The notes below the pieces were generated by a model. It was not told where the DNA came from and did no database searches. It was given only the letters and a program-made list of their open reading frames with translations. A stretch of DNA of 58,979 nucleotides from an uncultured beta proteobacterium (GTDB lineage Bacteria > Pseudomonadota > Gammaproteobacteria > Burkholderiales > Casimicrobiaceae): contig CAIWHR010000076.1 of the NCBI GenBank assembly GCA_903912485.1, positions 1-58,979 on the forward strand. Direction: 5' to 3'. The position numbers and the translations under genes were made by a program. Below, in pieces: positions 1 through 58,979 of this stretch; the first letter of the stretch is position 1; each line of letters begins with the position of its first letter.

Positions 1-249
1 CTCGCCCTCGGGGAGCTTGCCAGTCAAGTTCTCTGAGGGCGACCCCCCTGTAGACCCTCAGTTATTCTGATCAAGACCTGCTCGGCGCACATCAGTCTTC
101 TTGATCGCGCTCACCATGTCGAAGGGGCGCCGAGCCACGGGCGCTGCGGCCTCCTTCCCTGTTCGTGCCACGCCGCAAGCTTGCTTGCTTTCCCGACCGC
201 CCGTCGCCAGGCAGACCTGTCGACGGCCGATCGATAGCTGGGACCCGAC

Positions 250-2040
250 GTGGAAGGGATTCAAGTGACCGGCGCTTTGCCGGCATTCGCGCCTCCCCAG
301 TCGCCTGCCGAGACCCCGAAATGGAGAACGATCATCTTGAACGCAACCCAGTCCGTCGACCCCAGCTTTCCTGACCGCGCCCGCGCTGCGCTGCTCGCCC
401 ACGCTTGCGGAGATCGCTATGGCGCACCGCTGGAGTTCGTGGAGGACCGCAGCGTGCGAACCCAAGAGGTGGTGCTCGGCCATTGGACCGACGACACCCA
501 CATGTCGCTTTACTTGGGCGACGCCATCCTCGCGCACGGCCCGGGATCGCTCGACCACGGCCGTTTCGGCACCGCCACGGGCAACGCGTTTGTCCGCTGG
601 CTGCACGACCCCCTGACACCATCGACCGCGCCCGGTTCGACCTGCATCGCCGGCGCCCGCGCGTTCGAGCGCACTCGCGACTGGCGACAGAGCGGCGTTG
701 CGTCGTCCGATGGTTGCGGCGCGGTGATGCGTGTCGTACCTCTGGCCCTCGCCTATCGCGGCGCGGAACTGCTGGAGGCGGCCCGCATCTCAGCGGTGGT
801 CACCCACGCGCATCCCGACGCACAGGAGGCGGCAATGGCCGGTGCGTGGCTGGTGAGAAAGGTGTTGGAAACCGGTGTCTGGAACCGCGCTTGGGTCGAA
901 GAGGCGATTCGCGGGCTGCAGGGGCCCTGGGGGCAGGGAGGTAACGTTGCCGAGAGCTTGCTGGCCGCCATCGCCTGGGCTCGTCGCGGAGAAGAATGGT
1001 TGGACGAGGAGTGCATTCCGCCGGGCGACGGAGGCTGGCGTTCTGGCAGTGCGCTGGGACTCGCGGTCGCCGCTGCGCTGCGCTGGCACGACGATCTCGG
1101 GCTCGCGGTAGAAAAGGCGGCGCGAATCGAGGGAGACTCCGACTCGGTTGCCTGCCTGACCGGGGCACTGCTCGGCGCGGCCGGTGGCACCAAGGCCATC
1201 CCGCCAATGTGGCTGGCAACATTGCCCCAACGGGCCGAGATCGAGGGCCTTGCGGATCGATTGCTCGCCCAAGCCGACGCCGTGCCGCCCAGGAATTCGC
1301 CGCTGGTCGTGATCGGGGACCTGCACGGACATCTCGACCTGTTCGAGCAGATCCTGGCGAAGATCGACCAGTTGTACCCGACGGCCCGCATTGTGACGCT
1401 GGGCGACTATGTCGACAACGGCCCCCAGATACCCGCCCTGTTGGATCGACTGGTCGCGCTCAAGGCCGAGCGACCCGACCGCTTCTTTCCCATCCTCGGG
1501 AACCACGACTTGGCGCTACTGCGAGCGCTGGGCTGGCCCGCGGAGGAGCCGGATGGGCAATGGTACGAACATTGGAAGGCGCGCTACTGGAGCACGGGGG
1601 GCGCCACGCCAGAAGCGTATGGCGCGGACGGCCTCGAGAGCTTCCGGGATGCCTTCCCGCCGGCACACTTCCGCTTCCTGGCCTCGCTGCCCTGGTTCTA
1701 CGATGACGGCGAGCATTTCTGCGTGCACGCCGGCCTGCACCTGGGTTCCATCGATCGCCAGCGCCCCGGGCTCGATGCCAAGGCACTTCCCGGAGAACGG
1801 CTGCACCTCCCCGACGCGATCCGCAACAAGGGCCTTGCCACGCTGAACGACTCCGCCTGGGAGCGGGTGGTCGTGAGCGGCCACACGCAGCTTCGGGATA
1901 GGTGGGTGTTTTCGGCGTCGCGCCGCGTCTGCGTGTCGGCGACGTCGGACCACGGCGAAGGGCTGCTCGCCGTCGTACTGCCTGAGCGGCGGTGCTGGTG
2001 GGCGAGCGAGGGGACGGTGGTGGAAGTCACCGTGGTGTGA
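250..2040 (+). CDS. ADP-ribosylglycohydrolase (ARH/DraG-like) fused to calcineurin-like metallophosphoesterase
   Basis: 596-aa ORF. The N-terminal half has ARH signatures (ACGDRYGAPLEF, HWTDDTHMSL, EGDSDSVACLTGALLGAAGG). The C-terminal half has the metallophosphatase motifs in order (VVIGDLHGH, LGDYVDNGP, LGNHD, VHAGL, VSGHT). Start is ambiguous: GTG 250, GTG 265 or TTG 337 (GGAGA 9 nt upstream). Confidence 0.85.
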   Translation: MEGIQVTGALPAFAPPQSPAETPKWRTIILNATQSVDPSFPDRARAALLAHACGDRYGAPLEFVEDRSVRTQEVVLGHWTDDTHMSLYLGDAILAHGPGSLDHGRFGTATGNAFVRWLHDPLTPSTAPGSTCIAGARAFERTRDWRQSGVASSDGCGAVMRVVPLALAYRGAELLEAARISAVVTHAHPDAQEAAMAGAWLVRKVLETGVWNRAWVEEAIRGLQGPWGQGGNVAESLLAAIAWARRGEEWLDEECIPPGDGGWRSGSALGLAVAAALRWHDDLGLAVEKAARIEGDSDSVACLTGALLGAAGGTKAIPPMWLATLPQRAEIEGLADRLLAQADAVPPRNSPLVVIGDLHGHLDLFEQILAKIDQLYPTARIVTLGDYVDNGPQIPALLDRLVALKAERPDRFFPILGNHDLALLRALGWPAEEPDGQWYEHWKARYWSTGGATPEAYGADGLESFRDAFPPAHFRFLASLPWFYDDGEHFCVHAGLHLGSIDRQRPGLDAKALPGERLHLPDAIRNKGLATLNDSAWERVVVSGHTQLRDRWVFSASRRVCVSATSDHGEGLLAVVLPERRCWWASEGTVVEVTVV

Positions 2041-2368
2041 GTGGAGAATGGCCGCATGGACTGGAGGCCCGATCCATGAGCACGAAAAGGAAGAATCGAT
2101 CGTCCGGGGCTGCCGACACGGCACCGGCGGAGAAGATGCCTCTGTCGATCCGCGTGGCCGGACTACTAACGCACACGCCTCGGCCTCGACGAGCCGTCGA
2201 GGCCGAGAACCTGATGCCGCGCTGCCAGTTCGCGCCGTTCAAGGAGCGAGGCGTCCGTGCCAGGATGAATATCGTTCACCCGGAAATGCTGTTTGACGCC
2301 GTCCAGCCGCCCCTGCCGACGATGGAGACGAAGGCATCACTCGCGATCGTCCCCATGAAACCTCCGAA

Positions 2369-3301
2369 TCAGCCCTCTGCGGGCACCGCGAATGCCGCGA
2401 GGTGAACCACCTTGGTATCGACGACCAGCGCTGCCGCCGCAGTGTCCTCGCTCTCGAAGCGCACATCCACTCCCTCGGCCAGCGCCTCGAACCGGGACTC
2501 CGGCGCCAGCTGCAACTTGGCGAGGAACGCACGCACGTCGACATCCGTCGGGAGCTTGGTCGCGCCTGACGACTGTTCTTCGACCGCATCGAGTGCGTAG
2601 CTGCCGAGCACCTTGCGCAGGAACTTCGCGAACGTGGCCGAACTGTCGAAAAGCTCGACACCGCGAACCTTGCCGTTGATGGCGAACAGCGCGCCAACCT
2701 GCTTGGACTGAGCTTCGAACGCGGATTCGTAGCTCGCCAGGTCGCCCTCCCGATGCGTGTAGATGTCGCTCATCGCCTCGGTGGGCGAATCGACCTCCAT
2801 CGCGCGTTGCTTGCGCTCGATGTTCGCCCAGACCCGCCTTTGATCGCTTGCCCGCGAACCGGTCTCGCGCATCCCTGTCGATACATCCTGCATCTTCGCC
2901 GCGCGGGCGTTCGCGTACAGGCTGCGCTTGGCCGATCCGAACTCGCGTGAGCGATACGACCAGCGGCCGCGCTCCACGCAGGAGACGGGGATGACGACCT
3001 TCTGGTGCCTGCCGACCAGGATGGTCAGGTTGAGGATGCGATTCTGCCGCGCACCGACGAGCTCCTCGCCGTCGACGAGCAGGATCCTGCGGTCGGAATC
3101 GTTGACGAAGCTCAGCTCGGGGACGCTGCCCGACTCGGAGACCTCGGTGATGTGCGCGGCGCCCGATTCGAGCGCCTCGTCCAGCGTGAGATAGTCCGCG
3201 CCTACGTCAGCGTCCGCGAGCAGCGGAACGACAGCCAGGTTCCGGAATGCGGTGGTCTCGCCGAGCTTCAGGCCGGCAAGGGTGTGCGAAAGGGTGTTCA
3301 T
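2369..3301 (-). CDS. ARPP-1-like uncharacterised protein (family call from memory)
   Basis: 310-aa ORF, 78 nt downstream of the WYL gene on the same strand and convergent with the ARH fusion. Motifs FRNLAVVPLL, VGARQNRILN and VIPVSCVERGRWSY match my recollection of the uncharacterised ARPP-1 family (ARG- and rhodanese-phosphatase-associated protein). Not verified by HMM. Confidence 0.7.
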   Translation of the reverse strand: MNTLSHTLAGLKLGETTAFRNLAVVPLLADADVGADYLTLDEALESGAAHITEVSESGSVPELSFVNDSDRRILLVDGEELVGARQNRILNLTILVGRHQKVVIPVSCVERGRWSYRSREFGSAKRSLYANARAAKMQDVSTGMRETGSRASDQRRVWANIERKQRAMEVDSPTEAMSDIYTHREGDLASYESAFEAQSKQVGALFAINGKVRGVELFDSSATFAKFLRKVLGSYALDAVEEQSSGATKLPTDVDVRAFLAKLQLAPESRFEALAEGVDVRFESEDTAAAALVVDTKVVHLAAFAVPAEG

Positions 3302-3379
3302 CGTGTCCTCCGATACGCGGGCGCGCCTTCTCGCCCGCCATGAAGAACAGTTTGCACGGCCCGCGGCTCATGGCGTGAG

Positions 3380-4366
3380 CTACGCAGAATGCCTTTCGTA
3401 CATTCGAGCGGCGGCATCGTGCCGCGCCGCCACGCGCTGGCGGAGTTCGGGCGGCGCCGCGACCTCGACGTTCGCGCCGTGGCGAAGCACGTCCATGATC
3501 AGCTCTTCGTCGGCCGAGTAGGGAACTTCCAGGATGTACGTGCCATCGGGTTCGAACCGGCTGCGCTGGTCCTTGTGCCATTGCTCGTGCGCGACCCAGC
3601 GCGCCGAGACGGGATTGAAGCGCAGGACGGCCCATAACACGTCCTTGCCGGAATAGATTCCGTAGCCGGCCGAGATCACCGCTTCCAGGTCCTCCGCGGA
3701 CACCTCCTTCGCCGCATCGTCGAGCTTCTCGGCCTTCCCGATCGCGTCGAGCGCGAAGCTGCGGATGCCCTCGCGCAGGTGGCACCAGGTGTCGAGATAC
3801 CACGTCGACCGATAGTAGGTGAGACGCTGGGGCGACACGGTGCGCGCGGTGTGCTGCCCACTCGCGCGATTGAAGTGCCCGAGCCGCAATCGCTTGCGCT
3901 CCAGCAGTGCGGACGCGGAGGTCTGGAATGTCGCGTTGTCAGGGGCGCGCCCGCCGATGCGTTCGACGTGAACGCGGTTCTCGATGTCGGCAAGCCGGTA
4001 GTCCGTGCTGCGGTCGAGCAGCTTTTCCAGCCGAGCCATGAGCGGCTGGATGCTCGGCTCCAGCAGCCCGGGCTGAATGTCGGCCAGCAGTTGCCGCATG
4101 GTCATCAGCGCGTAGATCTCCGACGGGTTGAACCAGAGCCCCGGCAACTCGAACGTCGGCCCGAGATTGACGCTACCCGTCAGCGTATAGCCGCCCTTGT
4201 CCCGGTCATACTCGATCGGCGCGTTGAACGTGCTCTTGAGGTATTCGAGGTCCCGCTTGAAAGTGGCGAGCGAAACTTCGAGTTCATCCGTGAATTGCCT
4301 AGTCGTGACGACCGCTTTCTCTCGCAGGAGCTTCACAATCCTGTAAAAACGATCGGATCTGTCCAC
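3380..4366 (-). CDS. HTH-WYL transcriptional regulator (BrxR/CapW/PafBC-like)
   Basis: N-terminal HTH (RFYRIVKLLREKAVVTTRQFTDELEVSLATFKRDLEYL), WYL-type segment (RTVSPQRLTYYRSTWYLDTWCH) and a C-terminal extension. The ORF opens at TTG 4420; I prefer GTG 4366 (MDRSDRFYRIV). Divergent from the operon starting at 4595. Confidence 0.8.
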   Translation of the reverse strand: MDRSDRFYRIVKLLREKAVVTTRQFTDELEVSLATFKRDLEYLKSTFNAPIEYDRDKGGYTLTGSVNLGPTFELPGLWFNPSEIYALMTMRQLLADIQPGLLEPSIQPLMARLEKLLDRSTDYRLADIENRVHVERIGGRAPDNATFQTSASALLERKRLRLGHFNRASGQHTARTVSPQRLTYYRSTWYLDTWCHLREGIRSFALDAIGKAEKLDDAAKEVSAEDLEAVISAGYGIYSGKDVLWAVLRFNPVSARWVAHEQWHKDQRSRFEPDGTYILEVPYSADEELIMDVLRHGANVEVAAPPELRQRVAARHDAAARMYERHSA

Positions 4367-4594
4367 AGTCGGGCGCCTTGGGAACGTGGTCGGGATCGCG
4401 GGTGGCCTCCCGGACAGCAAGTCTATCCGCCTGGCTCACGATGGGCCACCTCGAGCCTTGTCGCATGGGATATGAGGCCCGTCCCGGCGAGTCTGGTGCC
4501 ATCGTGATCGCAACACCGCGTGGCGTCAGGTTCTGTCGCTGCGCCGGCGCACACTCAAGGCTTGAGCGACCGGCAGGCCAACCAGGGTGAGGGC

Positions 4595-6406
4595 ATGGAG
4601 AGAGGGATCGGGAACGGTGGGCTGGAATTCGTTTCGTCGCACGGCGAAATCACAGGCTCCGTCAACATCGTAGCCGGCACCCCGTCGCAAATCGCCGACT
4701 TGCTCGACGCGCAGGGCGGCGTGTCGTTGTCCGCGCCCGTCGGCCAATCGATCCTGACCCTCGCCTGCGCGCGATTGCGCGCCCTGGACCTTCACGACTC
4801 GCCCGATCTTTGCGTGCTGGATCTGCGTGACGCCGCGGCCGAGCTGCACCTGACGATAATCGGCTGCCCGCAGTTGCGCACCGTCCGATTGCCCCCGCAC
4901 GGGGCGGCCTTTGTGCACGTCGACGGTGGGGCGGCGGCGCCGGAACTGGCACTGGAAGGCGGCGTCGAGCAACTGGACGGCTGCTGGACCGCTGGCCGTT
5001 TTCTCAGCCGGGCGCCCCGCGGCACGCTCTGGCAGGGTGCCTGCATCACCGCGGTCGACGCCGCGGCGCCGGCGAGCGGCCAACCCGTCGCCGCGCTCCA
5101 GGTGCTGGTCGGCACCAGCTCCTGCCCGCCCGATGTGACGCTCCGGGTTTCGCCGGGCGTGCGCACCATGCTGCTCGTGGCTGTCGACGGTATGCAGCAT
5201 CTTGTCTGGACCGGTGACGCTGCCGATACGCTCGAGATACTCGACGCGCCGCAACTGGAGTCGATCGAACTCAACGGCGCCCTGGCGCACCTCCTGGTCG
5301 GCGGAAGCCCGCGCCTCAGCGCCATCCGCGGCAACGCCCGGGGCCGGCAGCTGCAGGTCAAGGACGGCAGCGGCACAAGGCTGGAACTGCATGTGGACTG
5401 GCGCTGCGACGAAATGATCGTGGCGGACAGCGACATCGGCAGTCTGCGCGTTGCCTACAGTTGCGATCTGCAGTTGCTTCGCTGCGCACGGCTCGACAAC
5501 GTGTCGCTGGTGCACGGTTGCCGGGTCAGCTGCGAGGGCAGAGTCCCACCCGCACTGATCGGCGTGGCCAGAGTCTTCGTCGACCGGGGCCTGCTGAAGA
5601 ACCTGGAGCAGCGTTGCCTGGCTGGCGACTGGGATATGTGGCGGCAGCTGCGGGAGCTGCTGCCACTGGCAAGCGACCGTGCGCACGCGCCGTTGGCGCT
5701 GCAGGTGCTGGACAGTCTGCTTGCCGCCGGGCTGGACCCGGAAGCCACATGGCGGGCTCGAACGGATCTCTATGCCCGGCACCTCCTGCGCGACCCGGGT
5801 CCTACGGTGCAACCGGAACCGCGGCACCTCGCGCGTGCACTGCAAAGCTGGGCATGGGATCTGCCGGACGATCTGGGCGCCGACGCGTGGCGCGCCGACT
5901 GGCGCATCTGGCAGGGCTGCCGTGGCCTGCCCGCCGCGCAAGACTATCAGGTCGTGATGGCGCGCGACCTCGTCAGCCTCGGGAGCGCCGCGAAGGCCCT
6001 GGTGCCCTGGCTCTTCCGGGCGCCGCAGCTGTCGCAAACCGTGACCAACGAGTTCCTTGTGGATCTCTGCAGGTGCGCAACGGAGAGCGCGACGACGCCG
6101 AATCTCGCGGCTTCGCTTGACCCGGCGGTCGCATCGTTTCTGCGCAGCCGGCGGGACGGCGCCGAGGAATCCGGCACGCTGGTCGAAGCGGCCCAGGGTT
6201 ACGTCAATCGACACGGTTCGCGGCAGGCCGTGCTGGAAGTGATGGCCGACGAAATCGAACGCCAACCAACGGCCACGCGCATCCGGTTGCTCGACCTGAT
6301 CGCGCACCCGCCCGATCGCCCCGGCAGCATGACCGTGAATCAGTTCAGGACCGCTGCCCGAATCCTGGTGATGAGCGGCCGCCTGCCAGCAGAGGCGATG
6401 CACTGA
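4595..6406 (+). CDS. LRR-like repeat protein with helical C-terminal half, function unknown
   Basis: ORF 4520-6406; ATG 4595 preferred. The first ~330 aa show irregular LxxLxL repeats (LRALDLHDSPDLCVLDLRD, LEILDAPQLESIELNG, LQLLRCARLDNVSLVHG). The rest is Leu/Ala/Arg-rich and looks helical. Ends 80 nt upstream of the AAA+ gene on the same strand. Confidence 0.65.
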   Translation: MERGIGNGGLEFVSSHGEITGSVNIVAGTPSQIADLLDAQGGVSLSAPVGQSILTLACARLRALDLHDSPDLCVLDLRDAAAELHLTIIGCPQLRTVRLPPHGAAFVHVDGGAAAPELALEGGVEQLDGCWTAGRFLSRAPRGTLWQGACITAVDAAAPASGQPVAALQVLVGTSSCPPDVTLRVSPGVRTMLLVAVDGMQHLVWTGDAADTLEILDAPQLESIELNGALAHLLVGGSPRLSAIRGNARGRQLQVKDGSGTRLELHVDWRCDEMIVADSDIGSLRVAYSCDLQLLRCARLDNVSLVHGCRVSCEGRVPPALIGVARVFVDRGLLKNLEQRCLAGDWDMWRQLRELLPLASDRAHAPLALQVLDSLLAAGLDPEATWRARTDLYARHLLRDPGPTVQPEPRHLARALQSWAWDLPDDLGADAWRADWRIWQGCRGLPAAQDYQVVMARDLVSLGSAAKALVPWLFRAPQLSQTVTNEFLVDLCRCATESATTPNLAASLDPAVASFLRSRRDGAEESGTLVEAAQGYVNRHGSRQAVLEVMADEIERQPTATRIRLLDLIAHPPDRPGSMTVNQFRTAARILVMSGRLPAEAMH

Positions 6407-6486
6407 ATGCAGATCCCGACGCTGCGACCACATGCTCCCGCCTCCCGCGTACGCGTAAACGCCCCAGAACCCGAGGAAACCTCGCC

Positions 6487-7677
6487 GTGAACCACCTCAC
6501 CGCCAACATCGAAGAGACGCGTCAAGTGCTGGAGCACCAGATCCGAACCCTGTGGAGCAATCCGGACCAGGCGGTCAACGTCGCCCCGGTGATGCTGTGG
6601 GGGCCACCCGGCGTCGGCAAGAGCTCGGTGATTCGCGACCTGTGCGCCGACCTGGGGATCGGCTTCATCGACATTCGCCTCGCGCAGCGCGAGCCCGTGG
6701 ACCTCAGAGGACTGCCCGTCCCGGAAGGGGATCAGGTGCGCTGGCTGCTGTCGTCCGAATGGCCGCGCGATCCCGCCAGTCGGGGCATTGTGCTGTTCGA
6801 CGAGCTTACGGCCGCCGACCGGACGCTTCAGGTGGCGGCCTACGAGTTCATCCTGGATCGCCGGTTGGGCGACCTCTACCGCGTGCCGCCGGGCTGGATG
6901 GTCTGCGCAGCAGGCAACCGCAGCGGCGATCGGGCGGCGGCGATGACGCTGTCGAGCGCGCTTGCGAACCGCTTCTGTCACCTCGAACTGCGTGCCGACC
7001 TCGACCCCTGGTGCCACTGGGCAATCCGGCGCGCGCTGCATCCGGACGTCATCGCCTTCCTGCGGTTTCGTCCCGAGTGCTTCTTCCGCATGGAAGGGGA
7101 CCTTGAGCGTGGCTGGCCAAGCCCACGAAGCTGGGAGCGGGTGGCACTGACCGTCGAGCACGGCGCAAGCCTGAGCGAAACCGCACTGGCGCTGATCGTC
7201 CACGGTTTGGTCGGACGTGGTGCCGGCACCGAATTCCTGGCATTCAGGAAGCTGGCCGGCGAGGTTCCGGATGTCACCAGGCTGCTGCGGGGCGATCTCG
7301 TCGTCAAGCTGCCCGAACGTGCCGATCAGCGCTATGCCCTTTGCGCCGCGCTAGCCCATCACGTCTGGCGCGCACCGGAGGCCGAACGAAAGGATTGGAT
7401 GACGAATTTCCTGCGGATCGGCATGCAGTTGCCGAGCGACTTCGCCGTCATGGCGATGATGGACGCCATGCAGCAGCTCGAGGACGACCAGGACCCCGAT
7501 CGGGTCCGCCTGCTGTTCGAGAGCCAGGCGTACGAAGGCTGGCGGGAGCGCCACGGGTCCGTGATGGCGCACCAATTCCCGCACGCAGTGACCGACGAGG
7601 ATGGTGCCCGGACCCGCGCCGTCGCCAACGCGGATGCCGGCGAACTGGCGCGCGCGCTCGCGGCTGCCGGGACATGA
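6487..7677 (+). CDS. MoxR-type (AAA_5-like) AAA+ ATPase
   Basis: GTG start with GAGGAA about 8 nt upstream. Walker A LWGPPGVGKS, Walker B IVLFDELTAAD, sensor-1 AAGNR. Stop overlaps the next start (ATGA). Confidence 0.85.
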   Translation: MNHLTANIEETRQVLEHQIRTLWSNPDQAVNVAPVMLWGPPGVGKSSVIRDLCADLGIGFIDIRLAQREPVDLRGLPVPEGDQVRWLLSSEWPRDPASRGIVLFDELTAADRTLQVAAYEFILDRRLGDLYRVPPGWMVCAAGNRSGDRAAAMTLSSALANRFCHLELRADLDPWCHWAIRRALHPDVIAFLRFRPECFFRMEGDLERGWPSPRSWERVALTVEHGASLSETALALIVHGLVGRGAGTEFLAFRKLAGEVPDVTRLLRGDLVVKLPERADQRYALCAALAHHVWRAPEAERKDWMTNFLRIGMQLPSDFAVMAMMDAMQQLEDDQDPDRVRLLFESQAYEGWRERHGSVMAHQFPHAVTDEDGARTRAVANADAGELARALAAAGT

Positions 7678-8972
7678 CCGGCACACCTGCCCCCCTCCCG
7701 GCAACCGCAACCGACCGGATCGCAGGGGCATCTCCGGAACCCCAGACCTTGCGGATCAGGTGCCCCTCCAACGAGGAAGCCGCAGCGAAAGAGCGCTGGC
7801 GTCGAGTTCTGGAAGAGGATCGAACGCGGCTGTTGCTGCACCATCCGTTCACCGCGTCCCTGGCGTTGCAGCTCGACGTCATTCCGGTGGTGGACTCGCG
7901 CCTGCGCTCCGCCGCGACCGATGGTCGACGCATTTTTGCGCACATCGGATTCCTCGCCGCCCTGAGCCCCGACGCGAGGCTGTTCGTGCTCGCCCACGAG
8001 GTGTGGCACTGCGTCGCCGGACACTTCGTCAGGCGGTTCGACCGCGACCCCCACGCCTGGAATCTGGCAGCCGACCACGAGGTCAACGCGCTGTTGCAGC
8101 GCGACGGCCTTGCGATGCCGGGGGACGCCGTCTACTTCGGCTGGTTGGACGGCGAAAGCGCGGAAGCCGTCTACGACTGGCTGCACGGGACGGATGCGCC
8201 GCCCACCGCTGGCATGGTCCAGTTCGATGACCACGCGCCCGGGGGCGCAGCATTCGGGCGGCCGGCGTCAGGCGACGCCCCGATGTCAGCGGACGCAGCG
8301 CAGGTGCAGGACCCGGACTTCACCCCCCAGGCCGGCGGCGAGGCGCTGAAGCGCGACTGGCAGGAGCGCCTTGCCACGGCCGTGAACCGGTCCAAGGGAC
8401 GGGGAAACTTGCCCGAACGGCTGGAATGCCTGGTCGACTCCTTGCTGCGCCCCAGCCTGCCGTGGCGCACCCTGCTGCAGCGCTTTGTCCAGCGGACCTA
8501 TGGCGGAGCGAGATCCTGGCATCCACCGTCGCGTCGCCACATCTATCGCAAGCTGTGGTTGCCAGGGATGAGAGGTCAACTGCTGCGGGTGATGGTTGCC
8601 ATCGACACCAGCGGCAGCACTTCGGAGGTGCTGCCGCGGTTCATGAGCGAAGTCAGGGGGCTCGTCGGGGAATTCGATCGCATCGAGATCACGCTGGTGG
8701 AGTGCGACGCCGAAATCTCGCGGGTCCGCACGTTGAGCGCAACGGACGACGTGGACGGGCCCGAGTTCATGTCGATTCTCGGTGGCGGCGGCACCGACCT
8801 CAGGCCACCGTTCGAACTCGCCGCCAAAGACCCGCCGGCCTGCCTCGTCTACCTGACCGACGGCTTTGGCCCGATCCCCGAGTCGCCGCCGGGCTTCCCC
8901 GTGCTGTGGGTGATGCCGGACGACGAATCAGACCCGCCGCCGTGGGGAGAAATTGCGATCATCGCAGCGTGA
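7674..8972 (+). CDS. HExxH metallopeptidase-like + vWA (MIDAS) protein, DUF2201-like architecture
   Basis: ATG 7674 overlaps the AAA+ stop; the part of the ORF-track entry upstream of it (from 7341) is Arg/Gly-rich and not used. HExxH in LAHEVWHCVAGH. vWA/MIDAS motifs VAIDTSGSTS, GGGGTDL, LVYLTDGFG. Confidence 0.85.
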   Translation: MTGTPAPLPATATDRIAGASPEPQTLRIRCPSNEEAAAKERWRRVLEEDRTRLLLHHPFTASLALQLDVIPVVDSRLRSAATDGRRIFAHIGFLAALSPDARLFVLAHEVWHCVAGHFVRRFDRDPHAWNLAADHEVNALLQRDGLAMPGDAVYFGWLDGESAEAVYDWLHGTDAPPTAGMVQFDDHAPGGAAFGRPASGDAPMSADAAQVQDPDFTPQAGGEALKRDWQERLATAVNRSKGRGNLPERLECLVDSLLRPSLPWRTLLQRFVQRTYGGARSWHPPSRRHIYRKLWLPGMRGQLLRVMVAIDTSGSTSEVLPRFMSEVRGLVGEFDRIEITLVECDAEISRVRTLSATDDVDGPEFMSILGGGGTDLRPPFELAAKDPPACLVYLTDGFGPIPESPPGFPVLWVMPDDESDPPPWGEIAIIAA

Positions 8973-9097
8973 AGTCGACGTGCCAACCATTCCCGAGGCA
9001 GTTCCGCGGCAGTTTGTCATGGCGCTGACGACCAGGCACCATCAATATGCCGTCCGATCAAGATCGTCCTGATTCGGGAAGTGCGCCCGCTGGAATA

Positions 9098-9126
9098 TTC
9101 GCATCCGCCGGGACATCTCGTATGCT
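9098..9126 (+). promoter_or_regulatory. putative sigma70-like promoter of the second WYL gene
   Basis: TTCGCA - 17 nt - TATGCT, ending 22 nt upstream of ATG 9148. By-eye match only. Confidence 0.3.
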
Positions 9127-9147
9127 AGCTGCGTCCATCCACGGGAT

Positions 9148-10170
9148 ATGGCCATGACCGCCAAGCACATCAACCGTATCAACCTTCAACGCGCGATCGT
9201 CGAGATCCTGCCCCTGCAAGGCGGCAAGATGCCCGGCCTGAAAGCCGCCGATATCTGCAGCAGCTTCGAGGAGTACTTCCCCAGAAGCAAGAGCGATGGC
9301 GCGAACCGCCGCAAGCTCGAGCGCGAGCTTAAAGATCTCATCGAGGAAGGTCGCGCCGTCGTCGGCGACGTCAAGGCCAGGCCCAATCTCTACCTGCGCC
9401 CCGCTTCCGAGGACGAAGACGAGTTCGATTCGCTGTTGTGGGCCTACACCGTCGGGCACATCGAGGACCATCTCGAGTCGGTGCTTCCGCACAAGAAACT
9501 CGAAGCCGCCATCAAGCGGCTTCAGGACCCGGATGCGGGCGTACGCCTGAGCGACAGCAAATTCAGGATCGTTCCCGACACCCTGCGCCTGCTACCGGCC
9601 GCATTCGATCCCGCGGTCCTTGCGGCCATCCTCCAGGCTCTCATGGAAGGAAAGACACTGAACGCAGTCTATCGCGACAAAGCAGGCAAGCAAACCCGCC
9701 CGACTCTGCACCTGCAAGCTGCACTTCATCGGGGGCCACGCTTCTACGTCTTCGCGCTCAAGAACGAGGAAACGGAGCCTGTCCGGATGTACGTCCTGCA
9801 CCGTTTCACCAGCGCCAGCGTCGGCGATGAGCCGGTGCGCGTGGCGCCAGGCTTCGACCTGGACGAGGCCGAGCGCACGGGCCAGGTCAATTTCAGCAGC
9901 GGCGAGATGACCCAACTTGCAATGCTCGCCCGCGGCTACGTCGCCGACCTGTTGCGCGAGTGCCCGATGGGACGGGATCAGCAGATCATTGATGAGCCCG
10001 CGGGCAACCTGTTCGACTGCCGCGTGAGCGTCACCGTACCCAAGGCGGGACAACTGCTGCGCTGGCTGCTCGGTTGCGGCGACAACGTGAAGGTATTGGA
10101 GCCGCTCGAAATCGCGAAAGCAGTTGCGGCGCAGTCGGGGAAGACGGCGAAGCTGTATGTGGAGGGATGA
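9148..10170 (+). CDS. WYL-domain protein (second putative regulator)
   Basis: 340-aa ORF. N-terminal winged-helix-like segment, central WYL-like segment (RPTLHLQAALHRGPRFYVFAL ... VRMYVLHRF), C-terminal tail (VKVLEPLEIAKAV). Confidence 0.7.
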   Translation: MAMTAKHINRINLQRAIVEILPLQGGKMPGLKAADICSSFEEYFPRSKSDGANRRKLERELKDLIEEGRAVVGDVKARPNLYLRPASEDEDEFDSLLWAYTVGHIEDHLESVLPHKKLEAAIKRLQDPDAGVRLSDSKFRIVPDTLRLLPAAFDPAVLAAILQALMEGKTLNAVYRDKAGKQTRPTLHLQAALHRGPRFYVFALKNEETEPVRMYVLHRFTSASVGDEPVRVAPGFDLDEAERTGQVNFSSGEMTQLAMLARGYVADLLRECPMGRDQQIIDEPAGNLFDCRVSVTVPKAGQLLRWLLGCGDNVKVLEPLEIAKAVAAQSGKTAKLYVEG

Positions 10171-10251
10171 TCGGGCACCGGTTGATCCGGAGCACGGCTT
10201 CGGCTGGAGCAAGCGAGGCACGCAAGCCCCTCGAGATCGGGATAGGGGCGG

Positions 10252-10740
10252 TCAGATTACCTGACGGGTATGGCCCGCCACCTTCGCCGCATGTGCCTCG
10301 GTCGCACCCAGTGCCCGCAGGGCCCGATAAGTCGTCTTGCCTCGTCGCCACTGGTTGGGTTGAATCGCCCGTAGCCGGTGACGCAGCCATTCGTCGAGGG
10401 CGCGGAACGTCCTTGGCGTTTGCGCCAGCCGGAAGTACTCCCTCCAACCGGGCAAGTAGCCGCGGAGCCGTTCGGCGACTCCGGCAAGCTGCGTCCACAG
10501 TTCCGACGAGTCAGCCACCGAATACGCTGCTTGAACGTGTCCAAAGCCTTACGCGCAACGGCCCGTTTGACCTCATCCCCAGACCGTCGCCGAAAACGGT
10601 AGCCGAGAAACCTCCGGCCGAAGACCCTGGCCACCGCAGTCTTCGCTTCGTTCACCTTCAGGTGCAGCCCAGCGTACCCGATCCTCGCGATCCCGATTGC
10701 CACGTAGCACCAAATGATGCTGCGGCGCATTCTCGTCTAT
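10252..10740 (-). pseudogene. group II intron reverse transcriptase/maturase remnant (frameshifted, 5-prime truncated)
   Basis: Two frames carry consecutive pieces. One is IIWCYVAIG..GLHLKVNEAKTAVARV..RFLGYRF (late RT/thumb). The other is YLPGWREYFRLAQTPRTFRALDEWLRHRLRAIQ..WRRGKTTYRAL (maturase X domain). The earlier RT blocks are absent. Confidence 0.7.
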
Positions 10741-10907
10741 ATCGGCATCACACGAGGCAGAGAACTCGTTCATCGTCCCCCCCGGCCGGCTACGTGGGCG
10801 GCGATGGTGGGGGACGAGCCGATCGAACGGCATTGGTCAGAGCTGGAGGAGCGGTTGCGCGTGATTACCAATGCCTGACGTCGGGAAAGTGGACATACTT
10901 GTTACGC

Positions 10908-13900
10908 CTACACGGCGCCACCGATGACCCGCACGGTGCTCGCGCCATGGCCTTGACGTTCTACCAGTACTTGGACTCCGATACGCTCGGCAAGTCCCGG
11001 GACGTGCGAGATCAAGCCCACCTTTCGTCCGGCAGACTGGACCGAGTCGAGTGCCGACAGCGCGGTCTCCAGCGTCTTCGAGTCCAGCGACCCAAAGCCC
11101 TCGTCGATAAAAAGCGATTCGATCCGCACCTTCTCTGAGGCCAGCGACGACAGGCCCAGCGCAAGTGCCAGCGAGACGAGGAAGGTCTCCCCTCCAGAGA
11201 GCGATGCAGTCGATCGGATCTCGTCGCCCATGTCACGATCAACCGCCTGAAGTTCCAGATCCTGGGTCTTCACCCGTTGCAGTAAGTAGCGAGGTGCGAG
11301 GCTTGCCAGTTCGGCGTTGGCATGCGCAATCAGCAGCTCCATCGTCATGCTCTGGGCGAACTTGCGGAACTTCTTCCCATCGGCCGACCCGATCAGCGTG
11401 TCGAGTTGTTGCCAGACCGTCGCCTCTTTGCGCGCCTGCGCCAACTCGCGGGCCTTGGCCGCGCCCAATTCACGATTCTCGTTGTCTTGGTCGAGCCGCT
11501 GCTTCGCCGCGCCGAGTTGCTGGCTTTGCTTGCCGTGCTGCGTCTCCAAGGTCACGATGTTCGCTTCGATGTCAGGCAAAGGTGCTGCAGGGGCCGGTTG
11601 CGCTTCGTGTGCCAAGAGGTCTTTCTGCCGCTCTTCGAGGGAATTGCATTCGATGGAACGCTGGCGATCGACTTCACTTAACGCTGCCCGCTCCTGACCG
11701 ACCCACTGCTCCTCATGCACGAGCAGGGTGCGCAGCGTCCCAGCGTCGAGCTCCGCGGTAGAAAGAGCTTTTGCAAGCGCGTTCGCAGTGAGTTCCTTTG
11801 CCTGAACGGCTTTGTCGACAGATCGTTGAGCGATCTTGTGCGCCTCTTGTTTCTTGGCGACATCTTCCCGTGTTCGCTTGGCCTGTTCCGACGCGACGTC
11901 CTGGGCTTGATCACAAGCCTTGAGCGCCGCTTGCAACGAAGCCTCGACCTCAGTCGCTGGCCTGCCTTGAAGGACTTCCTGCCGCTTTGCCAGCAGTGCG
12001 CTGCGGTCGGCAGCTAGCTGATTGCGGTCGGCAACGAGGGTATCCCGCTGTTGCGTCGATTGCTTCAGCAGATTGGCCTGCACTTCCCGCTGTGTATCGA
12101 TCTCGGTCAACTGCTTCCTGTTGCTCTCGTAAATCTGCGCGTGTTGCCTGGCTTCATCGATTCGCGCAGTCCATTTCGAAGTGAAGGCCTTCGGGTCTGC
12201 TTCGAGGTCGACCTGCCAGCCATCGAACTCGCCAAGAGCCACGGCGAGGTTCACGAGCGTTCCATCGAGCACTTTCCGGAAGGCGTCCACATCCGCGGTC
12301 GCGTGCCTGCGCTTCTCGAGCGCCGAAGCCACGACGCCCTCGGCCGCCGTGAGCGCGCTGCGCGCCTTTTCGGCGCGGCCGACCGCTTCTCCCTGCGACT
12401 TGCGGGCCTCCGCCGCCGACTTGCGAAGCTGCCCCAAGGCTTGCTCCTGTTCGGCAATGGCCTTGGCCTCTGCGTTCAGATCGAGCTCTCTCGCTTCCAG
12501 CCAGTCTTTGGATTCGAGGCCCGCCGGATCGCCTGCGCCACCGAACGTCTTCCACTGAGCTGCCGCATCGCCCAATTCGGCTTGCCAGCGATCAATCTCC
12601 TTCTCCAGTTCAAGTACCCGACTGGTTCGAGCCTCGGCGCGCGCCGTCTCCGCGGCCTCCCGGTTCTGCAACTCGGTACGACGCTCGGTCTGCGTCCGCT
12701 TCTGTTCTTCAAGAGCGGCAGTCGTCGTTTTGATCGGACCCGTGCCAGGGTGGTGCGTCGATCCGCACAAGGGGCATGGCTCGCCGTCGATGAGCCGGGC
12801 ACGGTGTGCATCGAGGCCGAGCCGTTCGAGCAGGAGGTCGGTTCCGGCCAACTGCTGCTCGACCTCGCGACGGGCCGCTGCGGCCTGGCCGGCCTGCGTT
12901 TCGGCGTCCGTTGTTTCCTTCCTGGCCTTAGCCGCCTCGGCTTGGCGATTCGTGCAATCCTTGTCTGCCTTTGCAGCCCGGTCGCGCTGCTGCTCAAGCT
13001 TCGCGAACTGGATGCGCAGAGCTTCGAGTGCAGTCCGTCGCTCGGCAATATTTCCGGTCGGGTGCTCCGCTTCGGCGGCCTCGGCGGTCCGTACGCGTTC
13101 CAGCGCGGTCTTGACCAAAGCTTCGGCCGCGGTCAACTCCCGCTGTGCCTGTGTCTGGGCGACGACCGCATCTTCGTGGGTCAGCTGCAGGGCAGGCAGG
13201 GCTGTGAGTTGCGTCTTCCAACCGGCATGCGTCTGCTCGAATGCCCTTAACTGTGGCGCAACGCCCTCGTTCCATCCCTTAGCAAGCGCAACGACTGTGC
13301 CATTCGACTTCACCCAGGCCGTCAGCTCTTCCAGCGCCGATGAGACGGTCTCGCGTCGATCGGTCAGAGTCCGTCCTTCCTTTTCCAGAGCCGCAAGCCC
13401 GCTGTTGGCCTCCGCCAGCTTCTTGTCCGTGGCCTCGATGGTCCCAGTCTTCTCGGCAATCGCCTGATCCAGGGACTTCGCAGTGTCGATCTGCGGCTTG
13501 GTCGATACCACCTCGTTGCGTCGCCGGTGCTGGTCCTTCAATGCCTGCGCGAGTGCCGCTGCCGCGCGCTCATCTTCGGTCCGGGCCTGCACCAAGGCGA
13601 CCTCGGCAGAGCCCAGATGCATTTGGGCGGCACCGAGCTCTTCGGCCGTTCGTGTCGCTTCCTTGTCGACAGCACGCAGGGGCTGCACTCGTTCAATGTC
13701 GGCCAGCGCTCGACGCCGCGGCTCGGCCTCGGTCCACCGGCGCGTGGCCGCGACCGAACTCTCACGCGCTTGGTCGAGCTTCTGCCGGATCTCGGCTGCC
13801 TTGGTCCGCCAAGTCTTCTGCTCGCGCAGACCACCGAGCCGGCTTGCTGTGTTGGCGATGATCTGGCCAAGTTCGGCAACGCTCGCCAGGAGTGCGGCAC

Positions 13901-14597
13901 GGGTCTGGGTGTCCATGATCGGGAGGGCCTTTACTGCGTCTTCCTGAAGGCGAAGCGACTCCTCGATCTCCTTGGCCCGGGCATAGGCACGTTTCGATAC
14001 GGCGCTGTAGAGTTCCGTGCCGGTCATGCGTTCCAGAAGCTCGGAGCGCTCATCGCTCTTGGCCTTGAGGAAGGCCGCGAAGTCGCCTTGCGCGAGCAGG
14101 ATCGAGCGGCGGAACTGGTCGAAGGTCAGGCCAACCGCTCGTTCCGTGGCCTCGAGCACTTCGGTCTTGGTGCGCCCCAGTGGCTGCCCAGACTCGTCAT
14201 CCAGCAGCTGTATCTCCGACTGCTGAAGCTTGCCTCCTGCCTTGTTGCGCGCACGCCGCACCGACCAGTTCGCCCGATAGCGGCGTCCATCAGTACCGAT
14301 GAATCGGACCTCGGCCAGGCCTTCGCCCGCACCACGTCGCAGCAAGTTGCGGGGGTCGTGCACGCCCAGCAATTCGTCCGGTCCGTCGGGAATCTGGTAG
14401 CCTGAGTTCGACTCCAGCCGGGGTGTGCGGTCGTACAGCGCCAAACTCAGCGCATCAAGAAGTGTGCTCTTCCCTGCACCTGTGGGTCCGGAAATCGCAA
14501 ACAGGCCCGCCCCGGCGAGCGGGCCAGTCTCGAAGTCGAGGTCGAAGTTGCCGGCCAAGCTTGCAAGGTTGCGTCCGCCGATCCGGAGAATCTTCAT
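10908..14597 (-). CDS. sbcC: SbcC, Rad50-like ATPase subunit of the SbcCD nuclease
   Basis: ATG 14597 (GGAGGC upstream) gives MKILRIGGRNLASL..ISGPTGAGKSTLLDALSLALY (Walker A). Very long coiled coil with a CPLCGS zinc hook. C-terminal LSGGETFLVSLALALGL and LFIDEGFGSLD. The 61 upstream codons in the ORF track are not used. Confidence 0.9.
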   Translation of the reverse strand: MKILRIGGRNLASLAGNFDLDFETGPLAGAGLFAISGPTGAGKSTLLDALSLALYDRTPRLESNSGYQIPDGPDELLGVHDPRNLLRRGAGEGLAEVRFIGTDGRRYRANWSVRRARNKAGGKLQQSEIQLLDDESGQPLGRTKTEVLEATERAVGLTFDQFRRSILLAQGDFAAFLKAKSDERSELLERMTGTELYSAVSKRAYARAKEIEESLRLQEDAVKALPIMDTQTRAALLASVAELGQIIANTASRLGGLREQKTWRTKAAEIRQKLDQARESSVAATRRWTEAEPRRRALADIERVQPLRAVDKEATRTAEELGAAQMHLGSAEVALVQARTEDERAAAALAQALKDQHRRRNEVVSTKPQIDTAKSLDQAIAEKTGTIEATDKKLAEANSGLAALEKEGRTLTDRRETVSSALEELTAWVKSNGTVVALAKGWNEGVAPQLRAFEQTHAGWKTQLTALPALQLTHEDAVVAQTQAQRELTAAEALVKTALERVRTAEAAEAEHPTGNIAERRTALEALRIQFAKLEQQRDRAAKADKDCTNRQAEAAKARKETTDAETQAGQAAAARREVEQQLAGTDLLLERLGLDAHRARLIDGEPCPLCGSTHHPGTGPIKTTTAALEEQKRTQTERRTELQNREAAETARAEARTSRVLELEKEIDRWQAELGDAAAQWKTFGGAGDPAGLESKDWLEARELDLNAEAKAIAEQEQALGQLRKSAAEARKSQGEAVGRAEKARSALTAAEGVVASALEKRRHATADVDAFRKVLDGTLVNLAVALGEFDGWQVDLEADPKAFTSKWTARIDEARQHAQIYESNRKQLTEIDTQREVQANLLKQSTQQRDTLVADRNQLAADRSALLAKRQEVLQGRPATEVEASLQAALKACDQAQDVASEQAKRTREDVAKKQEAHKIAQRSVDKAVQAKELTANALAKALSTAELDAGTLRTLLVHEEQWVGQERAALSEVDRQRSIECNSLEERQKDLLAHEAQPAPAAPLPDIEANIVTLETQHGKQSQQLGAAKQRLDQDNENRELGAAKARELAQARKEATVWQQLDTLIGSADGKKFRKFAQSMTMELLIAHANAELASLAPRYLLQRVKTQDLELQAVDRDMGDEIRSTASLSGGETFLVSLALALGLSSLASEKVRIESLFIDEGFGSLDSKTLETALSALDSVQSAGRKVGLISHVPGLAERIGVQVLVERQGHGASTVRVIGGAV

Positions 14598-15838
14598 GTT
14601 GCCTCCGGGTCGGCCTGGGCCTCGCCAAGCAACTGGTGAAAGGCAGCCAACAAGTCGGCCGGAGGCTCGCCCTCGTGCTCGCGCGCCCAGCGCTGGCGCA
14701 ACACGTCCTCGGGCTGCAGGTCCTGCAGCGTCGTCTTGGGCAACGAGTCGGCCAGCGCCTGGCCGTTCCCGGTGTACCAAGTGGAGATGCGCGCGAGCCG
14801 CACGCCTTTGCCCTCCAGCGCCTTCTCGATCCTTGCGCGCAACGCGGGCTCCGGCTGTACCAGCAACACGGGCACTTCGAGAATCGGTTGTTCGTCAGGC
14901 GGCAGGTTCGCGCGGCTCGCCATGGCCGCCAAGGCGGTCTCGACTTCTTCCAACCGCTTGGGATCGGCCGGCACCCGAAGCAGTTCCACCTTGCGGGGGA
15001 TAAGCTCGTGCGCGACCGACACGAGATTTCCGTCGTCGATGTCCACGACGCAGATTTGGTGCGGGTAACCGATCTCCGCCATCGACAGCGGAATCGGTGA
15101 GCCCGAGTAGCGGATCGACTCCCGGGAGACTTCCTGCGCCAGATGCAGGTGACCAAGGGCCACGTAGGCCAGCGAGCCGGGGAAAATGTCGGCGGGCAGC
15201 GCGTGCTGGTTGCCGCTGAGGATCTTGCGCTCCGAGAGCTCCGAGATCTTGGTGCCAGTCATGTACAGGTGGCCCATCGCCAGCAAGGCCTGGCCCGGCA
15301 CGCGCTCGCGCTCGGCATGTGCGATCGCTTCTGAATACACGCGGCGCACACCTTCGATCAGGGCATCGACGCCTTCGTTCCTGATGACCGGCAGGTCGGC
15401 GGGGCGGAGAAAGGGCATCGCGACGACCTTCACCGCTTCGATGCCAGCCTTGTCCTTCAGTGGCACGATGAGCCGCGCGTAGTCGACGGAGCCGTTGCCG
15501 CCACGCGGCAGGCTACCGACGACGCGAACGTCAAAGGCACGCAGTAGCGGTTCGGGCGCATCCAGGCGCGATGCCGAGTCGTGATTACCGCCAACGAGCA
15601 CGATGTCGAGTCCGGGCACGCGCCCGTGCGCCGCCGCCAGGAACTCGTAGAGGTCGGCCTGCGCTTCGGCCGATGGATTCGAGGTATCGAATATATCGCC
15701 CGCGACCAGCAGCGCGTCGGCCGCAAGCGCTTCCAGCCGCCTGAGCAACCACTTGAAGAACGCCAGGTGCTCGGTCCTCCGGGAGAAGTCATGCAGTGTG
15801 TGCCCGAGGTGCCAATCAGAAGTATGAACGAGCCTCAT
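14594..15838 (-). CDS. sbcD: SbcD, Mre11-like nuclease subunit
   Basis: MRLVHTSDWHLG, GDIFD, GGNHD and GHLH motifs. ATG 15838 preceded by AGGAG. Stop overlaps the sbcC start. Confidence 0.9.
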   Translation of the reverse strand: MRLVHTSDWHLGHTLHDFSRRTEHLAFFKWLLRRLEALAADALLVAGDIFDTSNPSAEAQADLYEFLAAAHGRVPGLDIVLVGGNHDSASRLDAPEPLLRAFDVRVVGSLPRGGNGSVDYARLIVPLKDKAGIEAVKVVAMPFLRPADLPVIRNEGVDALIEGVRRVYSEAIAHAERERVPGQALLAMGHLYMTGTKISELSERKILSGNQHALPADIFPGSLAYVALGHLHLAQEVSRESIRYSGSPIPLSMAEIGYPHQICVVDIDDGNLVSVAHELIPRKVELLRVPADPKRLEEVETALAAMASRANLPPDEQPILEVPVLLVQPEPALRARIEKALEGKGVRLARISTWYTGNGQALADSLPKTTLQDLQPEDVLRQRWAREHEGEPPADLLAAFHQLLGEAQADPEAT

Positions 15839-16160
15839 CGATCCCACTCCTGTCGGCGCGCGTCTAAAGTTACCCCAGGGGTGCGCGTTGAAGAATGACC
15901 CAGGGTGGGCTGCCGCCCAGCTTTGGGCGGCGCGTGGTCAAGTGTAGTCGATGGATGGCAGAACGGGGCCTCCTCGGTCGACGCCTTGGATCGCTTGCTC
16001 TGTTCCCGCGACTTGATCCGCGACTTGGCGGTCGCGGTGCTGTGGCGGAAACGGTAGGACTCGTTGTCCAACTTTGCGGCCTGGGCGATAGCGCATTTGC
16101 CAAACGAGACCTGCCTCGTCTGGGATGAGCGCATCGCCAGGTAAGAGTCACCGAGGCCCG

Positions 16161-16352
16161 ATGCCTCAATATTCATTGTCCATTCTTGCGTCCGTCGAGC
16201 GCGCTGCGGCGCTGATCGAGGAGGCTGACGCGCTTGTCGTCGCGGCCGGCGCCGGAATGGGAGTCGACTCCGAGCTGCCGGATTTTCTGGGGCGTGAGGG
16301 CTTCTGGGAGGCCTACCCGGCGCTGGGACGCGCGAAAGTGGACTTCCATGGA
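16161..16352 (+). pseudogene. N-terminal stub (~64 aa) of a Sir2-family NAD-dependent protein
   Basis: ALVVAAGAGMGVDSELPDFLGREGFWEAYPALGRA matches the Sir2 NAD-binding N-terminus. Similarity stops after ..KVDFHG and the frame runs into unrelated sequence before the recD stop. Confidence 0.6.
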
Positions 16353-16485
16353 TGGCGGCGCGGCGTGTTGAATGTCGTCGACATGCAGCAGGGCAGGATC
16401 GTCGACCTGACGGGCAAGGCAGCAGGGCGGCGATCGGGGGGTGGCACCAATTCGGCGTCCACCCGGAAGATGTGGTCAACCAGGT

Positions 16486-18552
16486 TTACTTTCCGGACCC
16501 AGTGAGCAACCCGCTAAGCCTCAGCACCCGCCGCCGCACCGCCTGTTCCAGCACGGCCGGCTTCCCCGCTTCGACGAGGCTAAACCAGCGGCTGGACCGG
16601 GTGATTCCCGTATAGACCAGCTCTCGTGTCAGGATCGGATTGATCCGGTCGGGAAGCACCATCGCCGCATGCGTGAACTCGGACCCCTGCGCCTTGTGCA
16701 CCGTCAGCGCATAGACCGTTTCCACGGCCTGCAGACGACTTGGCTGCACCCACTTGATCCCACCGTTGCCGTCCCCGGCCGGAAAGGCCACACGCAGAGG
16801 GCCAGCGCTTCCGACCGTGGGCAGTTCGAGGGTGATGCCGATGTCGCCGTTCATCAGCCCGAGTCCATAGTCGTTGCGGGTCACCAGCACCGGGCGTCCG
16901 GCGTACCAACCCTCCGCGGCGGCAATCAGTCCCTCGCTGTGCAGCCAATCGGAGATCCGCTGGTTGAGCCCCTCGACGCCCCAGGGTCCGCGGCGCAGCG
17001 GAGAGAGTAGTTGGAACTGTTCGTGCGCTGCGAGCACTTTGGCAGCCCAGCGGTCGATATCCACCTGGCTGGCGCCGGGTTGGGGGCGAGCCCCCTTCAT
17101 GGCGGTCAGGTAATAGCGATAACCCACCGGCCGCTCGGGCATTGCCGCCGCATCCGCAACTGAGCAATCGAACGCTATGTCGTTGATGACGAGGCGGCGT
17201 AGCATCGCTTCGCTCTTGCCCTCCGTGGCCTCCGTGCCGCCCAGTTGCACGCGTGCCAGGTCGGCATGGCCGTGGGCCAACACTCGTTCCAATGCCTGGA
17301 CATCGCCGGAATTGACCGCCTTGGCCAGTCGGCCGATCCCGCTCGTTTCGTTGAAGCGGAAACTGTGGCGCAGCATTGCGACCGTCTGGTCGAGCGATGT
17401 TCCGGCCGAATCGACGAGTTTGGGCGGGAGCTTCCCGACCAACCCGTCCAGCCAGGCGGCGGTGTCGGGCGTGTAATGGCCCTGCTCTGCCCGGCGGCAC
17501 AGTTCGCCGAGCACCGCGCCGGCCTCGACCGAGGCCAGTTGATCCTTGTCGCCAAGCAGAATGAGGCGCGCTGTCGCCGGCAATGCGGCCAGCACCGCCG
17601 CGAGCATCTCCAGATCGATCATGGAGGCCTCATCCACCACCAGCACGTCCACCGGCAGCGGATTGCCAGCGTGGTGCGTGAAGTGCCGAGTGTCGGGGCG
17701 GCTGCCGAGAAGGCGGTGCAACGTCGTCGCTTTCGTCGGAATTGCGTCCACAATCGCGCCGCCAAGGGCGAACTGGTTGCGGGGCAGGCCCGCCAGCGCT
17801 TTGGCGATCGCCTCCTTCAGGCGAGCCGCCGCCTTGCCCGTGGGCGCGGCGAGGCGGATGCGCAAGGGACGCGGCGGCGGCATTGCCAACGCCATCGCCT
17901 GCAACACCGCCAGCAGTCGCACGACCGTCGTCGTCTTGCCCGTTCCCGGGCCACCGGTCACGATGGCGAAAGCACTGCGCGCCGCCAGCGCACAACCGAG
18001 CTTCTGCCAGTCCGGTCCGGGTATCCCAGGCACCGGCGGGAACAGGACCGTCAGCGCGGCACTCAGCACGTCTTCGCGCAGCGGCAAGGTCTGACCCAAG
18101 CGCGCCTCAATCCCGGCCCATATCGAATGCTCATACTGCCAGTAACGGCGCAGGTAGAGACGGGATCCCGCGATGACCAGCGGCGTGTTTCCTGGACCGG
18201 CGCTGACCAACTCCGGGGCCACCAGCGCGGCTTGCCAGTCGGCGAGGGTCACACCTTTCAGCACTGTCGACGGCAGCGGCGGCGCCATTTCAGTTGCGTC
18301 CCGGCCGCTTTCCGGCGGCAACGACAACGCGAAGTCCGGGTCGTCCAGAGTCTGGCCCAGATCGAGACAGGGATGACCCCGGCCAAGCTGGTGACTGGTC
18401 AGAGCCGCCCCCAGGATCAGCAGCGGCGCCGCGGTCGGCTCCTCGCGCACGAGGAAATTAGCGAAGGCACCATCCAGCGCACGCAGCCAGCCGTGCCGGG
18501 TCCAGCGCTCGATCAGCGCCAGCGTGCTGACCGTGTCGCTCAGGCCGTTCAT
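16486..18552 (-). CDS. recD: RecD, exodeoxyribonuclease V alpha subunit
   Basis: ATG 18552 overlaps the recB stop (ATGA). Walker A GGPGTGKTT, VVDEASMID, C-terminal TVHKAQGSEF. Confidence 0.9.
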   Translation of the reverse strand: MNGLSDTVSTLALIERWTRHGWLRALDGAFANFLVREEPTAAPLLILGAALTSHQLGRGHPCLDLGQTLDDPDFALSLPPESGRDATEMAPPLPSTVLKGVTLADWQAALVAPELVSAGPGNTPLVIAGSRLYLRRYWQYEHSIWAGIEARLGQTLPLREDVLSAALTVLFPPVPGIPGPDWQKLGCALAARSAFAIVTGGPGTGKTTTVVRLLAVLQAMALAMPPPRPLRIRLAAPTGKAAARLKEAIAKALAGLPRNQFALGGAIVDAIPTKATTLHRLLGSRPDTRHFTHHAGNPLPVDVLVVDEASMIDLEMLAAVLAALPATARLILLGDKDQLASVEAGAVLGELCRRAEQGHYTPDTAAWLDGLVGKLPPKLVDSAGTSLDQTVAMLRHSFRFNETSGIGRLAKAVNSGDVQALERVLAHGHADLARVQLGGTEATEGKSEAMLRRLVINDIAFDCSVADAAAMPERPVGYRYYLTAMKGARPQPGASQVDIDRWAAKVLAAHEQFQLLSPLRRGPWGVEGLNQRISDWLHSEGLIAAAEGWYAGRPVLVTRNDYGLGLMNGDIGITLELPTVGSAGPLRVAFPAGDGNGGIKWVQPSRLQAVETVYALTVHKAQGSEFTHAAMVLPDRINPILTRELVYTGITRSSRWFSLVEAGKPAVLEQAVRRRVLRLSGLLTGSGK

Positions 18553-21500
18553 GCTGCCTCCTTCGCAGAACTGCGGGTGAAGAGTCGATCGAGGGCTTCG
18601 ATCAACGCGCGCGGAGGACGGTCGGCGTGCAGGCCGCAACCGGGCGCCTGGCTGCCCCGCAGGTAGAGGTAGATGGCGCCGCCGATGTGCTGGTCGTAGT
18701 CGTACCCGGGCAACCGCAGCCGCAGCAGGCGATGCAATGCCAACAGGTAGAGCACGTACTGCAGATCGTAGCGATGGCTCAGGACGTCCTTCGCCATCGC
18801 CTCGACTGAATAGGCGGCATCGTCCTGGCCGAGGCGATTCGACTTGTAGTCGAGCACGTAATAGAGCCCCTCGTGCTCAACGATCAGGTCGATGAAGCCC
18901 TTGAGCATGCCGTTGAGCTGCCCCCTCTTCAGTGCTGGCCGATCGGCACCGACCTGAATGTGGCGACAGACCAGATCATCGAGTTGGCGCAGATCAACCT
19001 CGTCCACCGCCACCCAGAATTCCATCTCGGCGACGACGCGATCGGCGCTGGTCTGGGCCAGCGTGAATGGCGGCTGGTTCGTCAACGGCATTTGCAGGAA
19101 ATGCTGCGCCCACTTCGCCAGCGGTTCGATCCAGCGCTCCCAGCCGCGGACCGCGCAGCGCCGGGCGATGGTTTCGCGCAGCCAAACGGGATCGACAGCG
19201 ACTTGGCCGAAGCCCTGGTCGGCCATCCGTTCGAGGAGGCTGTGAAAGAAGAGGCCGGCGGAGGCTCCGCCCGGGAAGTCGTGCAGCAGGCCGACGGAGG
19301 GCCGGGCCGCTACCGCGACGAGCGGGGTCGCTGGAGTAACCGGCGGCGTAACGGACTCTGCCGCGGCCGCCTCGCGGTACTGGTCTTCCTCCGGTGTCTC
19401 GGCGCTGCCCAAGGCGACGGGTGTGGCTTCGGTGGATAGCGCCGAATAGCTGGCGATCCACCAGTGCTCCGGCACCGTGCGGATGGGTACGCGAGCGCTG
19501 CCCTCCCGGGCGAGCTGCGCAACACCCCGGAACCTATCGCTGTGGACGGAGGGCAAATCGACGACCGTGATTTCGGGATGACCATTGGCCAAGGTATCGA
19601 CACCACTCTGCGCGTCCCCGCCGATCAGGTAGCCGAAAGCGCTGCGCTCGAGTTCATTGACCGGCGCCACGCCGAGCCACGTGGCATAGCGGGCGCGCGT
19701 CACCGCGACGTAGAACTTGCGCAGATCCTCGCCGAGTCGCTCGCGATCGGCACGACTCACGACAGTGTCATCATTCACCAGCTCGACGTGCAACGCGCCC
19801 GTGCCGTCGTGCCACTTGAGCGCATGGTCCTCGGCCTTGATTGCCCGGAACGCGCAGGCGAACGGCAGGAATACCAGCGGGTATTCGAGCCCCTTGGACT
19901 TGTGGATGGTGATGACCTGGACCAGGTCCGCATCGCTTTCCAGGCGGATCTGGCTGCCCTCCCCGCCTTCGTTCTCGTCGTTGCGTTGTTCAGCGAGGTA
20001 ACGAATCAGCGCGTGTTCGCCGTCGAGCAGCGTGCTCACCTGCTGCAGCAGTTCGGCCAGATGCAGCACATCGGTCAGGCTGCGCTCGCCCGAGCCGCCC
20101 TGTGCAAGCAGGCGGGTCGGGACCGCGAAGTCATGGAGCAGGCGCCGCAGCATCGGCAGCACCCCTTGTCGCCGCCAGCACTCGCGGTAGCCGCGAAACT
20201 GCAGCACGGCGTCGTCCCACGCGATCTCCTCGTGGTTGAGCCGGTCCAGCGCCGCCCAGCCAAGCCCAAGTGTGGTGGTCGCCATCGCCGCGCGCAGCGC
20301 GCGACCGTCGTCGGGTTCCGCACAGGCAGTGAGCCACAGCTGCAGGTCGAAGGCCTCCGGCCGCTGGAACACGGAATCCCGGTCGGACAGGTACACGCTG
20401 CGCACGTTCCGGTCGGCCAGGGCCCGGCGGATCAGGTTCGCCTCGGTCCCGGTATTCACCAGCACCGCCATGTCGGCGGGGCGCAGCGCGCGCATTGTGT
20501 CTTCGCCCGCAAAGCCGGCCTGATTATCGTGACCGAGGTTCAGCAGCCGCACCATCTCACTGGCGCAGATGTCGGCCATCACGTCGCGGTAGGCGGTCTT
20601 GCTCATCGGTTCGCCATTCTCCGGCATCGGCAGGCGCCAAACAGTCATGGCCGCCACAGCCGCACCCTCGGCGGTCAGCGCATCCTGGCGTCCGTTCGCG
20701 GTCGCCGCGACGAAGTGCACCGGGTCGTCGCCGTCGCGACGAAACTGGAACGCGCCCTCCCCCGCCCGGCACTCCGCCATTTCGAAGCAGCGATTGCTCG
20801 CCGCGACCTGCGCGTGGGTCGAGCGGAAATTGCAGCTCAAGGTGTACTGCCGTCCCGGGGTCTTCTTGCGCGCCTCCAGATAGGTGTAGATGTCGGCCCC
20901 GCGAAAGGCGTAGATCGCCTGCTTCGGATCGCCGATGAGCACGATCGCCGTACCCTGGTCGTTGTCCTCGACCTGGTAGACAGCGTTGAAGATCCGGTAC
21001 TGGATGGCATCGGTATCCTGGAACTCGTCGATCATCGCGACCGGAAACTGAGTCCGGATCGTCGCCGCCAATCGAGCGCCGTTCGGCCCCGCCAGCGCCG
21101 CGTCGAGCCGCGTGAGGAGCTCGTTGAAACCCATCTGGGCAAGGCGTTCCTGCGCCGCGGCAAAGCGCTTCACCACCTCGTGCGCGGCGTGGCAGAGGAT
21201 GTCGTTGCGGGCGGTCGGCAGTGCAGCCAGCTGTGGACGCAAGGCGGCAAGGGCCGCGAAAGCGGGATGCGCGGGCGGCGTGCCGACCGTCCAGATCTCG
21301 GCGATGCCCTCGGGCGAAAGGCGCCACCAGGCGGCATCCGTCAGGACCAGCGGAGCGAACCCCGGATCTTCGGCCCAGGCCTTGATAGCGTCCAACCAAT
21401 TGCCGCGGTTCCGGCTGTTGAGCTTCTGGCCGCTGAACAGCTTCTTGCTCTGGGAATCATCGAAGAGCTGGCGAAGTTCGTTGCACCACTGCAGCCAGGG

Positions 21501-22208
21501 CGCCTTCAGCGGATTGAGTTGACGCAGCGTCTCTCGCTTCGCCGCGGCAATGGCCACCACCGGGGCTGCCGCCGGCGCCAACAGCTTCGCATGCGGCAGC
21601 AGACGCTCGATTTCGTCCAGCAACGCAGCCGGCGACTTCCACCACTCCCACACTTCCTTGGCTGCTTCCGCGTCCAGCGGGTACATGAAGGCACGCCAGT
21701 AATCGCGGGCGACTTCCCTGAGCAACTCCTTCTGGTCGGGCTCGAGCCGCTGCGTGAACAGCGCGTCGCTGTCGAAGGCATGCTCGCGCAGCATGCGGTT
21801 GCACCAGCCGTGGATGGTGGACACGGCCGCCTCGTCCATCCACTCGGCGGCGAGCTGCAGTTTGCGCGCGCAAGCCGGCCAGGCGTCGGATGGGTATTGC
21901 GCGCGGAGGTCGCGCAGGAAGTCGTCAACCGCGCTCAGGCTCACGCCGCCACTGAAGTAGCGGGCGGCCTCGGCCAGCCGGGCGCGGATGCGGTCGCGCA
22001 ACTCCTTGGTCGCAGCGTCGGTGAAGGTGACGACCAGGATCTCCGGCGGCGTCAGCGATCGGGGGAACGCCGCATCGCCGCCGTGACCGAGGACCAGCCG
22101 CAAGTAGAGCGCGGCGATGGTCCAGGTCTTGCCGGTGCCGGCGCTGGCCTCGATCAGGCGGCTGCCGCGCAGGGGAAACTCGAGCGGGTCGAGCGATGTC
22201 GCGGTCAT
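18549..22208 (-). CDS. recB: RecB, exodeoxyribonuclease V beta subunit
   Basis: 1219 aa. UvrD-type helicase N-terminus (IEASAGTGKTWTIAALYLRL) and C-terminal PD-(D/E)xK nuclease (GFIDLIVEHEGLYYVLDYKSN). Overlaps the recC stop and the recD start. Confidence 0.92.
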   Translation of the reverse strand: MTATSLDPLEFPLRGSRLIEASAGTGKTWTIAALYLRLVLGHGGDAAFPRSLTPPEILVVTFTDAATKELRDRIRARLAEAARYFSGGVSLSAVDDFLRDLRAQYPSDAWPACARKLQLAAEWMDEAAVSTIHGWCNRMLREHAFDSDALFTQRLEPDQKELLREVARDYWRAFMYPLDAEAAKEVWEWWKSPAALLDEIERLLPHAKLLAPAAAPVVAIAAAKRETLRQLNPLKAPWLQWCNELRQLFDDSQSKKLFSGQKLNSRNRGNWLDAIKAWAEDPGFAPLVLTDAAWWRLSPEGIAEIWTVGTPPAHPAFAALAALRPQLAALPTARNDILCHAAHEVVKRFAAAQERLAQMGFNELLTRLDAALAGPNGARLAATIRTQFPVAMIDEFQDTDAIQYRIFNAVYQVEDNDQGTAIVLIGDPKQAIYAFRGADIYTYLEARKKTPGRQYTLSCNFRSTHAQVAASNRCFEMAECRAGEGAFQFRRDGDDPVHFVAATANGRQDALTAEGAAVAAMTVWRLPMPENGEPMSKTAYRDVMADICASEMVRLLNLGHDNQAGFAGEDTMRALRPADMAVLVNTGTEANLIRRALADRNVRSVYLSDRDSVFQRPEAFDLQLWLTACAEPDDGRALRAAMATTTLGLGWAALDRLNHEEIAWDDAVLQFRGYRECWRRQGVLPMLRRLLHDFAVPTRLLAQGGSGERSLTDVLHLAELLQQVSTLLDGEHALIRYLAEQRNDENEGGEGSQIRLESDADLVQVITIHKSKGLEYPLVFLPFACAFRAIKAEDHALKWHDGTGALHVELVNDDTVVSRADRERLGEDLRKFYVAVTRARYATWLGVAPVNELERSAFGYLIGGDAQSGVDTLANGHPEITVVDLPSVHSDRFRGVAQLAREGSARVPIRTVPEHWWIASYSALSTEATPVALGSAETPEEDQYREAAAAESVTPPVTPATPLVAVAARPSVGLLHDFPGGASAGLFFHSLLERMADQGFGQVAVDPVWLRETIARRCAVRGWERWIEPLAKWAQHFLQMPLTNQPPFTLAQTSADRVVAEMEFWVAVDEVDLRQLDDLVCRHIQVGADRPALKRGQLNGMLKGFIDLIVEHEGLYYVLDYKSNRLGQDDAAYSVEAMAKDVLSHRYDLQYVLYLLALHRLLRLRLPGYDYDQHIGGAIYLYLRGSQAPGCGLHADRPPRALIEALDRLFTRSSAKEAA

Positions 22209-25200
22209 GCCGTGACTCCTTCGAGTGGGTCGTTTTCCTTCCCCTTGCCCTTGGTCGCAATGAACAGCGCACCGAGCAGGTCCGTCGCCAGGGCTTCGAA
22301 TTCGCCGCCCGCGGTCAGCGTCTCGTAGTCGGGCCAGGTGCGCTGCAGATAGCGGCTCGATCCGACTTCACCGTCAGTGTTGTAGCCGCCCTCGTAGGTG
22401 CTCCGACCCTTGTCCGGATCCTCCAGCCACGCGAACGCCGTCTTCACCGCCAGCGGCAACGGACGGCACATCCCCTTGTTCCAGGCAGCGAGCAGCGTTT
22501 CGATCTTCGCGCGGGCGACATCGGAATTCAGCGGCTCGAGCTGGACGTCGCCAGCCTTGCTGACGACCAGCGTCGTCATCGGTTCGCCCCCAAGATGGCC
22601 CGCGAGATGCGCGACCCAGTGTTTGATCAGGTGGTGGCGCTGGCATTTCCTGTTCTTGAACGCGTCGCTGGTCAGGAGCACCACCCGGCCACGCCTGCCA
22701 CTCGCATCGCAACGCAGGTCGCGCAGCCAGTCGACGATCTCCAACCCGGCGACGGCGCTGTGGTAGCGCACCTCCTCATCGTGCAGGTTCGGCGTCGGCC
22801 ACGCGGCCAGACCCTCGAGGTAGCGATCGAACATGTTCGCCATCGGCTTTTCGAGCTCGGCGGCCATGAATCCACCAAACGAACCCGCGGCGAGCTGCCC
22901 TCGTCGCGCCAGGCCCTTGAGGCCCGCGGCCAGCGTGTCTTCCCGCGAGCCGCCGGCGGCGAGCGCCTCAGCCTGGTCGGCGATCAGTTCGTTCCACAGC
23001 GCCCACTTCTGCAGACCGTCCAGCGCAAACGGCTCCTGGTCGTCCCCGGCCGGATCGTCGATGTCGAACGAGACCTTCAATCGGCTCCGAAAGAAGGCTT
23101 TCACCGGATCCTTCAGAAAGTTGCCGAGATCGGCAAGGTTCAACGACTCGGTGCGTGCCATCGGCTCAAGTTTGGCCGGCATGAGTGGGACGGCTCCCAC
23201 GGAAACGCGGTCGGGGCTGCGCCATTCCCGGGCGTAGGTGAAGAGCGCCGAGCCCTCCGGAGTCGGCGGAAAGTAGGCCGGACTGAACGGCTGCAGCCGA
23301 TGGGCGACGGTCAGCATGTCGAGCAGCGCGCCGACTTCGCTCTCGTGCCCGGCAAGGCGCCAGCCCGCGGCCAGATGATCACGCAGCTGCCCGACCAGCA
23401 CCGACGGCGGCCGCACCGTGTTGTCGGTGATCGACCGCCCGACCCACGAGATCAGCAGGCGCTCGCGCGCCGACAGCAGCGCTTCGAGGAACAGGTAGCG
23501 ATCGTCCTCGCGCCGGGACCGATCGCCCGGGCGGTAGTCGTGACCCATCAGGTCGAAGTCCATCGGCACCCGCGTGCGCGGGTAATCGCCGTCGTTCAAG
23601 CCCAGGAGACAAACCTGGCGGAACGGGATGGCGCGCATCGGCATGAGCGTGGCGAAGGTCACCGCACCGGCGAAGAAGCGCCGCGTCAGGCCGCCCTCCT
23701 CGAGCTGGGCAAGCCAGTGTTCGCCCATCACCGTCAGCGGCAGCGGGTCCTCCAGCCTCCCTTGGGTACACGCGTCCAGCCAGCGGGTGAGCGCCTGGTC
23801 GAGCCGCTGCAGGGTATAGGCATCGGCCTCCTCTTCCGCGAGGAAGAAGTCCGCCAGCAGCGATCGCAGCCGGGCACACCACTCGGTCGGCGTGGCCTCC
23901 GTGCGGAACAGCGCCCAGGCGGCGTCCAGGCGATCGAGCAATTGCACCAGCGGCCCGAGCGCGGCCGCATCGAGACCGCCGATCTCGTCGAACGGCTCGA
24001 TGTCGTGCCAGGCGCCACCGGTGGCGCCGGTCGCATAGCCGAGCAGCATGCGCTTCAAGCCGAATTGCCAGCTGTTGGCCTCGGGCGCGTCGGGCAGGTC
24101 GAGACTTTTGCGATGCCGGGCGTGCAGGCCCCAGCGCACCTGCGCGCCGCGGATCCAGCGCTGCAGCAGAGGCAGGTCGTGGTCCGCGATCGCGAACCGG
24201 GCACGCAGTGCGGGCACCTCGATCAGGTCGAGGACATCGCTCGCCGCCAGGCGCGAGTTGGGCAGCTCGAGCAGCTTGGCCAGCGCATTCACCAGCGGGT
24301 CGTGGTGACGCTGGCCCTGGTCGGCAATGCTGAACGGGATGAAGCGCCGATCTTCGCGGTCGATGAGACCAAAGACAGCCTCGATATGCGGCGTGTAGGC
24401 CTCGATGTCCGGGACCATGACCACCACCTCGCGAGGGCGCAGCGTCGGATCGGCGTTGAACGCCGCCAGCAAATGGTCGTGGAGGATCTCCACTTCCCGT
24501 TGCGGGCTGTGAGCGATATGGAACCGGATCGAGAGGTCGTCTGGCGCGACCGCAGGCCAGTGCGCCTTCGATTCCGCGAGCGGGCGCAGATCGCGGATGT
24601 CGTCCTGCAACTGGTTGAGCAGGCAGTCCGTGCCGGGGCTGGCAAAGAGATCGATGCGCTGCTGGATCTCGGCAAAGTGCTGCCTGTAGCTCGCGCGTTC
24701 CGCCGCGCTGTCGTGCTCGTCGAGGAGGCCGATGAAGTCGCGCCCCTGCTTGCCCCAGGCGGCGAGCAGCGGATGCGCGTGCAGGTGCAGGTTCTCCGCA
24801 GCGATCACGGCCGGCCCCTGAGCGCGGCGTTGTTGCCGGAACTCGGTGGCACGCAGCAACTCCCGGTCGGGGACGATGTCCGCCCAGTAGTGCTCGCAGG
24901 GGTTGTGCACGCACATCAGGACCTGGCTCCAGCGCGCCACGGCCGCGAGAACTTCGAGTGATTGCCGCGGTAAGGCCGAGATGCCAAAGACCATAAGCCG
25001 TCGCGGCAGTCCGGCCGGACTTTCGGTGCCGGGGCGACCTTCAGCGTCATCCGCGATCTTCCGCAGGAACGCGGCATGGACCGCCGCCCGCCCGTTGCGG
25101 GAGATCCCTGCACCGCCATCGCTCGCCACATCGACGAGCAGCGCCTGCCACAGGCTGGCCTGCCAGCGCTGCTCTACCGGCAGTGGACGCCGCGCGCCCT

Positions 25201-25729
25201 TGGCATCGATCAGCACGTCGTCGCCCGCCTGCCAAGCCTCCAGCCAGTCGGCACGATAGACCTGATACTGGTCGAACAGGTCAGCCAACCGCTCCGCCAA
25301 CTGGGAACGCTTGCGCCGGTCAGCATCGCTTTCGAGGAACCGCGCGAGCGGGGCGTACTCCGGATTTTTGAGAAGCACCGGCAATAGCCGCATCAGCCGC
25401 CATGTCAGCAGCGACTTGTCGAATGCTGAGGTTTCCGGTACCTCACCACGCCCAAGCACGGCGCGATAGATGCGCCACAGGAACGTCGACGGCAGGACAA
25501 ATTCGATCGCCGCCGCGATGCCACAGCCGCCATCAAGCCCAGCGCCGGGATCAGCCGCCAGTCCAAGGCGCAGCCACTGCGCCACGCCATTGCTCTGCAC
25601 GAGCACCGTCTCGCGCTCCAGCGGGGCGACCGGGTAGCGCCGCATCCAGGTGACCACCAGCTCGCGCAGTTGTTCAGGGTGATTGCCATGCACCAGCATC
25701 AGGCCGGTGGGCAGCTCAATCGTGGTCAA
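22205..25729 (-). CDS. recC: RecC, exodeoxyribonuclease V gamma subunit
   Basis: TTG start with GAGGAG 6 nt upstream; 1174 aa. The N-terminus lines up with E. coli RecC as I remember it (VLVQSNGVAQWL, ADLFDQYQVYRADWL). Gene order is recC-recB-recD. Confidence 0.9.
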   Translation of the reverse strand: MTTIELPTGLMLVHGNHPEQLRELVVTWMRRYPVAPLERETVLVQSNGVAQWLRLGLAADPGAGLDGGCGIAAAIEFVLPSTFLWRIYRAVLGRGEVPETSAFDKSLLTWRLMRLLPVLLKNPEYAPLARFLESDADRRKRSQLAERLADLFDQYQVYRADWLEAWQAGDDVLIDAKGARRPLPVEQRWQASLWQALLVDVASDGGAGISRNGRAAVHAAFLRKIADDAEGRPGTESPAGLPRRLMVFGISALPRQSLEVLAAVARWSQVLMCVHNPCEHYWADIVPDRELLRATEFRQQRRAQGPAVIAAENLHLHAHPLLAAWGKQGRDFIGLLDEHDSAAERASYRQHFAEIQQRIDLFASPGTDCLLNQLQDDIRDLRPLAESKAHWPAVAPDDLSIRFHIAHSPQREVEILHDHLLAAFNADPTLRPREVVVMVPDIEAYTPHIEAVFGLIDREDRRFIPFSIADQGQRHHDPLVNALAKLLELPNSRLAASDVLDLIEVPALRARFAIADHDLPLLQRWIRGAQVRWGLHARHRKSLDLPDAPEANSWQFGLKRMLLGYATGATGGAWHDIEPFDEIGGLDAAALGPLVQLLDRLDAAWALFRTEATPTEWCARLRSLLADFFLAEEEADAYTLQRLDQALTRWLDACTQGRLEDPLPLTVMGEHWLAQLEEGGLTRRFFAGAVTFATLMPMRAIPFRQVCLLGLNDGDYPRTRVPMDFDLMGHDYRPGDRSRREDDRYLFLEALLSARERLLISWVGRSITDNTVRPPSVLVGQLRDHLAAGWRLAGHESEVGALLDMLTVAHRLQPFSPAYFPPTPEGSALFTYAREWRSPDRVSVGAVPLMPAKLEPMARTESLNLADLGNFLKDPVKAFFRSRLKVSFDIDDPAGDDQEPFALDGLQKWALWNELIADQAEALAAGGSREDTLAAGLKGLARRGQLAAGSFGGFMAAELEKPMANMFDRYLEGLAAWPTPNLHDEEVRYHSAVAGLEIVDWLRDLRCDASGRRGRVVLLTSDAFKNRKCQRHHLIKHWVAHLAGHLGGEPMTTLVVSKAGDVQLEPLNSDVARAKIETLLAAWNKGMCRPLPLAVKTAFAWLEDPDKGRSTYEGGYNTDGEVGSSRYLQRTWPDYETLTAGGEFEALATDLLGALFIATKGKGKENDPLEGVTA

Positions 25730-25805
25730 GACAGGCTCCTCAATGGATCAGAATGTAATGAGAACACAACTAAGCGACACATGTTGTCGCGCCGGGTTTC
25801 CCCGC

Positions 25806-26162
25806 TCAGCAGAAGCCAATCGCAGCCTTTGCCCCGCCCTTGATCCCACACTCGCCGGCCAGCGCACCAACCCAGTCAGCGACGGACCGACGTTCCCGAA
25901 ACCGGTGTTGACGCGCCACAGCGGCGAAGTCACCCGGCGTGAGCTTGGTCAGCGCCGCAAGCGCCGGTGCCTGGCTGGCTGTCGGTGCCTCGAGTCCCTG
26001 CACCTCGCAGTGGCGCTGCAACAGCGCCCACGCCTGTTCCGTCCGCAGGAAGTCGGACTTGACCTTCAGGTCGAAGCGCCGGAGCGAAGCCTGGTCGAGC
26101 CCATCCATCAAATTGGTCGAGGCGACAAATATCCCGGGGAACGACTCCATGAGGGCGGCCAA
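25806..26162 (-). pseudogene. C-terminal fragment of a classic AAA+ ATPase
   Basis: FLAALMESFPGIFVASTNLMDGLDQASLRRFDLKVKSDF is the sensor/arginine-finger end of an AAA module plus a lid domain. No Walker A or B upstream. Similarity stops near 26170 at a stop codon. Confidence 0.6.
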
Positions 26163-26246
26163 GAACCGCTAGATCGGCAACGGAGCGCGTCACTTCTTGG
26201 TGTGTGGTACATCTCTTTTCTCACTTGTTGCCACTTTCTGCGGCTG

Positions 26247-26268
26247 AGTGTCCCACCAGTGTCCCACG
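26247..26268. repeat. tandem 11-bp direct repeat AGTGTCCCAC(C/G) x2
   Basis: Read directly: agtgtcccacc agtgtcccacg. Lies just inside the junction next to the truncated AAA+ gene. Confidence 0.6.
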
Positions 26269-26369
26269 GACTACCCGATCCGACTTGTTCAGGGGTTCGC
26301 CGAAGTTCCGGAGGAGCTTCACGATACCGAGCCGACCAGTCGCAATGTCTCAACAAGTCGTTCTCTGAC

Positions 26370-27587
26370 TCAATTTGCCCTGTTCTCCCTTGCCGCCCTA
26401 TAAATCGAGAGCAGATCGGGGGGGTCATCTGCGAGTGCCAAGCATCCTGGCTGAATATCAACGCGATTGGCACTCAGAACCCGTGGCCTGCACTCGAGTG
26501 TACTCACGCGATTCGGAAGCGTACCGGCAGAATATGGGAGCACAATCGACTTCAGATCAGAGGGTGGCGCTCGATCGGGTTGAATCCACCTTGGTTCAGC
26601 TCTCTTGAGCAGATCCTGTACGTGGATGTTGCCTCCGCTGAGTTCCTGAACAAGAAGGCGATACGAGTTCTCGTCAATCGCCAGTCGATCCCCAGCCAAG
26701 ACGCTATGCCTCTTCGCCAACGCGCTTGCGAGTCGGCACACCACAAACCCGGCGAGCGCCCCAAAGCCAAAAGCGGATGAAGCGGAAAATAAGGCTCCAA
26801 TTGTTCCGCTGCGTGCCGCATTCATCGCAGCGGCACTCAAGCTCTCCCCCGCCAGACCGTAGGCGACACCAAAGCCAAGCAATGCGGATGCGCCACCCGC
26901 ACCGAGGAAGTCCAGGGGGTCGACGTAAACAGAAAACGTCTGCCATGTCGAAACCAACCCAGCCAAGACATTCTGCAATCCGCCAGCAAGCAACAGAGGG
27001 TTCTGTGTGGTTATTGCCAGACCAAGCTGTGCGCTGCCCATCCCGAACGTCTGGCACGCTGTGCCAAAATCCATCGACAGCGCCCCATGCATGGCTTGAA
27101 CGAGTGTCGATGACCCGTCGGCAAAGGCAAATATGCCCACCCCGGAGTCGAACAGGCTGAGTTGTAGCCAACCACTCGAGATCCCAGCCCGCTCCAGTAG
27201 GTGCCCAAGTCCAGAGTGAGAAAAGCCGGGGATTGGAATCCCCGCCTTGGTGGGAAAGTCGGTAAAGATGACATGTCCAGCGTGCCTCAACCCCTCAAAC
27301 GGTCCGTGCGAGTTGAACGTTGCGGGAATGTCCCGCAGCAAATCGTGCCCAGCTCTGTACCTGTGACCGAGACCGGCTGCGCTGTCGGCAATCTTGTTGG
27401 TTGCGAGGTGCGGAAACATCCCGTCCACGAAATTGCGCAACTCCGCTGCTGGAATGTGGAGATAGGCCACCTGCGCCGGAACCACGAGGAGCTGACCGGT
27501 TAGCAAAGCGCCATCAGTACCTCCGGTCTGAGCAAGACCGTAGGCGACGTCGCCAAGATCGCCAATGTCCTTATGTCTTGGATTCAC
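26370..27587 (-). CDS. hypothetical glycine/alanine-rich membrane protein
   Basis: 405-aa ORF in a stretch that looks lower in GC. The central ~200 aa contain repeated small-residue hydrophobic segments (GVGIFAFADG, LLAGGLQNVLAGLV, GAGGASALLGFGVAYGLAG, SSAFGFGALAGFVV). Start overlaps the upstream gene by 17 nt. Confidence 0.6.
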   Translation of the reverse strand: MNPRHKDIGDLGDVAYGLAQTGGTDGALLTGQLLVVPAQVAYLHIPAAELRNFVDGMFPHLATNKIADSAAGLGHRYRAGHDLLRDIPATFNSHGPFEGLRHAGHVIFTDFPTKAGIPIPGFSHSGLGHLLERAGISSGWLQLSLFDSGVGIFAFADGSSTLVQAMHGALSMDFGTACQTFGMGSAQLGLAITTQNPLLLAGGLQNVLAGLVSTWQTFSVYVDPLDFLGAGGASALLGFGVAYGLAGESLSAAAMNAARSGTIGALFSASSAFGFGALAGFVVCRLASALAKRHSVLAGDRLAIDENSYRLLVQELSGGNIHVQDLLKRAEPRWIQPDRAPPSDLKSIVLPYSAGTLPNRVSTLECRPRVLSANRVDIQPGCLALADDPPDLLSIYRAARENRAN

Positions 27588-28452
27588 TGTTCAGCACTTG
27601 GACTAGCGTGTGTTCATGCTGAGCCCAGATCGCATCGACTGCGCGATTGCTCGAATTCTTCAGTACGCGCACGAAGCGCTCTGTGTCTGTATGCTTGTTG
27701 CTCGTTGTGGCGAAGTACGCGGCGATTGCAGCGATGGTGACCCCAGCGATCACCCATCCAATCGGCCCCGCCATCGATGTGCCGACGAAAAATGCAGAGA
27801 CACTCGCAACTATCCCTGCTCCCCATCCCAGCGCACCTCCCACGCCGGCGATCACCATTCCGATGCCCGCTGCACCACCGCCCACACCGACGGCTGTCTT
27901 GAGAAGTCTCTCGCGCTCCTCCGAAGATGGCGCCAGAAGCGCCTCGCTGAGGCCGCAAGCCGCCTCGACCTGGGGAGGCGCAATACCGAGAGCGCTCTTG
28001 AACACGTTACGCACTGATCCGGTCAGGATCTGCCCGTCAACATAGGTTAGGAAGCGATCGGCATCGGTCTTCCCTCGCATGATTTCGGCGAACTTGACAT
28101 CGATCGTGCTCTCCAGTGCACCTTTGAATCGTCCACAGTTTTGCTCGGAGCCGGACTTCGGGAGAGGCTTCGTAGTGCCGAAACCGCCGGCCATGTCATT
28201 TACGGAGTCCGCATCCTTCTGCTCCTTCGACTTCATAAGCTCCTTGCCCTGCTCAGCGGCGACTTCAACTGAGGCAACCACTTTGTCCCGCAGCTTGAAG
28301 AACGCGGCTTGGAGGTCTCCAACGCCGAACTTGCCATCACCACCGACACTTCCGAACGGCATCGCTACCGGTGCGACAATCGGCGCCCCACAGCCGATGC
28401 AAGCTGGCGCCTTGTCAGAAACATCTCGACCGCACTCGTTGCACTTGATCAT
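27571..28452 (-). CDS. Zn-ribbon protein with C-terminal glycine-zipper transmembrane segments
   Basis: MIKCNECGRDVSDKAPACIGCGAPI (CxxC..CxxC ribbon), a charged helical middle, then GVGGGAAGIGMVIAGVGGALGWGAGIVASV and GPIGWVIAGVTIAAIAAYF. Alternative GTG start at 28482. Confidence 0.65.
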   Translation of the reverse strand: MIKCNECGRDVSDKAPACIGCGAPIVAPVAMPFGSVGGDGKFGVGDLQAAFFKLRDKVVASVEVAAEQGKELMKSKEQKDADSVNDMAGGFGTTKPLPKSGSEQNCGRFKGALESTIDVKFAEIMRGKTDADRFLTYVDGQILTGSVRNVFKSALGIAPPQVEAACGLSEALLAPSSEERERLLKTAVGVGGGAAGIGMVIAGVGGALGWGAGIVASVSAFFVGTSMAGPIGWVIAGVTIAAIAAYFATTSNKHTDTERFVRVLKNSSNRAVDAIWAQHEHTLVQVLNSESKT

Positions 28453-28485
28453 GGCCACCAGTTCACCCCCTTCGCGATTCACCCG

Positions 28486-28671
28486 TTAGCAAGACGACTT
28501 GACCCCTGACTTCACGAGCAGCCACCGCTGTGCCAAACCTCCGGCAAGCCCGACAATCGCGACATCGCGACTCGCAAGGCCATGCTCAACCCCTTGAACC
28601 ATCCCGCATACGTCCTCCGAGATTCGCAAGAGTTGCAGCCACGCCACAACCAACATCGATGGATAGAACAT
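28486..28671 (-). CDS. small hypothetical protein (61 aa)
   Basis: ATG preceded by GAGGAAAGGG. Ends 4 nt before the alternative GTG of the Zn-ribbon gene. No recognisable motif. Confidence 0.35.
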   Translation of the reverse strand: MFYPSMLVVAWLQLLRISEDVCGMVQGVEHGLASRDVAIVGLAGGLAQRWLLVKSGVKSSC

Positions 28672-28923
28672 GGTATATCCCTTTCCTCAAGGCCGCCACG
28701 CTTCCATGATCGGATTTGAGCGGCGCGATGACCGATCATGTCGTTTCTCTTCAGAGGCGACCTCGTCTGTCGCGGCGCTGAGGTAGGGCCGGACCTGGGA
28801 GGGGTGTCGTGACTGGTGGAGCTTTGACCATCGATTGCCGACTGATGTGTCAGCCAAGAGTCGATCCAATATCGAAAGGTATCCGTTGCGCGGCCACTGC
28901 CCCAAGAAGTGGTCGCGGAAATT

Positions 28924-29400
28924 TGAACGATGCGATAAGTGGAAACTCTGGGTATAACGTTGGACCGAGAGCGGTCTGGCACAGGAGAGTTTCTGATGGT
29001 GAAGAAGAAGGCATCGGCGCGCCGTACGCGCCGCACGCACAGCGCGGCGTTCAAAGCCCGGGGGGCGTTGGCCGCGTTGCGCGAAGACAAGACCCTGGCC
29101 GAGCTGTGCGAACAGTTCGAGCTGCATCCCAACCAGATCACCGAATGGAAGCGGCAGTTGCTGGAGCGCGCCGCCGAGGTGTTTGACGCCGGCGCGCGGC
29201 CGGAGGCGGTGAACTTGGCGCCGCTGCACGCCAAGATCGGGCAACTCGCGCTGGGGAATGATTTTTTAGAAAGCGCGCTCAACAAGGCGGGATTGCTGAG
29301 CGCAAAGCGATGATCGACCGTGACCACGTACTCAGCATCACGCGCCAGGCCCAGTTGCTGAACATCAGTCGGGGGACGGTGTACTACCTGCCCCAGCCGA
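28924..29400 (+). mobile_element. IS3-family remnant (left end, orfA, first ~30 codons of orfB)
   Basis: Begins TGAACGATG.. (IS3-type TG end; boundary is a guess). orfA is intact. orfB starts by ATGA overlap ([30 protein letters not shown]) and then loses similarity. Confidence 0.65.
28996..29313 (+). CDS. IS3-family transposase OrfA (HTH)
   Basis: [91 protein letters not shown] is typical IS3/IS911-type OrfA. Confidence 0.8.
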
Positions 29401-29689
29401 AGACGTCGAGGTCTGGGGCACGCGATCCTAGCGACTACGAGAAAGCGGTCGCGTAATCGACATTGTGCATGCAATCTGGAGCGGAGAGCAGTTGGTGATC
29501 GGCGGGGTCTGGCGCAAGGTTATGGCGGCGCACCTGAAACCGTGCACGAGCCAGGCGCCTTGGCGCGATTTGCAGCATCCCTGGCGCGCCGAACTAGTTC
29601 TCGCCGAGACGCTCAACCACGAGCGCCCAAGACTGATGACGACGGTGGCTGCCTTCGACGGCTACGTCGAAGCACTGGGCAAGGCGTCC

Positions 29690-30040
29690 AGCACCTGCCT
29701 TGGTGAGGTTCGACGGCATCCGTTACTCGGCCCCGTGCGAACTGGTCGGGCAGTTGGTCAGCGTGCGGACCTACCCGGAGCGGATCGAGATCCCGCCCAT
29801 GACCGGGTAGTGGCGAGTCACGAGCGGTCCTTCGAGCACAACCAGACGTGCTACGAGTGGCAGCATTGCCTTCCGCTGATCGAACGCAAGCCCCGCGCCC
29901 TGCGCGACGGCTCACCGTTTGCCGACTTGCCGGAATCGCTGCTGCGTCTGCGCGGGTTGCTGTTGCCGCGCCATGGCCAAGGTGCTGACGGTGGGGTCCA
30001 AGGCTGGATTGGAGGCCGTGCTCATAGTGGTCAGCCTCCC
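29690..30040 (+). pseudogene. IS21-family IstA transposase C-terminal fragment (frameshifted)
   Basis: Spread over two or three frames: VRFDGIRYSAPCELVGQLVSVRTYPERIEI, then VVASHERSFEHNQTCYEWQHCLPLIERKPRALRDGSPFADLPE, then MAKVL..GLEAVL. Boundaries are approximate. Confidence 0.6.
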
Positions 30041-31009
30041 GTCCATCAGAGCCGGGGGCCATGGGCTCGTGTTTGCATCCTTCGCCACATCGATCGGTTC
30101 GCTAACCCCCGGCGCATAGGTCAACCGCACCAGACACTCCTCCGCCCCATCGCTGACAGCCCGCAATGCCATCTCCCTCGCCAATCTCGCCCCGACCCGA
30201 TCGATGTGCGTCGGGTCCTTCCCGTACAGCGCTCCACCCCCAATGGGAATCCGCGGCCCGTAGTAATCCATCACCAGCTTGCGCCCGGTCTGGCCGTTGT
30301 CGCCATCGCTGCCGCCGTTGAGCGGCGGCCCGTTGGGGTTGAGCATCAGTTCGACCTCCTCCCAAGGCGCACACCAGCGCCGATCCGCCAGCCGAATCCG
30401 CCGATACGCATCCTCCAGCGTCCCCGCGATGGCCGTGCACAGGTCGAGGAACGACGTTTCCGGTCGCTGCTGCAGCGTGACCAGAACGTGCTCCAGCAGC
30501 CAGCGGTTGCCCTCCTCGCGCACCCGCACGATCAGCTTCCCGTCCGGCCCCTGTCCCTTGAGCCGACCGGACCGACACGACACGAACAGTGCATCGCGGA
30601 ACTCCCGCGCCAGCCAGTGCTCGATGGGCAGCCAGTCGACCTTGGCGTCGTAGCCCGCCCAGCCGATGCAGATGGCCTGATCGTTGACCTTGGCGGTCCA
30701 CTGCGTGGGGTCGCCGATCACCCGGCAGACGGTGTCGGTCACCCGGTACTGGCGGGCGTCGATGTGATTGCCAGCGGTGTAGCCGATGCCAATGCCGGTG
30801 GCGACGACGATGTCGGCGAAGTCCACCGGGATCGGCCGCCGGGTGCACACGCCGCCGGTCAGGAATACCTGATCGGACCAGACCGACATCTCGACCTGGC
30901 CGTAGCCGTCGGCGTCGACCTTCAGCACCTCGCCGATGATGGCGTCGGCGGCGGCGTCGCAGAACTTGTCGGGATGTCCGGGCAGCACGAATTCGGAGAC
31001 GCGGATCAT
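29912..31009 (-). CDS. divergent MetK-fold (S-adenosylmethionine synthetase-like) protein, 3-prime end probably replaced by IS debris
   Basis: ATG 31009 inside the 767-aa ORF-track entry. Collinear with E. coli MetK motifs: SEFVLPGHPDKFCDAAADAII, VEMSVWSDQVFLTGG, NDQAICIGWAG, GPDGKLIV, LNPNGPPLNGGSDGDNGQTGRKLVMDYYG, GGGALYGKDPTHIDRVGARLARE, YAPGVSEPIDV. Similarity ends near 30086. The last ~58 codons lie opposite the IS21 fragment and look non-native. Confidence 0.75.
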   Translation of the reverse strand: MIRVSEFVLPGHPDKFCDAAADAIIGEVLKVDADGYGQVEMSVWSDQVFLTGGVCTRRPIPVDFADIVVATGIGIGYTAGNHIDARQYRVTDTVCRVIGDPTQWTAKVNDQAICIGWAGYDAKVDWLPIEHWLAREFRDALFVSCRSGRLKGQGPDGKLIVRVREEGNRWLLEHVLVTLQQRPETSFLDLCTAIAGTLEDAYRRIRLADRRWCAPWEEVELMLNPNGPPLNGGSDGDNGQTGRKLVMDYYGPRIPIGGGALYGKDPTHIDRVGARLAREMALRAVSDGAEECLVRLTYAPGVSEPIDVAKDANTSPWPPALMDGRLTTMSTASNPALDPTVSTLAMARQQQPAQTQQRFRQVGKR

Positions 31010-31125
31010 GCGGGCACCTTGTCGAGTTGGGTGTAGGGGATGCCGGCGCGCTTCAGTTGCGCCGGGTTGCCGTCGCGGGTGACGAGCGCGGTGAGGCGCG
31101 TGCCGGCAAGAGCGAGGCGCACCGC

Positions 31126-32391
31126 CTAGCGCTCGACCGCCTCGATGTAGCCGTCGGTCAGCACGATCGCCGCCGCCGGCCGGGTGCGGGCGACGTGTTC
31201 CAGCACGCAGCCCATCGATGTGCCGCCGGTGGTCTGTGCCTTCAACTGGCCGCGCTCGATCACCGCCGGCGCGACCACGTCGGAGAACGCCCAGAACGGC
31301 CGGCGAATCCACTTCGAGACACGGGCGAGCAGCGCGATCACCAGCGGCATCTCGGCGTTCATCGAGCCGGACACGTCGAGATAGACGTGGGCGCTGCCCT
31401 CCCGCTTGGGCGAGAAACCCTCCCACAGCGCCTCGGGCAGGAACGGCGACCACTGCGCGCGCAGGAACGCCCGCCGATCGCGCGGGGAAAGCACCGGGAT
31501 GCGGTAGGCGTGCGGCTGGTCGCGCTGCGCCCGCGAGCGCGGGTCCGGCAGCAGGTGCTCGCGCAGCACCGCCAGCGTGCGTCGCTGCCAGCGCTCCAGC
31601 GGCTCGTTGCGGGACGACACGATGGCCTCGTACGCATTGGCACCGACGCCGCGGCGCTTCGGCGAGCGCCAGATGCCGCTGCCGTTCATCTCGCGCAGCA
31701 CTTGGTCGAGTGCCTCCGCCAGCGCGTCCGGCAGGCGGGCGGACGGGTCGTCGTGATTGCCGAGCATCCGATTGAAGTCGGCATCGCCTGCTCGCAACGT
31801 GAACGGCCCCGTGTCGCGGCATGCGACGCCGGGACCGGCCGCCGGCTTCACGGCCCCGAGTTCCTCGGCCAGCGCCTCGATGTCGTCGGCGAGCAGCGTT
31901 CCCGCGTACAGCCCCCGCCAGGCGCACACCCATGCCGGCCACTTGGCGCACGGGCCGAATCCCTCCAGATAGTGCCGCGACTCGCGCTCGTCCATCGGCC
32001 GCAGCAGCTTGGCCAACCCGGGCGCGTCGGCGTAGTAGCGGCTCATCATCGCCGAGTACGCGCTGCCGTGCTCGCGGTGGATGATGGCGTTGATCACGGC
32101 GTCGAGCGCCAGGTGGCGGGCGCGGGTGAAGGGCTTGCGCTCCTCGGTGTGGCGCAGCAGGACGTGCAGGAACTCGTGGCAGAGCAGCGCCTTGACCTCG
32201 GCGTCGTCGCGGCAATGGGCGGCGACGAAATCGAGGTTGACCAGAAGCCGCGGGCGCTCCTCGCAGGTCACCGCCAGCGTGGGCACGTCGGCGGTGAATT
32301 CGACGCCGAGGATGCGCAGCACGGCGCGGATGGCGAACGGGTTCTCGTCGATCAGCTCGGCGAGGATGGTGCGGAAGCGGATGGCGTTCAT
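31126..32391 (-). CDS. HExxH metallopeptidase-like + vWA (MIDAS) protein, second copy of this architecture
   Basis: ATG 32391 (MNAIRFRTILAEL) overlaps the stop of the 151-aa gene (ATGA). HExxH in LLCHEFLHVLLRH. vWA/MIDAS motifs VYLDVSGSMN, TGGTSMG, IVLTDGYIE. Confidence 0.85.
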   Translation of the reverse strand: MNAIRFRTILAELIDENPFAIRAVLRILGVEFTADVPTLAVTCEERPRLLVNLDFVAAHCRDDAEVKALLCHEFLHVLLRHTEERKPFTRARHLALDAVINAIIHREHGSAYSAMMSRYYADAPGLAKLLRPMDERESRHYLEGFGPCAKWPAWVCAWRGLYAGTLLADDIEALAEELGAVKPAAGPGVACRDTGPFTLRAGDADFNRMLGNHDDPSARLPDALAEALDQVLREMNGSGIWRSPKRRGVGANAYEAIVSSRNEPLERWQRRTLAVLREHLLPDPRSRAQRDQPHAYRIPVLSPRDRRAFLRAQWSPFLPEALWEGFSPKREGSAHVYLDVSGSMNAEMPLVIALLARVSKWIRRPFWAFSDVVAPAVIERGQLKAQTTGGTSMGCVLEHVARTRPAAAIVLTDGYIEAVER

Positions 32392-32843
32392 GCGTAGAAC
32401 CCCGTCGGATCGAAGAGTTCGAGCCGCCGCAGCAGCGCCGCCTGCGTCCACAGCACCGGCCGGGCCGGGTCGTAGAGTTGCGCGGTGCACAGTCCCAGCA
32501 TCAGCGCGTGCCAGAGCACGTCGCGCGCGGCGCCGCTGACGAGGTCGACCACGCCGCTGTGCAGGCGGTGCGGGCGGGCGACGAGGCGCTGGCCGGGGAT
32601 GTCGAACTCGCCGATCAGATCCTCGGGGGAGCCGAAGCCCTGATCGTTGAGTACCTGGGTGACCAGCTCGACCGGATCGCCCGCCGGAAAGTCGATCCCG
32701 AGGCGGACGATGCGCGGGCAGCGGACAAGGCGCTCGTCGTTGCCCAGCAGCGTCGAGTGGATCACCTCGCGGCGGGTGCGGCTCATCGGGCCGCCGGTGT
32801 TGGCGTAGCGGTCAATGCCGCGGGCGAGGTCGGGCAGCATCAT
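32388..32843 (-). CDS. 151-aa protein of unknown function, translationally coupled on both sides
   Basis: This is the last 151 codons of the 715-aa ORF-track entry. ATGATG 32838-32843 overlaps the AAA+ TGA, and its own TGA overlaps the next ATG. No motif recognised. Confidence 0.6.
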   Translation of the reverse strand: MMLPDLARGIDRYANTGGPMSRTRREVIHSTLLGNDERLVRCPRIVRLGIDFPAGDPVELVTQVLNDQGFGSPEDLIGEFDIPGQRLVARPHRLHSGVVDLVSGAARDVLWHALMLGLCTAQLYDPARPVLWTQAALLRRLELFDPTGFYA

Positions 32844-34234
32844 GCCAGCCGCCGCGCTCGCAGCACCTCGATGCAAGCCTCGATGTCGCGCTCCAGTTCG
32901 GCCGGCTTGGCCGGCTGCAGCCTCGACACCATGCACCACGAGAAGAACTGCTGCGCCCGCTCGGCGCGCGTGCCCTGCAACCCGGCGAGCACCTTGGCGA
33001 TGCGCGCGACTTCGGGATGGCTGGTGTTCGTCTCGTTGAAGCGCTCGCTCCAGGTGACCTCGCCGTCGACCGACAGGATCGGTGCCGCCACCTTGGCGAG
33101 GTCGTTGATCCCTTCCGCGCCGATCGGCAGGCGGCCCAGCGCCGCCGCCGGGTAGACGGCGAAGGCGAAGGCCCCGGCGCGTTCCTTCGACTCGGCCGCC
33201 AGGCACTGCGCGATCGCCTGCGAGCCGGCGTCCGCGGTCTTGGCATTGTCGAGCAGCAGCGCCAGCTTGCGGTCGAGCCGCGTCTCGGTCAGGAACGCAT
33301 GAACCCATGCGTCGGAGGCATTCGCGGCGCTGTCCCACGCGGCACGGTGCGCGGCGGCGATCGCCTCGGCCGCCGGCTGCTCGCCCCAGCAGGCGTGCGG
33401 CAGGCTGCAGGTGAGCACGCTGCGGAAGAGCCGCTCCCTGGTCTTGCCGGTGACGATGGTGGCGGCGAGAAGGCTGCGCGCGATCAGGCGCGCCCGCCGC
33501 GGCGAGATGCGGATGCCGCCGGCGTTGAGCGCTGTCGTGACCGCGACGGCGTAGGCGACGACCAACGGCGGCAACGCCTGCAGGCTCTGCTCGAAGATCG
33601 CGCGCCAGCCATCGACCTCCTTGCGCAGCGCGCCGCCGTCGCTGGCGATGCGGCCTTCTCCGCTGGGATCGGCCACACCCCGGCGCTCGTCCTCGCTCAG
33701 GTCCGCCCAATCGGCCGCGGTGACGAACAGCGCAAAGCGGTCCGCCAGCGCAGGATCGAGCGGCTCCGACCCGGCGTAGTCCTGCACGCTCGACTGATCC
33801 GAAGAGCACGGATTCATCGCCGCCCAGCGCCAGCGCAGGCAGGGCAGGGCAATGCCCTGCACCCGGCGCTCGTGCACCAGCGAGAACAGGCGATTCTGGT
33901 GCTCGGGCTTGCAGCGGCTGATTTCGTCGATCAGCACCGACTCCGCGCCCCAGACCGTGGCCGGCGTCTCGAGGAAGCGCACGCCGGAGCCGTCGGGGTC
34001 GGGATACGGGAAGCCGATCAGGTCGTCGAACGAAATCAGGCTGGCGTTGTAGTGCCGGTGCTCGAGGCCCAGCGTTTCGGACAGCGTGTTGAGCAGGTAG
34101 GTCTTGCCGGTGCCCGAAGGACCGATCAGCAGCAGCGGATCTTCGGTGACGAGCGCAGCCAGAATGACGGGTTCGACGGCGTCGAAGCCAAAGACGCCGA
34201 GCCGCGCCAGGCGCGACGGTGCGGATGCTTTCAC
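32840..34234 (-). CDS. MoxR-type AAA+ ATPase with ~250-aa helical C-terminal extension
   Basis: GTG 34234 with AGAGGAG 7 nt upstream (VKASAPSRLARLG). Walker A LLLIGPSGTGKTYLL, Walker B VLIDEISRCKPEHQNRLFSLVHER, then AAMNP. Confidence 0.85.
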   Translation of the reverse strand: MKASAPSRLARLGVFGFDAVEPVILAALVTEDPLLLIGPSGTGKTYLLNTLSETLGLEHRHYNASLISFDDLIGFPYPDPDGSGVRFLETPATVWGAESVLIDEISRCKPEHQNRLFSLVHERRVQGIALPCLRWRWAAMNPCSSDQSSVQDYAGSEPLDPALADRFALFVTAADWADLSEDERRGVADPSGEGRIASDGGALRKEVDGWRAIFEQSLQALPPLVVAYAVAVTTALNAGGIRISPRRARLIARSLLAATIVTGKTRERLFRSVLTCSLPHACWGEQPAAEAIAAAHRAAWDSAANASDAWVHAFLTETRLDRKLALLLDNAKTADAGSQAIAQCLAAESKERAGAFAFAVYPAAALGRLPIGAEGINDLAKVAAPILSVDGEVTWSERFNETNTSHPEVARIAKVLAGLQGTRAERAQQFFSWCMVSRLQPAKPAELERDIEACIEVLRARRLA

Positions 34235-34531
34235 TATGCTTCTCCTCTTTAGCGGCGATTGCGCGAAGGCGCGGGGGCCGCAAGCCGGAAACAAATCCCC
34301 CGGCCCGTGACGTGGGCCAGCCGTGGTGCAGATTCAGTATGCTCGGGTGGTGGCTCACAGAGTGAGCCTGATTTCGAATCTTTGCCTGACTCCCCGAGTC
34401 TTCAGGAAATACGGCCCGATGTCGCCGGAAGGCCCGGTCCCGCAAACTTCGCGGATGTCGTGCCTCCCCCGTCGGTCGCTCATTGCGCCGGGAACGCCCG
34501 GAGCGCGTGCTCAACGGCCCCAAGAGGCGGC

Positions 34532-35032
34532 TCATTCAGCCAATCGGTGACCAAACCCATCCTCGACGCCATGCATCGCCGCACGGAATCCGCGCACGTC
34601 GACCAGCGCGTTGTGACGCGGGCCGTGCGTTGCGGCCCAGGCATCGAGCTGGCGCTCGAAGGACTCTTCGATCGCGGAATCCTTCCAGGTCAAGCGGCGA
34701 CCGTGGACTCCGTGCTGGTTAGGCAGGTCGTCGAACAGCCCCGACAGCAGCCGCCAGTCGGCGCGAAGGTCGTAGATTACCGTCACCGGCTCGCCCAGGC
34801 TTGCCAGCCAGCCAGGAAGCACCTCTCGCAGCTGGGCGCGGGACATCGATACGTCCCGGCTTCGGAGAAGGTGCGGCAGCACGTTGTTGACCACAAAGTC
34901 GTTGCAATCTTCGAGGGTCCAGTTGTCGGTGACCTCGGCGTAGAACTCGCGGCCGTCGTCGGCCACCAGTGCGATGGAGATCAGGGCTGGCCGGTCCATG
35001 CTCGAGAATTCGGTGTCGAGATAGCAACGCAT
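34532..35032 (-). CDS. DEDDh 3-prime-5-prime exonuclease (DnaQ/RNase T-like)
   Basis: MRCYLDTEFSS (Exo I), central acidic motif, HNALVDVRG (H-x4-D, Exo III). 166 aa. Confidence 0.75.
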   Translation of the reverse strand: MRCYLDTEFSSMDRPALISIALVADDGREFYAEVTDNWTLEDCNDFVVNNVLPHLLRSRDVSMSRAQLREVLPGWLASLGEPVTVIYDLRADWRLLSGLFDDLPNQHGVHGRRLTWKDSAIEESFERQLDAWAATHGPRHNALVDVRGFRAAMHGVEDGFGHRLAE

Positions 35033-35255
35033 CCGGCGTTTTCGTCAATTTGCGGCCTATTGTGCCCTCGACACCCTGGCGATGGTGAAGCTGTGGCAGT
35101 TCCTCTCCAGCCGAAAGGGCATAAAGGTGTAGTCTGAATGACCGTGGTTGCCGCTCGATGAGGGAAGCATGGCGCGAGTGAACGACACGCCATATCATGT
35201 TAAGCGAAAATCGGGTCGTCATCGTGGTTGACGCCCCCCCCGTTGGACGTCTGAC

Positions 35256-35406
35256 GCTTTAGCTGCATTTGTTGATCGCCCGCAAGTGGTCGGTAAATCG
35301 GCGACGCGCGCAACAAAAAACCCGCTCAGCTCGGCCAAAGCGGGTTGCGCACCCCCTTTAGCTGATTTGCTTCGGCGCCCGCAAGCAGGGACGTAAATCG
35401 GCGCCG
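35256..35406. repeat. two ~51-bp imperfect direct repeats flanking a terminator
   Basis: 35256-35306 is ctttagctgcatttgttgatcgcccgcaagtggtcggtaaatcggcgacgc. 35355-35406 is ctttagctgatttgcttcggcgcccgcaagcagggacgtaaatcggcgccgc. Each has an internal stem (TCGCC..GGCGA versus CGGCGCC..GGCGCCG) with one compensatory change. Confidence 0.6.
35312..35345 (-). terminator. Rho-independent terminator of the 90-aa gene
   Basis: On the minus strand: AACCCGCT - 12 nt loop - AGCGGGTT followed by TTTTTTGTT. Confidence 0.6.
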
Positions 35407-35448
35407 CTTCAATCGTACGCCCCCTTTGCCACGTCGGTCACCCCCCTC

Positions 35449-35721
35449 TCAGCCACGCTCCGGTGCCCGCCGGATTCCGAGGTCCGGGAATCGGATCGAC
35501 GCGTTGTGCTCGCTCCCGGTGGAGTACTCGAGCCGGTTGGGGTGCTGCGCTCCGTGGACGCTCGCCAGGGTATTGACGGCCAGCACGGCGAGTTCCTCCA
35601 GCGGCGCGGGATTGGCGAGGTCGAGGAAGTAGTTCGGCGACCCGTCCGGCAAGAATCCGAACTCGTCCGGCAGGTTGGTCGGCGCATCCCAGCGCCTGAC
35701 CGCGAAGGGATTCCCTTCCAT
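35449..35721 (-). CDS. hypothetical protein (90 aa)
   Basis: Clean ORF with coding-like composition, followed by the terminator at 35312-35345. No motif recognised. Confidence 0.5.
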   Translation of the reverse strand: MEGNPFAVRRWDAPTNLPDEFGFLPDGSPNYFLDLANPAPLEELAVLAVNTLASVHGAQHPNRLEYSTGSEHNASIRFPDLGIRRAPERG

Positions 35722-35902
35722 TCAGGCTCCTTCGGCACCTCGGTCCAGATGCCGTTCTGACCCGTCCCTCCTATGGACAGCGTTCAAACTCGCGCTGAAC
35801 TGTCGATCGATTCTCATGAAGGAAAGAGAAAACATTCTCGAGCGGAGGTGGCCGTCGAGTACCTGATGTAGAAATCCGGGATCTGGGCTAGTCTTTGCGT
35901 CT

Positions 35903-36292
35903 ATGGAATGTCCATTCTGCAACTTTCCGGCGGGTCGCGTGATTGCCAAGAGTCCCCGAGCCATGGTCGTTCGCGACGCTTATCCCGTTGCGCCGGGCCA
36001 TACGCTGATAATTCCCGCGCGCCACGTGGACTCCTTCTTTGCACTGGGTCCCGACGAACGGATGGAGCTTCTCGGACTGCTCGATCGAGCCAGGGAACAG
36101 CTGGACGCGGAATTTCGTCCCGACGCCTACAACATCGGCATCAATGACGGCACTGCCGCCGGCCAGACCATCCCTCACGTCCATATCCACCTCATCCCAC
36201 GCTACCGGGGTGACTGCGCCGACCCGCGCGGCGGAATCCGCTGGATCGTGCCGGCCAAGGCCGACTACTGGACCCCGCGCGAGACTCCGTAG
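35903..36292 (+). CDS. HIT-family (histidine triad) nucleotide hydrolase/transferase
   Basis: MECPFCNF.., PVAPGHTLIIPARH, and the histidine triad IPHVHIHLIPR. 129 aa. Ends 9 nt before the next gene. Confidence 0.85.
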   Translation: MECPFCNFPAGRVIAKSPRAMVVRDAYPVAPGHTLIIPARHVDSFFALGPDERMELLGLLDRAREQLDAEFRPDAYNIGINDGTAAGQTIPHVHIHLIPRYRGDCADPRGGIRWIVPAKADYWTPRETP

Positions 36293-36301
36293 GACATTCG
36301 G

Positions 36302-39300
36302 GTGCGCGAAAAGCTGATCCGCGACCGGGTCCCGGCGCTTGCCCAAGCGCTGGGGCAGACCCTCGTCACCAGGACCGCGCTGGACCAGGAATTGGATCGT
36401 TTGCGCGGGCTCAAGCTGGTCGAGGAGACGCACGAGGTCATCGATGCGCTGGCCAACGGGCCGCGAGGGAGCCTGGTCGACGAACTGGCCGACCTGCAGA
36501 CAGTGGTCGAAGAGGTGGCGCGGCGCAGAGGCATCGCGCTCGAAGAGATCGAGCAGCGGATAGAACAGAAGAGATCGGAACGCGGGGGATTCGAGTCCGG
36601 ACTCGTGCTGCGCGAGCACGGCACGCCGTCGCCTCGGTTGCACGTTGGCGGCGCCGCTACGCTGATCGACGCGTTGCAGCGCGAGCTCCGGGCGTGCACG
36701 TCGGCACGCATCGCCATTGCCTTCATCATGCGCAGCGGTGTCGAGCTGCTGGAAGGGGCAATCCGGGCCGCACTCCTGCGCGGTGCCGAGATCCGGTTGC
36801 TGACGACGGACTACCTCGGCGTCACCGAGCCGGAGGCGCTGGATCGCCTTTGCGAGTGGCCTGGGCGCTTCGACGCGCGGATCTACAGCCATGAGCGTCG
36901 CAGTTTCCACCCCAAGGCCTACCTTTTCGAGCGCGCCGACGGGTCTGGCCGAGCGTTCATTGGTTCGGCGAATCTGTCTCGGATGGGCCTCCGCGAAGGC
37001 GTGGAGTGGACGTGGACGGTGCTCGACGTGGACTTCGGTCACCCGATGCACGAGATCCGAACCCGCTTTGATGAACTCTTCGGGTGCGAGGACGTCCAGC
37101 CGCTGAGCCCCGATTGGATCGGAGCCTATCGCGCCCGTCGGCAGGTTCGCCCGTTCGCGGAGACATGGTCACCTCCCGATGCCGTTCCCGCCATCCAACC
37201 ACGGGAAGTGCAGGTGCTAGCGTTGCAGGAACTTGACCGACTGAGGTCGGACGGGCAGCACAAGGCCCTCGTGGTTGCGGCCACCGGCCTGGGCAAGACC
37301 TTCCTGGCGGCCTTCGACGCACGAGATGCGTCACGCGTACTCTTCATCGCGCATCGGGAGGAGTTGCTTCGCCAGGCAGCCGCGGCTTTTGGGCAGGTCT
37401 ACCCGGAACGCACTCAAGGGTTCGTCATCGAAGGCCGCGCCGAGTACGACCGCGACCTGGTCTTCGCATCGGTGCAGACCCTGTCTCGACCTGAGCAGCT
37501 TGCGCGCGGAGAACTGCCGCGTTTCGACTACGTTGTCATCGACGAATTCCATCACGCCGCGGCGGATAGCTACCTTCGCGTATTGCGGGCACTCGTGCCG
37601 CGATTCCTCCTCGGGCTGACGGCCACACCATTCCGCGGCGACAATCGTGACCTGCTTGAACTTTGCGACGGCAATCTGGCGTACCAGGTCGGCCTCTTCG
37701 AGGCCATCGGTTTCGGCTGGCTGGTGCCATTCCATTACTTCGGGGTGGCCGATACCGTCGCCTATACCGACGATCTGCTCACGGCGCGACGCACCTATGA
37801 TGCGGGCAAGCTCACGCTGCGCTTCAATACCGCCGAGCGCGCCGATCTGGTGATCGATCGCTTCCGCCGGCACAACTCCCGCGCGGCGCTCGGCTTTTGC
37901 GTCTCGATCGAGAACGCCGATTTCATGGCGGCGCGATTCGCATCTGCGGGCATCCCGGCTGCTGCCGTGCATTCGGCGAGCACTTCCATGGACCGCGTCG
38001 AGGCCGTTCGCAAGCTGGAGCAGGGACACCTCAGAGTGCTGTTCACCGTGGACATGTTCAACGAGGGCGTGGACATTCCTGCGATCGACCTCGTGCTCTT
38101 CGTTCGGCCGACCGAATCGATGACGATCTTCCTTCAGCAACTGGGCCGAGGTCTGCGACTGAGCGCCCGGAAGAGATTTCTCACCGTCCTCGACTTCATC
38201 GGCAATTACCGCAACGCGCACTTCAAGCTTCCGTTCCTCGCCGGCCAGGACCTCAGTCAGGACCTCGATCCGGGCAAGGCGCTGAGGCTGCTTGCGCGCT
38301 GGACCCGAGAGGGAATCGCGCCCCCGGGCATTCCGGAAGGTGTGGCGATCGAACTGGAGCCGGTCGCGCTGAACTCGTTGCGAGCGTCGCTACAGTCAGC
38401 GACGCCGCTGCGTCAGCTTGTCGTCTCGGATCTCACCGAAATGGCCGACCGGCTGAAACGTCCACCGACCCTGTACGAGTGGCAACAATTCGGCCGCTAC
38501 TCCCTTCGAACGGCGATGGCCGCACTGGGCGTCGACCGCTGGCATCGGATCCTGGAGACGGCGGGCATGCTCGGGCCGCAAGCGCGGGCGCTGGAGCGGG
38601 CGGCCGGCGACTTCCTGCGAGAAGTGGAAACGACACGTATGACCAAGTCATTCAAGATGGTCGTGCTGCTCGCCATGTGCGAAGGCGGCGTCTTCGCGCG
38701 GTCGATCGCTATGGACGCACTGATCCGGTCGTTCCGTACGTATTTCGGCGAAGATCGTCATCGCAGCGATGTCCTCGGGACCGTCGTGGAGAACGTCGAA
38801 GCGGTCGGTGCGGCGATATGGCGGAGTTACCTGTTGGCCAACCCGATCAATGCGTGGACCGGCGGGAATGCGGGCGCGGATTCCCCGTTCTTCGCCTGGA
38901 ACGGAACCGCGGGGGAATTCCGTTACATCGGCCCCAGCCCCGGCTACAGCCAGCCGGATCTGATCCAATTTTCCATTGCGGTTCGGGACCGGGCATTGGC
39001 TCAGTTGCACGCCTACTGGCGGCGACCGGGCCCGGGACGATTTGTCTATCCGGTGATTCCGACGGGAAGCATGGCTGGCGACGGAGCCGCGATCACCGGG
39101 CGCCCCGTCTGCATCATGTTCGGCAATCACCGGGAGAGTTTGCCCGACGGGTGGCATCTTGTCCTGATCAACGGCAAGCACCTCTACGGAAAATTCGCGA
39201 CGGTGGCACTGAACGTGCTCAAGGATGTCGCCACGGACGATCGCACGGTGCCAAACGCCCTTACACGCGAACTCGAAGCGCTGTTCGGCGGTCGCCTGCC

Positions 39301-39367
39301 CCAACGGCCACGCGTTCGACTCATCAAGAAACCGGGCTCGCCTGTCTGGGAGATACTCGCGGCGTGA
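36302..39367 (+). CDS. multidomain MazG-like NTP pyrophosphohydrolase - PLD nuclease - SF2 (DExH) helicase - unknown C-terminal domain
   Basis: GTG start. Residues 1-105: KLIRDRVPAL..EETHEVIDAL..ELADLQTVVEEV..RSERGGFESGLVL (MazG/PRA-PH-like). One HKD motif: HPKAYLFERADGSGRAFIGSANLS. Helicase motifs AATGLGKT, VIDEFHH, GLTATPFR, QQLGRGLR. The last ~330 aa are unassigned. Confidence 0.85.
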   Translation: MREKLIRDRVPALAQALGQTLVTRTALDQELDRLRGLKLVEETHEVIDALANGPRGSLVDELADLQTVVEEVARRRGIALEEIEQRIEQKRSERGGFESGLVLREHGTPSPRLHVGGAATLIDALQRELRACTSARIAIAFIMRSGVELLEGAIRAALLRGAEIRLLTTDYLGVTEPEALDRLCEWPGRFDARIYSHERRSFHPKAYLFERADGSGRAFIGSANLSRMGLREGVEWTWTVLDVDFGHPMHEIRTRFDELFGCEDVQPLSPDWIGAYRARRQVRPFAETWSPPDAVPAIQPREVQVLALQELDRLRSDGQHKALVVAATGLGKTFLAAFDARDASRVLFIAHREELLRQAAAAFGQVYPERTQGFVIEGRAEYDRDLVFASVQTLSRPEQLARGELPRFDYVVIDEFHHAAADSYLRVLRALVPRFLLGLTATPFRGDNRDLLELCDGNLAYQVGLFEAIGFGWLVPFHYFGVADTVAYTDDLLTARRTYDAGKLTLRFNTAERADLVIDRFRRHNSRAALGFCVSIENADFMAARFASAGIPAAAVHSASTSMDRVEAVRKLEQGHLRVLFTVDMFNEGVDIPAIDLVLFVRPTESMTIFLQQLGRGLRLSARKRFLTVLDFIGNYRNAHFKLPFLAGQDLSQDLDPGKALRLLARWTREGIAPPGIPEGVAIELEPVALNSLRASLQSATPLRQLVVSDLTEMADRLKRPPTLYEWQQFGRYSLRTAMAALGVDRWHRILETAGMLGPQARALERAAGDFLREVETTRMTKSFKMVVLLAMCEGGVFARSIAMDALIRSFRTYFGEDRHRSDVLGTVVENVEAVGAAIWRSYLLANPINAWTGGNAGADSPFFAWNGTAGEFRYIGPSPGYSQPDLIQFSIAVRDRALAQLHAYWRRPGPGRFVYPVIPTGSMAGDGAAITGRPVCIMFGNHRESLPDGWHLVLINGKHLYGKFATVALNVLKDVATDDRTVPNALTRELEALFGGRLPQRPRVRLIKKPGSPVWEILAA

Positions 39368-39433
39368 CGGGCGGACTCGGGCGGATTGTTAAAATCCTGC
39401 TACATGGCGGCTGCACGACCGCCACAAAGCAAA

Positions 39434-39470
39434 AGGCCAACCCCGGAGGATTGGCCTGAGTGCTTGTTTC
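39434..39470 (+). terminator. possible terminator after the helicase gene
   Basis: AGGCCAA - 10 nt - TTGGCCT followed by GAGTGCTTGTTTCGTTT. Weak T tail. Confidence 0.35.
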
Positions 39471-39551
39471 GTTTGGTTGCGGGGGCCCGCACACGAATCC
39501 ATCTTCGGTAGGTGCGCTTGGCATAGCCGGGTTGGACCAGGAGGGATGCGC

Positions 39552-39938
39552 TCATCGAGCCGCAATCGGGGACATTTCATTGACCTTCACAGCCACCGCG
39601 CTGCACGCCTTGATGAGATCGGTAACGATGCGCTCGTCCACGTTCAGATCGCCCTCGTACTCACCTGGATTGCGGATTTCGTGGCACTTCGCCAACACGC
39701 GCCACACCTCCGGTCCCAGACCGAGCGTGTGCGGCAGCAGTTGGAACACGAGGTAGCGATTACCGCATCGGTAGCCATGCCAGCGCAGCGCGGCGAGGCA
39801 CAACGCATGCGCCGCGTTATAGGCAAGATCAAAACGGCTTTCCACCGCAAGCCCGGGCGCCCCGGCGTCCCGGAGTCGGATGGTGCCGGACCGCAGGAGG
39901 CCGGCGAACTCCTTTGCGTCCGGAGGCTCGACCTTCAG
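39552..39938 (-). CDS. HEPN-domain protein (toxin-like partner of MNT)
   Basis: FDLAYNAAHALCLAALRWHGY and CHEIRNPGEYEG resemble classical HEPN helices. No in-frame ATG or GTG near the expected start. CTG 39938 overlapping the MNT stop (CTGA) is a guess. Confidence 0.5.
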   Translation of the reverse strand: MKVEPPDAKEFAGLLRSGTIRLRDAGAPGLAVESRFDLAYNAAHALCLAALRWHGYRCGNRYLVFQLLPHTLGLGPEVWRVLAKCHEIRNPGEYEGDLNVDERIVTDLIKACSAVAVKVNEMSPIAAR

Positions 39939-40363
39939 CGGCTTGCTAGGCGCGCACCGGTGGCCTCGACCGCCGCGAAAACGTCGCCGTAGCTCAACGC
40001 ATCGCTGACCACCATCAGATCGATGTCGCTGGTGGCGACGTCCTGCCGCTTGGCGACGGAGCCGAACACGAATGCTGCCCGAATCTGCGCGGCAAGCGGT
40101 TGCAGCGCTTGGCGCAACGGCTCGGCGAGCCCGACGGTCTTCTGCAGGATTCCGCACAGTTCCGTGAATAACGGCGAGTCCCGGTTCGCTTGGTAATGCC
40201 TTTGATTTCCCAACGGCCGCACGGTCGCCAACCCGCTGCGCGCCAAACGCGCCAATTCACGTTGCACCGCGCCCGAGCCGCCTCCAGCCAGGCTGATCAA
40301 CTCGGTCGCGTAAAAGCTGCGTGCGGGTTGCCCGAATAGCAACCCGATCCAGGCGTGCCGCAA
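39935..40363 (-). CDS. winged-helix + minimal nucleotidyltransferase (MNT) protein
   Basis: LLFGQPARSFYATELISLAGGGSGAVQRELARLARSGL (wHTH) and FVFGSVAKRQDVATSDIDLMVV (GS..D.D NTase motif). Start unresolved; TTG 40363 is a guess. The ORF-track N-terminus (to 40627) runs through tRNA-like DNA and is not believed. Confidence 0.5.
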   Translation of the reverse strand: MRHAWIGLLFGQPARSFYATELISLAGGGSGAVQRELARLARSGLATVRPLGNQRHYQANRDSPLFTELCGILQKTVGLAEPLRQALQPLAAQIRAAFVFGSVAKRQDVATSDIDLMVVSDALSYGDVFAAVEATGARLASR

Positions 40364-40543
40364 AGCAAGTGCCCCATCCGGCCAGGCACCGCCCAGCCAG
40401 CGAAGCGGTTTGGCGAGAAGTTCGAGGGTCAGATCAGCATGTTGGATGAACTTGTGGGCGAGATTGCCCTGGGGCGTCGGTGCTCCGGTCAGAGTCCGGC
40501 TTGAATCCCCCTCCACCTTCGTATAGAATTCGTCGTTCTTTGC

Positions 40544-40562
40544 AGGCGCGTAGCTCAGCTGG
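40544..40562 (+). other. tRNA 5-prime-end-like fragment (acceptor + D-arm only)
   Basis: AGGCGCGTAGCTCAGCTGG matches a tRNA acceptor stem plus D-arm. I could not fold an anticodon arm or T-arm downstream, so this is not an intact tRNA. Confidence 0.3.
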
Positions 40563-40738
40563 CACCACCTTGACATTGTTGGATCGTCAGACGGTAGGTA
40601 GCACTTTTCATAGGGAGATTGCCGCATTCAACCCGTTAAGAACCGGATAGACCGCGTAATTATAAATAATAATTCATAAAAAACGAGACAGAAGCTAGGG
40701 TAAGATCGCGAACACAACCCGACCTCCGGCGATCAAGC

Positions 40739-41365
40739 GTGCGGACCCGACCACGATCAAAGCAGGTGCCGCTCGCGGCGATCACCGCGCCCGAAATGGC
40801 GCCGGCATCCGACAACCAGCGGACGCTGGTCACGGGCATCACCCGGGACGCGGTTCGGGTTATCCTGACCCTACATCCCGTCTTCGCCGTACCCCACCCT
40901 GACGGCGAGGGATGGTCGGTGGTTGCCGGCGAGCGTGGCTTCCTGCTCGCGCGCGCCGTCCTCCGCGCGAACGAGCGAATCCCGATCATTCAAGTCGACA
41001 ATGCGACGGCCGCGCTGATTGGGCCAGCCGACCGCCTCCTGTCGCCGGTACTTTATGATGACCTGCCGGCGACGCGTCATCGGCGATGGACCGACCTGCC
41101 CGCCGGTAAGCCGATGCCGTTCTTGCGAGCGAATCTGGAAGCCAAGGTCGTTGCCCGATTCCGGTCGCCGCCCGCGCGGACCGAGAAATCGCGCGTACCG
41201 GACAACCAAGATGGCGCGGTCGTAACCGGAGTGCCGGAGGCCAGAGCGCCAGGAGCGTGCCGAGGCGCCGGGAAGGCTCCGCCACATGCGGCTGCGCCAG
41301 CTGTTCAAGACGCAGCGCTGCCGGTCGCTACGAACCGCACATCCGATCCACCAGGCAGCGCATGA
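40739..41365 (+). CDS. hypothetical protein with possible ParB/Srx-like N-terminal domain
   Basis: GTG start; 208 aa. GWSVVAGERGFLLARAVLRANERIPIIQVD resembles the ParB-N GxRR..A...ipv motif. The C-terminus is Pro/Ala-rich. Ends 14 nt before the 911-aa gene. Confidence 0.45.
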   Translation: MRTRPRSKQVPLAAITAPEMAPASDNQRTLVTGITRDAVRVILTLHPVFAVPHPDGEGWSVVAGERGFLLARAVLRANERIPIIQVDNATAALIGPADRLLSPVLYDDLPATRHRRWTDLPAGKPMPFLRANLEAKVVARFRSPPARTEKSRVPDNQDGAVVTGVPEARAPGACRGAGKAPPHAAAPAVQDAALPVATNRTSDPPGSA

Positions 41366-41379
41366 CCATGGAATAGCGG

Positions 41380-44115
41380 ATGGCGAATGAACCCCGCTAC
41401 CTCGCCCAGCGGGACTACCTGCCAAGACTCCAATCGGCCATCGCGGAGGTGGCCGCCGGCAGTGCTGCAACCTTCGCGGGAATTCACGCGCGGGTAACGA
41501 CCCTTCTGGCGATCCCTCCCTCGCTGACGCAGCTTCCGCTGGTCCTGCAATCGCTCGCCAGCGTTCTTCCCGTCGCATCGAGGTTCCATCCCCACCTCGC
41601 CAACGAGCTTGACCAAATCGACCAGTGGTGCGGCTTCATCAACTCAATTCCAGCGGAGCATACATTCTGGAAGATGGAATTGTTCCGGGGCAAGAAGGCA
41701 CCGGCCGGAGTGCCGGGCGCGCACGCGACCGGCGCTCCGATGAAGCGCCGCCACAAGGGCATTGTCCTGACTCATCCACTGTGGGTTGCGTTGGGCTACA
41801 CCTCGGAGACGCCGCTCAACACGCCGGCTGGTGACACGCGCCGGTGGGCGTTCTGCAATGTCCAAGCCAATATCCTCGCCGCATTTGTCCAGCGGGCGAG
41901 CCAAGGTGACGAGCCCCACTATCGGATCGGGGATGCGTGCTGGTTGCTTCGGCAGTTCGGGGGCGACTATGCAGGATCGAACGAGGACGCTACCCAAAGG
42001 AACGCGAGGCTCATGCGTCTGCGGTGCCTCGAACAATACGCGGACGCCGGCAGCGCCGACGACCTCTTCGCGGTGGCAAAGCAACAGCATGCCGAACCCT
42101 ATCCAATCGGTCCCGGTGCCGGGGCCTTTGCCGAACTGCTCTCCGACACTTTTGCGCTCAAACACCCGCCGGTCATTCGCCACGTCGAGGCTGGAAAACG
42201 AGCACAGGGCAAGCGGCACCGTGGCCGAACTCGACTCAATGAGGAGATCTATCCGGGCTTTCGCAGCTACGAGCTGCTGAGCGACGGCTTCGGTCGCGAC
42301 GAAGCCGACGGCGGTTTTTCGATCACGCTCAGCAGCAACGAACCTGAGTTCGCCACTGCCGAGACCCTAGATGCCGCCGGCATCGATCCGGCCGAGTATG
42401 CGAGGTCGGATACAACGTGGGTAGGCGTCGAGGGTTTCGCCGAGTTGCGGGGTACTCCAGACGCTCCCGTGGGCAAGACCTTGCCACCGCTGGCGTCAGT
42501 CTATGGCATGGCTCGTGCCCGCGCCCGAGCGCAACGGCTGTCCGCCCAGCGTTTCACTACCCGGCGCGGACGTGTCACAGCACCCGAATTCGCCAGAATC
42601 CTCAGCGTGCTCGATGCAGCCTACGTAGCCGTGTTGCAACGGCGGCAAGCGAACAGCACAGGTTCCGGCTTGACGCGGTCGGCAACTTCGGATCGATTGC
42701 TGCAGGAAACGTTGGTGCTTGCCGGCATCGTCATCGCAACCGGCACCAACCCCGCGGGGGCCATCGCAGTTCATCACTGGCCGGGCAACCCCGGCTCACT
42801 GCCGTCGAACTGGCAGCTTGCCTACAGCCTCGCCGAAGGGGGCATCTGGCGGCGTCCCTGTCTTGTTCCCGTACGCGGTCCGCAAGTACCGCTGCCCGGC
42901 CAAGCGGCTTCCAACATGCCGACGGTCCCCCTCTCCGATCTTTGGGGTGTGGGCAGCAAGCTCTGTTCGCTGGGACCGCAGGGCCAATGGTTCCAGCACT
43001 CCCTTGCCCAGCTGACCGCTGCTTTCAAGCGGAACATCTCGAAGCTGCTGGAGCACGCCGGCGTCACCAAGACATGGCGCTCCCTGGACGCGTTCGCCGA
43101 CCTCCTTCCCGAATGGTTTTCCGGGATGGAGGAAGGAGACCAGCTCAGGGTCGCCTTCCTGTTCGCGCGGAACGATCCGATGGCCGCCGTCCACCTGTAC
43201 TACACGGCGTTCGACCCGTTCATGCTCGATGCCTGGCATGTCAAGTCGGTAACAGATTTACAGAAGCGCCTTGCTGCCAATGGCTTCGTCGTGCGGGCGG
43301 ATGAATTGGCGGATGGATTGTTTTCGAGTTCCCCGGCCGCGAGTATCGGACGCCGCCTCACTGGCGACGACCGCATCCTCGACCCCAAGTTCCTTCGCAA
43401 GACAACGACGACCCTGCGAGAACAGGCTCGGCGACCTGGCACCGACAGGATGGAGGATGTGGTAAGGCAGCACAATTACTTGACCGCCTACGTCGGGGCC
43501 GTTCTGGCCATCTGCACCGGGTTCAGGTCGGTCCGGACGCCGATTCCCGACCTCACCGCGATCGACCCGGAAACGGGATGCATGCCCCTGCAGGAGAAGG
43601 ATTCTGACGGCAACGCGCACGGGCGCATCGTGTGCCTTCCTGACCGTCTGCGTGAGCAGATCGACACGTACCTCACACACTTGCGTCAGCTTTGGAGTTG
43701 GTTGCCAACCAAGACGAGCAAGACACTGGAAGTCGAGGCGACCAAGCAGCGCGACCGAAGCCGGTACGGGTCGGATACTTTCCATCTGGATCTTGGCTGC
43801 ACCCTCTTCTTCCTCAAGATCGTCGAGGGAGAGGTGGTAGCGCAAGAATTCACGGGGGCTCTACTGAAGGCTTCGGTCGAAGAGGTCTGCCCGAAGTCCT
43901 GGCCGTTCGACAACTCGGGGCGGCATTTCCTCCGTTCTTGGCTCAGCCACAAAGAGTGTCCAGCAACGATCATCAATGCAGCGATGGGGCACTCGAACAC
44001 CGGCGAGTTTCCGTGGGCACCGGAATCGGCAATGGACCCCTATCGGTACCGCGAAGTTCTGCTGCAGTACCTTGATCAGCTACTGAATGAACTGCACTTT
44101 GAGGTCGTGCGGTGA
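41380..44115 (+). CDS. giant tyrosine recombinase-like protein (911 aa; catalytic domain C-terminal)
   Basis: C-terminal ~250 aa carry AICTGFRSVRTPIPDL (Arg I), GRHFLRSWL (HxxR), AAMGHSN (His/Trp position) and a downstream Tyr (DPYRYREV). The N-terminal ~650 aa are unassigned. Confidence 0.75.
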   Translation: MANEPRYLAQRDYLPRLQSAIAEVAAGSAATFAGIHARVTTLLAIPPSLTQLPLVLQSLASVLPVASRFHPHLANELDQIDQWCGFINSIPAEHTFWKMELFRGKKAPAGVPGAHATGAPMKRRHKGIVLTHPLWVALGYTSETPLNTPAGDTRRWAFCNVQANILAAFVQRASQGDEPHYRIGDACWLLRQFGGDYAGSNEDATQRNARLMRLRCLEQYADAGSADDLFAVAKQQHAEPYPIGPGAGAFAELLSDTFALKHPPVIRHVEAGKRAQGKRHRGRTRLNEEIYPGFRSYELLSDGFGRDEADGGFSITLSSNEPEFATAETLDAAGIDPAEYARSDTTWVGVEGFAELRGTPDAPVGKTLPPLASVYGMARARARAQRLSAQRFTTRRGRVTAPEFARILSVLDAAYVAVLQRRQANSTGSGLTRSATSDRLLQETLVLAGIVIATGTNPAGAIAVHHWPGNPGSLPSNWQLAYSLAEGGIWRRPCLVPVRGPQVPLPGQAASNMPTVPLSDLWGVGSKLCSLGPQGQWFQHSLAQLTAAFKRNISKLLEHAGVTKTWRSLDAFADLLPEWFSGMEEGDQLRVAFLFARNDPMAAVHLYYTAFDPFMLDAWHVKSVTDLQKRLAANGFVVRADELADGLFSSSPAASIGRRLTGDDRILDPKFLRKTTTTLREQARRPGTDRMEDVVRQHNYLTAYVGAVLAICTGFRSVRTPIPDLTAIDPETGCMPLQEKDSDGNAHGRIVCLPDRLREQIDTYLTHLRQLWSWLPTKTSKTLEVEATKQRDRSRYGSDTFHLDLGCTLFFLKIVEGEVVAQEFTGALLKASVEEVCPKSWPFDNSGRHFLRSWLSHKECPATIINAAMGHSNTGEFPWAPESAMDPYRYREVLLQYLDQLLNELHFEVVR

Positions 44116-47100
44116 TCACGACCACCACCCCCGTGTTGCCAACCGACATCTGGGCCGGATGGGGTCATCTGGATGGCCTCTCGGACATGTTTGGCGCGAT
44201 GACCCAATACGACGAGGCATGGCTCGTGCCGCGTCTACTTTCCGACAAGGCCAGGGCGATCCTGGCCATGGTTGCAAAGACTGCTCCGGAGTTACTTCCG
44301 GTCCGCTTGAGGGGGGGCATCGTAGCCACCGAGACGTTCAGGGCATGGTTGCGGGAAATTGGAGGTCTCATCGAAAGCGCTGAAGAGCGGTTCTGGTACC
44401 AGCGCCGATTTCTCGAGGTGATCGATGCTGGTAACCGTACGGGCCGTTTCCAGATTCCGATTCGCCAGATTCCGCTGCCGCCGATTCCAGACCCGGCTTC
44501 TCCGTTCCAGCAAGTTCGGTTCGAGGCAATGGCCGAATTGCGGCTGCTGCAGTCTGGGTTCGTTGCCTCGCTGGGCAGCGCGACCAAACTGACCGACGAA
44601 GCCCGTTGGGGCCGGGTCATGCTGAGCGCCGTACTGTTCGGTGGCCTCCCACGGGCGCGCTGGCTGATGGCGTTACCCGAGGCGCTGGCGAACAAAGCTG
44701 ACGCCGAACTGCGCTGGCTAGACCTCGTCATCGAGGTCGTAGACCGCCCAGATCGACGCACCAGACGGGTTAGCGATGAGGTCACAGGTTTGGGTGATAC
44801 CACTACCCGCGCCGCTCCGGGTCCCGATCCAGTGCCGCCACTAGTTGCGGACGACTCGGCGGCGACGACGAGCACCCTGGCGGCTACCACGTCGACGAAC
44901 GAATCGGATGCCACTTCAGCCAAAGCGCCGATCCGGGTCTTGCGACGCTGGTTTCCCGATCCGTTGACTCGACTTCTCCTGCGCGAGTTCCAGTGCTCCC
45001 CGGCCAATGCGCCATCGGTAACAGGTGGCACGGATTCCGTTGCCGTCCGGCGGCTCATGAAGGCGTACCTTGTTGCCTGCGATCTCGACGATCATCTTCC
45101 GAGGAGCTTCCGGTCGCTGTCGGACGCAGTCAAGACGCGTCTACACCTTCACCTCCCGCCTTACCTCGTCGAGTATGCGTTCGAGAACTTCGAGAGCACC
45201 TCGCTGGCACCGCATGCGTGGATGAGGCTTGTGAACCCGCCTGAGAGGGTCACCGTCGAGTTGCCGCCGCGCTCGCGTGAGCAACATGCGATGGCCCAGC
45301 TCGGTCCGCCGGCCGAGTCCCGGGATGAGGCGGGTGCCATGGACGGGGCAACGCCTGGCGCCGGCCATGGGGAAGCAGGAGAGGATACGGACGATCCGCT
45401 GCCGCCACAGGAGGCAGAGTTGTGGCCGGCGCAGTTGCTTGAACTTCGCCGGATCGTACGGGGCGACTTCGAGACAGCCTCCGACCGGATAAAGTCATGG
45501 CTTGCCGCGCAAGGCCCCGACCTCCTCCCCAGCGTCAAATGGATCGCCCGCTGGGTCTCCGAGTACCTACTGAAACCCGGTGCCCACAGACACGCGAAAA
45601 GACCCCGCACCGTCTATCAGTTCCTGCGCACCGCCGGAGTGGAGCTCACCGCACATCTCGGTCCTGCCGACCCCACGCGATTAGGCGACGAGGACGAATA
45701 TGCGGACCTCTACGAGGAGGTATTGGAAGAAGCTGGCAACATCAGCACTCGCCGCGTCATGGCCAACGCGCTTCGCTCGTTCCACGCGTTCCTGATGATC
45801 GCAACTCCCGAAATATTGTCGAAGGAGAAGACCGACGCACCATCGGTGGTAAAGGCCGACGATACATCGGTTAAGAAGAGCGGCGCCGGTTCAAAGGAAA
45901 AGATGGACATCCCGTCGGTTGAGGAAACCGGGGTCTTTGTCGTTAGTGGCCGCGGTGGCAGCCGAGTTGATGCCAACGTGATCGGCATCGCTACGTACAA
46001 ACTCGCTATCAATGAACTTCGGAGCACCAACCAGTCCCGCTTGGACCAGGCTGTGCTCGAGGCGCTCTGTCGGGTGGCGGGACTTGGCTTCTTCGCGTCA
46101 TTGCGCCGGTCAGAAGCAATCGGGTTGACTCTCGATGACGTTCTCATTGGTGGGGACGAGGTCTTTATTGACGTTCGTCCCAATCCGTTCCGCTTGCTCA
46201 AGACCAACAATGCACGGCGCCGTCTTCCGCTGCACATCCTCATGCCCGCGGATGAACTGAAGGATTTCCGGCTTTGGGTCGAGAGCCGGCGTGAACAGGA
46301 AGGAGATGGTTCGCGTCCGATCTTTCCCATGTTCACCCGACCGAAGGGCGTACGCGACACCGATCCCCGCTTGGCGTTCATCGTCGCTGCGCTACAAGCA
46401 GCAACTGGCGACCCCTTCTTTCGTTTCCATCACCTACGCCACTCCTTCTCGACTTGGCAGGTCGTTCAATTCTGGGTCGCTGAACAACGGGCACTGCATG
46501 CAGCCATCCCGGATTGGTTCCTCTACACTGAAGACGACTTGGAACGTTGGACGAAGGCCAAGCCCCTGCGCGACCGCATTCTCGGATCAACGCACACGAA
46601 TCGCCGGGCGCTCTTGCAGGTCAGCCACTTCATGGGGCATGGCAGCGCCGACATCACCTTGGGTTCCTACGTCCACCTGCTCGACTTCCTGCTTGGGCGA
46701 GCCGTGCGGCGTGTCGCGCCGCGAATCGAACTTTCCGCGCTCGCGGTCTTGACCGGCCAGACAGAAGCGGCACTCAAACGCCTACTGGCGCAGCACGCTT
46801 CAACATCGACGGCGGCAACCGACGATCCTGAAGCCAATTGGCTCGATGCGGTGTTCATCGGTCCCCGCGGGCCCGGGCGGCCCCATGGGAAGAGGCAACC
46901 CTTGCCCAAGGTGAGTTTCGAGCAACCCCCAAGACTGCACCTGCCAAGCGACCCGTACGCGCGAATGATGCAACAGATGGACGCGGCCAATGCGTTGCGC
47001 GCCTCCCCGACAGGCAATGCGGCGGTCGTCGCCGGCCGCTACGGCGTCCGCGCCGTCACTGCGGCGACCGCAGCCAAGACGCTGAAAAAGCTGCCGCTCG

Positions 47101-47747
47101 GGATTGCGGCCAACTTTCTGGTCCAGCAAGAACCTAACAAAGGTCCTAATGCTCTGCAGGGGATGTCTTCCGGCGGGCAGTTCGCCCCCCCGCGCGGACC
47201 GGCCCAGGAGTGGTTGGCCCGGAAGACGCTTGCCGGTATCGAGCGGGGGAGGCGGGCGGCCGTAGCCCGAAGAATGTCGGCGCGCGCAATGACGGATCGA
47301 ATTCGCAAGACCTTGACCCGGTTCGTGGCCGCTTGGATTCCGGACACCTATCTCGCCGCCCAGTACTTCGAAACTCGTCACGCCTCCGACTGGCTGTGGC
47401 TGCTCGACCAGGTCGAACTTAAGCCAGGCTGCACTCTCGCAGCGCTAATGACGATCAGCCACGTCGCCGGAAAGGGGACCGGTGTGCCGAAGGTTCCCGA
47501 CCAGCGCATCTATTGGCAGGGGAAGCTTTCACGTGGGGTCAGCGCGGCAACAGATCCGGTTATCCTGGCTGCGCATCAAAACCCTTACTATCACGGCAAG
47601 GTGATCATCGACCTCGACCGCGACCGATTGGGACAGATGGCCAATCCGCTGCGGCGCAACGCCAACTTCATTGGAGTGCGGTTGGCGCTGGTAGCCGCGC
47701 TCTGCCTGCCCATCGCGTGGTCAGCAAAGGTACGTATCCCCCGGTAA
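44112..47747 (+). CDS. giant tyrosine recombinase-like protein (1211 aa; catalytic domain central)
   Basis: GTG overlaps the previous stop (GTGA). FFASLRRSEAIGLTLDDV (Arg I), LLKTNNARRRLPL (Lys), FRFHHLRHSFSTW (HxxR), FMGHGSADITLGSYVH (His + Tyr). About 640 aa N-terminal and about 330 aa C-terminal are unassigned. Confidence 0.8.
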   Translation: MITTTTPVLPTDIWAGWGHLDGLSDMFGAMTQYDEAWLVPRLLSDKARAILAMVAKTAPELLPVRLRGGIVATETFRAWLREIGGLIESAEERFWYQRRFLEVIDAGNRTGRFQIPIRQIPLPPIPDPASPFQQVRFEAMAELRLLQSGFVASLGSATKLTDEARWGRVMLSAVLFGGLPRARWLMALPEALANKADAELRWLDLVIEVVDRPDRRTRRVSDEVTGLGDTTTRAAPGPDPVPPLVADDSAATTSTLAATTSTNESDATSAKAPIRVLRRWFPDPLTRLLLREFQCSPANAPSVTGGTDSVAVRRLMKAYLVACDLDDHLPRSFRSLSDAVKTRLHLHLPPYLVEYAFENFESTSLAPHAWMRLVNPPERVTVELPPRSREQHAMAQLGPPAESRDEAGAMDGATPGAGHGEAGEDTDDPLPPQEAELWPAQLLELRRIVRGDFETASDRIKSWLAAQGPDLLPSVKWIARWVSEYLLKPGAHRHAKRPRTVYQFLRTAGVELTAHLGPADPTRLGDEDEYADLYEEVLEEAGNISTRRVMANALRSFHAFLMIATPEILSKEKTDAPSVVKADDTSVKKSGAGSKEKMDIPSVEETGVFVVSGRGGSRVDANVIGIATYKLAINELRSTNQSRLDQAVLEALCRVAGLGFFASLRRSEAIGLTLDDVLIGGDEVFIDVRPNPFRLLKTNNARRRLPLHILMPADELKDFRLWVESRREQEGDGSRPIFPMFTRPKGVRDTDPRLAFIVAALQAATGDPFFRFHHLRHSFSTWQVVQFWVAEQRALHAAIPDWFLYTEDDLERWTKAKPLRDRILGSTHTNRRALLQVSHFMGHGSADITLGSYVHLLDFLLGRAVRRVAPRIELSALAVLTGQTEAALKRLLAQHASTSTAATDDPEANWLDAVFIGPRGPGRPHGKRQPLPKVSFEQPPRLHLPSDPYARMMQQMDAANALRASPTGNAAVVAGRYGVRAVTAATAAKTLKKLPLGIAANFLVQQEPNKGPNALQGMSSGGQFAPPRGPAQEWLARKTLAGIERGRRAAVARRMSARAMTDRIRKTLTRFVAAWIPDTYLAAQYFETRHASDWLWLLDQVELKPGCTLAALMTISHVAGKGTGVPKVPDQRIYWQGKLSRGVSAATDPVILAAHQNPYYHGKVIIDLDRDRLGQMANPLRRNANFIGVRLALVAALCLPIAWSAKVRIPR

Positions 47748-48040
47748 AGCCCTCTGGCATTAAATGGTGAGCCGCTCAAGGCAGCAGGTTACGGCCGCTG
47801 ACGCGGCCTTCGTACTGGAGCCTAATCGGCGGCAGAGCAGGCCCCGTAAAGTCGGACAGGCAGATAAGTGTTGGCTCTGCTCTAAATTACCTGTACTGAG
47901 TGCTATACGACTTGTGCTCGCGATATGTTATGTCTTTCCCCAACAACAAGCCGTTGCCTAGCGACGTAACTGCATCGCACTACCGTCGATCCCAGCGAGC
48001 TGCGCCTCTCATACCACACCTGACAGAATGCCTTCAACAT

Positions 48041-49315
48041 TCAAATTGCATCGGGCGGTGTATCGCGGAAAAATGATGGCGGAAGGATCGCTTGATCAAG
48101 CATATCGATGCTCCGAGGCTCCACACCGCGGTCCGCAAAAAATCCGCGCCAGGTGCGCACGATCACCAACATATCGGTGACCAACGCCAGCGCTTCATCC
48201 TTGGTCAATCCGAACGTCTCGCACTGCGAGAAGATGTTGTAGAGGCTGGCAGCGCGCCCGAAGCGGCCAACCTCCAACGCGAGATCCCGGCGCTCGACCG
48301 AAAGCATCGGCACGGGCAGGATGTCATAGGCAGGCGAGAGCCTCCATCCGCCGCGAGTATGCACGAGCGCGTGGTTGCGGGGGTGATCGTCGTTGTTCGT
48401 GACCATCGCATTGAAGACCATGCGCCGAAAGAGCTCACGTCGGTCGTCCCCGCTCTTGACCGACCACCGACGCAACTCGTCAGCCAGCAACGGGTAGGAC
48501 CAGCGGTCGCGGCCAAGGTAACCGTCCTCGGCATCGAGGACGGTTAACCCGGAAACGAATCCATGGCGCCAATAGGCATGAGCGTCCGGATTCCATTCGC
48601 GGTCAAAGCGGCTAAGCAGCAGGGTGTCCCGCGCGCCGACGCGTTCGAGACGAGTCCCACATACTCGCAGCCCTGCGGTACGCGCGAGTTCTAGCGTCGC
48701 GTATTCGATCCGCTGCAGGTTATGCCGGTCACCCTTCTCGGGCAGCTTCGCCAACCAGATCGAATGCTCATCCTCCACCGTCACCTTAGGGCGGGCGCCA
48801 CCCATGCTGGTCCCGGGCTCCAGTTCCTCGAGCATCTCGTGTGGCAGCCGACCGTGTTCCTCGAGCGTCTCGGCCGCAGCAATCAGGTCCGCCAGCTGGT
48901 GCGTGCGGTTGAACGGCCGTCGGGGCGCCGGGGGAATCACGGTCCGCCCAAAACTCAGGTTGCCGGCACAATCATCAGGACCGTTCAGCAGGTAATCCAT
49001 TTCCCGGATGTCCGCCTCCGACCGTTGGAGCTTGGCCTGAATGACGCGACGACCCCAAGCATCCGGGCTCGCGTCGCGAACGGCACCCGGAATGCCTTTG
49101 AGCTTGGTGAACTTCTGCGGCCGTTCCGAAAGCGGAATGTGGAATGGGTCCAACGCGACGACGTTGTGGCGCGCCAGGTATTTCCGGCCATAGGTGAAGG
49201 TGCCTTCGAAGCTTCCTGCACCGACGCCACGAACCTTCAGCGACGCGCAGGGGACCGTCTCCACGGTTCCGGGCAACTGGATGTAGACGTAGCAGAGTTG
49301 CTCGTCGAGGGCCAC
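48041..49315 (-). CDS. hipA: HipA-family serine/threonine kinase toxin
   Basis: DASPDAWGRRVI, SMGGARPKVTV and NNDDHPRNHAL motifs. 424 aa. Sits 3 nt downstream of the HTH gene. Confidence 0.9.
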   Translation of the reverse strand: MALDEQLCYVYIQLPGTVETVPCASLKVRGVGAGSFEGTFTYGRKYLARHNVVALDPFHIPLSERPQKFTKLKGIPGAVRDASPDAWGRRVIQAKLQRSEADIREMDYLLNGPDDCAGNLSFGRTVIPPAPRRPFNRTHQLADLIAAAETLEEHGRLPHEMLEELEPGTSMGGARPKVTVEDEHSIWLAKLPEKGDRHNLQRIEYATLELARTAGLRVCGTRLERVGARDTLLLSRFDREWNPDAHAYWRHGFVSGLTVLDAEDGYLGRDRWSYPLLADELRRWSVKSGDDRRELFRRMVFNAMVTNNDDHPRNHALVHTRGGWRLSPAYDILPVPMLSVERRDLALEVGRFGRAASLYNIFSQCETFGLTKDEALALVTDMLVIVRTWRGFFADRGVEPRSIDMLDQAILPPSFFRDTPPDAI

Positions 49316-49318
49316 GGG

Positions 49319-49660
49319 TCAGAAGTCGTTGACGTTGGCGACCGTGTGGCGAACGCGCTTGGGTCGGCGCGCGGCCTCGAGAACCTTGCCGTGCTCATCG
49401 GCATCCGGATCAGCGAGGCCAGCCGCGGTGCCCAGCAAGCCGAGCTTCCACAGAACCGCGAAGACCGTCGCGACGGTCGTCCCGGGCGCGCCCTTCTCGA
49501 TCGCGTACAGCGTCTTGCGGGTGATGTTGCAAGCCTCGGCGAGGTCCTGCTGGCTCATCCGACGGCGAATGCGGGCAAGCCGGATGTTTTCCCCGAGCCG
49601 GCTTGCCGACGCGGTCACCTCGAGCGGTAGCGTTGCCACAGAACGCAATTTAATACTCAC
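49319..49660 (-). CDS. hipB: HipB-like XRE-family HTH antitoxin
   Basis: LGENIRLARIRRRMSQQDLAEACNITRKTLYAIEKG is an XRE HTH. Lies immediately upstream of hipA. Confidence 0.8.
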   Translation of the reverse strand: MSIKLRSVATLPLEVTASASRLGENIRLARIRRRMSQQDLAEACNITRKTLYAIEKGAPGTTVATVFAVLWKLGLLGTAAGLADPDADEHGKVLEAARRPKRVRHTVANVNDF

Positions 49661-49726
49661 AACGTTTTATAATGGGTAATAGAATATACTATGTTTGCAA
49701 TTCAAGTCAAGATTTTCCAGGTCATT

Positions 49727-49746
49727 ATGGGTATTATGATACCCAT
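49727..49746. promoter_or_regulatory. palindromic candidate HipB operator
   Basis: ATGGGTAT-TATG-ATACCCAT, 67 nt upstream of hipB in an AT-rich tract. An extra half-site ATGGGTA lies near 49671. Confidence 0.45.
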
Positions 49747-50360
49747 ACCAGTGCAATTCGACCATTGTTCTACCCGTATTTCTGTCCTGCACGACCCTCA
49801 CTTACGCTATCCGAGCCTGACCGCTATCGGCCGCGCCCAGCGCCACGCCGGAAGGCTGAAATCCGCCAGCTAGTGGCGCCCGACACCGCGAGACATACGG
49901 CACCACCCGCCCGACTCGTTGATTCGTGACATCCACGGGTGCGGTCCCACCAGCGCGTTGCCGCCGCCCCAAGTCGCCTTTCCCGCCCAGCACCCGGCTG
50001 GACGCGATGCGCATCTTCGTTTGGGTAATGCTTTTCTTGCTAGACTCAAATGGCAATGACAACGAGTGCTGCAATCCGAGTTCCTTCGAAACCTGCAGCC
50101 GGCCAGGCCGACGCAACGTCGCGCCTATTGGCAATGGTGGGCATCAGCCCACGTGAAGCACCCTGGCCAAGCGCCAGGGGAGCGGTTGGGGGTAGCTTCG
50201 CTTTCCCCGGGGCCGCTCACTTCGCCCGATCCGTCGCGCGCATCAAGGGCAGGGATACGCTCGCCCGATGTGTGCATAACGTCGTCTTCTCGCTTGGCCG
50301 TTCTGGCGAGATCACCTTCGTTCGGGTCGGATCTCGCCAAGCATCGCCCGGAGTCATTGC

Positions 50361-51608
50361 ATGTCCGTACCCACTTCGTTCCCCCAGCAGCTTGGTGCCG
50401 CCCAGGGCATAAACGACCTGTACCCGGCCGACTCGATTCTCGAGCAGATCGTCGAGCTCGCGCGGCGCAATACGGACCTCCCGCCCTCGGCAGTCCTTTC
50501 AGCCGCTTACTCCCACCTAAGCGCGGCATTCGTCAGGGCCGGGTTCACGCTATCACACGGCTCCACCCGGTCGATCTCGCCGAACCTGTACATCCTCGGC
50601 GTTGGTCAATCAGGGTTCGATTTCGAGTCGGCCCTCCAAGACGTTGTTCAAGTGATCCTCGCATCCTCGAAGGTGCATTCGTCCCCGGCAGCTCTGACAT
50701 CCGGCGCGCTTTTCGCGATTTGTGATCACGGCAAGTTCCTGACCGGTGCCGATTCCGGGGCAGCATCGCCATCCGAATTGCAAGCACGCTGTACGGCATA
50801 CCTGATTGCGATGAATAGTGGCGAGTGGCTGCGACATTTGCACTCCACTACCGGCTCCGAAACGCTGCGGGATTACCTCATCCGTGGCTACGGCGGCGGC
50901 ATCTTCATCCAAGTGAAGGGAACGAAGTTGAAGGAGACGGCGCCGGTCCACCTCGTCGTCTTTACGTCATCGCAACAGACGCAATTCTTCACTGCTCTCG
51001 GCGATCATTTCTACACGAGCAGCCTACTCAGGAAGTTCGCCCTCGTGATCGCGGACGACAAGCCGATCCGCAGCCAAGCATTTCCAAGTAGTGACGGCTT
51101 CAAGGACGCGGCGCGACGTTGGGCCTCGGACTGGCAAGAGATCCTTGCAGGTCCGCAAAGCTATCGCTTCGCGCCCGAGGCGGTGGATATGCTGGAACGG
51201 TGGTGGGCCAAACGCATCGGACAGGCCGGTCCGGCCGATGGTTCGCTGCGCCACTATGCCGAACTCGTGCAGAAGTACGGTCTCATCTTGCAAGCGCTTA
51301 TCGAGCCAACCGGTACCGTCGGCCCGGAGGCGGTCACGATCGCAATTTCCGTCGCCGAGCGCCACCTCCATGACCTCCACGTGGCCCAGACGGAACTGGC
51401 AAACGAGTGCGAGGAGCAGCGACTGATGCGGAAGGTCGAGGAGCACATGAAGAAGCATCTCCACGCGACCCGCGGAGATATCATGCGCCAGCTGCGGGGA
51501 GTGAAGACAGCAGTAAAGATGAATGCGGCTCTCGAGGCAATAATGGAGATGAGCACCAATGACGAATTACGTGACCGTGCTCGTGAACTTCGCGCGGCAG
51601 CGCGTTAG
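50361..51608 (+). CDS. hypothetical protein, possibly DUF3987/YfjI-like with degenerate P-loop
   Basis: 415-aa ORF. LYILGVGQSGFDFES sits where a Walker A would be but lacks the Lys. Helical C-terminus. Family call is weak. Confidence 0.55.
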   Translation: MSVPTSFPQQLGAAQGINDLYPADSILEQIVELARRNTDLPPSAVLSAAYSHLSAAFVRAGFTLSHGSTRSISPNLYILGVGQSGFDFESALQDVVQVILASSKVHSSPAALTSGALFAICDHGKFLTGADSGAASPSELQARCTAYLIAMNSGEWLRHLHSTTGSETLRDYLIRGYGGGIFIQVKGTKLKETAPVHLVVFTSSQQTQFFTALGDHFYTSSLLRKFALVIADDKPIRSQAFPSSDGFKDAARRWASDWQEILAGPQSYRFAPEAVDMLERWWAKRIGQAGPADGSLRHYAELVQKYGLILQALIEPTGTVGPEAVTIAISVAERHLHDLHVAQTELANECEEQRLMRKVEEHMKKHLHATRGDIMRQLRGVKTAVKMNAALEAIMEMSTNDELRDRARELRAAAR

Positions 51609-51650
51609 TCATGAACAGGTTCAGGGCCGCGTAGCTGGGCACCTCGATGG

Positions 51651-51691
51651 CTGTTGGACGCTTGTTGGACGCTTGTTGAACGGTTGTTGGA
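51651..51691. repeat. iteron-like tandem 11-bp repeats (TGTTGGACGCT x4, imperfect)
   Basis: Read directly: tgttggacgct tgttggacgct tgttgaacggt tgttggaca. A fifth copy, atgttggacgg, is at 51738-51748. Confidence 0.65.
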
Positions 51692-51852
51692 CAGAGCCAG
51701 CTGGTGTAATCCCTTTGAATTGTTGCGCATTTTCAAAGATGTTGGACGGATTGCCGCTAGCGTAGCGCGTTCGTCACAAGACCACGGTAGACGATCTCGT
51801 CGCTACGAATGTTGATTGGCCCACCGCATATCGTTAAAGTATCCATCTAGCA

Positions 51853-51883
51853 GGAAAATAAAAATCCTCCGACCTTACGGAGG
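51853..51883 (-). terminator. orphan Rho-independent terminator-like hairpin
   Basis: On the minus strand: CCTCCG-TAAGGT-CGGAGG followed by ATTTTTATTTT. No convincing minus-strand CDS ends here. Confidence 0.35.
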
Positions 51884-52169
51884 TGATCCGCCGTCCCGCG
51901 GCGATCCCCTATGAAGCCGGCATATGGTGGCCGGTATCGGCTCTCGGGCCGGCGCGATTCGGCACAGCGAAGCGGAACCACTCCCGCCGCCGAGAACGCA
52001 ATAATCATTGCTCTGTCCAGCATGGGTTGGAAGATTTCGGTATTGACTCTACTTCTGAATGCCCGCACGAGTTCACCACGCCGAACTGGCTGCGGCGGCG
52101 CTTGCGGGACTTCCACGTCGCTTGCTGGCTCCAGGGTGCTACGCAAACACAAAGCGGAGATCGCGAACA

Positions 52170-52439
52170 ATGAAGACGCTCAACATTTACGGGGAACGTA
52201 CCGTTGTCGAGAACCTCGGATTGCTGCTGCGACAGGTGTTGCCGACTGAGCAGCATGGTGGCGTTGGAAAGCTAATTGGCCGGTTGGCAATGTCGCTTCA
52301 CGTCGCCGATTTCCTATCAACGCCTTGGAACGCTCTCACTGTCGACGAGCGTAGTGAAATCCTCCGCGAAACCCATCTGGCGGCCGAAGCGGCGATGGCC
52401 TTGGCTAGTCGGAGACAGGAATGCAGCGAGAAACAATGA
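52170..52439 (+). CDS. small hypothetical protein (89 aa)
   Basis: ATG with GGAGA 10 nt upstream (MKTLNIYGERTV..). No motif recognised. Confidence 0.4.
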   Translation: MKTLNIYGERTVVENLGLLLRQVLPTEQHGGVGKLIGRLAMSLHVADFLSTPWNALTVDERSEILRETHLAAEAAMALASRRQECSEKQ

Positions 52440-52632
52440 TGGTCGGCTGCATCAAAGGTGCGAAAGTAAACGTGGTCAATACTGGACAAGACTCACCGGG
52501 CGCGTCGTCGCCCACCAGCAGCGGTCCCGACGGGAAGCCGTTGAGACCGATACGCGGTGCCGGACTATCAACGCGCGCTGGGCCAAGCGTTCATCGCCGG
52601 GAGCCAATTCAAGGTTTCGCTGAGGATCGAGC

Positions 52633-53046
52633 GTGACAGGCGAAGGCGACGATATCCCCGCAGACGTGCGAGTCTGGATCACGGCGTTCCAGAGTGACGC
52701 TCCCCTGTACAAGTCGTTTCCCTTGATCCTTCCCAATGGCGGACGCGTGACCAAGTTCAATGGCGTGTGCTCGGCCTGCGAACAGCTCATCGACCCGGAG
52801 ATGGTGCGCGGCCGTGTCATGTGGTCGCTGCCCACCGTCGCTACGGTCGAGGGTAACGGCTACTGCATGGCCTGCAAGAGCATCACCCACCTGCACTGCC
52901 GATTCCGTGCCCACGGTACGACGTACAAGGTCGAGTGGCCCGGTGTGGACGGCAGATGGCACGCAAGGATTGCTGCACCGCTATCGCCATGGCGGTTGCT
53001 GGTGCAGCGCGTCGAGCGGCTCTTTCGCTCGATCTCCAGCGTTTGA
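52633..53046 (+). CDS. hypothetical Cys-rich (CxxC..CxxC) protein
   Basis: GTG start; 137 aa. CSACEQL and CMACKS pairs suggest a zinc ribbon. Confidence 0.4.
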   Translation: MTGEGDDIPADVRVWITAFQSDAPLYKSFPLILPNGGRVTKFNGVCSACEQLIDPEMVRGRVMWSLPTVATVEGNGYCMACKSITHLHCRFRAHGTTYKVEWPGVDGRWHARIAAPLSPWRLLVQRVERLFRSISSV

Positions 53047-53458
53047 GAGCTTTTCGCCAGAACGACGTGGGTTCCTATGGCCAGTTTTCCTTCCCCCGAA
53101 GATCCCGGCGGCGGACGCGATCCTCACCGCCCAACTTCGCGACCGCGTCAATGTGGCCGCGGCCGACGCGCGTAAGCCACAAAGAAATGCTACCGGGCGC
53201 TCGGGAAGCAGTGCGACTTGTGCCACGTTTACCGCGACCAAGATCGGTACGCCTGGTCTGTACAATTCGCTGCTCAGGCCATTTGTGAGGTTCAGCGCGG
53301 CGCCCTTACCCAGCATTGCGGCGAGACCGGGCGCAAGGCGCCGCGCGGCGTGGGTCTCGTGTCATCAATTGATGTTGACCGGTGCCGACCGGGCGTTGGC
53401 TTGAGACCGCAAGAGTCCCACACCACGATCGGCTGAGCTGGAGCGTTCGATCCATCGA

Positions 53459-53474
53459 GGTGATCCACTACTAC
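53459..53474. repeat. left copy of the 16-bp target-site duplication GGTGATCCACTACTAC
   Basis: Identical 16-mer at 54860-54875, directly abutting the IS inverted repeats. The exact length is uncertain by 1-3 bp. Confidence 0.75.
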
Positions 53475-54859
53475 TGTCGCGAGTTTTTTGATCTGTCCGG
53501 TTTTGTAGCAAATGAATTGTCCGCTTTTCCTTCCGCGGGCGGGAAGCGGCGCAGGGCGTAGCCCGGAGCCACTTCCCGCCCGGCGGCGGCGTGCCCCGCG
53601 GACCTTCAGGCAGCGCGCTTGACCTTGGGCTTCAGTAGCTTTCCCTCCGCGTTGTAGTCCGCCAACCGGCGCGGACCGTGGAACACCGCCAGGCGCCCGT
53701 TCGCGTAGTGATGCACCCGTACCCGGGCCTTCACGTAGTGACAGCGGTAGCGATCGGCCGGCAGCTGCAGGAACAGATTCTCGTAGCGCACACAGTTGTC
53801 GTGACCGACGGTCCGGTCGGTCTGCTCGCACAGGATGTCGTCGAGGTCGCCGCCGATCCACGGCACGAACGCGCTGCCCGTTTCCCGCGCCGGGACGGCA
53901 AACTCGGCGTTGAAGGCGGGCCGGTACTTGCGCATCACGTAGCGATTGGCCGCCGCCAGATCGCGGATGCCAGCGTAGGCCAGTTCCTTCGGCAGCCGCT
54001 CCTGATGCGTCGCAAACGCCCGCTCCGAGCGCCCCCGGGCCTCCGGCGAGTACGCCGCGATCATCTCGATGCCCAGGTGCTGTAGCGCCCGCCCGAACTG
54101 GGTCGGGTTCGCCTTGTCCACCTGGCCGCCGGCCACCGGCGTGACCCAGTAGTGGCTGCCCCGGTCGCTGTAGAACGAGCAGAACAGCCCCTTGGCTCGA
54201 ATCACCTCGGCCACGCCCCGGAAGCTGCTGCTCGTCCCTTCCTCCGGCACCAGGAACATCGAGTAGTGCTCGTTGGTGGCATCGTCCATCGTCACGATCA
54301 GGTCCCAGACCTGACCCGGCACCCATTCGTGCCGACTGCCGTCCTGGTGCAGCATCATCCCCGGCAGTGCCATCCGTTCCCGCTTCTTCCGGTGCGCACC
54401 CTTCGCCTTCCCCTTGGCCACCAATCCGGACTCCTGCAGCCGCTGCTTGACCCAGCTGTAGCTGCGTTGGCCCCCATCCCGGCGGTACCAGCTATGGAAG
54501 TGCCGCACGTTCCAGCCGGGATGCCGCTCCCGGTACCGCTGCGTCACCGCCAGTACCTCGTCCACTGGTGCCCGCCGCTGCGACACCTGCTCCAGCCGCC
54601 GGTCGATCAGCCCGTCCAATCCTTCGGCTTCATAGCGCACCACGTACCGCCGGAAGCTCCGCTCACACATCCCCAGCAGATGCGCCGCCTCCGCCTGCGT
54701 CAGCCGCCCCACGTTCCACCGCTCGTACGCCTCCTCGAATCGCATCTTCCGGATCTCCTGTAGCAGCTCCGTCCGTCGCATCAGCCACCTCCTTGCGGTG
54801 ACTATGACGACCGGACAGATCACGTGCTACAAATCCGGACAACTCCAAAACTCGCGACA
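53475..54859 (-). mobile_element. intact insertion sequence (~1.39 kb, single DDE transposase, ISNCY/IS1202-like by recollection)
   Basis: Terminal inverted repeats TGTCGCGAGTTTTTTGATCTGTCCGGTTTTGTAGCA (left) and TGTCGCGAGTTTTGGAGTTGTCCGGATTTGTAGCA (right, reverse complement), flanked by a perfect direct repeat. Confidence 0.8.
53606..54781 (-). CDS. IS transposase (HTH + DDE/integrase core)
   Basis: ATG 54781 with AAGGAGG 6 nt upstream (MRRTELLQEIRKMRFEEAY). LHQDGSRHEW, VTMDDATN, FYSDRGSHY and SPEARGRSERAF fit a DDE core. Confidence 0.85.
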   Translation of the reverse strand: MRRTELLQEIRKMRFEEAYERWNVGRLTQAEAAHLLGMCERSFRRYVVRYEAEGLDGLIDRRLEQVSQRRAPVDEVLAVTQRYRERHPGWNVRHFHSWYRRDGGQRSYSWVKQRLQESGLVAKGKAKGAHRKKRERMALPGMMLHQDGSRHEWVPGQVWDLIVTMDDATNEHYSMFLVPEEGTSSSFRGVAEVIRAKGLFCSFYSDRGSHYWVTPVAGGQVDKANPTQFGRALQHLGIEMIAAYSPEARGRSERAFATHQERLPKELAYAGIRDLAAANRYVMRKYRPAFNAEFAVPARETGSAFVPWIGGDLDDILCEQTDRTVGHDNCVRYENLFLQLPADRYRCHYVKARVRVHHYANGRLAVFHGPRRLADYNAEGKLLKPKVKRAA

Positions 54860-54875
54860 GGTGATCCACTACTAC
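54860..54875. repeat. right copy of the 16-bp target-site duplication
   Basis: GGTGATCCACTACTAC, identical to 53459-53474. Confidence 0.75.
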
Positions 54876-55003
54876 TGGCGGACTCGGCCAACTACGCGGA
54901 CAATCCTTGTCCAGGCGGTTGGTAGTGCCCTAGCTACTTCGTCCATCCCGACCGCAAACGCTTTCCCAACCTTAGATCGGGCGCCTGCAGGAACTGCGGC
55001 CAT

Positions 55004-56233
55004 ATGCAAGTCCGCATCCATCGCGGTGCCGCACAGATCGGCGGCACATGTATCGAACTCGTGCACGACGGGGTGCGCATCGCGCTTGACCTCGGCCTTC
55101 CGCTTGAGGGAGATCCAGAGGATCAGTCTCTGGTACCAAGGATTGGAGGGCGGGATCTGGCGGCGGTGTTCATTTCCCATCCGCACATCGATCACTACGG
55201 CCTGCTGCATCACCTGCCTGGGCGAGTCCCAGTCGCAATGGGCGCAGCGGCAAAGCGGATCGTCGCGGCGGCCGCGCCATTCACGCGGCAACGCTTGCAT
55301 GACCTCGATGGCCCTGTGCTGCGCGACCGGCAGGTGATGCAGATTGGGTCGTTCAGCGTGACGCCCTTCCTGGTCGACCACTCGGCGTTCGATTCCTACG
55401 CCCTGCTGATCGAGGCGGGAGGCAAGCGGGTCTTCTATTCCGGAGATTTCCGGGCGCACGGACGCAAGCCGTGGCTCTTCGATGGAATCGTCGCTCGGCC
55501 GCCGAAGAACATCGACGTGCTGCTGATGGAAGGGTCATCCTTGTCCCGCCTGGGCGCAGATGCGCGCTTCCCGACGGAGGGCGATCTCGAGCGTGACCTG
55601 ACAGGTCGAGTGCGCAGCGCTGCCGGTCCGGTGCTCGTACACATTTCTGCGCAGAACATCGACCGGGTCGTGACCTTGTATCGTGCCGCCAAGCAATCAG
55701 GCCGGACCTTGGTAATCGACCTCTACTCGGCGGCCATACTGGCGGCGACGCAGGGTGCCACCATCCCGCAATCCAACTGGCCGAAGGTTGCACTCTACGT
55801 GCCTCAAGCGCAGCGTCGCCAGATCAAGCGACACGGCTGGTTCGACCTGCTGCAGGCGCACACCGCGCACCGGATCTTTCCCAAGGGGTTACGGGCCCTG
55901 GCATCGAATGCCGTGATCCTGTACCGTCCGCTTATGATGGGCGATCTCGAACGAGCGGATTGCATGGCGGGTGCGCGTTTCATCTATGGGCAGTGGCTGG
56001 GTTACCTCGACAAGGGAAGTTACGCGACCACCCGGGAATGGCTGCGACGCCATGGCATCACGTTGGAGCACGTGCACACTTCCGGCCACGCCAGCCCCGC
56101 CGACCTGAAGCGCTTCGCCCGCGCGCTTGCTCCGAAGGCGCTGGTGCCAATTCACAGCTTCGCGCCGGAGCTGTACCCGCAACTCTTTGCAAACGTCGTG
56201 CCACGGGCCGATGGCGAGTGGTGGGCGCCCTAG
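55004..56233 (+). CDS. metallo-beta-lactamase-fold nuclease, beta-CASP-like
   Basis: FISHPHIDHYG (HxHxDH), VDHSAFDS, FYSGDF, LLMEGS, and C-terminal HTSGHASPADLKRFARALAPKALVPIHSF (beta-CASP motif C-like). Confidence 0.8.
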   Translation: MQVRIHRGAAQIGGTCIELVHDGVRIALDLGLPLEGDPEDQSLVPRIGGRDLAAVFISHPHIDHYGLLHHLPGRVPVAMGAAAKRIVAAAAPFTRQRLHDLDGPVLRDRQVMQIGSFSVTPFLVDHSAFDSYALLIEAGGKRVFYSGDFRAHGRKPWLFDGIVARPPKNIDVLLMEGSSLSRLGADARFPTEGDLERDLTGRVRSAAGPVLVHISAQNIDRVVTLYRAAKQSGRTLVIDLYSAAILAATQGATIPQSNWPKVALYVPQAQRRQIKRHGWFDLLQAHTAHRIFPKGLRALASNAVILYRPLMMGDLERADCMAGARFIYGQWLGYLDKGSYATTREWLRRHGITLEHVHTSGHASPADLKRFARALAPKALVPIHSFAPELYPQLFANVVPRADGEWWAP

Positions 56234-56279
56234 GTATCCAGCACGCCCCATTGGTTTTATTGACCCCTGCGGAGACGCC

Positions 56280-57221
56280 ATGACCCTGCTCCAACAGATC
56301 GATCAACTGTGGATGCCTGCCCACGACGACATGCTCGCGAGCTGGGCTGCATTGCTGGAAGAGAGGTTGCCGGCGATCGAGGCCGCAGGCCAGCGATTCC
56401 GGGAGTTCGCTCCGCTCGAGGTCTACACCTCGGTCAGCCGCGCGAAAGCCCCGAAGGTTTCGTTTTCGCTGCGGTACCTGGGGCAGGAAGTCGCTGACCT
56501 GCTCGTCGGCGACGACGTAACCGTCAGGATCGATCGCACCCGGGCCAAGACCAATGCCCGCTATTTTCGGGTCGACATCGTGGGTGCGTTCCCCTGGCGA
56601 AGCCGCGAAGGAAGGGCCTTCAGGAACAGCTTCCGGAACGCCGGCCGCAAAGCGGTCGAGCCGCGCGTCGGCGAGCATCGGATCGAGTCCGAGTTCCTGA
56701 AGGAGATGCTGAGGGGGGACCGCGGGAAGTTCTCGGGAATGCTCGGCGGCATTCAGCCAGTGACGCTCGCCGGCTGCCGGTTCCAGTTCCCGCTGCCGCT
56801 GTCCGGCAGTACGGGCGCACCCAAGGCGTCGCGCGGCAACATCGACATTCTTGCGCGCCGAGGCACCGGAAGAGGCACCCGGTTGTCCGTCTGGGAACTC
56901 AAGGCGCCGGATGCCTCAACCACGCCGGTTGCGCAGGCGTACATCTACGCCGCAACGCTGCTCAAGGTGCTTCGCTCGCCGTCCGGCAACTTCTGGTATC
57001 AGAAGGTCCTTGGATTCAGCGGGCGCGTGCCGAGCCGGTTGACCGTCGAGAGTGTCGTCGCGGTCAGCTTCAGCGACGACCGGAAGCGGGCGGCCTTCGA
57101 GCGGAAGCTGGCCGCGTTTCATCGCGATACGCCGCTGACCGTGAACCAGGACACCATCCGGCTCTGCGCGGCGTATTACACCCGGCCACCGCTGCGGATC
57201 GAGTTTGCGGAATTGGGTTAG
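56280..57221 (+). CDS. putative PD-(D/E)xK nuclease
   Basis: ATG 56280 with GGAGA 5 nt upstream; the ORF-track start at 56127 overlaps the MBL gene and is not used. EHRIESEFLKEML followed by GNIDILARRG..LSVWELKAPD fits an E..D..ExK layout. Confidence 0.6.
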   Translation: MTLLQQIDQLWMPAHDDMLASWAALLEERLPAIEAAGQRFREFAPLEVYTSVSRAKAPKVSFSLRYLGQEVADLLVGDDVTVRIDRTRAKTNARYFRVDIVGAFPWRSREGRAFRNSFRNAGRKAVEPRVGEHRIESEFLKEMLRGDRGKFSGMLGGIQPVTLAGCRFQFPLPLSGSTGAPKASRGNIDILARRGTGRGTRLSVWELKAPDASTTPVAQAYIYAATLLKVLRSPSGNFWYQKVLGFSGRVPSRLTVESVVAVSFSDDRKRAAFERKLAAFHRDTPLTVNQDTIRLCAAYYTRPPLRIEFAELG

Positions 57222-57475
57222 TTTGAATCGAGCATGATCCCGCCACACCAGCAATCCCTGGTCAGATAGGTGGCAACCTCGCCTTGCAAGATTTGGCGGT
57301 TCTTTGCCCGCGCGCGCTGCTCGGCGCCACCGTCTCTCCGGTTCTTGGCCATCGCAGCTCTGCTCTGCCCTTCCTCTCACAATCCGTCGATTCGTGCAGT
57401 TCCACTGCGTTTCACTCGCCGCCATCAAGATGAGCAATGATCACCCTCAGGAGCGCGCCCATACCGGACGCGCTA

Positions 57476-57519
57476 AACAAAAAAACGGCCTCGACTTGCC
57501 CTTTGGGCAAGTCGAGGCC
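57476..57519 (-). terminator. strong Rho-independent terminator of the 226-aa gene
   Basis: Perfect 15-bp stem GGCCTCGACTTGCCC/GGGCAAGTCGAGGCC with a 3-nt loop. On the minus strand it is followed by GTTTTTTTGTTT. Lies 36 nt downstream of the stop at 57555. Confidence 0.75.
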
Positions 57520-57554
57520 TGGTGGAAGGGGTTGATCGACGCCGACGGATCGGT

Positions 57555-58235
57555 TTAGAGGCTTTCGAGATCCCAGGGATTCCGGGCCTTGCTTTGGCAA
57601 CAGACCGTGTGTCTTTCCACGGAGAGCTTGACGCCTACATTCGGACTCGCGGTGCGGACCGAGCGCCTCAAGACGGTACCCACCCTCCTCGCGAGCTTGC
57701 CCGCCACATTGCAGTGCCAATTCAGCGTGTACTGTTGCAAGTGTTTCTCGACAACGCGTATCGCGTAGTCGTAGTCCTCATCGAAGGTCGCCAAGGTTTC
57801 CCCAGGTTCTGGGTGCCACGGTTCTCCGAGGTACGCGTCAAAGCAATATCGTCCTTGGCGAACAGTCACGAAGCTGTAGTCATCTCTCGGGGCACAGTAT
57901 GAGTCCGAGTCCCGTAGCCAAAGTCGAATTTCCACGTCGAGTTCGGGGTCGATCATCTCAAGCTTTCGCACCATTGCCTGTGTCAAGCGGTCGTGCAGAT
58001 CAAACCGCAGTGACTGAGCTTCGGAGGGCGTCTCGAGCTTCAACTCGAGCACCTTCCGACTACCGACATTGCATACGTCATCGACCACGTCAACTGCCGC
58101 CAACCGGCCTCGATAATCGACTGAGGGAATTTTCAAGTCGTCGTAAATGCCAGCCATCTGCGATTCAATATCATCGTCGCCGGACCCCATAACGCAGGCC
58201 AACCACGCGTAGTACTGCCGAACAGTTCGAGTCAT
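57555..58235 (-). CDS. hypothetical acidic protein (226 aa)
   Basis: Clean ORF ending at a strong terminator. No motif recognised. Confidence 0.6.
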   Translation of the reverse strand: MTRTVRQYYAWLACVMGSGDDDIESQMAGIYDDLKIPSVDYRGRLAAVDVVDDVCNVGSRKVLELKLETPSEAQSLRFDLHDRLTQAMVRKLEMIDPELDVEIRLWLRDSDSYCAPRDDYSFVTVRQGRYCFDAYLGEPWHPEPGETLATFDEDYDYAIRVVEKHLQQYTLNWHCNVAGKLARRVGTVLRRSVRTASPNVGVKLSVERHTVCCQSKARNPWDLESL

Positions 58236-58979
58236 TATGTCTAGTCTCCTGTTGTCCCGGATGGGACGCTGTTCCCCGATTCGGGGCGGTTGTCACCGAG
58301 CCGAAATTGCCCCGTGACGCCGGCCTTGCCTGTGTTATGGCCTGCGGCGTTGAATAAGATCCCGGTGCGTGACGCCCAACGTTCCGCAGTGCGTGATCTG
58401 TCAACTTCACGCACGAGACCTCGGGGATCTCTGGCGCGCTAGAGGAAACGCTGCGCAGCGTTTGTCGACTCCCCACGCAGGCAGCGGGCTAGAACGCCCG
58501 CTATCCGTCCGGGGAAAGATCGGTCGAAGTGACTCGTCCGGTTTCCCGGCAGCACGTCCTGCGCTGGTCTCCGGGTCCAGAGGTCAACCTCCACGGCATC
58601 GGCCTTGCCTAGGAAATGGCCGACGGGAGTGAATAAGATTTCGTCAGCGACGGCAGGATCTGTCTACGATGCGTCGGTCGAGGATGATTGGAGATTGTGG
58701 CGCTACGTCGAGGCTGGGCGCTAGGAGACAGACCAGATCCTTCTGAATCTTTCGCAGAGAATCATGAGCTTATTGCTCTTGATACTCGCTCCGGTAACGA
58801 TCGGGGGCCAACGCACCGGGCCTTTCCCACAAGTGGCGGCCCATCCTGCGCCATAGATTGGTGGCGACGATCGCTTCGTCGCGACAATATGCCCTGAAAT
58901 GGGAATAGTGCGGTGTTCGGGCAACGTCGTAGCCTCGGAAAGGTAACTTGATCATCCGCCTGTCGCGTTCGCGACGAAC

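Follow-up and report, generated by a model that had tools for sequence, protein, structure and literature searches.

We analyzed a 58,979-nt stretch of DNA from an uncultured beta proteobacterium (GCA_903912485.1 CAIWHR010000076.1:1-58979; hereafter the window), in which the feature under study spans positions 250-4366. The locus and its immediate flank comprise the following features, given with the evidence for each:

337..2040 (longest ORF from GTG 250), + strand: ARG-MPE fusion gene (Pfam, alignment motifs, AF2 model)
~385-1206 and ~1300-2020, + strand: ARG domain and PPP-type metallophosphoesterase domain, respectively, both within the ARG-MPE gene
2179..2207, unstranded: inverted repeat, candidate bidirectional terminator (repeat search and RNA fold)
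2369..3301, - strand: ARPP-1 (DUF6569) gene, 310 aa (Pfam, 78-sequence alignment, AF2)
3304..3349, - strand: RNA hairpin predicted between the WYL and ARPP-1 genes (RNA fold, window and locus L152)
3380..4366, - strand: wHTH-WYL-WCX transcription factor gene, 328 aa, first of the WYL/ARPP-1 pair (Pfam, PADLOC)
4367..4594, unstranded: divergent intergenic region, presumed promoter of the WYL operon (conservation with L152)
4595..8972, + strand: adjoining operon encoding a 603-aa protein, a MoxR-like AAA+ ATPase, and a DUF2201 + vWA-like protein (Pfam)

The longest ORF of the fusion gene (250-2040, + strand) encodes 596 aa from GTG 250. Its likely true start is TTG 337, with an SD-like GGAGA at 322-326 and a database gene call of 567 aa; in line with this start, residues 1-33 had pLDDT <50 in the AF2 model (pLDDT 90 for the protein). 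Pfam placed ADP_ribosyl_GH (PF03747) at residues 46-319 (profile 1-286 of 287, E = 1.9e-49) and Metallophos (PF00149) from residue 351 (E = 1.3e-13). Across an alignment of 30 fusion proteins, the ARH catalytic residues E62, T80-D81-D82-T83, and D296-S297-D298-S299 were invariant, as were D357xH359, G385-D386..D389-N390, G417-N418-H419-D420, H493, and H545 of the phosphatase. All five metallophosphoesterase motifs were present (GDLHGH, GDYVDNG, GNHD, H493, and H545), and throughout the 30-protein alignment motif II read GDYVDNG, with Asn replacing the usual Arg. The ARH half of the model matched 2cwc, DraG, Tri1, and ARH3 (TMt ~0.8), the nearest named families of the domain being DraG and Tri1, which are arginine-specific erasers. 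For the phosphatase half, the best solved match was RLPH2 (5vjv, E = 1.6e-12), followed by PP1/PP2A, and similarity to ApaH and to the Pnkp phosphatase domain was weak. Judged by sequence similarity, these nearest relatives (RLPH2/PP1, weakly ApaH/Pnkp) do not fix the substrate; ARG-MPE may process a phosphorylated ADP-ribose derivative.

The ARPP-1 protein matched PF20208 over profile positions 2-297 of 297 (E = 4.6e-100; 335 bits, cut-off 27). The Pfam matches to all three families upheld the domain assignments (ARH, Metallophos, ARPP-1) of the original prediction. Invariant residues among 78 aligned sequences included C108, within an S-C-V-E-x-G-R-W motif, and Q86-N87-R88. Neither PDB nor BFVD yielded a significant fold match to the AF2 model (pLDDT 94, pTM 0.92), and at sequence level PDB held no match either. 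The family is rare, with at least 3,692 matches in 5.8 billion, about one per million protein clusters.

The WYL gene (ORF 3380-4420, - strand) encodes HTH_11, WYL, and WCX domains (Pfam) and matched the PADLOC WYL profile at E = 1.7e-40. GTG 4366 is its likely start, giving 328 aa, the length of the 85%-identical orthologue in L152. PDB sequence matches identified PafBC, PafC, and DriD as the nearest solved structures, at low similarity (E = 9e-17 to 1e-3). The WYL and ARPP-1 genes share a strand and lie 78 nt apart with no terminator-like site between them, and the orthologous operon of L152 has a 77-nt, 91%-identical counterpart of this spacer; their co-transcription is plausible. Within this spacer, the ARPP-1 Shine-Dalgarno sequence GGAGGA (3306-3311) is predicted to pair with an upstream UUCUUC in the hairpin at 3304-3349. 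The hairpin was predicted in both window and L152, the two sequences compared, between which a G:C pair changes to A:U in compensatory fashion and two wobble pairs become Watson-Crick pairs; the z-score of the window's own hairpin, -0.48, was not significant. Approximately 75 nt preceding the WYL start were conserved with L152, and no sigma-70 consensus was found in region 4367-4594, which the WYL operon shares with the oppositely oriented 603-aa/MoxR/DUF2201 operon.

The ARG-MPE and ARPP-1 genes are convergent and on separate transcripts. Between them lies an inverted repeat (2179-2207) whose 13-bp arms pair perfectly around a 3-nt loop; it has no T-run. Its RNA fold scored z = -4.0 (+ strand) and -4.2 (- strand), and 0 of 200 shuffles folded equally well. 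As the original prediction had stated, no ADP-ribosyltransferase or NADase was evident nearby: Pfam and PADLOC matched no ART, SIR2, or TIR among ~45 ORFs of the 59-kb window, which extends only 249-336 nt upstream of the fusion gene. The window is rich in conflict genes, which included a type IV restriction-like enzyme, HipBA, a second WYL gene, and MoxR/vWA pairs, and integrase/transposase remnants were also found. In the adjoining operon, the 603-aa protein encoded from 4595 is fast-evolving, had no Pfam match, and belongs to a family of 136 representative clusters; it is followed by the MoxR-like AAA+ ATPase (6487-7677) and the DUF2201 metallopeptidase + vWA-like protein (~7731-8972; Pfam). 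None of these three genes turned up in the ARG and ARPP-1 loci inspected, and at other loci neither module has the vWA-like DUF2201 protein, here 4.4 kb away, as a conserved companion. No REase gene was adjacent to the locus, and no conserved chaperone gene was present at it.

To place the locus among its relatives, we compared gene neighborhoods. Of 17 non-redundant close relatives of ARG-MPE, 6 carried ARPP-1 either in the same protein or as a neighboring gene. Close homologues (66-71% identical) were ARPP-1–ARG–Metallophos triple fusions, one ARG+ARPP-1 fusion also exists, and in L079, a member of a distant clade, an ARPP-1-like segment was fused after the phosphatase. Since ARPP-1 is so rare, chance adjacency of ARPP-1 and ARG-MPE is unlikely. 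The next-nearest relatives of the ARG domain (55-60% identical) bear PTP/rhodanese-phosphatase domains instead; therefore, the phosphatase slot is conserved while its fold has been swapped. These data establish which domains are present, that their active sites are intact, how the genes are ordered, and that ARG and ARPP-1 are linked at family level.

By sequence identity, the ARPP-1 of the window represents a lineage other than the ARG-fused ARPP-1s, sharing 40-46% identity with these versus 69-90% with ARG-less relatives. Of the relatives sampled, the five nearest to it all lacked an adjoining ARG, their neighbors being WYL, NERD, DUF2779, AAA, and vWA genes. WYL orthologues accompanied ARPP-1 in L152 (85%), L154 (47.5%), and L162 (47%). 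The conserved partner of this lineage is the WYL regulator and the third gene varies (NERD, DUF2779, vWA, AAA); among the loci sampled, ARG-MPE took the third slot only in the window. The exact arrangement is therefore not syntenic elsewhere, and the coupling of ARG and ARPP-1 at this locus rests on family-level association rather than conserved synteny. The proposed link between the ARG-phosphatase and ARPP-1 families thus held at family level and failed for the nearest relatives of this ARPP-1.

Iyer et al. 2022 (Viruses 14:1977, PMC9503650, section 3.8) described ARG-centric systems, for which a role against viral ADP-ribosylation was predicted. A calcineurin-like phosphatase (also HD, HAD) was named there as an alternative to the rhodanese-phosphatase, so the replacement pointed out in the original prediction was already on record, as were a WYL regulator, ARPP as a partner, and the lack of a coupled ART. 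The earlier interpretation was borne out in part and is only partly new. The same section lists accessory ARPP, chaperone (vWA, SseB, TY-Chap), and REase genes, with Nudix or WYL sensor regulators. A literature search found no experimental test of any member of the class. The window resembles these systems in an ARG with a catalytic di-metal site, a phosphatase within the ARG polypeptide, here calcineurin-like, the lack of ART/sirtuin coupling, a WYL one-component regulator, an ARPP with conserved Cys and Gln, and a defense-island setting. Unlike them, its regulator heads the presumed ARPP-1 operon rather than the ARG gene, its ARPP-1 comes from a lineage that usually forms a stand-alone WYL+ARPP pair, and a conserved chaperone gene is missing.

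Individual components have other known counterparts. The ARH-fold hydrolase with its intact di-metal site is shared with DraT-DraG, Tre1-Tri1, and the proposed DarG3 of DarHTG; in contrast to these, the window has no adjoining ADP-ribosyltransferase and its eraser is fused to a metallophosphatase. The five metallophosphoesterase motifs are those of PPP phosphatases (RLPH2, lambda-PP/PrpE/ApaH, Pnkp), from which the domain differs in the motif II Asn and in its C-terminal fusion to ARH. Like CapW, BrxR, DriD, and PafBC, the WYL factor has three wHTH-WYL-WCX domains and heads a conflict operon, although its similarity to solved members is low. The wHTH-WYL-WCX factors characterized to date are ssDNA binders (PMC10853764, PMC11804915, PMC11662680). 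The published ARG-centric model proposes that the WYL domain senses ADPr, whereas subsequent studies of such regulators favor ssDNA as the ligand; by analogy, ssDNA binding by the WYL domain of the window may control transcription.

Our preferred reading, held tentatively at a probability of roughly 0.45, is that the locus is an ARG-centric conflict system (Iyer, Burroughs, Anand, and Aravind 2022) in which two modules have been joined to reverse ADP-ribosylation inducibly. We infer its substrate, trigger, direction of regulation, and any anti-phage role as follows. In the first module, the DraG/Tri1/ARH-like domain would hydrolyze the ribosyl bond that attaches ADP-ribose to a host macromolecule, the mark having been written by an enzyme encoded elsewhere, such as a phage or toxin ADP-ribosyltransferase, and the PPP-type metallophosphatase would then remove or cleave phosphate on the freed ADP-ribose or on the de-modified target. 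In the second, the wHTH-WYL-WCX factor would hold the WYL/ARPP-1 operon under ligand control, and, to judge from DriD, PafBC, and CapW, its ligand is most likely not ADP-ribose but ssDNA that infection or damage generates. ARPP-1, enzyme-like with its unique predicted fold and invariant cysteine, may act on the ribose or sugar-phosphate of the same adduct or product. We favor the ARG-centric reading because of the domain identities, the intact catalytic motifs, and the presence of all named class components (ARG with no coupled ART or sirtuin, fused phosphatase, WYL factor, ARPP); because of the Rosetta-stone fusions, the 6/17 linkage, and the rarity of ARPP-1; and because of the retained phosphatase slot, the proximity of the ARG domain to DraG/Tri1, the conflict-gene-rich window, and the ssDNA-binding habit of WYL factors. 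Counting against it are the ARG-less ARPP-1 lineage, the convergent genes, and the lack of a common operator motif, together with ARG-MPE relatives that are solitary in defense islands or accompanied by SIR2_2 and a CARF-like gene, which fit small-molecule processing equally well, and the fact that the nearest solved relatives of the phosphatase are protein phosphatases.

Unlikely, though still to be reckoned with, is that the locus juxtaposes a two-gene WYL/ARPP-1 system and a separate single-gene ARG-MPE in a variable island, with no biochemical coupling. WYL/ARPP-1 recurs without ARG and with variable third genes in L152, L154, and L162, ARPP+WYL is listed as a stand-alone two-gene neighborhood in PMC9503650, and ARG-MPE is solitary in L001, L157, and L159, some relatives standing alone in defense islands. 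The convergent orientation, the strong hairpin between the genes, and the failure to find a common motif in the ARG-MPE upstream and WYL promoter regions point the same way. However, so rare a family as ARPP-1 occurs in 6/17 close ARG-MPE loci and as the ARPP-1-like fusion in L079, and a chance meeting with a second ARPP-1 lineage is improbable (<1e-3 by a rough estimate that includes island enrichment).

Somewhat more doubtful is a role for ARG-MPE as off-switch or clean-up enzyme for a diffusible NAD+/ADP-ribose-derived molecule made by a SIR2 or TIR encoded elsewhere, which ARPP-1 would bind or convert. In the distant clade, a CARF-like gene (~370 aa) is conserved upstream in 7 of the 11 loci with enough flank, that of L158 matching Pfam Cas_NE0113; SIR2_2 adjoins ARG-MPE in L002/L003 and L158 and lies ~4.4 kb upstream in L024; and the ApaH-like trace in the phosphatase recalls a dinucleotide pyrophosphatase. 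Yet neither SIR2, TIR, nor CARF was detected in the 59-kb window, the nearest characterized ARH enzymes (DraG, Tri1) act on protein-arginine adducts, and the WYL factor type is known as an ssDNA sensor, not a nucleotide sensor.

Improbable, too, is a nucleic-acid target, whereby an ssDNA-sensing WYL factor would induce ARPP-1, ARG-MPE would strip ADP-ribose from DNA or RNA, at bases or at phosphate ends, leaving a terminal phosphate for the Pnkp-like phosphatase to trim, in repair of or defense against DarT-like or phage ADP-ribosylation. The evidence is all contextual: the WYL factor is nearest the ssDNA-binding DNA-damage regulators PafBC and DriD; genes for the nucleases NERD and DUF2779 neighbor this ARPP-1 lineage, which in L152 sits next to recC/recB; a remote ARPP-1 is accompanied by helicase and RmuC; and an ARH-fold protein, DarG3, has been proposed from structural similarity as an antitoxin module of the DNA-ADP-ribosylating DarT system (PMC13069673). 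In the window, recBCD and sbcCD lie 7-22 kb from the locus, an arrangement that differs among loci and may be coincidence. The Pnkp match spans the whole phosphatase domain but is far under the cut-off (22.6 versus 750 bits), and DNA and protein targets are not separated at the sequence level.

Least probable, and hardly to be expected, is that ARPP-1 serves as the absent writer or as a toxic effector, a new-fold, cysteine-dependent enzyme that would install or trap on a macromolecule an adduct of the ribose or ADP-ribose type, with ARG-MPE as its eraser or antidote; the lack of structural relatives in PDB and BFVD is compatible with this, whereas most ARPP-1 genes have no ARG partner and for some ARPPs co-secretion with a sugar deacetylase is predicted (PMC9503650), into a setting where NAD+ is unavailable. 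If true, it would account for why no recognizable ART is ever encoded in these ARG systems, for the repeated ARPP-1–ARG fusion, and for WYL control combined with a predicted RBS-hiding hairpin. Under the preferred ARG-centric reading, the locus would add a further case to the class predicted in 2022.

The locus is real and intact, had been correctly annotated in the original prediction, and belongs to a computationally predicted class, the 'ARG-centric' counter-ADP-ribosylation systems of Iyer et al. (2022; Viruses 14:1977, PMC9503650). Its genes and immediate surroundings are:

250-2040, + strand: ARG-MPE open reading frame, 596 aa; ADP-ribosylglycohydrolase (ARG; Pfam PF03747, residues 46-319, E 1.9e-49) and metallophosphatase (PF00149, from residue 351, E 1.3e-13)
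2179-2207: perfect 13-bp hairpin between the convergent ARG-MPE and ARPP-1 genes, fold z about -4 on both strands
2369-3301, - strand: ARPP-1, full-length Pfam PF20208, E 4.6e-100
Open reading frame ending at 3380, - strand: WYL factor, Pfam HTH_11, WYL and WCX
4595-8972, divergent operon: 603-aa orphan-like protein, MoxR-like ATPase and DUF2201 peptidase-vWA, with the WYL promoter region in common

Profile searches bore out the proposed fusion of an ARH domain to a calcineurin-type phosphoesterase in the 596-aa protein, with the ARG domain full-length and N-terminal, and likewise the proposed identity of the 310-aa protein as ARPP-1 and the WYL regulator beside it. Across an alignment of 30 fusion proteins 45-73% identical to ARG-MPE, the ARH metal and catalytic residues (E62, T80-D81-D82-T83, and D296-S297-D298-S299) and all five metallophosphatase motifs (GDLHGH, GDYVDNG, GNHD, H493, and H545) were invariant. 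Translation likely starts at TTG 337, given an SD-like GGAGA at 322-326, a database gene call of 567 aa, and a pLDDT below 50 over residues 1-33. By profile, DraG and Tri1 were the closest matches of the ARG domain; by fold, they were 2cwc, MJ1187, Tri1, DraG, and ARH3. The best solved relatives of the phosphatase domain were RLPH2 (E 1.6e-12) and PP1/PP2A, with weak matches to ApaH and Pnkp, and the domain is a predicted PPP-type enzyme carrying Asn in place of the usual motif-II Arg. A fold search with full-length ARG-MPE did not refine the phosphatase class because ARH hits dominated the results. The closest named organisms for the fusion were Thiocapsa and other Chromatiaceae (73-78% identity).

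Section 3.8 of Iyer et al. (PMC9503650) defines ARG-centric systems by an ARG with no ART or sirtuin coupled to it; ~55% have a phosphatase, fused or adjacent, usually of the rhodanese-phosphatase superfamily, otherwise calcineurin-like, HD, or HAD. The same section reports a Nudix- or WYL-type repressor in ~42%, together with chaperones such as vWA, accessory REases, and ARPP. A metallophosphatase replacing the rhodanese-phosphatase, put forward as a novelty in the original prediction, is therefore not new, since the calcineurin-like form 'in lieu' was described there. ARPP+WYL is given in that section as a separate two-gene neighborhood, and ARPP as having a conserved Cys and Gln and no relatives. 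Our literature search found no experimental papers on ARG-centric systems. As anticipated from the lack of an evident ADP-ribosyltransferase or NADase near ARG-MPE, no ART, SIR2, or TIR was found within the window. Our analysis newly contributes a two-module origin for the locus, the triple fusions with their MerR-REC operon, and the CARF-like/SIR2_2 context of the enzyme.

ARPP-1 was modeled confidently (pLDDT 94, pTM 0.92), with C108, in the motif S-C-V-E-x-G-R-W, and Q86-N87-R88 invariant. Sequence comparison with solved structures returned nothing significant, nor did a fold search of PDB and BFVD (best match E 0.04, TM <0.2), and the predicted structure confirms ARPP-1 as still an orphan fold. 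No experimental paper on ARPP-1, DUF6569, or PF20208 was found in the literature. Plasmid and phage collections searched for ARPP-1 and ARG-MPE gave remote matches on plasmids only and none in phages. One such plasmid, from Ca. Fervidibacter sacchari (L160; NZ_CP130455.1, 5605-12762), carries a distantly related ARPP-1 (33% identical); the genes there run DUF4258, DUF6569, helicase-related, RmuC, DUF1156, another DNA-directed conflict context.

The ARG-phosphatase is linked to ARPP-1 at the family level. Three clusters of ARG-MPE homologs, 66-71% identical, are triple fusions with ARPP-1 N-terminal to ARG and Metallophos, another homolog is an ARG+ARPP-1 fusion, and ARPP-1 is fused or immediately upstream in 6 of 17 nonredundant close-clade loci. 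The triple fusions lie in a conserved operon of a MerR-REC regulator, a ~215-aa protein, and then the fusion. This operon occurs in loci L006/L074 (7515-11728), L024 (6429-11708), L072, and L075; the regulator, MerR-HTH plus receiver domain, has 243 aa and the ~215-aa protein is unannotated. The order in L024 is an ARPP-1–ARG fusion, a second ARG, a separate phosphatase, and a weak 2H-like protein. In L079, a short contig of a more distant clade, the phosphatase frame (2434-3999) runs on into a 130-residue match to the ARPP-1 N terminus (E 1e-16), a putative further, independent link. We considered whether the window's ARG-MPE is a cut-off copy of the triple-fusion operon and rejected this, because tblastn found neither the MerR-REC nor the ~215-aa partner in the window and positions 1-250 hold stop codons in every frame.

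The ARPP-1 of the window itself has a different ancestry: its identity is 40-46% to ARPP-1 domains fused to ARG versus 69-90% to a clade without ARG nearby. The related loci of this lineage are arranged as follows:

L152: WYL, ARPP-1, and NERD in order, adjoining recC/recB
L153: ARPP-1 after a 754-aa AAA protein, WYL genes near
L154-L156: WYL and MerR in divergent orientation, VIT-vWA next, ARPP-1 last
L161: ARPP-1 convergent with DUF2779, the topology of ARG-MPE in the window
L162: ARPP-1 convergent with WYL, beside a 306-aa Metallophos protein, DUF2779, and NERD

Orthologs of the WYL factor accompany ARPP-1 (85% identity in L152, 47.5% in L154, and 47% in L162). From these contexts and orthologs, the conserved core is WYL+ARPP-1 with a variable third gene, and only in the window, among the loci of this clade examined, is that third gene ARG-MPE. 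The expected synteny of ARG-phosphatase and ARPP-1 thus stood at the family level, in the triple fusions and the 6 of 17 loci, and failed for the window's own ARPP-1 clade. ARG-MPE and WYL/ARPP-1 could accordingly be independent neighbors, a reading we regard as unlikely: ARPP-1 is rare (at least 3,692 of 5.8 billion clusters), and its adjacency to ARG-MPE by chance is therefore improbable. A sbcC, sbcD, recD, recB, recC block lies at 10908-25729 (-), 7-22 kb from the locus, and in L152 (1-6133) the orthologous WYL/ARPP-1 operon is directly beside recC/recB, an arrangement unlike that of the window. This proximity may be coincidence, or the recBCD neighborhood may be an integration hotspot.

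Elsewhere the ARG-phosphatase keeps other company. Next-tier relatives of the ARG domain (55-60% identical) have PTP/rhodanese-phosphatase domains in the Metallophos place, and the phosphatase position is kept while its fold is exchanged. Some relatives are solitary in defense islands (L001, L157), and in Thiocapsa ARG and phosphatase are separate genes, with a second metallophosphatase. In the Thiocapsa loci (L010, L011, L015, L019, L023) the two frames overlap by ~70 nt in different frames with the ~320-aa metallophosphatase next; L019 has a vWA gene upstream and T. marina three ARG copies. In the distant clade, a conserved ~370-aa CARF-like gene is immediately upstream in 7 of 11 loci; of its members only that of L158 hits the Pfam Cas_NE0113 (CARF-type) model, and two of them share 39% identity. 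The loci concerned are L002 (8828-13044), L003, L004 (8792-11827), L158 (1141-5339), L007, L045, L057, L077, L078, L079, and L082. SIR2_2 adjoins ARG-MPE in L002/L003 and L158, and in L024 it lies upstream at a distance of ~4.4 kb. The three-gene set does not figure in section 3.8 of Iyer et al. (PMC9503650). These contexts suggest processing of a small-molecule signal, which we consider a rather improbable role for the window's enzyme. Across the survey the ARG-phosphatase is a shuffled module that occurs together with ARPP-1, together with the CARF-like gene and SIR2_2, and by itself. These settings, three at least, constrain its possible roles.

The WYL gene probably starts at GTG 4366, in agreement with a 328-aa ortholog, and its product is closest to PafBC, PafC, and DriD; it was the sole PADLOC match among six local proteins. 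Studied regulators of this architecture (DriD, PafBC, and CapW) sense single-stranded DNA (PMC10853764, PMC11804915, PMC11662680), and by this analogy ssDNA would be a likelier ligand than ADP-ribose, the 2022 proposal. Co-transcription with ARPP-1, as originally claimed, is likely, since the genes share a strand, are 78 nt apart, and have a spacer 91% identical to the 77-nt spacer of the L152 pair. In a predicted spacer hairpin (window 3304-3349, -; L152 about 7950-8000), the Shine-Dalgarno of ARPP-1 pairs with a run of pyrimidines upstream; between the two sequences compared, the inner GC stem has one compensatory G:C to A:U change and the outer stem two wobble-to-Watson-Crick changes, and the fold z-score of the window's own sequence is not significant. 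The DNA upstream of ARG-MPE and the WYL promoter yielded no operator motif in common (below shuffle expectation), and a sigma-70 and terminator consensus scan gave nothing useful in this 67% G+C DNA. Nucleic-acid ADP-ribosylation as the target, to which the ssDNA-sensing regulator type, the nuclease and HIRAN partners, and the proposed ARH-type DarG3 (PMC13069673) point, is in our estimate the most doubtful of the alternatives.

The divergent operon was rejected as part of the system and treated as separate because its genes were all absent from about 160 related loci. The 603-aa protein heading it (4595-6406, +) had no match in Pfam, NCBIfam, or PADLOC and no homolog by word-indexed search; exhaustive search placed it in a small, fast-diverging family (136 representative clusters, mostly 570-630 aa). 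A second MoxR-like/DUF2201 pair (31126-34294, -) is 90% and 85% identical to the pair in L162 (3729-6957), which is directly beside ARPP-1 and WYL there and 27 kb from those genes in the window. In weighing the divergent operon, the L162 pair counts as a match to this other pair. Just downstream of the divergent operon's DUF2201 gene, a second WYL+WCX protein (9148-10170, +) is 24% identical to the first and 31% to the WYL protein near ARPP-1 in L161. A HIT-family gene (35903-36292, +) precedes a 1,021-aa MazG, PLD, and ResIII helicase protein (36302-39367, +; PADLOC type IV methyl-directed restriction, E 2.6e-96), and HipBA and integrase and transposase remnants occur elsewhere in the window.

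The best-supported reading, to which we give a probability of roughly 45%, is that ARG-MPE is an ADP-ribose eraser with phosphate processing, acting in one pathway with a signal-switched WYL/ARPP-1 operon. Around the observed domains, intact sites, gene order, and family-level linkage, we infer substrate, trigger, and phenotype. ARG-MPE would erase ADP-ribose attached by an enzyme whose gene lies elsewhere, for example an invader's, and would next process a phosphate of the product or of the target. The WYL/ARPP-1 operon would be switched by a signal of infection or damage, probably ssDNA, and ARPP-1 would act on a ribose-containing moiety.

Bacterial countermeasures to invader-written ADP-ribosylation are predicted and unproven, and the ARPP-1 family is widespread, with thousands of clusters and a confidently modeled orphan fold. 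The locus offers a compact, intact set for first biochemistry, comprising an eraser-phosphatase polypeptide, one regulator, and one ARPP-1, and its triple-fusion relatives give strong grounds for assaying the three activities jointly. Validation of the class would give bacterial immunity a new arm, and should ARPP-1 turn out to be an enzyme for ribose adducts, its fold would be a new catalytic one.

Follow-up and report, generated by a model that had tools for sequence, protein, structure and literature searches.

What is the function of a three-gene cassette that lies between genes for WYL proteins in an uncultured beta proteobacterium? An earlier note on this DNA placed the cassette at positions 3380-10170 of the window (the whole stretch of 58,979 nucleotides that was analyzed). 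It described a WYL regulator divergent from genes for an LRR-like protein of 600 amino acids, a MoxR-type AAA+ ATPase and a vWA protein with an HExxH motif, followed by a second WYL gene. Pfam searches and sequence motifs bear out all five genes and their domains. However, the proposed limits are too narrow, because two further genes, for a fusion of ADP-ribosylglycohydrolase (ARG) to Metallophos and for ARPP-1, lie directly upstream. The region has the following features.

250-2040, plus strand: ARG-Metallophos fusion (Pfam)
2369-3301, minus strand: ARPP-1 (Pfam PF20208)
3380-4366, minus strand: WYL1, HTH-WYL-WCX architecture (Pfam, PADLOC)
4367-4594, no strand: divergent intergenic region, presumed from the gene arrangement to hold promoters and operators
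4595-6406, plus strand: X600, a protein of 603 amino acids from a family without prior description
6487-7677, plus strand: MoxR-like AAA+ ATPase (Pfam AAA, Walker motifs)
7674-8972, plus strand: putative zinc-peptidase/vWA protein, DUF2201_N plus DUF2201 (Pfam, HExxH, MIDAS)
9148-10170, plus strand: WYL2, WYL-WCX architecture (Pfam)

The genes for X600, the ATPase and the peptidase-vWA protein (the triad) are adjacent at 40 of 74 species-level loci in a census anchored on DUF2201 patterns, a count that is phylogenetically non-independent because related genera are included (six Marinobacter or Marinobacter-like loci and four from Sphaerotilus). When divergent X600 homologues (down to an E-value of 4.5e-5) served as the anchor, five of six look-ups found the triad. 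The earlier note had held that its proposal would fail if homologues of the 600-amino-acid protein were not linked to AAA+/vWA pairs in other genomes; they proved to be tightly linked. Gene order is identical across dozens of species, and the cassette is far beyond chance. In the window, the ATGA coupling noted previously between the ATPase and peptidase-vWA genes can be read straight from the sequence as an overlap at 7674-7677. Triad contexts are accessory or mobile and include McrBC, Zorya-like genes, SIR2, GIY-YIG, DUF262, IS elements and one plasmid, which agrees with the defense-like setting that had been suggested.

X600, whose ATG directly follows GGTGAGGG, has no match in Pfam, NCBIfam, PADLOC or PHROG. 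An exhaustive search gathered its relatives into 136 clusters (50% identity); on the basis of sequence, X600 is not an orphan and founds a previously undescribed family. An AF2 model (pLDDT 92.4, pTM 0.84) has an LRR-like beta-solenoid at approximately residues 40-330, followed by a helical repeat domain (residues 331-603) in which W386, R389 and W421 are invariant and W419 is nearly invariant. The family profile weakly matches the LRRs of Internalin-J and DRC6, and the top Foldseek match of the model is ZYG11B (E 3.1e-5, prob 0.99), a substrate receptor of a Cullin-2 ligase (PDB 9lk2) with the same two-part architecture of an LRR solenoid and then armadillo-like helical repeats. Profile, model and Foldseek search thus all uphold the description of the protein as LRR-like plus helical. 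ZYG11B is the sole Foldseek PDB match at E < 1e-3 and spans 578 aligned columns, but with 10% identity and a TM-score of just 0.17, the likeness is architectural and does not imply homology. Moreover, X600 has neither a Cullin box nor a VHL box, and it is partnered with an AAA+/peptidase, whereas the partner of ZYG11B is a ubiquitin ligase. X600 is the fastest evolving of the three genes, with a median identity of 30%, compared with 58% for the AAA and 43% for the DUF2201 protein. It is probably a target-selecting adaptor for an ATP-driven peptidase complex.

The ATPase carries Walker A (GPPGVGKS, residue 39) and Walker B (IVLFDE, residue 101) motifs, as well as AAGN, ANRF and SPR motifs. It scores above the cut-off for Pfam AAA (24.9 bits) and below those for AAA_5 and AAA_3. 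Its best PDB sequence matches are midasin AAA domains (4.4e-8) and NorQ (1.6e-3), it matches PHROG 1297 at 1.8e-79, and a plasmid orthologue with 63% identity is labeled "MoxR family ATPase" in RefSeq. This MoxR-like AAA+ protein is the predicted motor of the triad. The third protein matches DUF2201_N (7.4e-39) and DUF2201 (6.8e-24) in Pfam, and has an HEVWH motif at residue 108 and a MIDAS composed of DTSGS at residue 311, GGGGTD and LTDG. Across 23 relatives, H108, E109, H112, D134, E136, D311, S313, S315 and D396 are invariant, and T374 is nearly so (at least 90%). The profile of this protein matches M48 and MJ1213 peptidases, and its C-terminal half matches vWA folds (prob 1.0). Positions 7674-8972 are predicted to encode a zinc metallopeptidase domain of the gluzincin type joined to a vWA domain whose MIDAS is complete.

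The upstream genes connect the triad with ADP-ribose (ADPr). In Pfam, the fusion at 250-2040 matches ADP_ribosyl_GH over residues 46-319 (1.9e-49) and Metallophos over residues 351-511 (1.3e-13); this joining of ARG to a calcineurin-like phosphoesterase is predicted to be an ADP-ribose-removing or -processing enzyme of a larger system. ARG genes beside the triad recur in further species. ARPP-1 matches PF20208 over its full length (4.6e-100), and at another locus (L052), it is likewise divergent from X600. WYL1 lies 78 bp upstream of ARPP-1 on the same strand and probably heads a co-transcribed WYL1-ARPP-1 operon divergent from X600.

This arrangement matches an ARPP-WYL gene pair in the ARG-centric ADP-ribose-countering systems predicted in silico by Iyer, Burroughs, Anantharaman and Aravind (2022, Viruses 14:1977, section 3.8; PMC9503650), in which ARPP is a component and is paired with a WYL regulator in a unit of two genes. 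The ARG-Metallophos fusion, ARPP-1 and the two WYL genes of the window are all components in that section. The region and these systems share an ARG that is not linked to a transferase, a phosphatase coupled to the system (in the window, the calcineurin-like fusion), a one-component regulator of the WYL type, ARPP, and a vWA "peptide-binding chaperone"; both also evolve rapidly and gain and lose parts in a modular fashion. The region therefore is not wholly undescribed. The earlier claim that the combination is uncharacterized holds for experiments, in that the literature searched contained no experimental description of the triad, but not for prediction. Within PMC9503650, only a vWA domain is named: "MoxR" and "AAA+" are absent from the text, nothing there is like X600, and "peptidase" is used a single time, for phage capsid processing. 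The vWA protein of the window, in contrast, sits in an obligate three-gene unit with a fast-evolving LRR-like/helical protein, and the triad also joins Macro(MavL)/SIR2/R-P-phosphatase operons without ARG.

Proximity to ADPr enzymes is widespread among triads. Of the 26 that are well flanked (3 kb or more on each side), 17 lie within 6 kb of ARG, MavL-macro, SIR2 or ARPP, and the number rises to 22 when a nearby WYL gene is also accepted, neighbor genes being those called by a home-made ORF picker. AAA-DUF2201 loci without X600 have an ADPr enzyme in only 2 of 16 cases (Fisher p = 0.0012 versus triads). A Pfam scan of 196 neighbor proteins from 38 triads detected ADP_ribosyl_GH (15), Metallophos (12), WYL (9), MavL (4), SIR2 (4), a Tc-R-P rhodanese-phosphatase-type model (5; 3+2) and PTP-SAK (3+2). 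One locus (L012) is a single operon, Metallophos-ARG-ARG-WYL-X600-AAA-DUF2201; an operon on a Sphaerotilus plasmid reads WYL-ATPase-Sir2-DUF4804(MavL-like)-phosphatase-hypothetical-X600-MoxR-vWA. ADPr enzymes are absent within 6 kb of the other nine, and at three of the 26 loci (L013, L051 and L061), WYL genes and phosphatases are missing from the vicinity as well, so that the triad can occur by itself. The cassette is real, conserved and mobile, and is one module within a larger predicted ADP-ribose-removal system.

Regulation of this module is suggested by its WYL genes. WYL1 matches HTH_11 (2e-5), WYL (2.1e-16) and WCX (3.5e-17) in Pfam and the PADLOC WYL model (1.4e-40), and is predicted to be a one-component transcription factor. 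It shares the HTH-WYL-WCX architecture of BrxR, CapW, PafBC and DriD, and their position divergent from an operon. However, a sequence search of solved structures places it closest to PafBC (9e-17), PafC and DriD-type WYL proteins; no chain labeled BrxR or CapW was among the matches, and three matches are named just "WYL domain-containing protein". WYL2 matches WYL (4.7e-7) and WCX (2.1e-9), with no Pfam HTH match in its N-terminal region and no solved relative by sequence search. Genes of the WYL2 type are the commonest WYL genes adjoining the triad in other species (L012, L014, L015, L031, L057, L064, L162 and L164). The description of the cassette as WYL-flanked fits 19 of the 26 well-flanked loci, but no WYL gene was among those called at its closest relatives (L002, L004 and L006); WYL genes are therefore a frequent accessory and not core.

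The 228-bp intergenic region contains the palindromes CTCAAGGCTTGAG (4554-4566) and TGCGCCGGCGCA (4540-4551). The former, previously put forward as an operator, is present, but its frequency is no higher than chance and carries no statistical weight: the window has 148 perfect palindromes with 6-nucleotide arms and spacers of 0-4 nucleotides, or 0.57 per 228 bp, and the intergenic region has 2. No sigma-70-like site was found in 4367-4594, and it is the gene arrangement that suggests a regulatory role.

We give about an even chance to the reading that positions 250-10170 are a single composite, WYL-regulated conflict system centered on ADPr, of the kind predicted by Iyer et al. (2022). In such a system, the ARG-phosphoesterase fusion and ARPP-1 would take off or process ADP-ribose adducts, and the triad would be a protein-handling module. 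The LRR-like and helical repeat surfaces of X600 would bind a specific protein, perhaps an ADP-ribosylated protein of the host or an ADP-ribosyltransferase of an invader. The vWA MIDAS site would dock X600, at a guess through the nearly invariant aspartate D426 or D435; a MoxR hexamer would remodel the bound protein with ATP, and the fused gluzincin domain would cleave it. WYL factors would repress the genes, and the arrival of a nucleotide-type ligand (ssDNA or a derivative of ADPr) would relieve the repression.

vWA-MoxR ternary (VMAP) systems (Kaur, Burroughs, Iyer and Aravind 2020, eLife 9:e52696) also combine a MoxR AAA+ protein, a vWA component that sometimes carries fused peptidases, and a third variable protein. 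We rejected this assignment. The triad has no bpMoxR profile match and no VMAP, iSTAND or effector-associated domain in Pfam, and since X600 lacks any Pfam match, no VMAP-type component is detectable. The MoxR protein of the window also lacks a long N-terminal extension with WxhapG/PsWRxa motifs, its Walker A motif lying already at residue 39, and the triad occurs mainly in unicellular Proteobacteria, whereas VMAP systems occur in multicellular bacteria.

It is possible, although doubtful, that the triad is an autonomous anti-phage system, in which X600 would sense a phage protein and MoxR/vWA would activate the peptidase on a host or phage target, with the ADPr enzymes as independent island neighbors under shared WYL control. 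The closest relatives (L002/L007, L004 and L006) lack ARG and lie amid McrBC, Zorya-like, GIY-YIG and SIR2 genes, the three isolated triads mentioned above are compatible with autonomy, and the fast evolution of X600 is sensor-like. However, the same operons repeatedly hold ARPP, ADPr-type phosphatases and ADPr enzymes with three unrelated types of fold (ARG, macro and SIR2), and some of the genes overlap, a specificity beyond that of island membership in general. Also, no PADLOC model matches any of the three triad proteins.

In characterized MoxR-vWA pairs (NorQ/NorD, CbbQ/CbbO, RavA/ViaA and CobS/CobT), a MoxR or dynein-related AAA+ protein is encoded beside a MIDAS-bearing, client-binding vWA protein, and such pairs are best known as factors for enzyme maturation or activation. 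The shared pairing, the PDB match to NorQ, and the rank of ARG and Metallophos as the commonest triad neighbors would suit an assembly or metal-insertion chaperone for the adjoining binuclear metalloenzymes (ARG and the calcineurin-like phosphoesterase), like NorQ/NorD, CoxD/CoxE or CbbQ/CbbO. We consider this role unlikely. The triad differs from these pairs in its peptidase on the vWA protein, its dedicated repeat-protein partner, its lack of a conserved client metalloenzyme, and its mobile, patchy distribution. Beside some triads, metal-independent macrodomain plus R-P phosphatase modules replace ARG; the peptidase is conserved and, judging from its motifs, apparently active; and the roughly 30% identity of X600, against 43-58% for its partners, is unexpected if the client enzyme is conserved. 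Because the triad is patchy, plasmid-borne and IS-flanked, it is not housekeeping; these properties and the swaps to non-metal neighbors disfavor the housekeeping maturation module that the earlier note had raised against its own reading.

Another improbable role is in a response to DNA damage or adducts, in which the peptidase would clear proteins or ADP-ribose-linked adducts from DNA, along with SbcCD-type nucleases, UvrD-like helicases and ARPP (proposed to cross-link to sugars in an SRAP-like manner; PMC9503650), and PafBC/DriD-like WYL factors would sense ssDNA. SbcCD or SbcCD-like pairs adjoin the triad in the window and at L013, L014, L015, L067, L162, L002/L007 and L020, and an SMC-like ATPase does so at L021; however, this adjacency may be inherited synteny in Comamonadaceae, SbcCD of the window is beside RecBCD and looks housekeeping, and SbcC and SbcD-like genes occur at just two and five, respectively, of the 26 well-flanked loci. 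Of the 26 triads, 8 have a UvrD-like helicase in the vicinity and 11 a double-AAA ATPase, but no triad protein has a detectable DNA-binding domain. A WYL gene lies inside the SbcDC operon at L067 and L014, and PafBC and DriD-type proteins are the closest solved relatives of WYL1, although likeness to PafBC leaves the ligand unproven.

Phages also carry the two partners of X600. The AAA and DUF2201 proteins match PHROG 1297 and PHROG 1314 at approximately 1e-79, the pair is present on 532 or more IMG/VR contigs, and counting the AAA gene by itself gives 834 GenBank phage records. The jumbo-phage pair, for which a role in virion assembly was proposed (PMC7824862; Iyer et al. 2021, Viruses 13:63), has the identical two-gene architecture, with a MoxR-like AAA+ gene ahead of a gene for a vWA protein with a fused N-terminal metallopeptidase domain. 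Unlike the window, pairs of this type lack X600, ARG, WYL and ARPP (0 of 80 viral loci), and the AAA-peptidase/vWA pair therefore has at least one ADPr-independent role. An origin of the triad as the relic of a prophage chaperone pair for virion assembly is very improbable and already largely refuted, because no phage structural genes flank the window triad, viral homologues are at most 36% identical to the window proteins and never accompany X600, and cellular genomes keep the triad along with ADPr genes. In phage Bas54, a gene annotated as a MoxR ATPase, and possibly of this family, is reported to be one of two anti-defense genes required against the predicted defense system DS-28.

The earlier note described a three-gene cassette flanked by WYL regulators, and a check of coordinates, domains and the ATGA overlap found all five genes as described. 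Its boundaries, however, missed two genes immediately upstream: an ADP-ribosylglycohydrolase (ARG) fused to a phosphoesterase, and an ARPP gene (ARPP-1). The extended region is as follows.

250-2040, plus strand: ARG-calcineurin-like phosphoesterase fusion (Pfam ADP_ribosyl_GH, 1.9e-49; Metallophos, 1.3e-13, residues 351-511)
2369-3301, minus strand: ARPP-1 (Pfam, 4.6e-100)
3380-4366, minus strand: WYL1, a regulator with HTH_11, WYL and WCX domains (Pfam)
4595-6406, plus strand: X600, a 603-aa repeat protein with no family match
6487-7677, plus strand: AAA+ ATPase (generic Pfam AAA above cut-off)
7674-8972, plus strand: DUF2201 peptidase-vWA protein (Pfam DUF2201_N, 7.4e-39; DUF2201, 6.8e-24)
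9148-10170, plus strand: WYL2, with WYL and WCX domains (Pfam)

We refer to X600, the ATPase and the DUF2201 protein as the triad. A ribosome-binding-like site, GGTGAGGG, lies 5' of the X600 start. The ATPase carries Walker A (GPPGVGKS), Walker B (IVLFDE), AAGN, ANRF and SPR motifs. Its Pfam scores for AAA_5 (19.7 bits, cut-off 22) and AAA_3 (17.7, cut-off 27) are both sub-threshold; it matches solved structures of midasin AAA domains (4.4e-8) and NorQ (1.6e-3), and an orthologue carries the RefSeq name MoxR family. It also has the MoxR-type feature of an adjoining vWA/MIDAS partner gene, the DUF2201 gene, whose start is overlapped by the ATPase stop codon (ATGA).

Both domains of the DUF2201 protein exceed the Pfam gathering score (PF13203, 134.4 bits against 23.2; PF09967, 84.8 against 26.4). 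Across 23 relatives, HEVWH (H108, E109, H112), DHE, DTSGS and D396 are invariant and the MIDAS residue T374 is nearly so. The MIDAS of the vWA domain is complete (DxSxS, T and D residues), vWA structures match the C-terminal half of the protein (probability 1.0), and its profile touches the zinc peptidases M48 and MJ1213. Judged from its sequence, the peptidase of this zinc-peptidase/vWA protein is apparently active.

WYL1 is on the same strand as ARPP-1 and 78 bp upstream of it, and therefore probably heads a WYL1-ARPP-1 operon divergent from X600. Of the traits of BrxR/CapW-type regulators, it has the HTH-WYL-WCX architecture and the divergent orientation, and the candidate operator palindrome is at chance frequency. 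By sequence, its nearest relatives of solved structure are PafBC and DriD-type proteins. A 109-aa ORF at ~2076-2405 (plus strand; 1990-2319 in L001, an identical public contig) lies between the ARG fusion and ARPP-1 and overlaps the 3' end of the latter.

The triad is a conserved, mobile three-gene module. For each of the three nearest DUF2201 homologues (57-61% identity), a gene for a 589-611-aa protein and then an AAA gene lie immediately upstream; these 589-611-aa proteins have no Pfam match and are 40% identical to X600. A genome census anchored on DUF2201, with one genome per species, was cross-checked by six look-ups anchored on X600. The census yielded 75 loci, 74 of them with a full DUF2201 match, and an X600-family ORF adjoins the AAA-DUF2201 pair in 40 of the 74. 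Most hosts of the complete loci are Beta- and Gammaproteobacteria; others belong to the Alpha- and Deltaproteobacteria. Starting from divergent X600 homologues (E-values 4e-47 to 4.5e-5), the AAA gene was directly 3' of X600 in five of the six look-ups, and in those the DUF2201 gene was then present wherever the contig continued. Linkage of the three triad genes is obligate. On these results, the cassette withstands the objection that homologues of its 600-aa protein might not be linked to AAA+/vWA genes in other genomes.

Other arrangements of these genes were also seen among the numbered loci with DUF2201 or X600 relatives (L numbers). Some X600 copies lie away from AAA-DUF2201: Methylonatrum has an additional complete one (L070:16465-18318), and 240-aa X600-like fragments lie directly 3' of ARG genes in Marinospirillum (L010:15959-16702, L011:15959-16678). 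At L036:5074-7029, a minus-strand gene is inserted between X600 and the ATPase gene. In Halomonas/Vreelandella loci, a short DUF2201-like paralogue (209-266 aa; L024:2430-3059, L027:7850-8479, L034:3054-3683, L031:4886-5686) lies near a full AAA-DUF2201 pair, and in three of these four loci the paralogue adjoins a WYL gene.

X600 itself has no match in Pfam, NCBIfam, PADLOC or PHROGs, and a word-indexed homology search returned the query alone. An exhaustive phmmer search of 1.84 billion cluster representatives found 136 relatives at E <= 1e-3 and 37 at E <= 1e-30, nearly all of them 530-640 aa long. These clusters, together with the identity to neighbours of DUF2201 homologues in pairwise BLASTP, rule out that X600 is an orphan. 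Its AlphaFold2 model (70-sequence alignment; pLDDT 92.4, pTM 0.84) consists of a beta-solenoid over approximately residues 40-330 followed by an all-helical repeat domain. Top Foldseek matches of the model are LRR proteins (ZYG11B, FSHR) with low TM-scores. Among PDB structures only ZYG11B, a substrate receptor of LRR plus armadillo-like architecture, matches strongly (E 3.1e-5, probability 0.99, with a TM-score of just 0.17), and the search against viral structures had no match at E <= 1e-3. The family profile weakly matches the LRRs of Internalin-J (1.6e-4) and DRC6 (3.8e-4), and Pfam LRR models have no match in X600. Given the modelled fold, the ZYG11B match and the weak profile matches, the earlier reading of this protein as "LRR-like plus helical" is a fair description, with strict LRR membership unproven. 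Residues L94, W386, R389 and W421 are invariant and others, for example H108, D128, W131, W419, D426 and D435, nearly so; together they mark two conserved patches. X600 diverges much faster than its partners: over the same 25 loci, X600 has a median identity of 30% to its counterpart in the window, against 58% for AAA and 43% for DUF2201.

The region closely resembles the "ARG-centric" systems predicted computationally by Iyer et al. 2022 (PMC9503650, section 3.8), which would reverse phage-imposed ADP-ribosylation. Such systems combine an ARG lacking a linked transferase with a coupled phosphatase, a WYL or Nudix regulator, ARPP and peptide-binding chaperones, including vWA. Every testable defining feature is found in the region. 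The phosphatase, which may be fused or adjacent and of the R-P, calcineurin-like, HD or HAD type, is here a Metallophos domain in the ARG polypeptide. For the accessory chaperone (vWA, SseB or TY-chaperone and/or ARPP), the window has the DUF2201 vWA protein and ARPP-1, and WYL1 and WYL2 correspond to the one-component regulator with a WYL or Nudix sensor. No ART or SIR2 match was found in the seven genes scanned in 250-10170, those listed above. However, the text of PMC9503650 never names MoxR/AAA+, uses "peptidase" once (for phage capsid processing) and describes no X600-like protein.

Resemblance to other known systems is limited. The earlier note alluded to vWA-MoxR conflict systems, but the defining features of the ternary (VMAP) systems of Kaur 2020 are absent from the region. 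Those systems have a bpMoxR/N-terminal extension, whereas the window ATPase has neither: bpMoxR (PF20030) gave no match at E <= 0.01, and just 38 residues precede Walker A. As for the third, VMAP component, X600 has no Pfam match, and its fold is an LRR-like solenoid with helical repeats. We therefore exclude membership in this group on both counts. The note had also proposed a search for known defence systems; in PADLOC-DB v2, X600, AAA and DUF2201 match no anti-phage system model, and just the WYL genes match, to generic WYL models. NCBIfam likewise has no match for the three core proteins. In the literature searched on DUF2201, on MoxR with ARG and WYL, and on anti-phage ARG operons, no experimental work on the cassette was found, in agreement with its earlier description as uncharacterised. 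The general idea was already contained in the 2022 prediction. New here are the X600 family, the obligate three-gene unit, the extension to Macro/SIR2-based operons and the contrast between the triad and its phage relatives.

Gene types within 6 kb of the triad were counted for 26 triads, those with 3 kb or more of sequence on each side, in a census that is anchored on DUF2201, over-represents several genera and uses ORFs from a home-made GC3-aware picker, with these results.

ARG: 11 of 26 triads
MavL-type macrodomain: 4 of 26
SIR2: 5 of 26
ARPP: 1 of 26
Rhodanese-phosphatase type: 6 of 26
Calcineurin-like phosphoesterase: 11 of 26
WYL: 19 of 26
Double-AAA ATPase of ~700 aa: 11 of 26
UvrD-like helicase: 8 of 26

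At least one ADP-ribose enzyme is near 17 of these triads, an ADP-ribose enzyme or a WYL gene is near 22, and three have no ADP-ribose enzyme, WYL or phosphatase gene nearby. By comparison, just 2 of the 16 AAA-DUF2201 loci that lack X600 contain an ADP-ribose enzyme (Fisher p = 0.0012). The triad is therefore enriched beside ADP-ribose-removing enzymes, and these are of three unrelated folds. The same pattern emerges from an independent scan of 196 neighbour ORFs with Pfam (ADP_ribosyl_GH 15, Metallophos 12, WYL 9, MavL 4, SIR2 4). Two operons illustrate the arrangement. Marinospirillum celere has a single operon, Metallophos-ARG-ARG-WYL-X600-AAA-DUF2201. On a plasmid of Sphaerotilus sulfidivorans the order is WYL-ATPase-Sir2-DUF4804 (MavL-like)-phosphatase-hypothetical-X600-MoxR-vWA, with a DUF262 gene and IS elements after the vWA gene; X600 is labelled "hypothetical protein" in RefSeq.

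Several additional genes adjoin the triad. The double-AAA ATPases are ~700-740 aa long (Pfam AAA, ~1e-42; L012:11190-13391 in M. celere, L022:9379-11484, L029:11200-13419, L042:11200-13419, L059:12577-14775). Helicases of ~550 aa with UvrD-type matches occur at L023:5266-6939 and L165:3296-4954, the latter with a weak NERD match. SbcC and SbcD are encoded in the window at 10908-15847 (minus strand), and SbcCD, or shorter Metallophos plus AAA_23/AAA_27 SMC-like pairs, adjoin the triad on either side in several species (L013, L014, L015, L067, L162; L002/L007, L020, L021). At L067 and L014 a WYL gene lies inside the SbcD-SbcC operon. Either a functional link or synteny inherited within Comamonadaceae could explain this adjacency. 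A YbjN-family gene (L167:2458-2892) immediately precedes a distant X600 homologue; YbjN belongs to the TY-chaperone superfamily, which Iyer et al. 2022 (PMC9503650) tied to ARG-centric systems.

The cellular triad is distinct from a widespread two-gene phage version. The phage families PHROG 1297 and PHROG 1314 correspond to the ATPase and the peptidase-vWA protein, respectively (~1e-79). DUF2201 relatives occur in at least 532 IMG/VR stretches, and the ATPase occurs in 834 GenBank phage records. An AAA gene is immediately upstream in 59 of the best 80 viral DUF2201 loci, and X600, ARG, WYL and ARPP are found in none of these 80. For the jumbo-phage pair, Iyer et al. 2021 (PMC7824862) proposed a role in virion assembly, as a chaperone and a co-chaperone with an N-terminal metallopeptidase. 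According to a 2025 preprint, an anti-defence gene of phage Bas54, a MoxR ATPase by annotation only, is one of two needed to overcome a predicted defence system. From the contrast between cellular triad and phage pair, we suggest that the same motor-peptidase pair may serve both parties to the conflict. Although its match to the peptidase-vWA protein is full-length (1.4e-78), PHROG 1314 is labelled "HNH endonuclease", which looks like a mis-annotation.

We have moderate confidence in a composite reading, in which a target-selecting X600 adaptor acts with MoxR and the gluzincin under WYL control, in an ADP-ribose-centred system. X600 would select a target protein and dock on the vWA MIDAS site, perhaps via D426 or D435; the client would then be remodelled by the MoxR ring and cleaved by the gluzincin domain. 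Expression would be gated by WYL factors responding to a nucleotide-type ligand.

A possible, if rather doubtful, alternative is that the triad works on its own as a sensor-protease defence system and has no more than its islands in common with ADP-ribose genes; the closest triad relatives lack ARG, and three loci have no ADP-ribose or WYL gene at all. It is unlikely, though conceivable, that the triad is specifically a substrate-selective ATP-driven protease aimed at an invader ADP-ribosyltransferase or at ADP-ribose-adducted host proteins or DNA ends. A diversifying LRR/helical receptor would then deliver proteins to the MIDAS-docked gluzincin, with ARG/Macro, ARPP and SbcCD-type nucleases as partners and the phage pair as counter-measure or assembly factor. 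By analogy, such a protease would be a bacterial counterpart of ZYG11B-style receptor-guided proteolysis or of adduct removal by SPRTN/Wss1-p97. We consider improbable a role in maturing the metal centre of ARG or of the phosphoesterase, since the triad also pairs with metal-independent macrodomain and phosphatase modules, and the conserved peptidase, fast-evolving adaptor and plasmid location argue against it. Equally improbable in our estimation is a response to DNA adducts or damage, a role with which the recurrence of SbcCD or SbcCD-like genes beside the triad and the kinship of WYL1 with PafBC and DriD-type proteins are consistent. That the triad is a prophage remnant is so improbable that we reject it, given the gene content of the phage loci and the lack of phage structural genes beside the triad.

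The bacterial response to phage-imposed ADP-ribosylation is almost unstudied, and the 2022 computational prediction is the sole proposal that we found. Because the module accompanies three unrelated kinds of ADP-ribose-removing enzyme, the prediction that it counters ADP-ribosylation can be tested with a compact ~10-kb operon and point mutants. The triad, with its predicted function, is thus a well-defined, testable candidate that sharpens the question of how bacteria counter this modification. If it is a receptor-guided protease, MoxR-vWA pairs would gain a new role and bacterial immunity a new effector logic.

Regulatory sequences were also sought. The palindrome at 4554-4566, which the earlier note suggested as an operator, is present. 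However, such palindromes occur at 0.57 per 228 bp across the window and the divergent intergenic region has two, so this background frequency deprives it of statistical weight as evidence of an operator. The second perfect palindrome, TGCGCCGGCGCA (4540-4551), abuts the first and is within chance expectation. CAAGGCT(C/T)GAG occurs twice in the same region, at 4450-4460 and 4556-4566 in opposite orientations; as an operator signal it was set aside, being at about chance level by a rough estimate. Scanning 2000-11000 for sigma-70 promoters and terminators gave nothing above shuffled expectation.

Elsewhere in the window, the gene at 29912-32215 (minus strand), just after a lower-GC stretch (0.59-0.61 at 26-30 kb), encodes a 767-aa protein in which S-adenosylmethionine-synthetase N- and C-terminal domains are confined to the C-terminal half (residues 404-712), an unusual fusion. 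The 1021-aa protein encoded at 36302-39367 (plus strand) combines a PRA-PH (MazG-like) domain, a PLD-type nuclease domain and a ResIII/Helicase_C helicase, and is a candidate defence nuclease-helicase. Two adjacent very large ORFs occupy 41380-47747 (plus strand), one of 911 aa with no Pfam match and the other, 1211 aa long, weakly matching Phage_integrase. They adjoin a HipA_C toxin kinase gene (48041-49315, minus strand), which suggests that this region, downstream of RecBCD, is mobile or accessory.

Follow-up and report, generated by a model that had tools for sequence, protein, structure and literature searches.

MoxR-type AAA+ ATPases and vWA proteins are paired in several described systems. 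The predicted MoxR-vWA ternary conflict systems fall into VMAP, iSTAND, FtsH and beta-propeller classes, and the paper that describes them makes no mention of SAM synthetase (Kaur, Burroughs, Iyer and Aravind, eLife 2020, PMC7159879). The characterised MoxR/vWA pairs are activases of an enzyme encoded nearby (PMC13036017, PMC9976466). In the NorQD complex the C-terminus of NorD contacts the ATPase (PMC13036017). The DUF2201 Pfam family, to which one of the proteins described here belongs, has essentially no literature and receives incidental mentions only.

Here we describe a four-gene cassette that joins a MoxR-like AAA+ ATPase, a 151-aa protein and an HExxH-vWA protein to a divergent MAT-fold (MetK-like) enzyme. 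It was analysed in a stretch of DNA of 58,979 nucleotides, referred to as the window. The original prediction knew of no described system that couples MoxR/vWA to a MAT-fold enzyme; the literature searched yielded none and no published description of the four-gene cassette. Because no searchable paper describes it, the cassette is probably a new defence or stress module.

Organization of the cassette and its first three proteins

The five predicted open reading frames of the region are all confirmed on the minus strand (Table 1).

Table 1. Positions of the cassette genes and associated features in the window
Feature	Position	Strand	Remarks
Gene 1, MoxR/AAA_5-type AAA+ ATPase	32840..34234	minus	464 aa
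Gene 2, cassette-specific 151-aa protein	32388..32843	minus	no Pfam, NCBIfam or PADLOC match
Gene 3, HExxH (zincin-like, DUF2201_N) + vWA (DUF2201)	31006..32391	minus	full frame 461 codons
Gene 4, divergent MAT-fold (MetK-like)	29912..31009	minus	365 aa
Premature in-frame TAG, gene 3 codon 422	31126..31128	minus	single-base amber codon
Terminator-like hairpin	34300..34320	minus	between DEDDh gene and AAA+ gene
DEDDh-like ORF	34532..35032	minus	outside four-gene unit

Gene 2 is joined to each neighbour by a 4-nt ATGA overlap, its ATG with the AAA+ stop codon and its stop with the gene 3 start (32391). Stop/start codon overlaps are present in the window and in the related loci L001, L002 and L084. 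These overlaps, and a neighbourhood conserved in both directions, bear out the proposal of a tightly coupled operon; the four genes are inseparable and translationally coupled. Pfam recognizes three SAM-synthetase domains, AAA_5 and DUF2201 among the window proteins, and PADLOC has no match to the cassette genes. The DEDDh exonuclease gene, noted ~300 bp upstream on the same strand, is not part of the unit, having no match in any related locus (160-odd loci) and being set apart from the AAA+ gene by a terminator-like hairpin (7 bp stem with 6 GC pairs, T-rich tail). The hairpin is probably the upstream boundary of the cassette transcription unit, although as a terminator it is weak evidence because such sites are no more numerous in the region than in shuffled sequence.

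The AAA+ gene has a GTG start preceded by an AGGAG ribosome-binding site, and encodes an ATPase core of ~200 residues (Walker A GPSGTGKT, Walker B VLIDE) followed by an uncharacterised C-terminal half of ~260 residues. Its assignment as MoxR-type holds. The window protein matches AAA_5 at 34.4 bits (cut-off 22) and AAA_3 at 24.2 bits (cut-off 27), and all 26 of the 26 family members match AAA_5, AAA_3 and bpMoxR. There is no variation at Walker A G38-T45, Walker B D103/E104, N141 or R246/R247. Searched with a profile, the PDB yielded the AAA_5 modules of midasin and, weakly, the MoxR structure 2r44.

The 151-aa protein begins with ~40 residues that are predicted to be disordered yet contain a near-invariant motif (ANxGGPxSRxRxE...LLG...CPR), continues with a compact alpha/beta domain and ends in the invariant tail ELFDPxGFYA. 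The AF2 model (pLDDT 80) found nothing with E below 1 in Foldseek searches of PDB and BFVD. The 327 homologues are all about 150 aa and all unnamed; among 1.84 billion representatives the protein forms 312 clusters, none exceeding 277 aa.

Gene 3 had been described as an HExxH plus MIDAS-vWA protein, and both parts are recovered: a zincin-like domain (CHEFLHVLLRH) and an intact MIDAS motif (YLDVSGSMN). The window protein scores 28.4 bits against DUF2201 (cut-off 26.4) and 19 bits against DUF2201_N (cut-off 23.2), and its relatives match these families in 64/65 and 38/65 cases, respectively. H72, E73, H76, H81 and D97 are invariant, as are the MIDAS residues D339, S341, S343, T391 and D413. The AF2 model places three strands before the HExxH helix and ends in a Rossmann-like C-terminal domain, which matches NorD from the NorQD complex and, at E 3e-5, the vWA domain of CMG2. 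A zincin-like fold of the N-terminal domain is suggested by its motif, by weak Pfam matches and by the predicted topology; no structural match to such a fold was obtained.

A 116-nt gap had been placed between genes 3 and 4. This segment is not intergenic; it is the 3' end of gene 3 lying behind an in-frame TAG, a nonsense mutation. Past the TAG the frame runs on through 39 conserved codons, its stop overlapping the ATG of the MetK-like gene, and the translation around the amber codon reads ...IEAVER(stop)AVRLALAGTRLTALVTRDGNPAQLKRAGIPYTQLDKVPA(stop). The TAG falls after residue 421, so that 39 C-terminal residues are lost along with the ATGA link to gene 4. Over 1386 nt the gene 3 copy of L083 differs from that of the window at this one position, with A where the window has T (AAG, Lys). 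The 120 homologues listed are full length, mostly 450-476 aa, with one exception of 385 aa, and the gene table listed for a 58,979-bp contig gives a product of 461 aa. Because the amber codon interrupts the vWA gene, the window copy of the cassette is probably impaired.

The divergent MAT-fold enzyme

The MetK-like protein contains the motifs GHPDK, PDGK, GDNGQTGRK and GGGALYGKDPTHIDR, and matches S-AdoMet_synt_N and _C above the Pfam cut-offs and _M below. That it is not the housekeeping metK, a test named beforehand, is borne out by 140.9 bits against TIGR01034 (under half of the cut-off of 309.4), 29% identity to E. coli MetK and its place in a mobile cassette. The alignment to MetK structures ends at residue 308-312. 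The conserved part spans codons 1-308 (30086-31009) and the last ~55 codons are an unconserved read-through tail; DNA homology to the closest relatives stops at nt 924. In the subclade of the window the MAT fold is short by ~70 C-terminal residues, yet the gene is under purifying selection (dN/dS 0.09-0.15 against the closest relatives).

The protein had been called collinear with SAM synthetase through every catalytic block. This is correct only for the ATP and triphosphate blocks; in the methionine pocket and at the adenine-stacking residue there is systematic replacement. In a census of 160 family members, with residue roles taken from PMC3853416, E42, D118, D163, K165, D238, R244, K245, K265, D271 and R272 are invariant (160/160), and H14, D16 and K17 are found in 159, the remaining sequence being gapped there. 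The family retains its catalytic His, which is H12 in window numbering, together with every ligand of triphosphate, Mg and ribose. At the methionine-recognition sites, E55 is Gly in 144/160 and K269 is His in 159/160. The gating loop is 7 residues shorter than in MetK, with Q98 variable and I102 deleted. At the adenine sites R229 is Pro in 157/160 and the stacking F230 is Leu or Met in 149/160. Given these replacements, it is unlikely that the protein consumes methionine or makes SAM, and likely that it uses another nucleophile.

Linkage, neighbours and proposed function

Neighbourhood conservation is found from the vWA side and from the MetK-like side. Among vWA-anchored genome loci with room, 67 of 72 carry the MetK-like gene (60 adjacent, 7 insertion-displaced). 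Of those without it, L006 is a deletion remnant and L016 shows one substitution; L046, L067 and L068 are decayed copies. Metagenome loci anchored on the MetK-like gene have the vWA gene adjacent in 67/67 and all three partners in 36/36. The MetK-like gene is never alone and is always the last gene of the cassette. The same four-gene order is found in about 150 independent contigs, drawn from both genomes and metagenomes, which is far more than chance would produce. Relatives number 85 among 185,579 species genomes and are patchily spread over more than 10 phyla (mostly Proteobacteria, Acidobacteria and Elusimicrobia), across which the Walker A/B, HExxH, MIDAS and MAT catalytic motifs are kept. 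The cassette appears to be horizontally mobile, a reading whose sole basis is this patchy phyletic distribution; IMG/VR viral contigs and PLSDB plasmids hold no copies.

An ordinary housekeeping metK, or a pseudogene cluster decaying beside unrelated genes by chance, is refuted by conservation and selection. The vWA nonsense codon, the unconserved MetK-like tail and an IS3 fragment ~600 bp downstream of the window cassette speak for such decay, as do split alignments at about 20% of genome-scan loci (16-19/82 for the three larger genes), though many of them are in long-read MAGs. Yet one base is all that separates the nonsense codon from the matching contig, the gene order persists in about 150 contigs from more than ten phyla, dN/dS is about 0.1, and the TIGR01034 score and identity are those given above. 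We regard this explanation as extremely improbable.

A recurrent neighbour was missed in the first reading of the sequence. In 13/81 loci, from at least 7 sequence-distinct lineages, a canonical MetK gene precedes the cassette by no more than 2.5 kb in the same orientation; canonical MetK is also the commonest Pfam family among 142 flanking proteins. The canonical SAM synthetase is an optional fifth gene, upstream.

This position as optional first gene of the operon suits an explanation in which the MetK-like protein is a MetK mimic acting as guard, decoy or poison subunit. It might trap phage SAM lyases, which bind and inactivate host MetK, to be reported or removed by the AAA+/vWA-zincin proteins, or it might exchange into host or cassette MetK tetramers and so shut down or rescue SAM synthesis during infection. 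Phage T3 SAM lyase binds MetK directly. It is also reported to cleave SAM and inhibit SAM synthesis. AAA+/vWA machines remodel oligomeric enzymes, and since a MAT active site is formed jointly by two subunits (PMC3853416, PMC1282579), the sites of hetero-oligomers would be altered. However, a pure decoy or poison needs no strict catalytic invariance, and here the catalytic His and the ligands are invariant in 160 sequences and it is the surface that varies; the loss of the C-terminal ~70 residues in the window's subclade, with selection still acting, also counts against it. A mimic is quite improbable.

The window had been described as a defence-rich island, and its neighbours agree: a Type IV restriction enzyme (E 2.6e-96), PDC-M05A and an LmuB-like protein. 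L001 lies among Dnd, WYL, RmuC and patatin genes, L002 with TerY-P and DruA, and L084 with NERD, WYL and a methylase/Vsr/SNF2/MmeI set. Other flanks match SoFic, mREase_IV, PbeA, DpdF and AbiEii. Only about 4/7 annotated contexts are clear defence islands, and in L165, L167 and L170 the cassette sits among kinase or housekeeping genes.

The several housekeeping contexts and the silence of PADLOC would also fit an enzyme-maturation module with a metabolic role and no immunity. The AAA+/vWA pair would load metal into or remodel the MAT-fold enzyme, with the 151-aa protein as assembly factor and an alternative sulfonium or nucleoside metabolite of methionine/SAM metabolism as product. Activases of nearby-encoded enzymes, such as NorQ/NorD, CbbQ/CbbO and CoxD/CoxE, are precedents; Mg2+ and K+ are required by MAT, and the metal ligands of this family do not vary; and canonical metK is the only recurrent neighbour (the Elusimicrobia cassette lies beside metK, and L016 has a metF-like ORF downstream). 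The distribution is nevertheless very sparse and patchy across phyla, and biosynthetic, transport or regulatory genes are not co-transferred. Defence-gene and toxin-antitoxin neighbours are frequent, small cassettes insert into the operon, and neither the invariant HExxH peptidase motif nor the 151-aa protein has a counterpart in known activases. Maturation seems unlikely, if less so than mimicry.

Our tentative preference is for a mobile module, controlled by MoxR/vWA-zincin proteins and equipped with a non-methionine MAT-fold enzyme, that may serve in phage defence. The SAM pool is known to be attacked by phages, and the most likely role would be anti-phage or anti-mobile-element defence tied to that pool. 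Most modular conflict systems swap effectors, whereas the composition here is fixed, which counts against this reading. On the model of NorQ/NorD and of the predicted MoxR-vWA conflict systems, the AAA+ ATPase, the zincin-vWA co-factor and the dedicated 151-aa protein would control the divergent MAT-fold enzyme. The AAA+ hexamer would grip the vWA protein, whose MIDAS site would capture an acidic peptide, perhaps the invariant acidic tail at the C-terminus of the 151-aa protein or else its conserved disordered N-terminus. Remodelling powered by ATP, possibly accompanied by zincin-domain cleavage, would switch on the MAT-fold enzyme. This would break the C5'-O5' bond of ATP or another ribo-NTP and pass the nucleosyl group to a non-amino-acid nucleophile, the triphosphate being released and hydrolysed. 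Nucleotides could be depleted as a result, or a nucleoside adduct could arise that is toxic or acts as a signal.

Comparison with known systems

The ternary conflict systems (PMC7159879) resemble the cassette in their MoxR-like AAA+/vWA core with an obligatory system-specific third protein, a peptidase-type domain fused to vWA, conflict or defence neighbourhoods and a proposed threshold switch that releases an effector. They differ in their third component, which is VMAP, iSTAND, FtsH or a beta-propeller, whereas the cassette has a new 151-aa protein with no Pfam match. Here the extra domain precedes vWA, whereas theirs is a variable C-terminal effector. The cassette has a fixed architecture with a separate, obligatory MAT-fold enzyme where theirs swap effectors, and its hosts show no evident link to multicellularity.

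In NorQ/NorD, CbbQ/CbbO, CoxD/CoxE and RavA/ViaA an AAA_5/MoxR gene likewise adjoins a MIDAS-intact vWA gene, and these activases are encoded beside a presumed client enzyme. NorD touches the ATPase through its C-terminus, and the amber codon of the window removes exactly the conserved C-terminus of the vWA protein. Unlike the activases, the cassette has an unprecedented presumed client (a MAT-fold enzyme), an HExxH domain on the vWA protein and a dedicated small protein, and it is mobile and rare whereas theirs lie within respiratory or carbon-fixation operons.

Gene 4 shares with MetK/MAT (EC 2.5.1.6, TIGR01034) the three-domain MAT fold, the GHPDK catalytic His, the Mg and K ligands, the triphosphate-binding Lys/Arg and the ribose-binding Asp; it misses the equivalog cut-off more than two-fold and has its methionine and adenine residues replaced. 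Gene 3 follows the DUF2201_N/DUF2201 family (COG3864, "predicted metal-dependent peptidase") in the order HExxH then vWA-like and in its AAA_5 ATPase partner. It represents a divergent branch, with DUF2201_N below the cut-off for the window protein, and the coupling to a 151-aa protein and a MAT-fold enzyme is specific to this branch of DUF2201.

Linkage and anatomy of the four-gene cassette

The AAA+, 151-aa, HExxH-vWA and MetK-like genes form one unit, whether judged from the vWA side or from the MetK-like side. The vWA alignment was compared with one genome per species (185,579 species), which returned 85 relatives, and 80 loci were fetched. Linkage was counted in the 72 loci (fetched ones together with L001 and L002, two related loci) that have at least 600 nt downstream. 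The MetK-like gene lies directly beside the vWA gene in 60 of these, is displaced by an insertion of 1-2.5 kb in seven and is absent from five. The AAA+ and 151-aa genes are upstream of the vWA gene wherever sequence is available in the genome loci, and the vWA gene is two genes downstream of the AAA+ gene in every intact locus. Seeding a metagenome scan with the MetK-like alignment gave 377 relatives. In the 80 best of them, the vWA gene is adjacent in 67/67 loci with upstream room, and all three partners are present in 36/36 loci with at least 3.4 kb upstream. Conservation of the neighbourhood had been put forward as a check in the original prediction, and the cassette recurs from either starting protein.

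Replacement of the MetK-like gene by alternative effectors was considered and rejected. Four of the five loci without the gene are a deletion remnant (L006) or decayed, disrupted or frameshifted copies (L046, L067, L068), and only L016 has a different gene. At L016, from Elusimicrobiota, an unrelated 368-aa ORF (7296-8402, plus strand) that is not MetK-like comes after the AAA+/151-aa/vWA trio, with a canonical metK upstream of the trio and a metF-like gene downstream. No other locus offers a candidate for an alternative fourth component.

Five loci (L037, L038, L049, L059 and L069) carry insertions of 1-2.5 kb between the vWA and MetK-like genes, at about 11.2-13.7 kb in locus coordinates. 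The inserted segments encode toxin-antitoxin-like, GNAT or ORF6N/KilA-like genes. Each lies exactly at the MetK-like 5' end, and in 4/5 loci the first 10-20 codons of the gene are duplicated before the insertion. Small cassettes appear to integrate here site-specifically, rebuilding the start of the MetK-like gene.

All five ORFs of the original prediction are present at the coordinates it gave, on the minus strand of the window. The tight coupling claimed for the four cassette genes holds at the AAA+/151-aa and 151-aa/vWA junctions, where stop and start codons overlap, and such overlaps are seen again in other cassette loci. The supposed 116-nt gap before the MetK-like gene is not intergenic. 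The vWA frame contains an in-frame TAG at 31126-31128 followed by 39 further codons (AVRLALAGTRLTALVTRDGNPAQLKRAGIPYTQLDKVPA), and the stop of the read-through frame overlaps the MetK-like ATG. A regulatory spacer at this point was therefore rejected, since the stretch is vWA coding sequence behind an amber codon.

Features of the window in and around the cassette
Feature	Position	Strand	Remarks
1290-aa protein	10908-14780	-	LmuB (Lamassu SMC-like ATPase), E 4e-19; mad3/mad8 models
ORFs of 1219 aa and 1174 aa	18549-25729	-	1174-aa ORF is RecC (RecC_N, RecC_C, precomputed table)
MetK-like ORF	29912-31009	-	365 aa
HExxH-vWA ORF	starts 32391	-	overlaps 151-aa stop
151-aa ORF	32388-32843	-	ATG overlaps AAA+ stop (ATGA)
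AAA+ ATPase	32840-34234	-	464 aa; GTG start behind AGGAG; Walker A GPSGTGKT, Walker B VLIDE
DEDDh-like ORF	34532-35032	-	166 aa
HIT-family gene (ThsC-like in PADLOC), then 1021-aa MazG-PLD-ResIII helicase	35903-39367	+	PADLOC profiles
Pol-beta-type nucleotidyltransferase	39935-40627	-	PADLOC candidate family PDC-M05A, E 1e-55
Two large overlapping ORFs, 911 aa and 1211 aa	41380-47747	+	inside the same island

The read-through frame matches intact vWA homologues of 457 aa (L001) and 468 aa (L002). The best 120 vWA relatives in the database are full length except for one 385-aa entry, and most have 450-476 aa. L083, a contig from another run, is identical to the window vWA gene over all 1386 nt save for an A in place of the T, which gives AAG (Lys), and the precomputed gene table lists a vWA product of 461 aa. 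From this single-base difference and the 461-aa product, the nonsense codon is an error, a polymorphism or a mutation of very recent date. If real, it deletes the conserved vWA C-terminus. The loss should impair the machine, by analogy with NorD, the C-terminus of which contacts the NorQ ATPase (PMC13036017). The AAA+, 151-aa and MetK-like genes of the window copy are intact, and its vWA gene has the one amber codon.

The DEDDh exonuclease had been proposed as an associated gene. By tblastn, a homologue was found in 0/82 genome-derived and 0/80 metagenome-derived loci, and the gene is a neighbour of the cassette and not a component. A terminator-like hairpin lies between the DEDDh and AAA+ genes, which is weak evidence; in a promoter and terminator scan, sites were no more numerous than in shuffled sequence. 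For the DEDDh-like 166-aa ORF, the one match, to RNase AS, is weak (E 4e-9) and well under the cut-off. Upstream of it is a 90-aa ORF (35449-35721, minus strand) with a weak TY-Chap3 match in the precomputed table. Neither of these two ORFs was found accompanying the cassette in other loci.

The MetK-like protein and its canonical neighbour

The MetK-like protein scores 140.9 bits against TIGR01034 (the NCBIfam metK equivalog), below the curated cut-off of 309.4, with profile positions 2-308 of 377 covered. Pfam S-AdoMet_synt_N (47.5 bits) and _C (70.8 bits) are both above cut-off, and S-AdoMet_synt_M is below it (21.6 bits; cut-off 29). The protein is collinear with MetK crystal-structure sequences up to residue ~310. 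The original prediction had treated it as something other than the housekeeping metK, and this distinction stands on the score and on the replacement of substrate residues. The housekeeping reading was rejected on the TIGR01034 score, the identity to E. coli MetK and the residue census below.

In the window subclade, the DNA ceases to be homologous to that of its nearest relatives (L084, L001 and L003) at nt 924. Beyond this point the tails are short and differ, giving totals of 318-319 aa in the three relatives and 365 aa in the window; more distant members of about 358 aa keep a MetK-like C-terminus. The short form is not decaying, with a pairwise dN/dS of 0.09-0.15. The longer tail of the window protein is unconserved read-through. 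Truncation of the gene by an IS insertion is not supported, as the whole subclade (L001, L003, L084 and the related proteins P0001-P0020) ends at codon ~310 with dN/dS ~0.1. An IS3-family transposase orfA fragment (HTH_Tnp_1; 28939-29313, plus strand) lies ~600 bp downstream of the MetK-like stop in the window. The GC content of the window falls to 0.58-0.62 between positions of about 25 and 30 kb, which suggests a junction of foreign segments. That the cluster is trivial, a housekeeping gene or a set of pseudogenes, is refuted, and we give it practically no credence.

For the residue census, 160 family members (window included) were aligned to the E. coli MetK sequence, which was checked against PDB 7ll3. 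Residues follow E. coli MetK numbering, with roles as described in PMC3853416. E42, D118, Q119, D163, K165, D238, R244, K245, K265, D271 and R272 are invariant in 160/160. H14 (the catalytic acid), P15, D16 and K17 are present in 159/160, and the one remaining sequence is gapped at H14-K17. The invariant D163 and D238 are the ribose-hydroxyl ligands. Other positions are altered throughout the family. E55 is Gly in 144/160, Q98 is variable (n=160), I102 is deleted in 159/160 along with 7 gating-loop residues, K269 is His in 159/160, R229 is Pro in 157/160, F230 is Leu or Met in 149/160 (Pro in the window) and H257 is Ile. The altered positions are those that hold the amino and carboxyl groups and the side chain of methionine, together with the adenine-stacking residue (PMC3853416). 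The claim of collinearity through every catalytic block thus holds for the catalytic His and for the triphosphate, Mg and ribose ligands, and fails for the methionine and adenine-stacking residues, which are replaced.

Because the catalytic and triphosphate ligands are invariant and the methionine residues are replaced, the MetK-like protein almost certainly still binds a ribonucleoside triphosphate and carries out C5'-O5' and triphosphate chemistry, and almost certainly does not use methionine as its substrate. Judging from the same residues, it may not be adenine-specific. The protein could instead be a MetK mimic, a decoy or a poison subunit; this reading is weakened by the strict conservation of the catalytic residues, and we consider it unlikely.

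A canonical, full-length SAM synthetase lies upstream on the same strand in 13/81 loci with enough upstream sequence, at 133-2016 nt from the AAA+ gene. These ordinary MetKs share 52-61% identity with E. coli MetK and have all the substrate residues, and ten adjacent copies all keep E55, Q98, I102, K269 and F230. Canonical MetK is the top Pfam family among 142 flanking proteins and the sole recurrent neighbour. The adjacent copies represent at least seven sequence-distinct lineages. A 7-residue insertion is common to eight copies from outside Elusimicrobia, and these eight are as alike between phyla as inside a phylum. The recurrent adjacency is far above chance for a single-copy gene, and it ties the biology of the cassette to SAM synthesis. 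At the Elusimicrobia loci L008 and L016, the neighbour resembles the housekeeping metK, next to which the island is inserted.

Partner proteins, distribution and defence context

The AAA+ protein matches Pfam AAA_5 above cut-off (34.4 bits; cut-off 22) and AAA_3 below it (24.2 bits; cut-off 27). All 26 aligned AAA+ relatives match AAA_5, AAA_3 (MoxR proper) and bpMoxR at E up to 0.1, in agreement with the MoxR type assigned in the original prediction. Walker A, Walker B, the sensor-1 Asn and the Arg residues are invariant in the family. A PDB profile search gave sequence-level matches to midasin AAA_5 modules and a weak one (E 0.18) to the MoxR structure 2r44; beyond P-loop-level matches, such searches with the vWA and AAA+ families gave nothing, and the C-terminal ~260 residues of the AAA+ protein had no match.

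The vWA protein matches Pfam DUF2201 (28.4 bits; cut-off 26.4), as do 64/65 relatives. DUF2201_N reaches 19 bits in the window protein (cut-off 23.2) and is matched by 38/65 relatives (best E 1.5e-7), and Peptidase_M48 is matched weakly by 6/65. H72, E73, H76, H81 and D97 are invariant, the HExxH motif included, and the MIDAS set (D339, S341, S343, T391 and D413) is complete and invariant. The AF2 model (pLDDT 75) has three strands, the HExxH helix and a further helix, then a Rossmann-type domain. The latter matches the CMG2 vWA (E 3e-5) and NorD of the NorQD complex (probability 1.0) in Foldseek, which bears out the vWA part of the original description. The N-terminal HExxH domain gave no PDB fold match in Foldseek; in the model it would form a zincin-like core.

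Neither the 151-aa protein nor the DEDDh protein has a Pfam match. The former has 327 close relatives, all unannotated. Its profile, searched against 1.84 billion representative proteins, gave 312 clusters and no distant family, and members are always about 150 aa long, with none above 277 aa. AF2 predicts with confidence a small alpha/beta domain (pLDDT 80), for which Foldseek gave no significant structural match in PDB or BFVD. The N-terminus is predicted to be disordered and carries the near-invariant motif ANxGGPxSRxRxE...LLG...CPR, and the C-terminus ends in an invariant acidic-aromatic tail, ELFDPxGFYA. The pattern of these termini suggests a peptide that may be captured by the MIDAS, threaded by the AAA+ pore or cut by the peptidase.

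Carriers of the cassette include Beta-, Gamma- and Alphaproteobacteria, Myxococcota, Elusimicrobia, Acidobacteria, Gemmatimonadetes, Latescibacterota, a cyanobacterium, Chloroflexi, Spirochaetales, Aminicenantes and Riflebacteria, among others. Cultured carriers include Azoarcus sp. CIB (P0089) and Novosphingobium sp. NPDC080210 (L050). The cassette occurs in only ~0.05% of species genomes in the scan of 185,579 species. Presence in many phyla yet so few genomes is typical of an accessory module that moves horizontally. The cassette is absent from 2.9 million viral contigs (IMG/VR) and from 72,556 plasmids (PLSDB).

The defence-rich setting claimed for the window is supported by its Type IV restriction, PDC-M05A-like and LmuB-like neighbours. 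The MazG-PLD-ResIII helicase matches the PADLOC profile for a Type IV methyl-directed restriction enzyme (E 2.6e-96). The 911-aa and 1211-aa ORFs had no PADLOC match, and the 1211-aa ORF has a weak phage-integrase-like domain. Since the 1174-aa ORF is RecC, that region is chromosomal recBCD-type context beside the island. Other islands hold DndD/E, WYL, RmuC and patatin (L001), TerY-P and DruA (L002), or NERD, WYL and methylase/Vsr/SNF2/MmeI (L084), and the 142 proteins flanking the genome loci include matches to SoFic, Type IV restriction, PbeA, DpdF, WYL, AbiEii and DNA methylase. Clear defence neighbours occur in about 4/7 annotated contexts. The association is therefore real and not universal, because L165, L167 and L170 lie in kinase/TPR or housekeeping neighbourhoods. 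A non-immune module for enzyme maturation is a possible but doubtful explanation.

SAM-dependent methyltransferase genes lie within 2-3 kb upstream of the cassette in L167 (5573-7312, minus strand) and L170 (5702-6370, plus strand), two contexts that are otherwise housekeeping, and one is HNH-fused. They may reflect chance or another SAM link.

Proposed mechanism and relation to known systems

In characterised MoxR/vWA pairs, a client peptide is held by the MIDAS of the vWA protein and at the same time remodelled by the AAA+ ring, which engages the vWA protein by its finger and C-terminus (PMC13036017). Predicted MoxR-vWA conflict systems have an extra third, sensor-like protein plus peptidase domains (Kaur et al. 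2020, PMC7159879). We propose that the AAA+/zincin-vWA/151-aa trio would act as a switch that holds the MAT-fold enzyme off until a trigger, probably infection, and would then turn it on by remodelling or proteolysis. The activated enzyme would consume NTP, leading to depletion or to a 5'-substituted nucleoside product. The presence of canonical MetK as an optional gene suggests that the SAM pool is involved in the substrate, trigger or purpose of the cassette. Phage T3 is reported to overcome BREX with a SAM lyase that cleaves SAM and inhibits SAM synthesis.

In its full form, the proposal is that the MAT-fold protein would be a new enzyme class. It would keep C5' attack and triphosphate cleavage, but with an acceptor of the nucleosyl group that is not methionine, and would be gated by the MoxR/vWA-zincin machine. 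Its product or the loss of ATP would act in immunity, as an effector or a signal linked to the SAM pool. We regard this as possible but less likely than not. Candidate nucleophiles, named speculatively, are a thioether (5'-methylthioadenosine or S-adenosylhomocysteine) or a macromolecular thiol or thioether. Phage SAM lyases yield 5'-methylthioadenosine.

MAT is among the most conserved enzymes, and we know of no functionally distinct MAT paralogue family that has been characterised. Here, more than 150 sequences of one family retain the catalytic machinery around a remodelled substrate pocket, which points to a new chemistry of nucleoside transfer or NTP cleavage, and there is an appreciable chance that the chemistry is categorically new. 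If true, the MAT-fold reading would be a previously unrecorded chemistry in bacterial immunity. AAA+/vWA switches are widespread and poorly understood, and an obligatory coupling to MoxR/vWA-zincin would give a minimal, tractable model of AAA+/vWA control over a client enzyme. Phages escape restriction and BREX by attacking the SAM supply with SAM lyases; a layer of defence that monitors the SAM pool or makes use of it would be new.

The original prediction knew of no described system that couples MoxR/vWA to a MAT-fold enzyme, and none turned up in the literature searched on SAM synthetase (MetK) in connection with MoxR, vWA proteins or phage defence. The DUF2201 Pfam families have essentially no literature. 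Targeted reading of the Aravind-lab MoxR-vWA, BREX and Dnd/phosphorothioate papers, of DefensePredictor and of a language-model defence survey gave no mention of the cassette. PADLOC-DB v2.0, a check also proposed at the outset, has no model for any cassette protein or the DEDDh protein beyond one P-loop-level match, that of the AAA+ protein to mad8 (E 3.4e-6).

The components have recognisable relatives. The MetK-like protein has in common with MetK the three-domain MAT fold (Pfam N, M and C). MoxR-class AAA+ ATPases have the AAA+ core motifs and a nearby vWA partner with a MIDAS, and both are present in the cassette. With the DUF2201_N/DUF2201 (COG3864) proteins the vWA protein shares the vWA-like domain, above cut-off here, whereas DUF2201_N is below cut-off in the window protein. 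The third component of MoxR-vWA ternary conflict systems is a VMAP, iSTAND, FtsH or beta-propeller fused to vWA, whereas the cassette has a Pfam-less 151-aa protein. The effectors of the ternary systems are variable, C-terminal on the vWA protein and exchanged; in the cassette, by contrast, the HExxH domain is N-terminal and fixed across ~150 loci, and an alternative effector was seen at the single locus L016 among about 150. In its chassis of MoxR, vWA, peptidase and third protein, the cassette resembles a kind of conflict system already known by prediction. What is new is its fixed coupling to a re-tooled MAT-fold enzyme, together with the novel 151-aa protein and the connection with canonical MetK.
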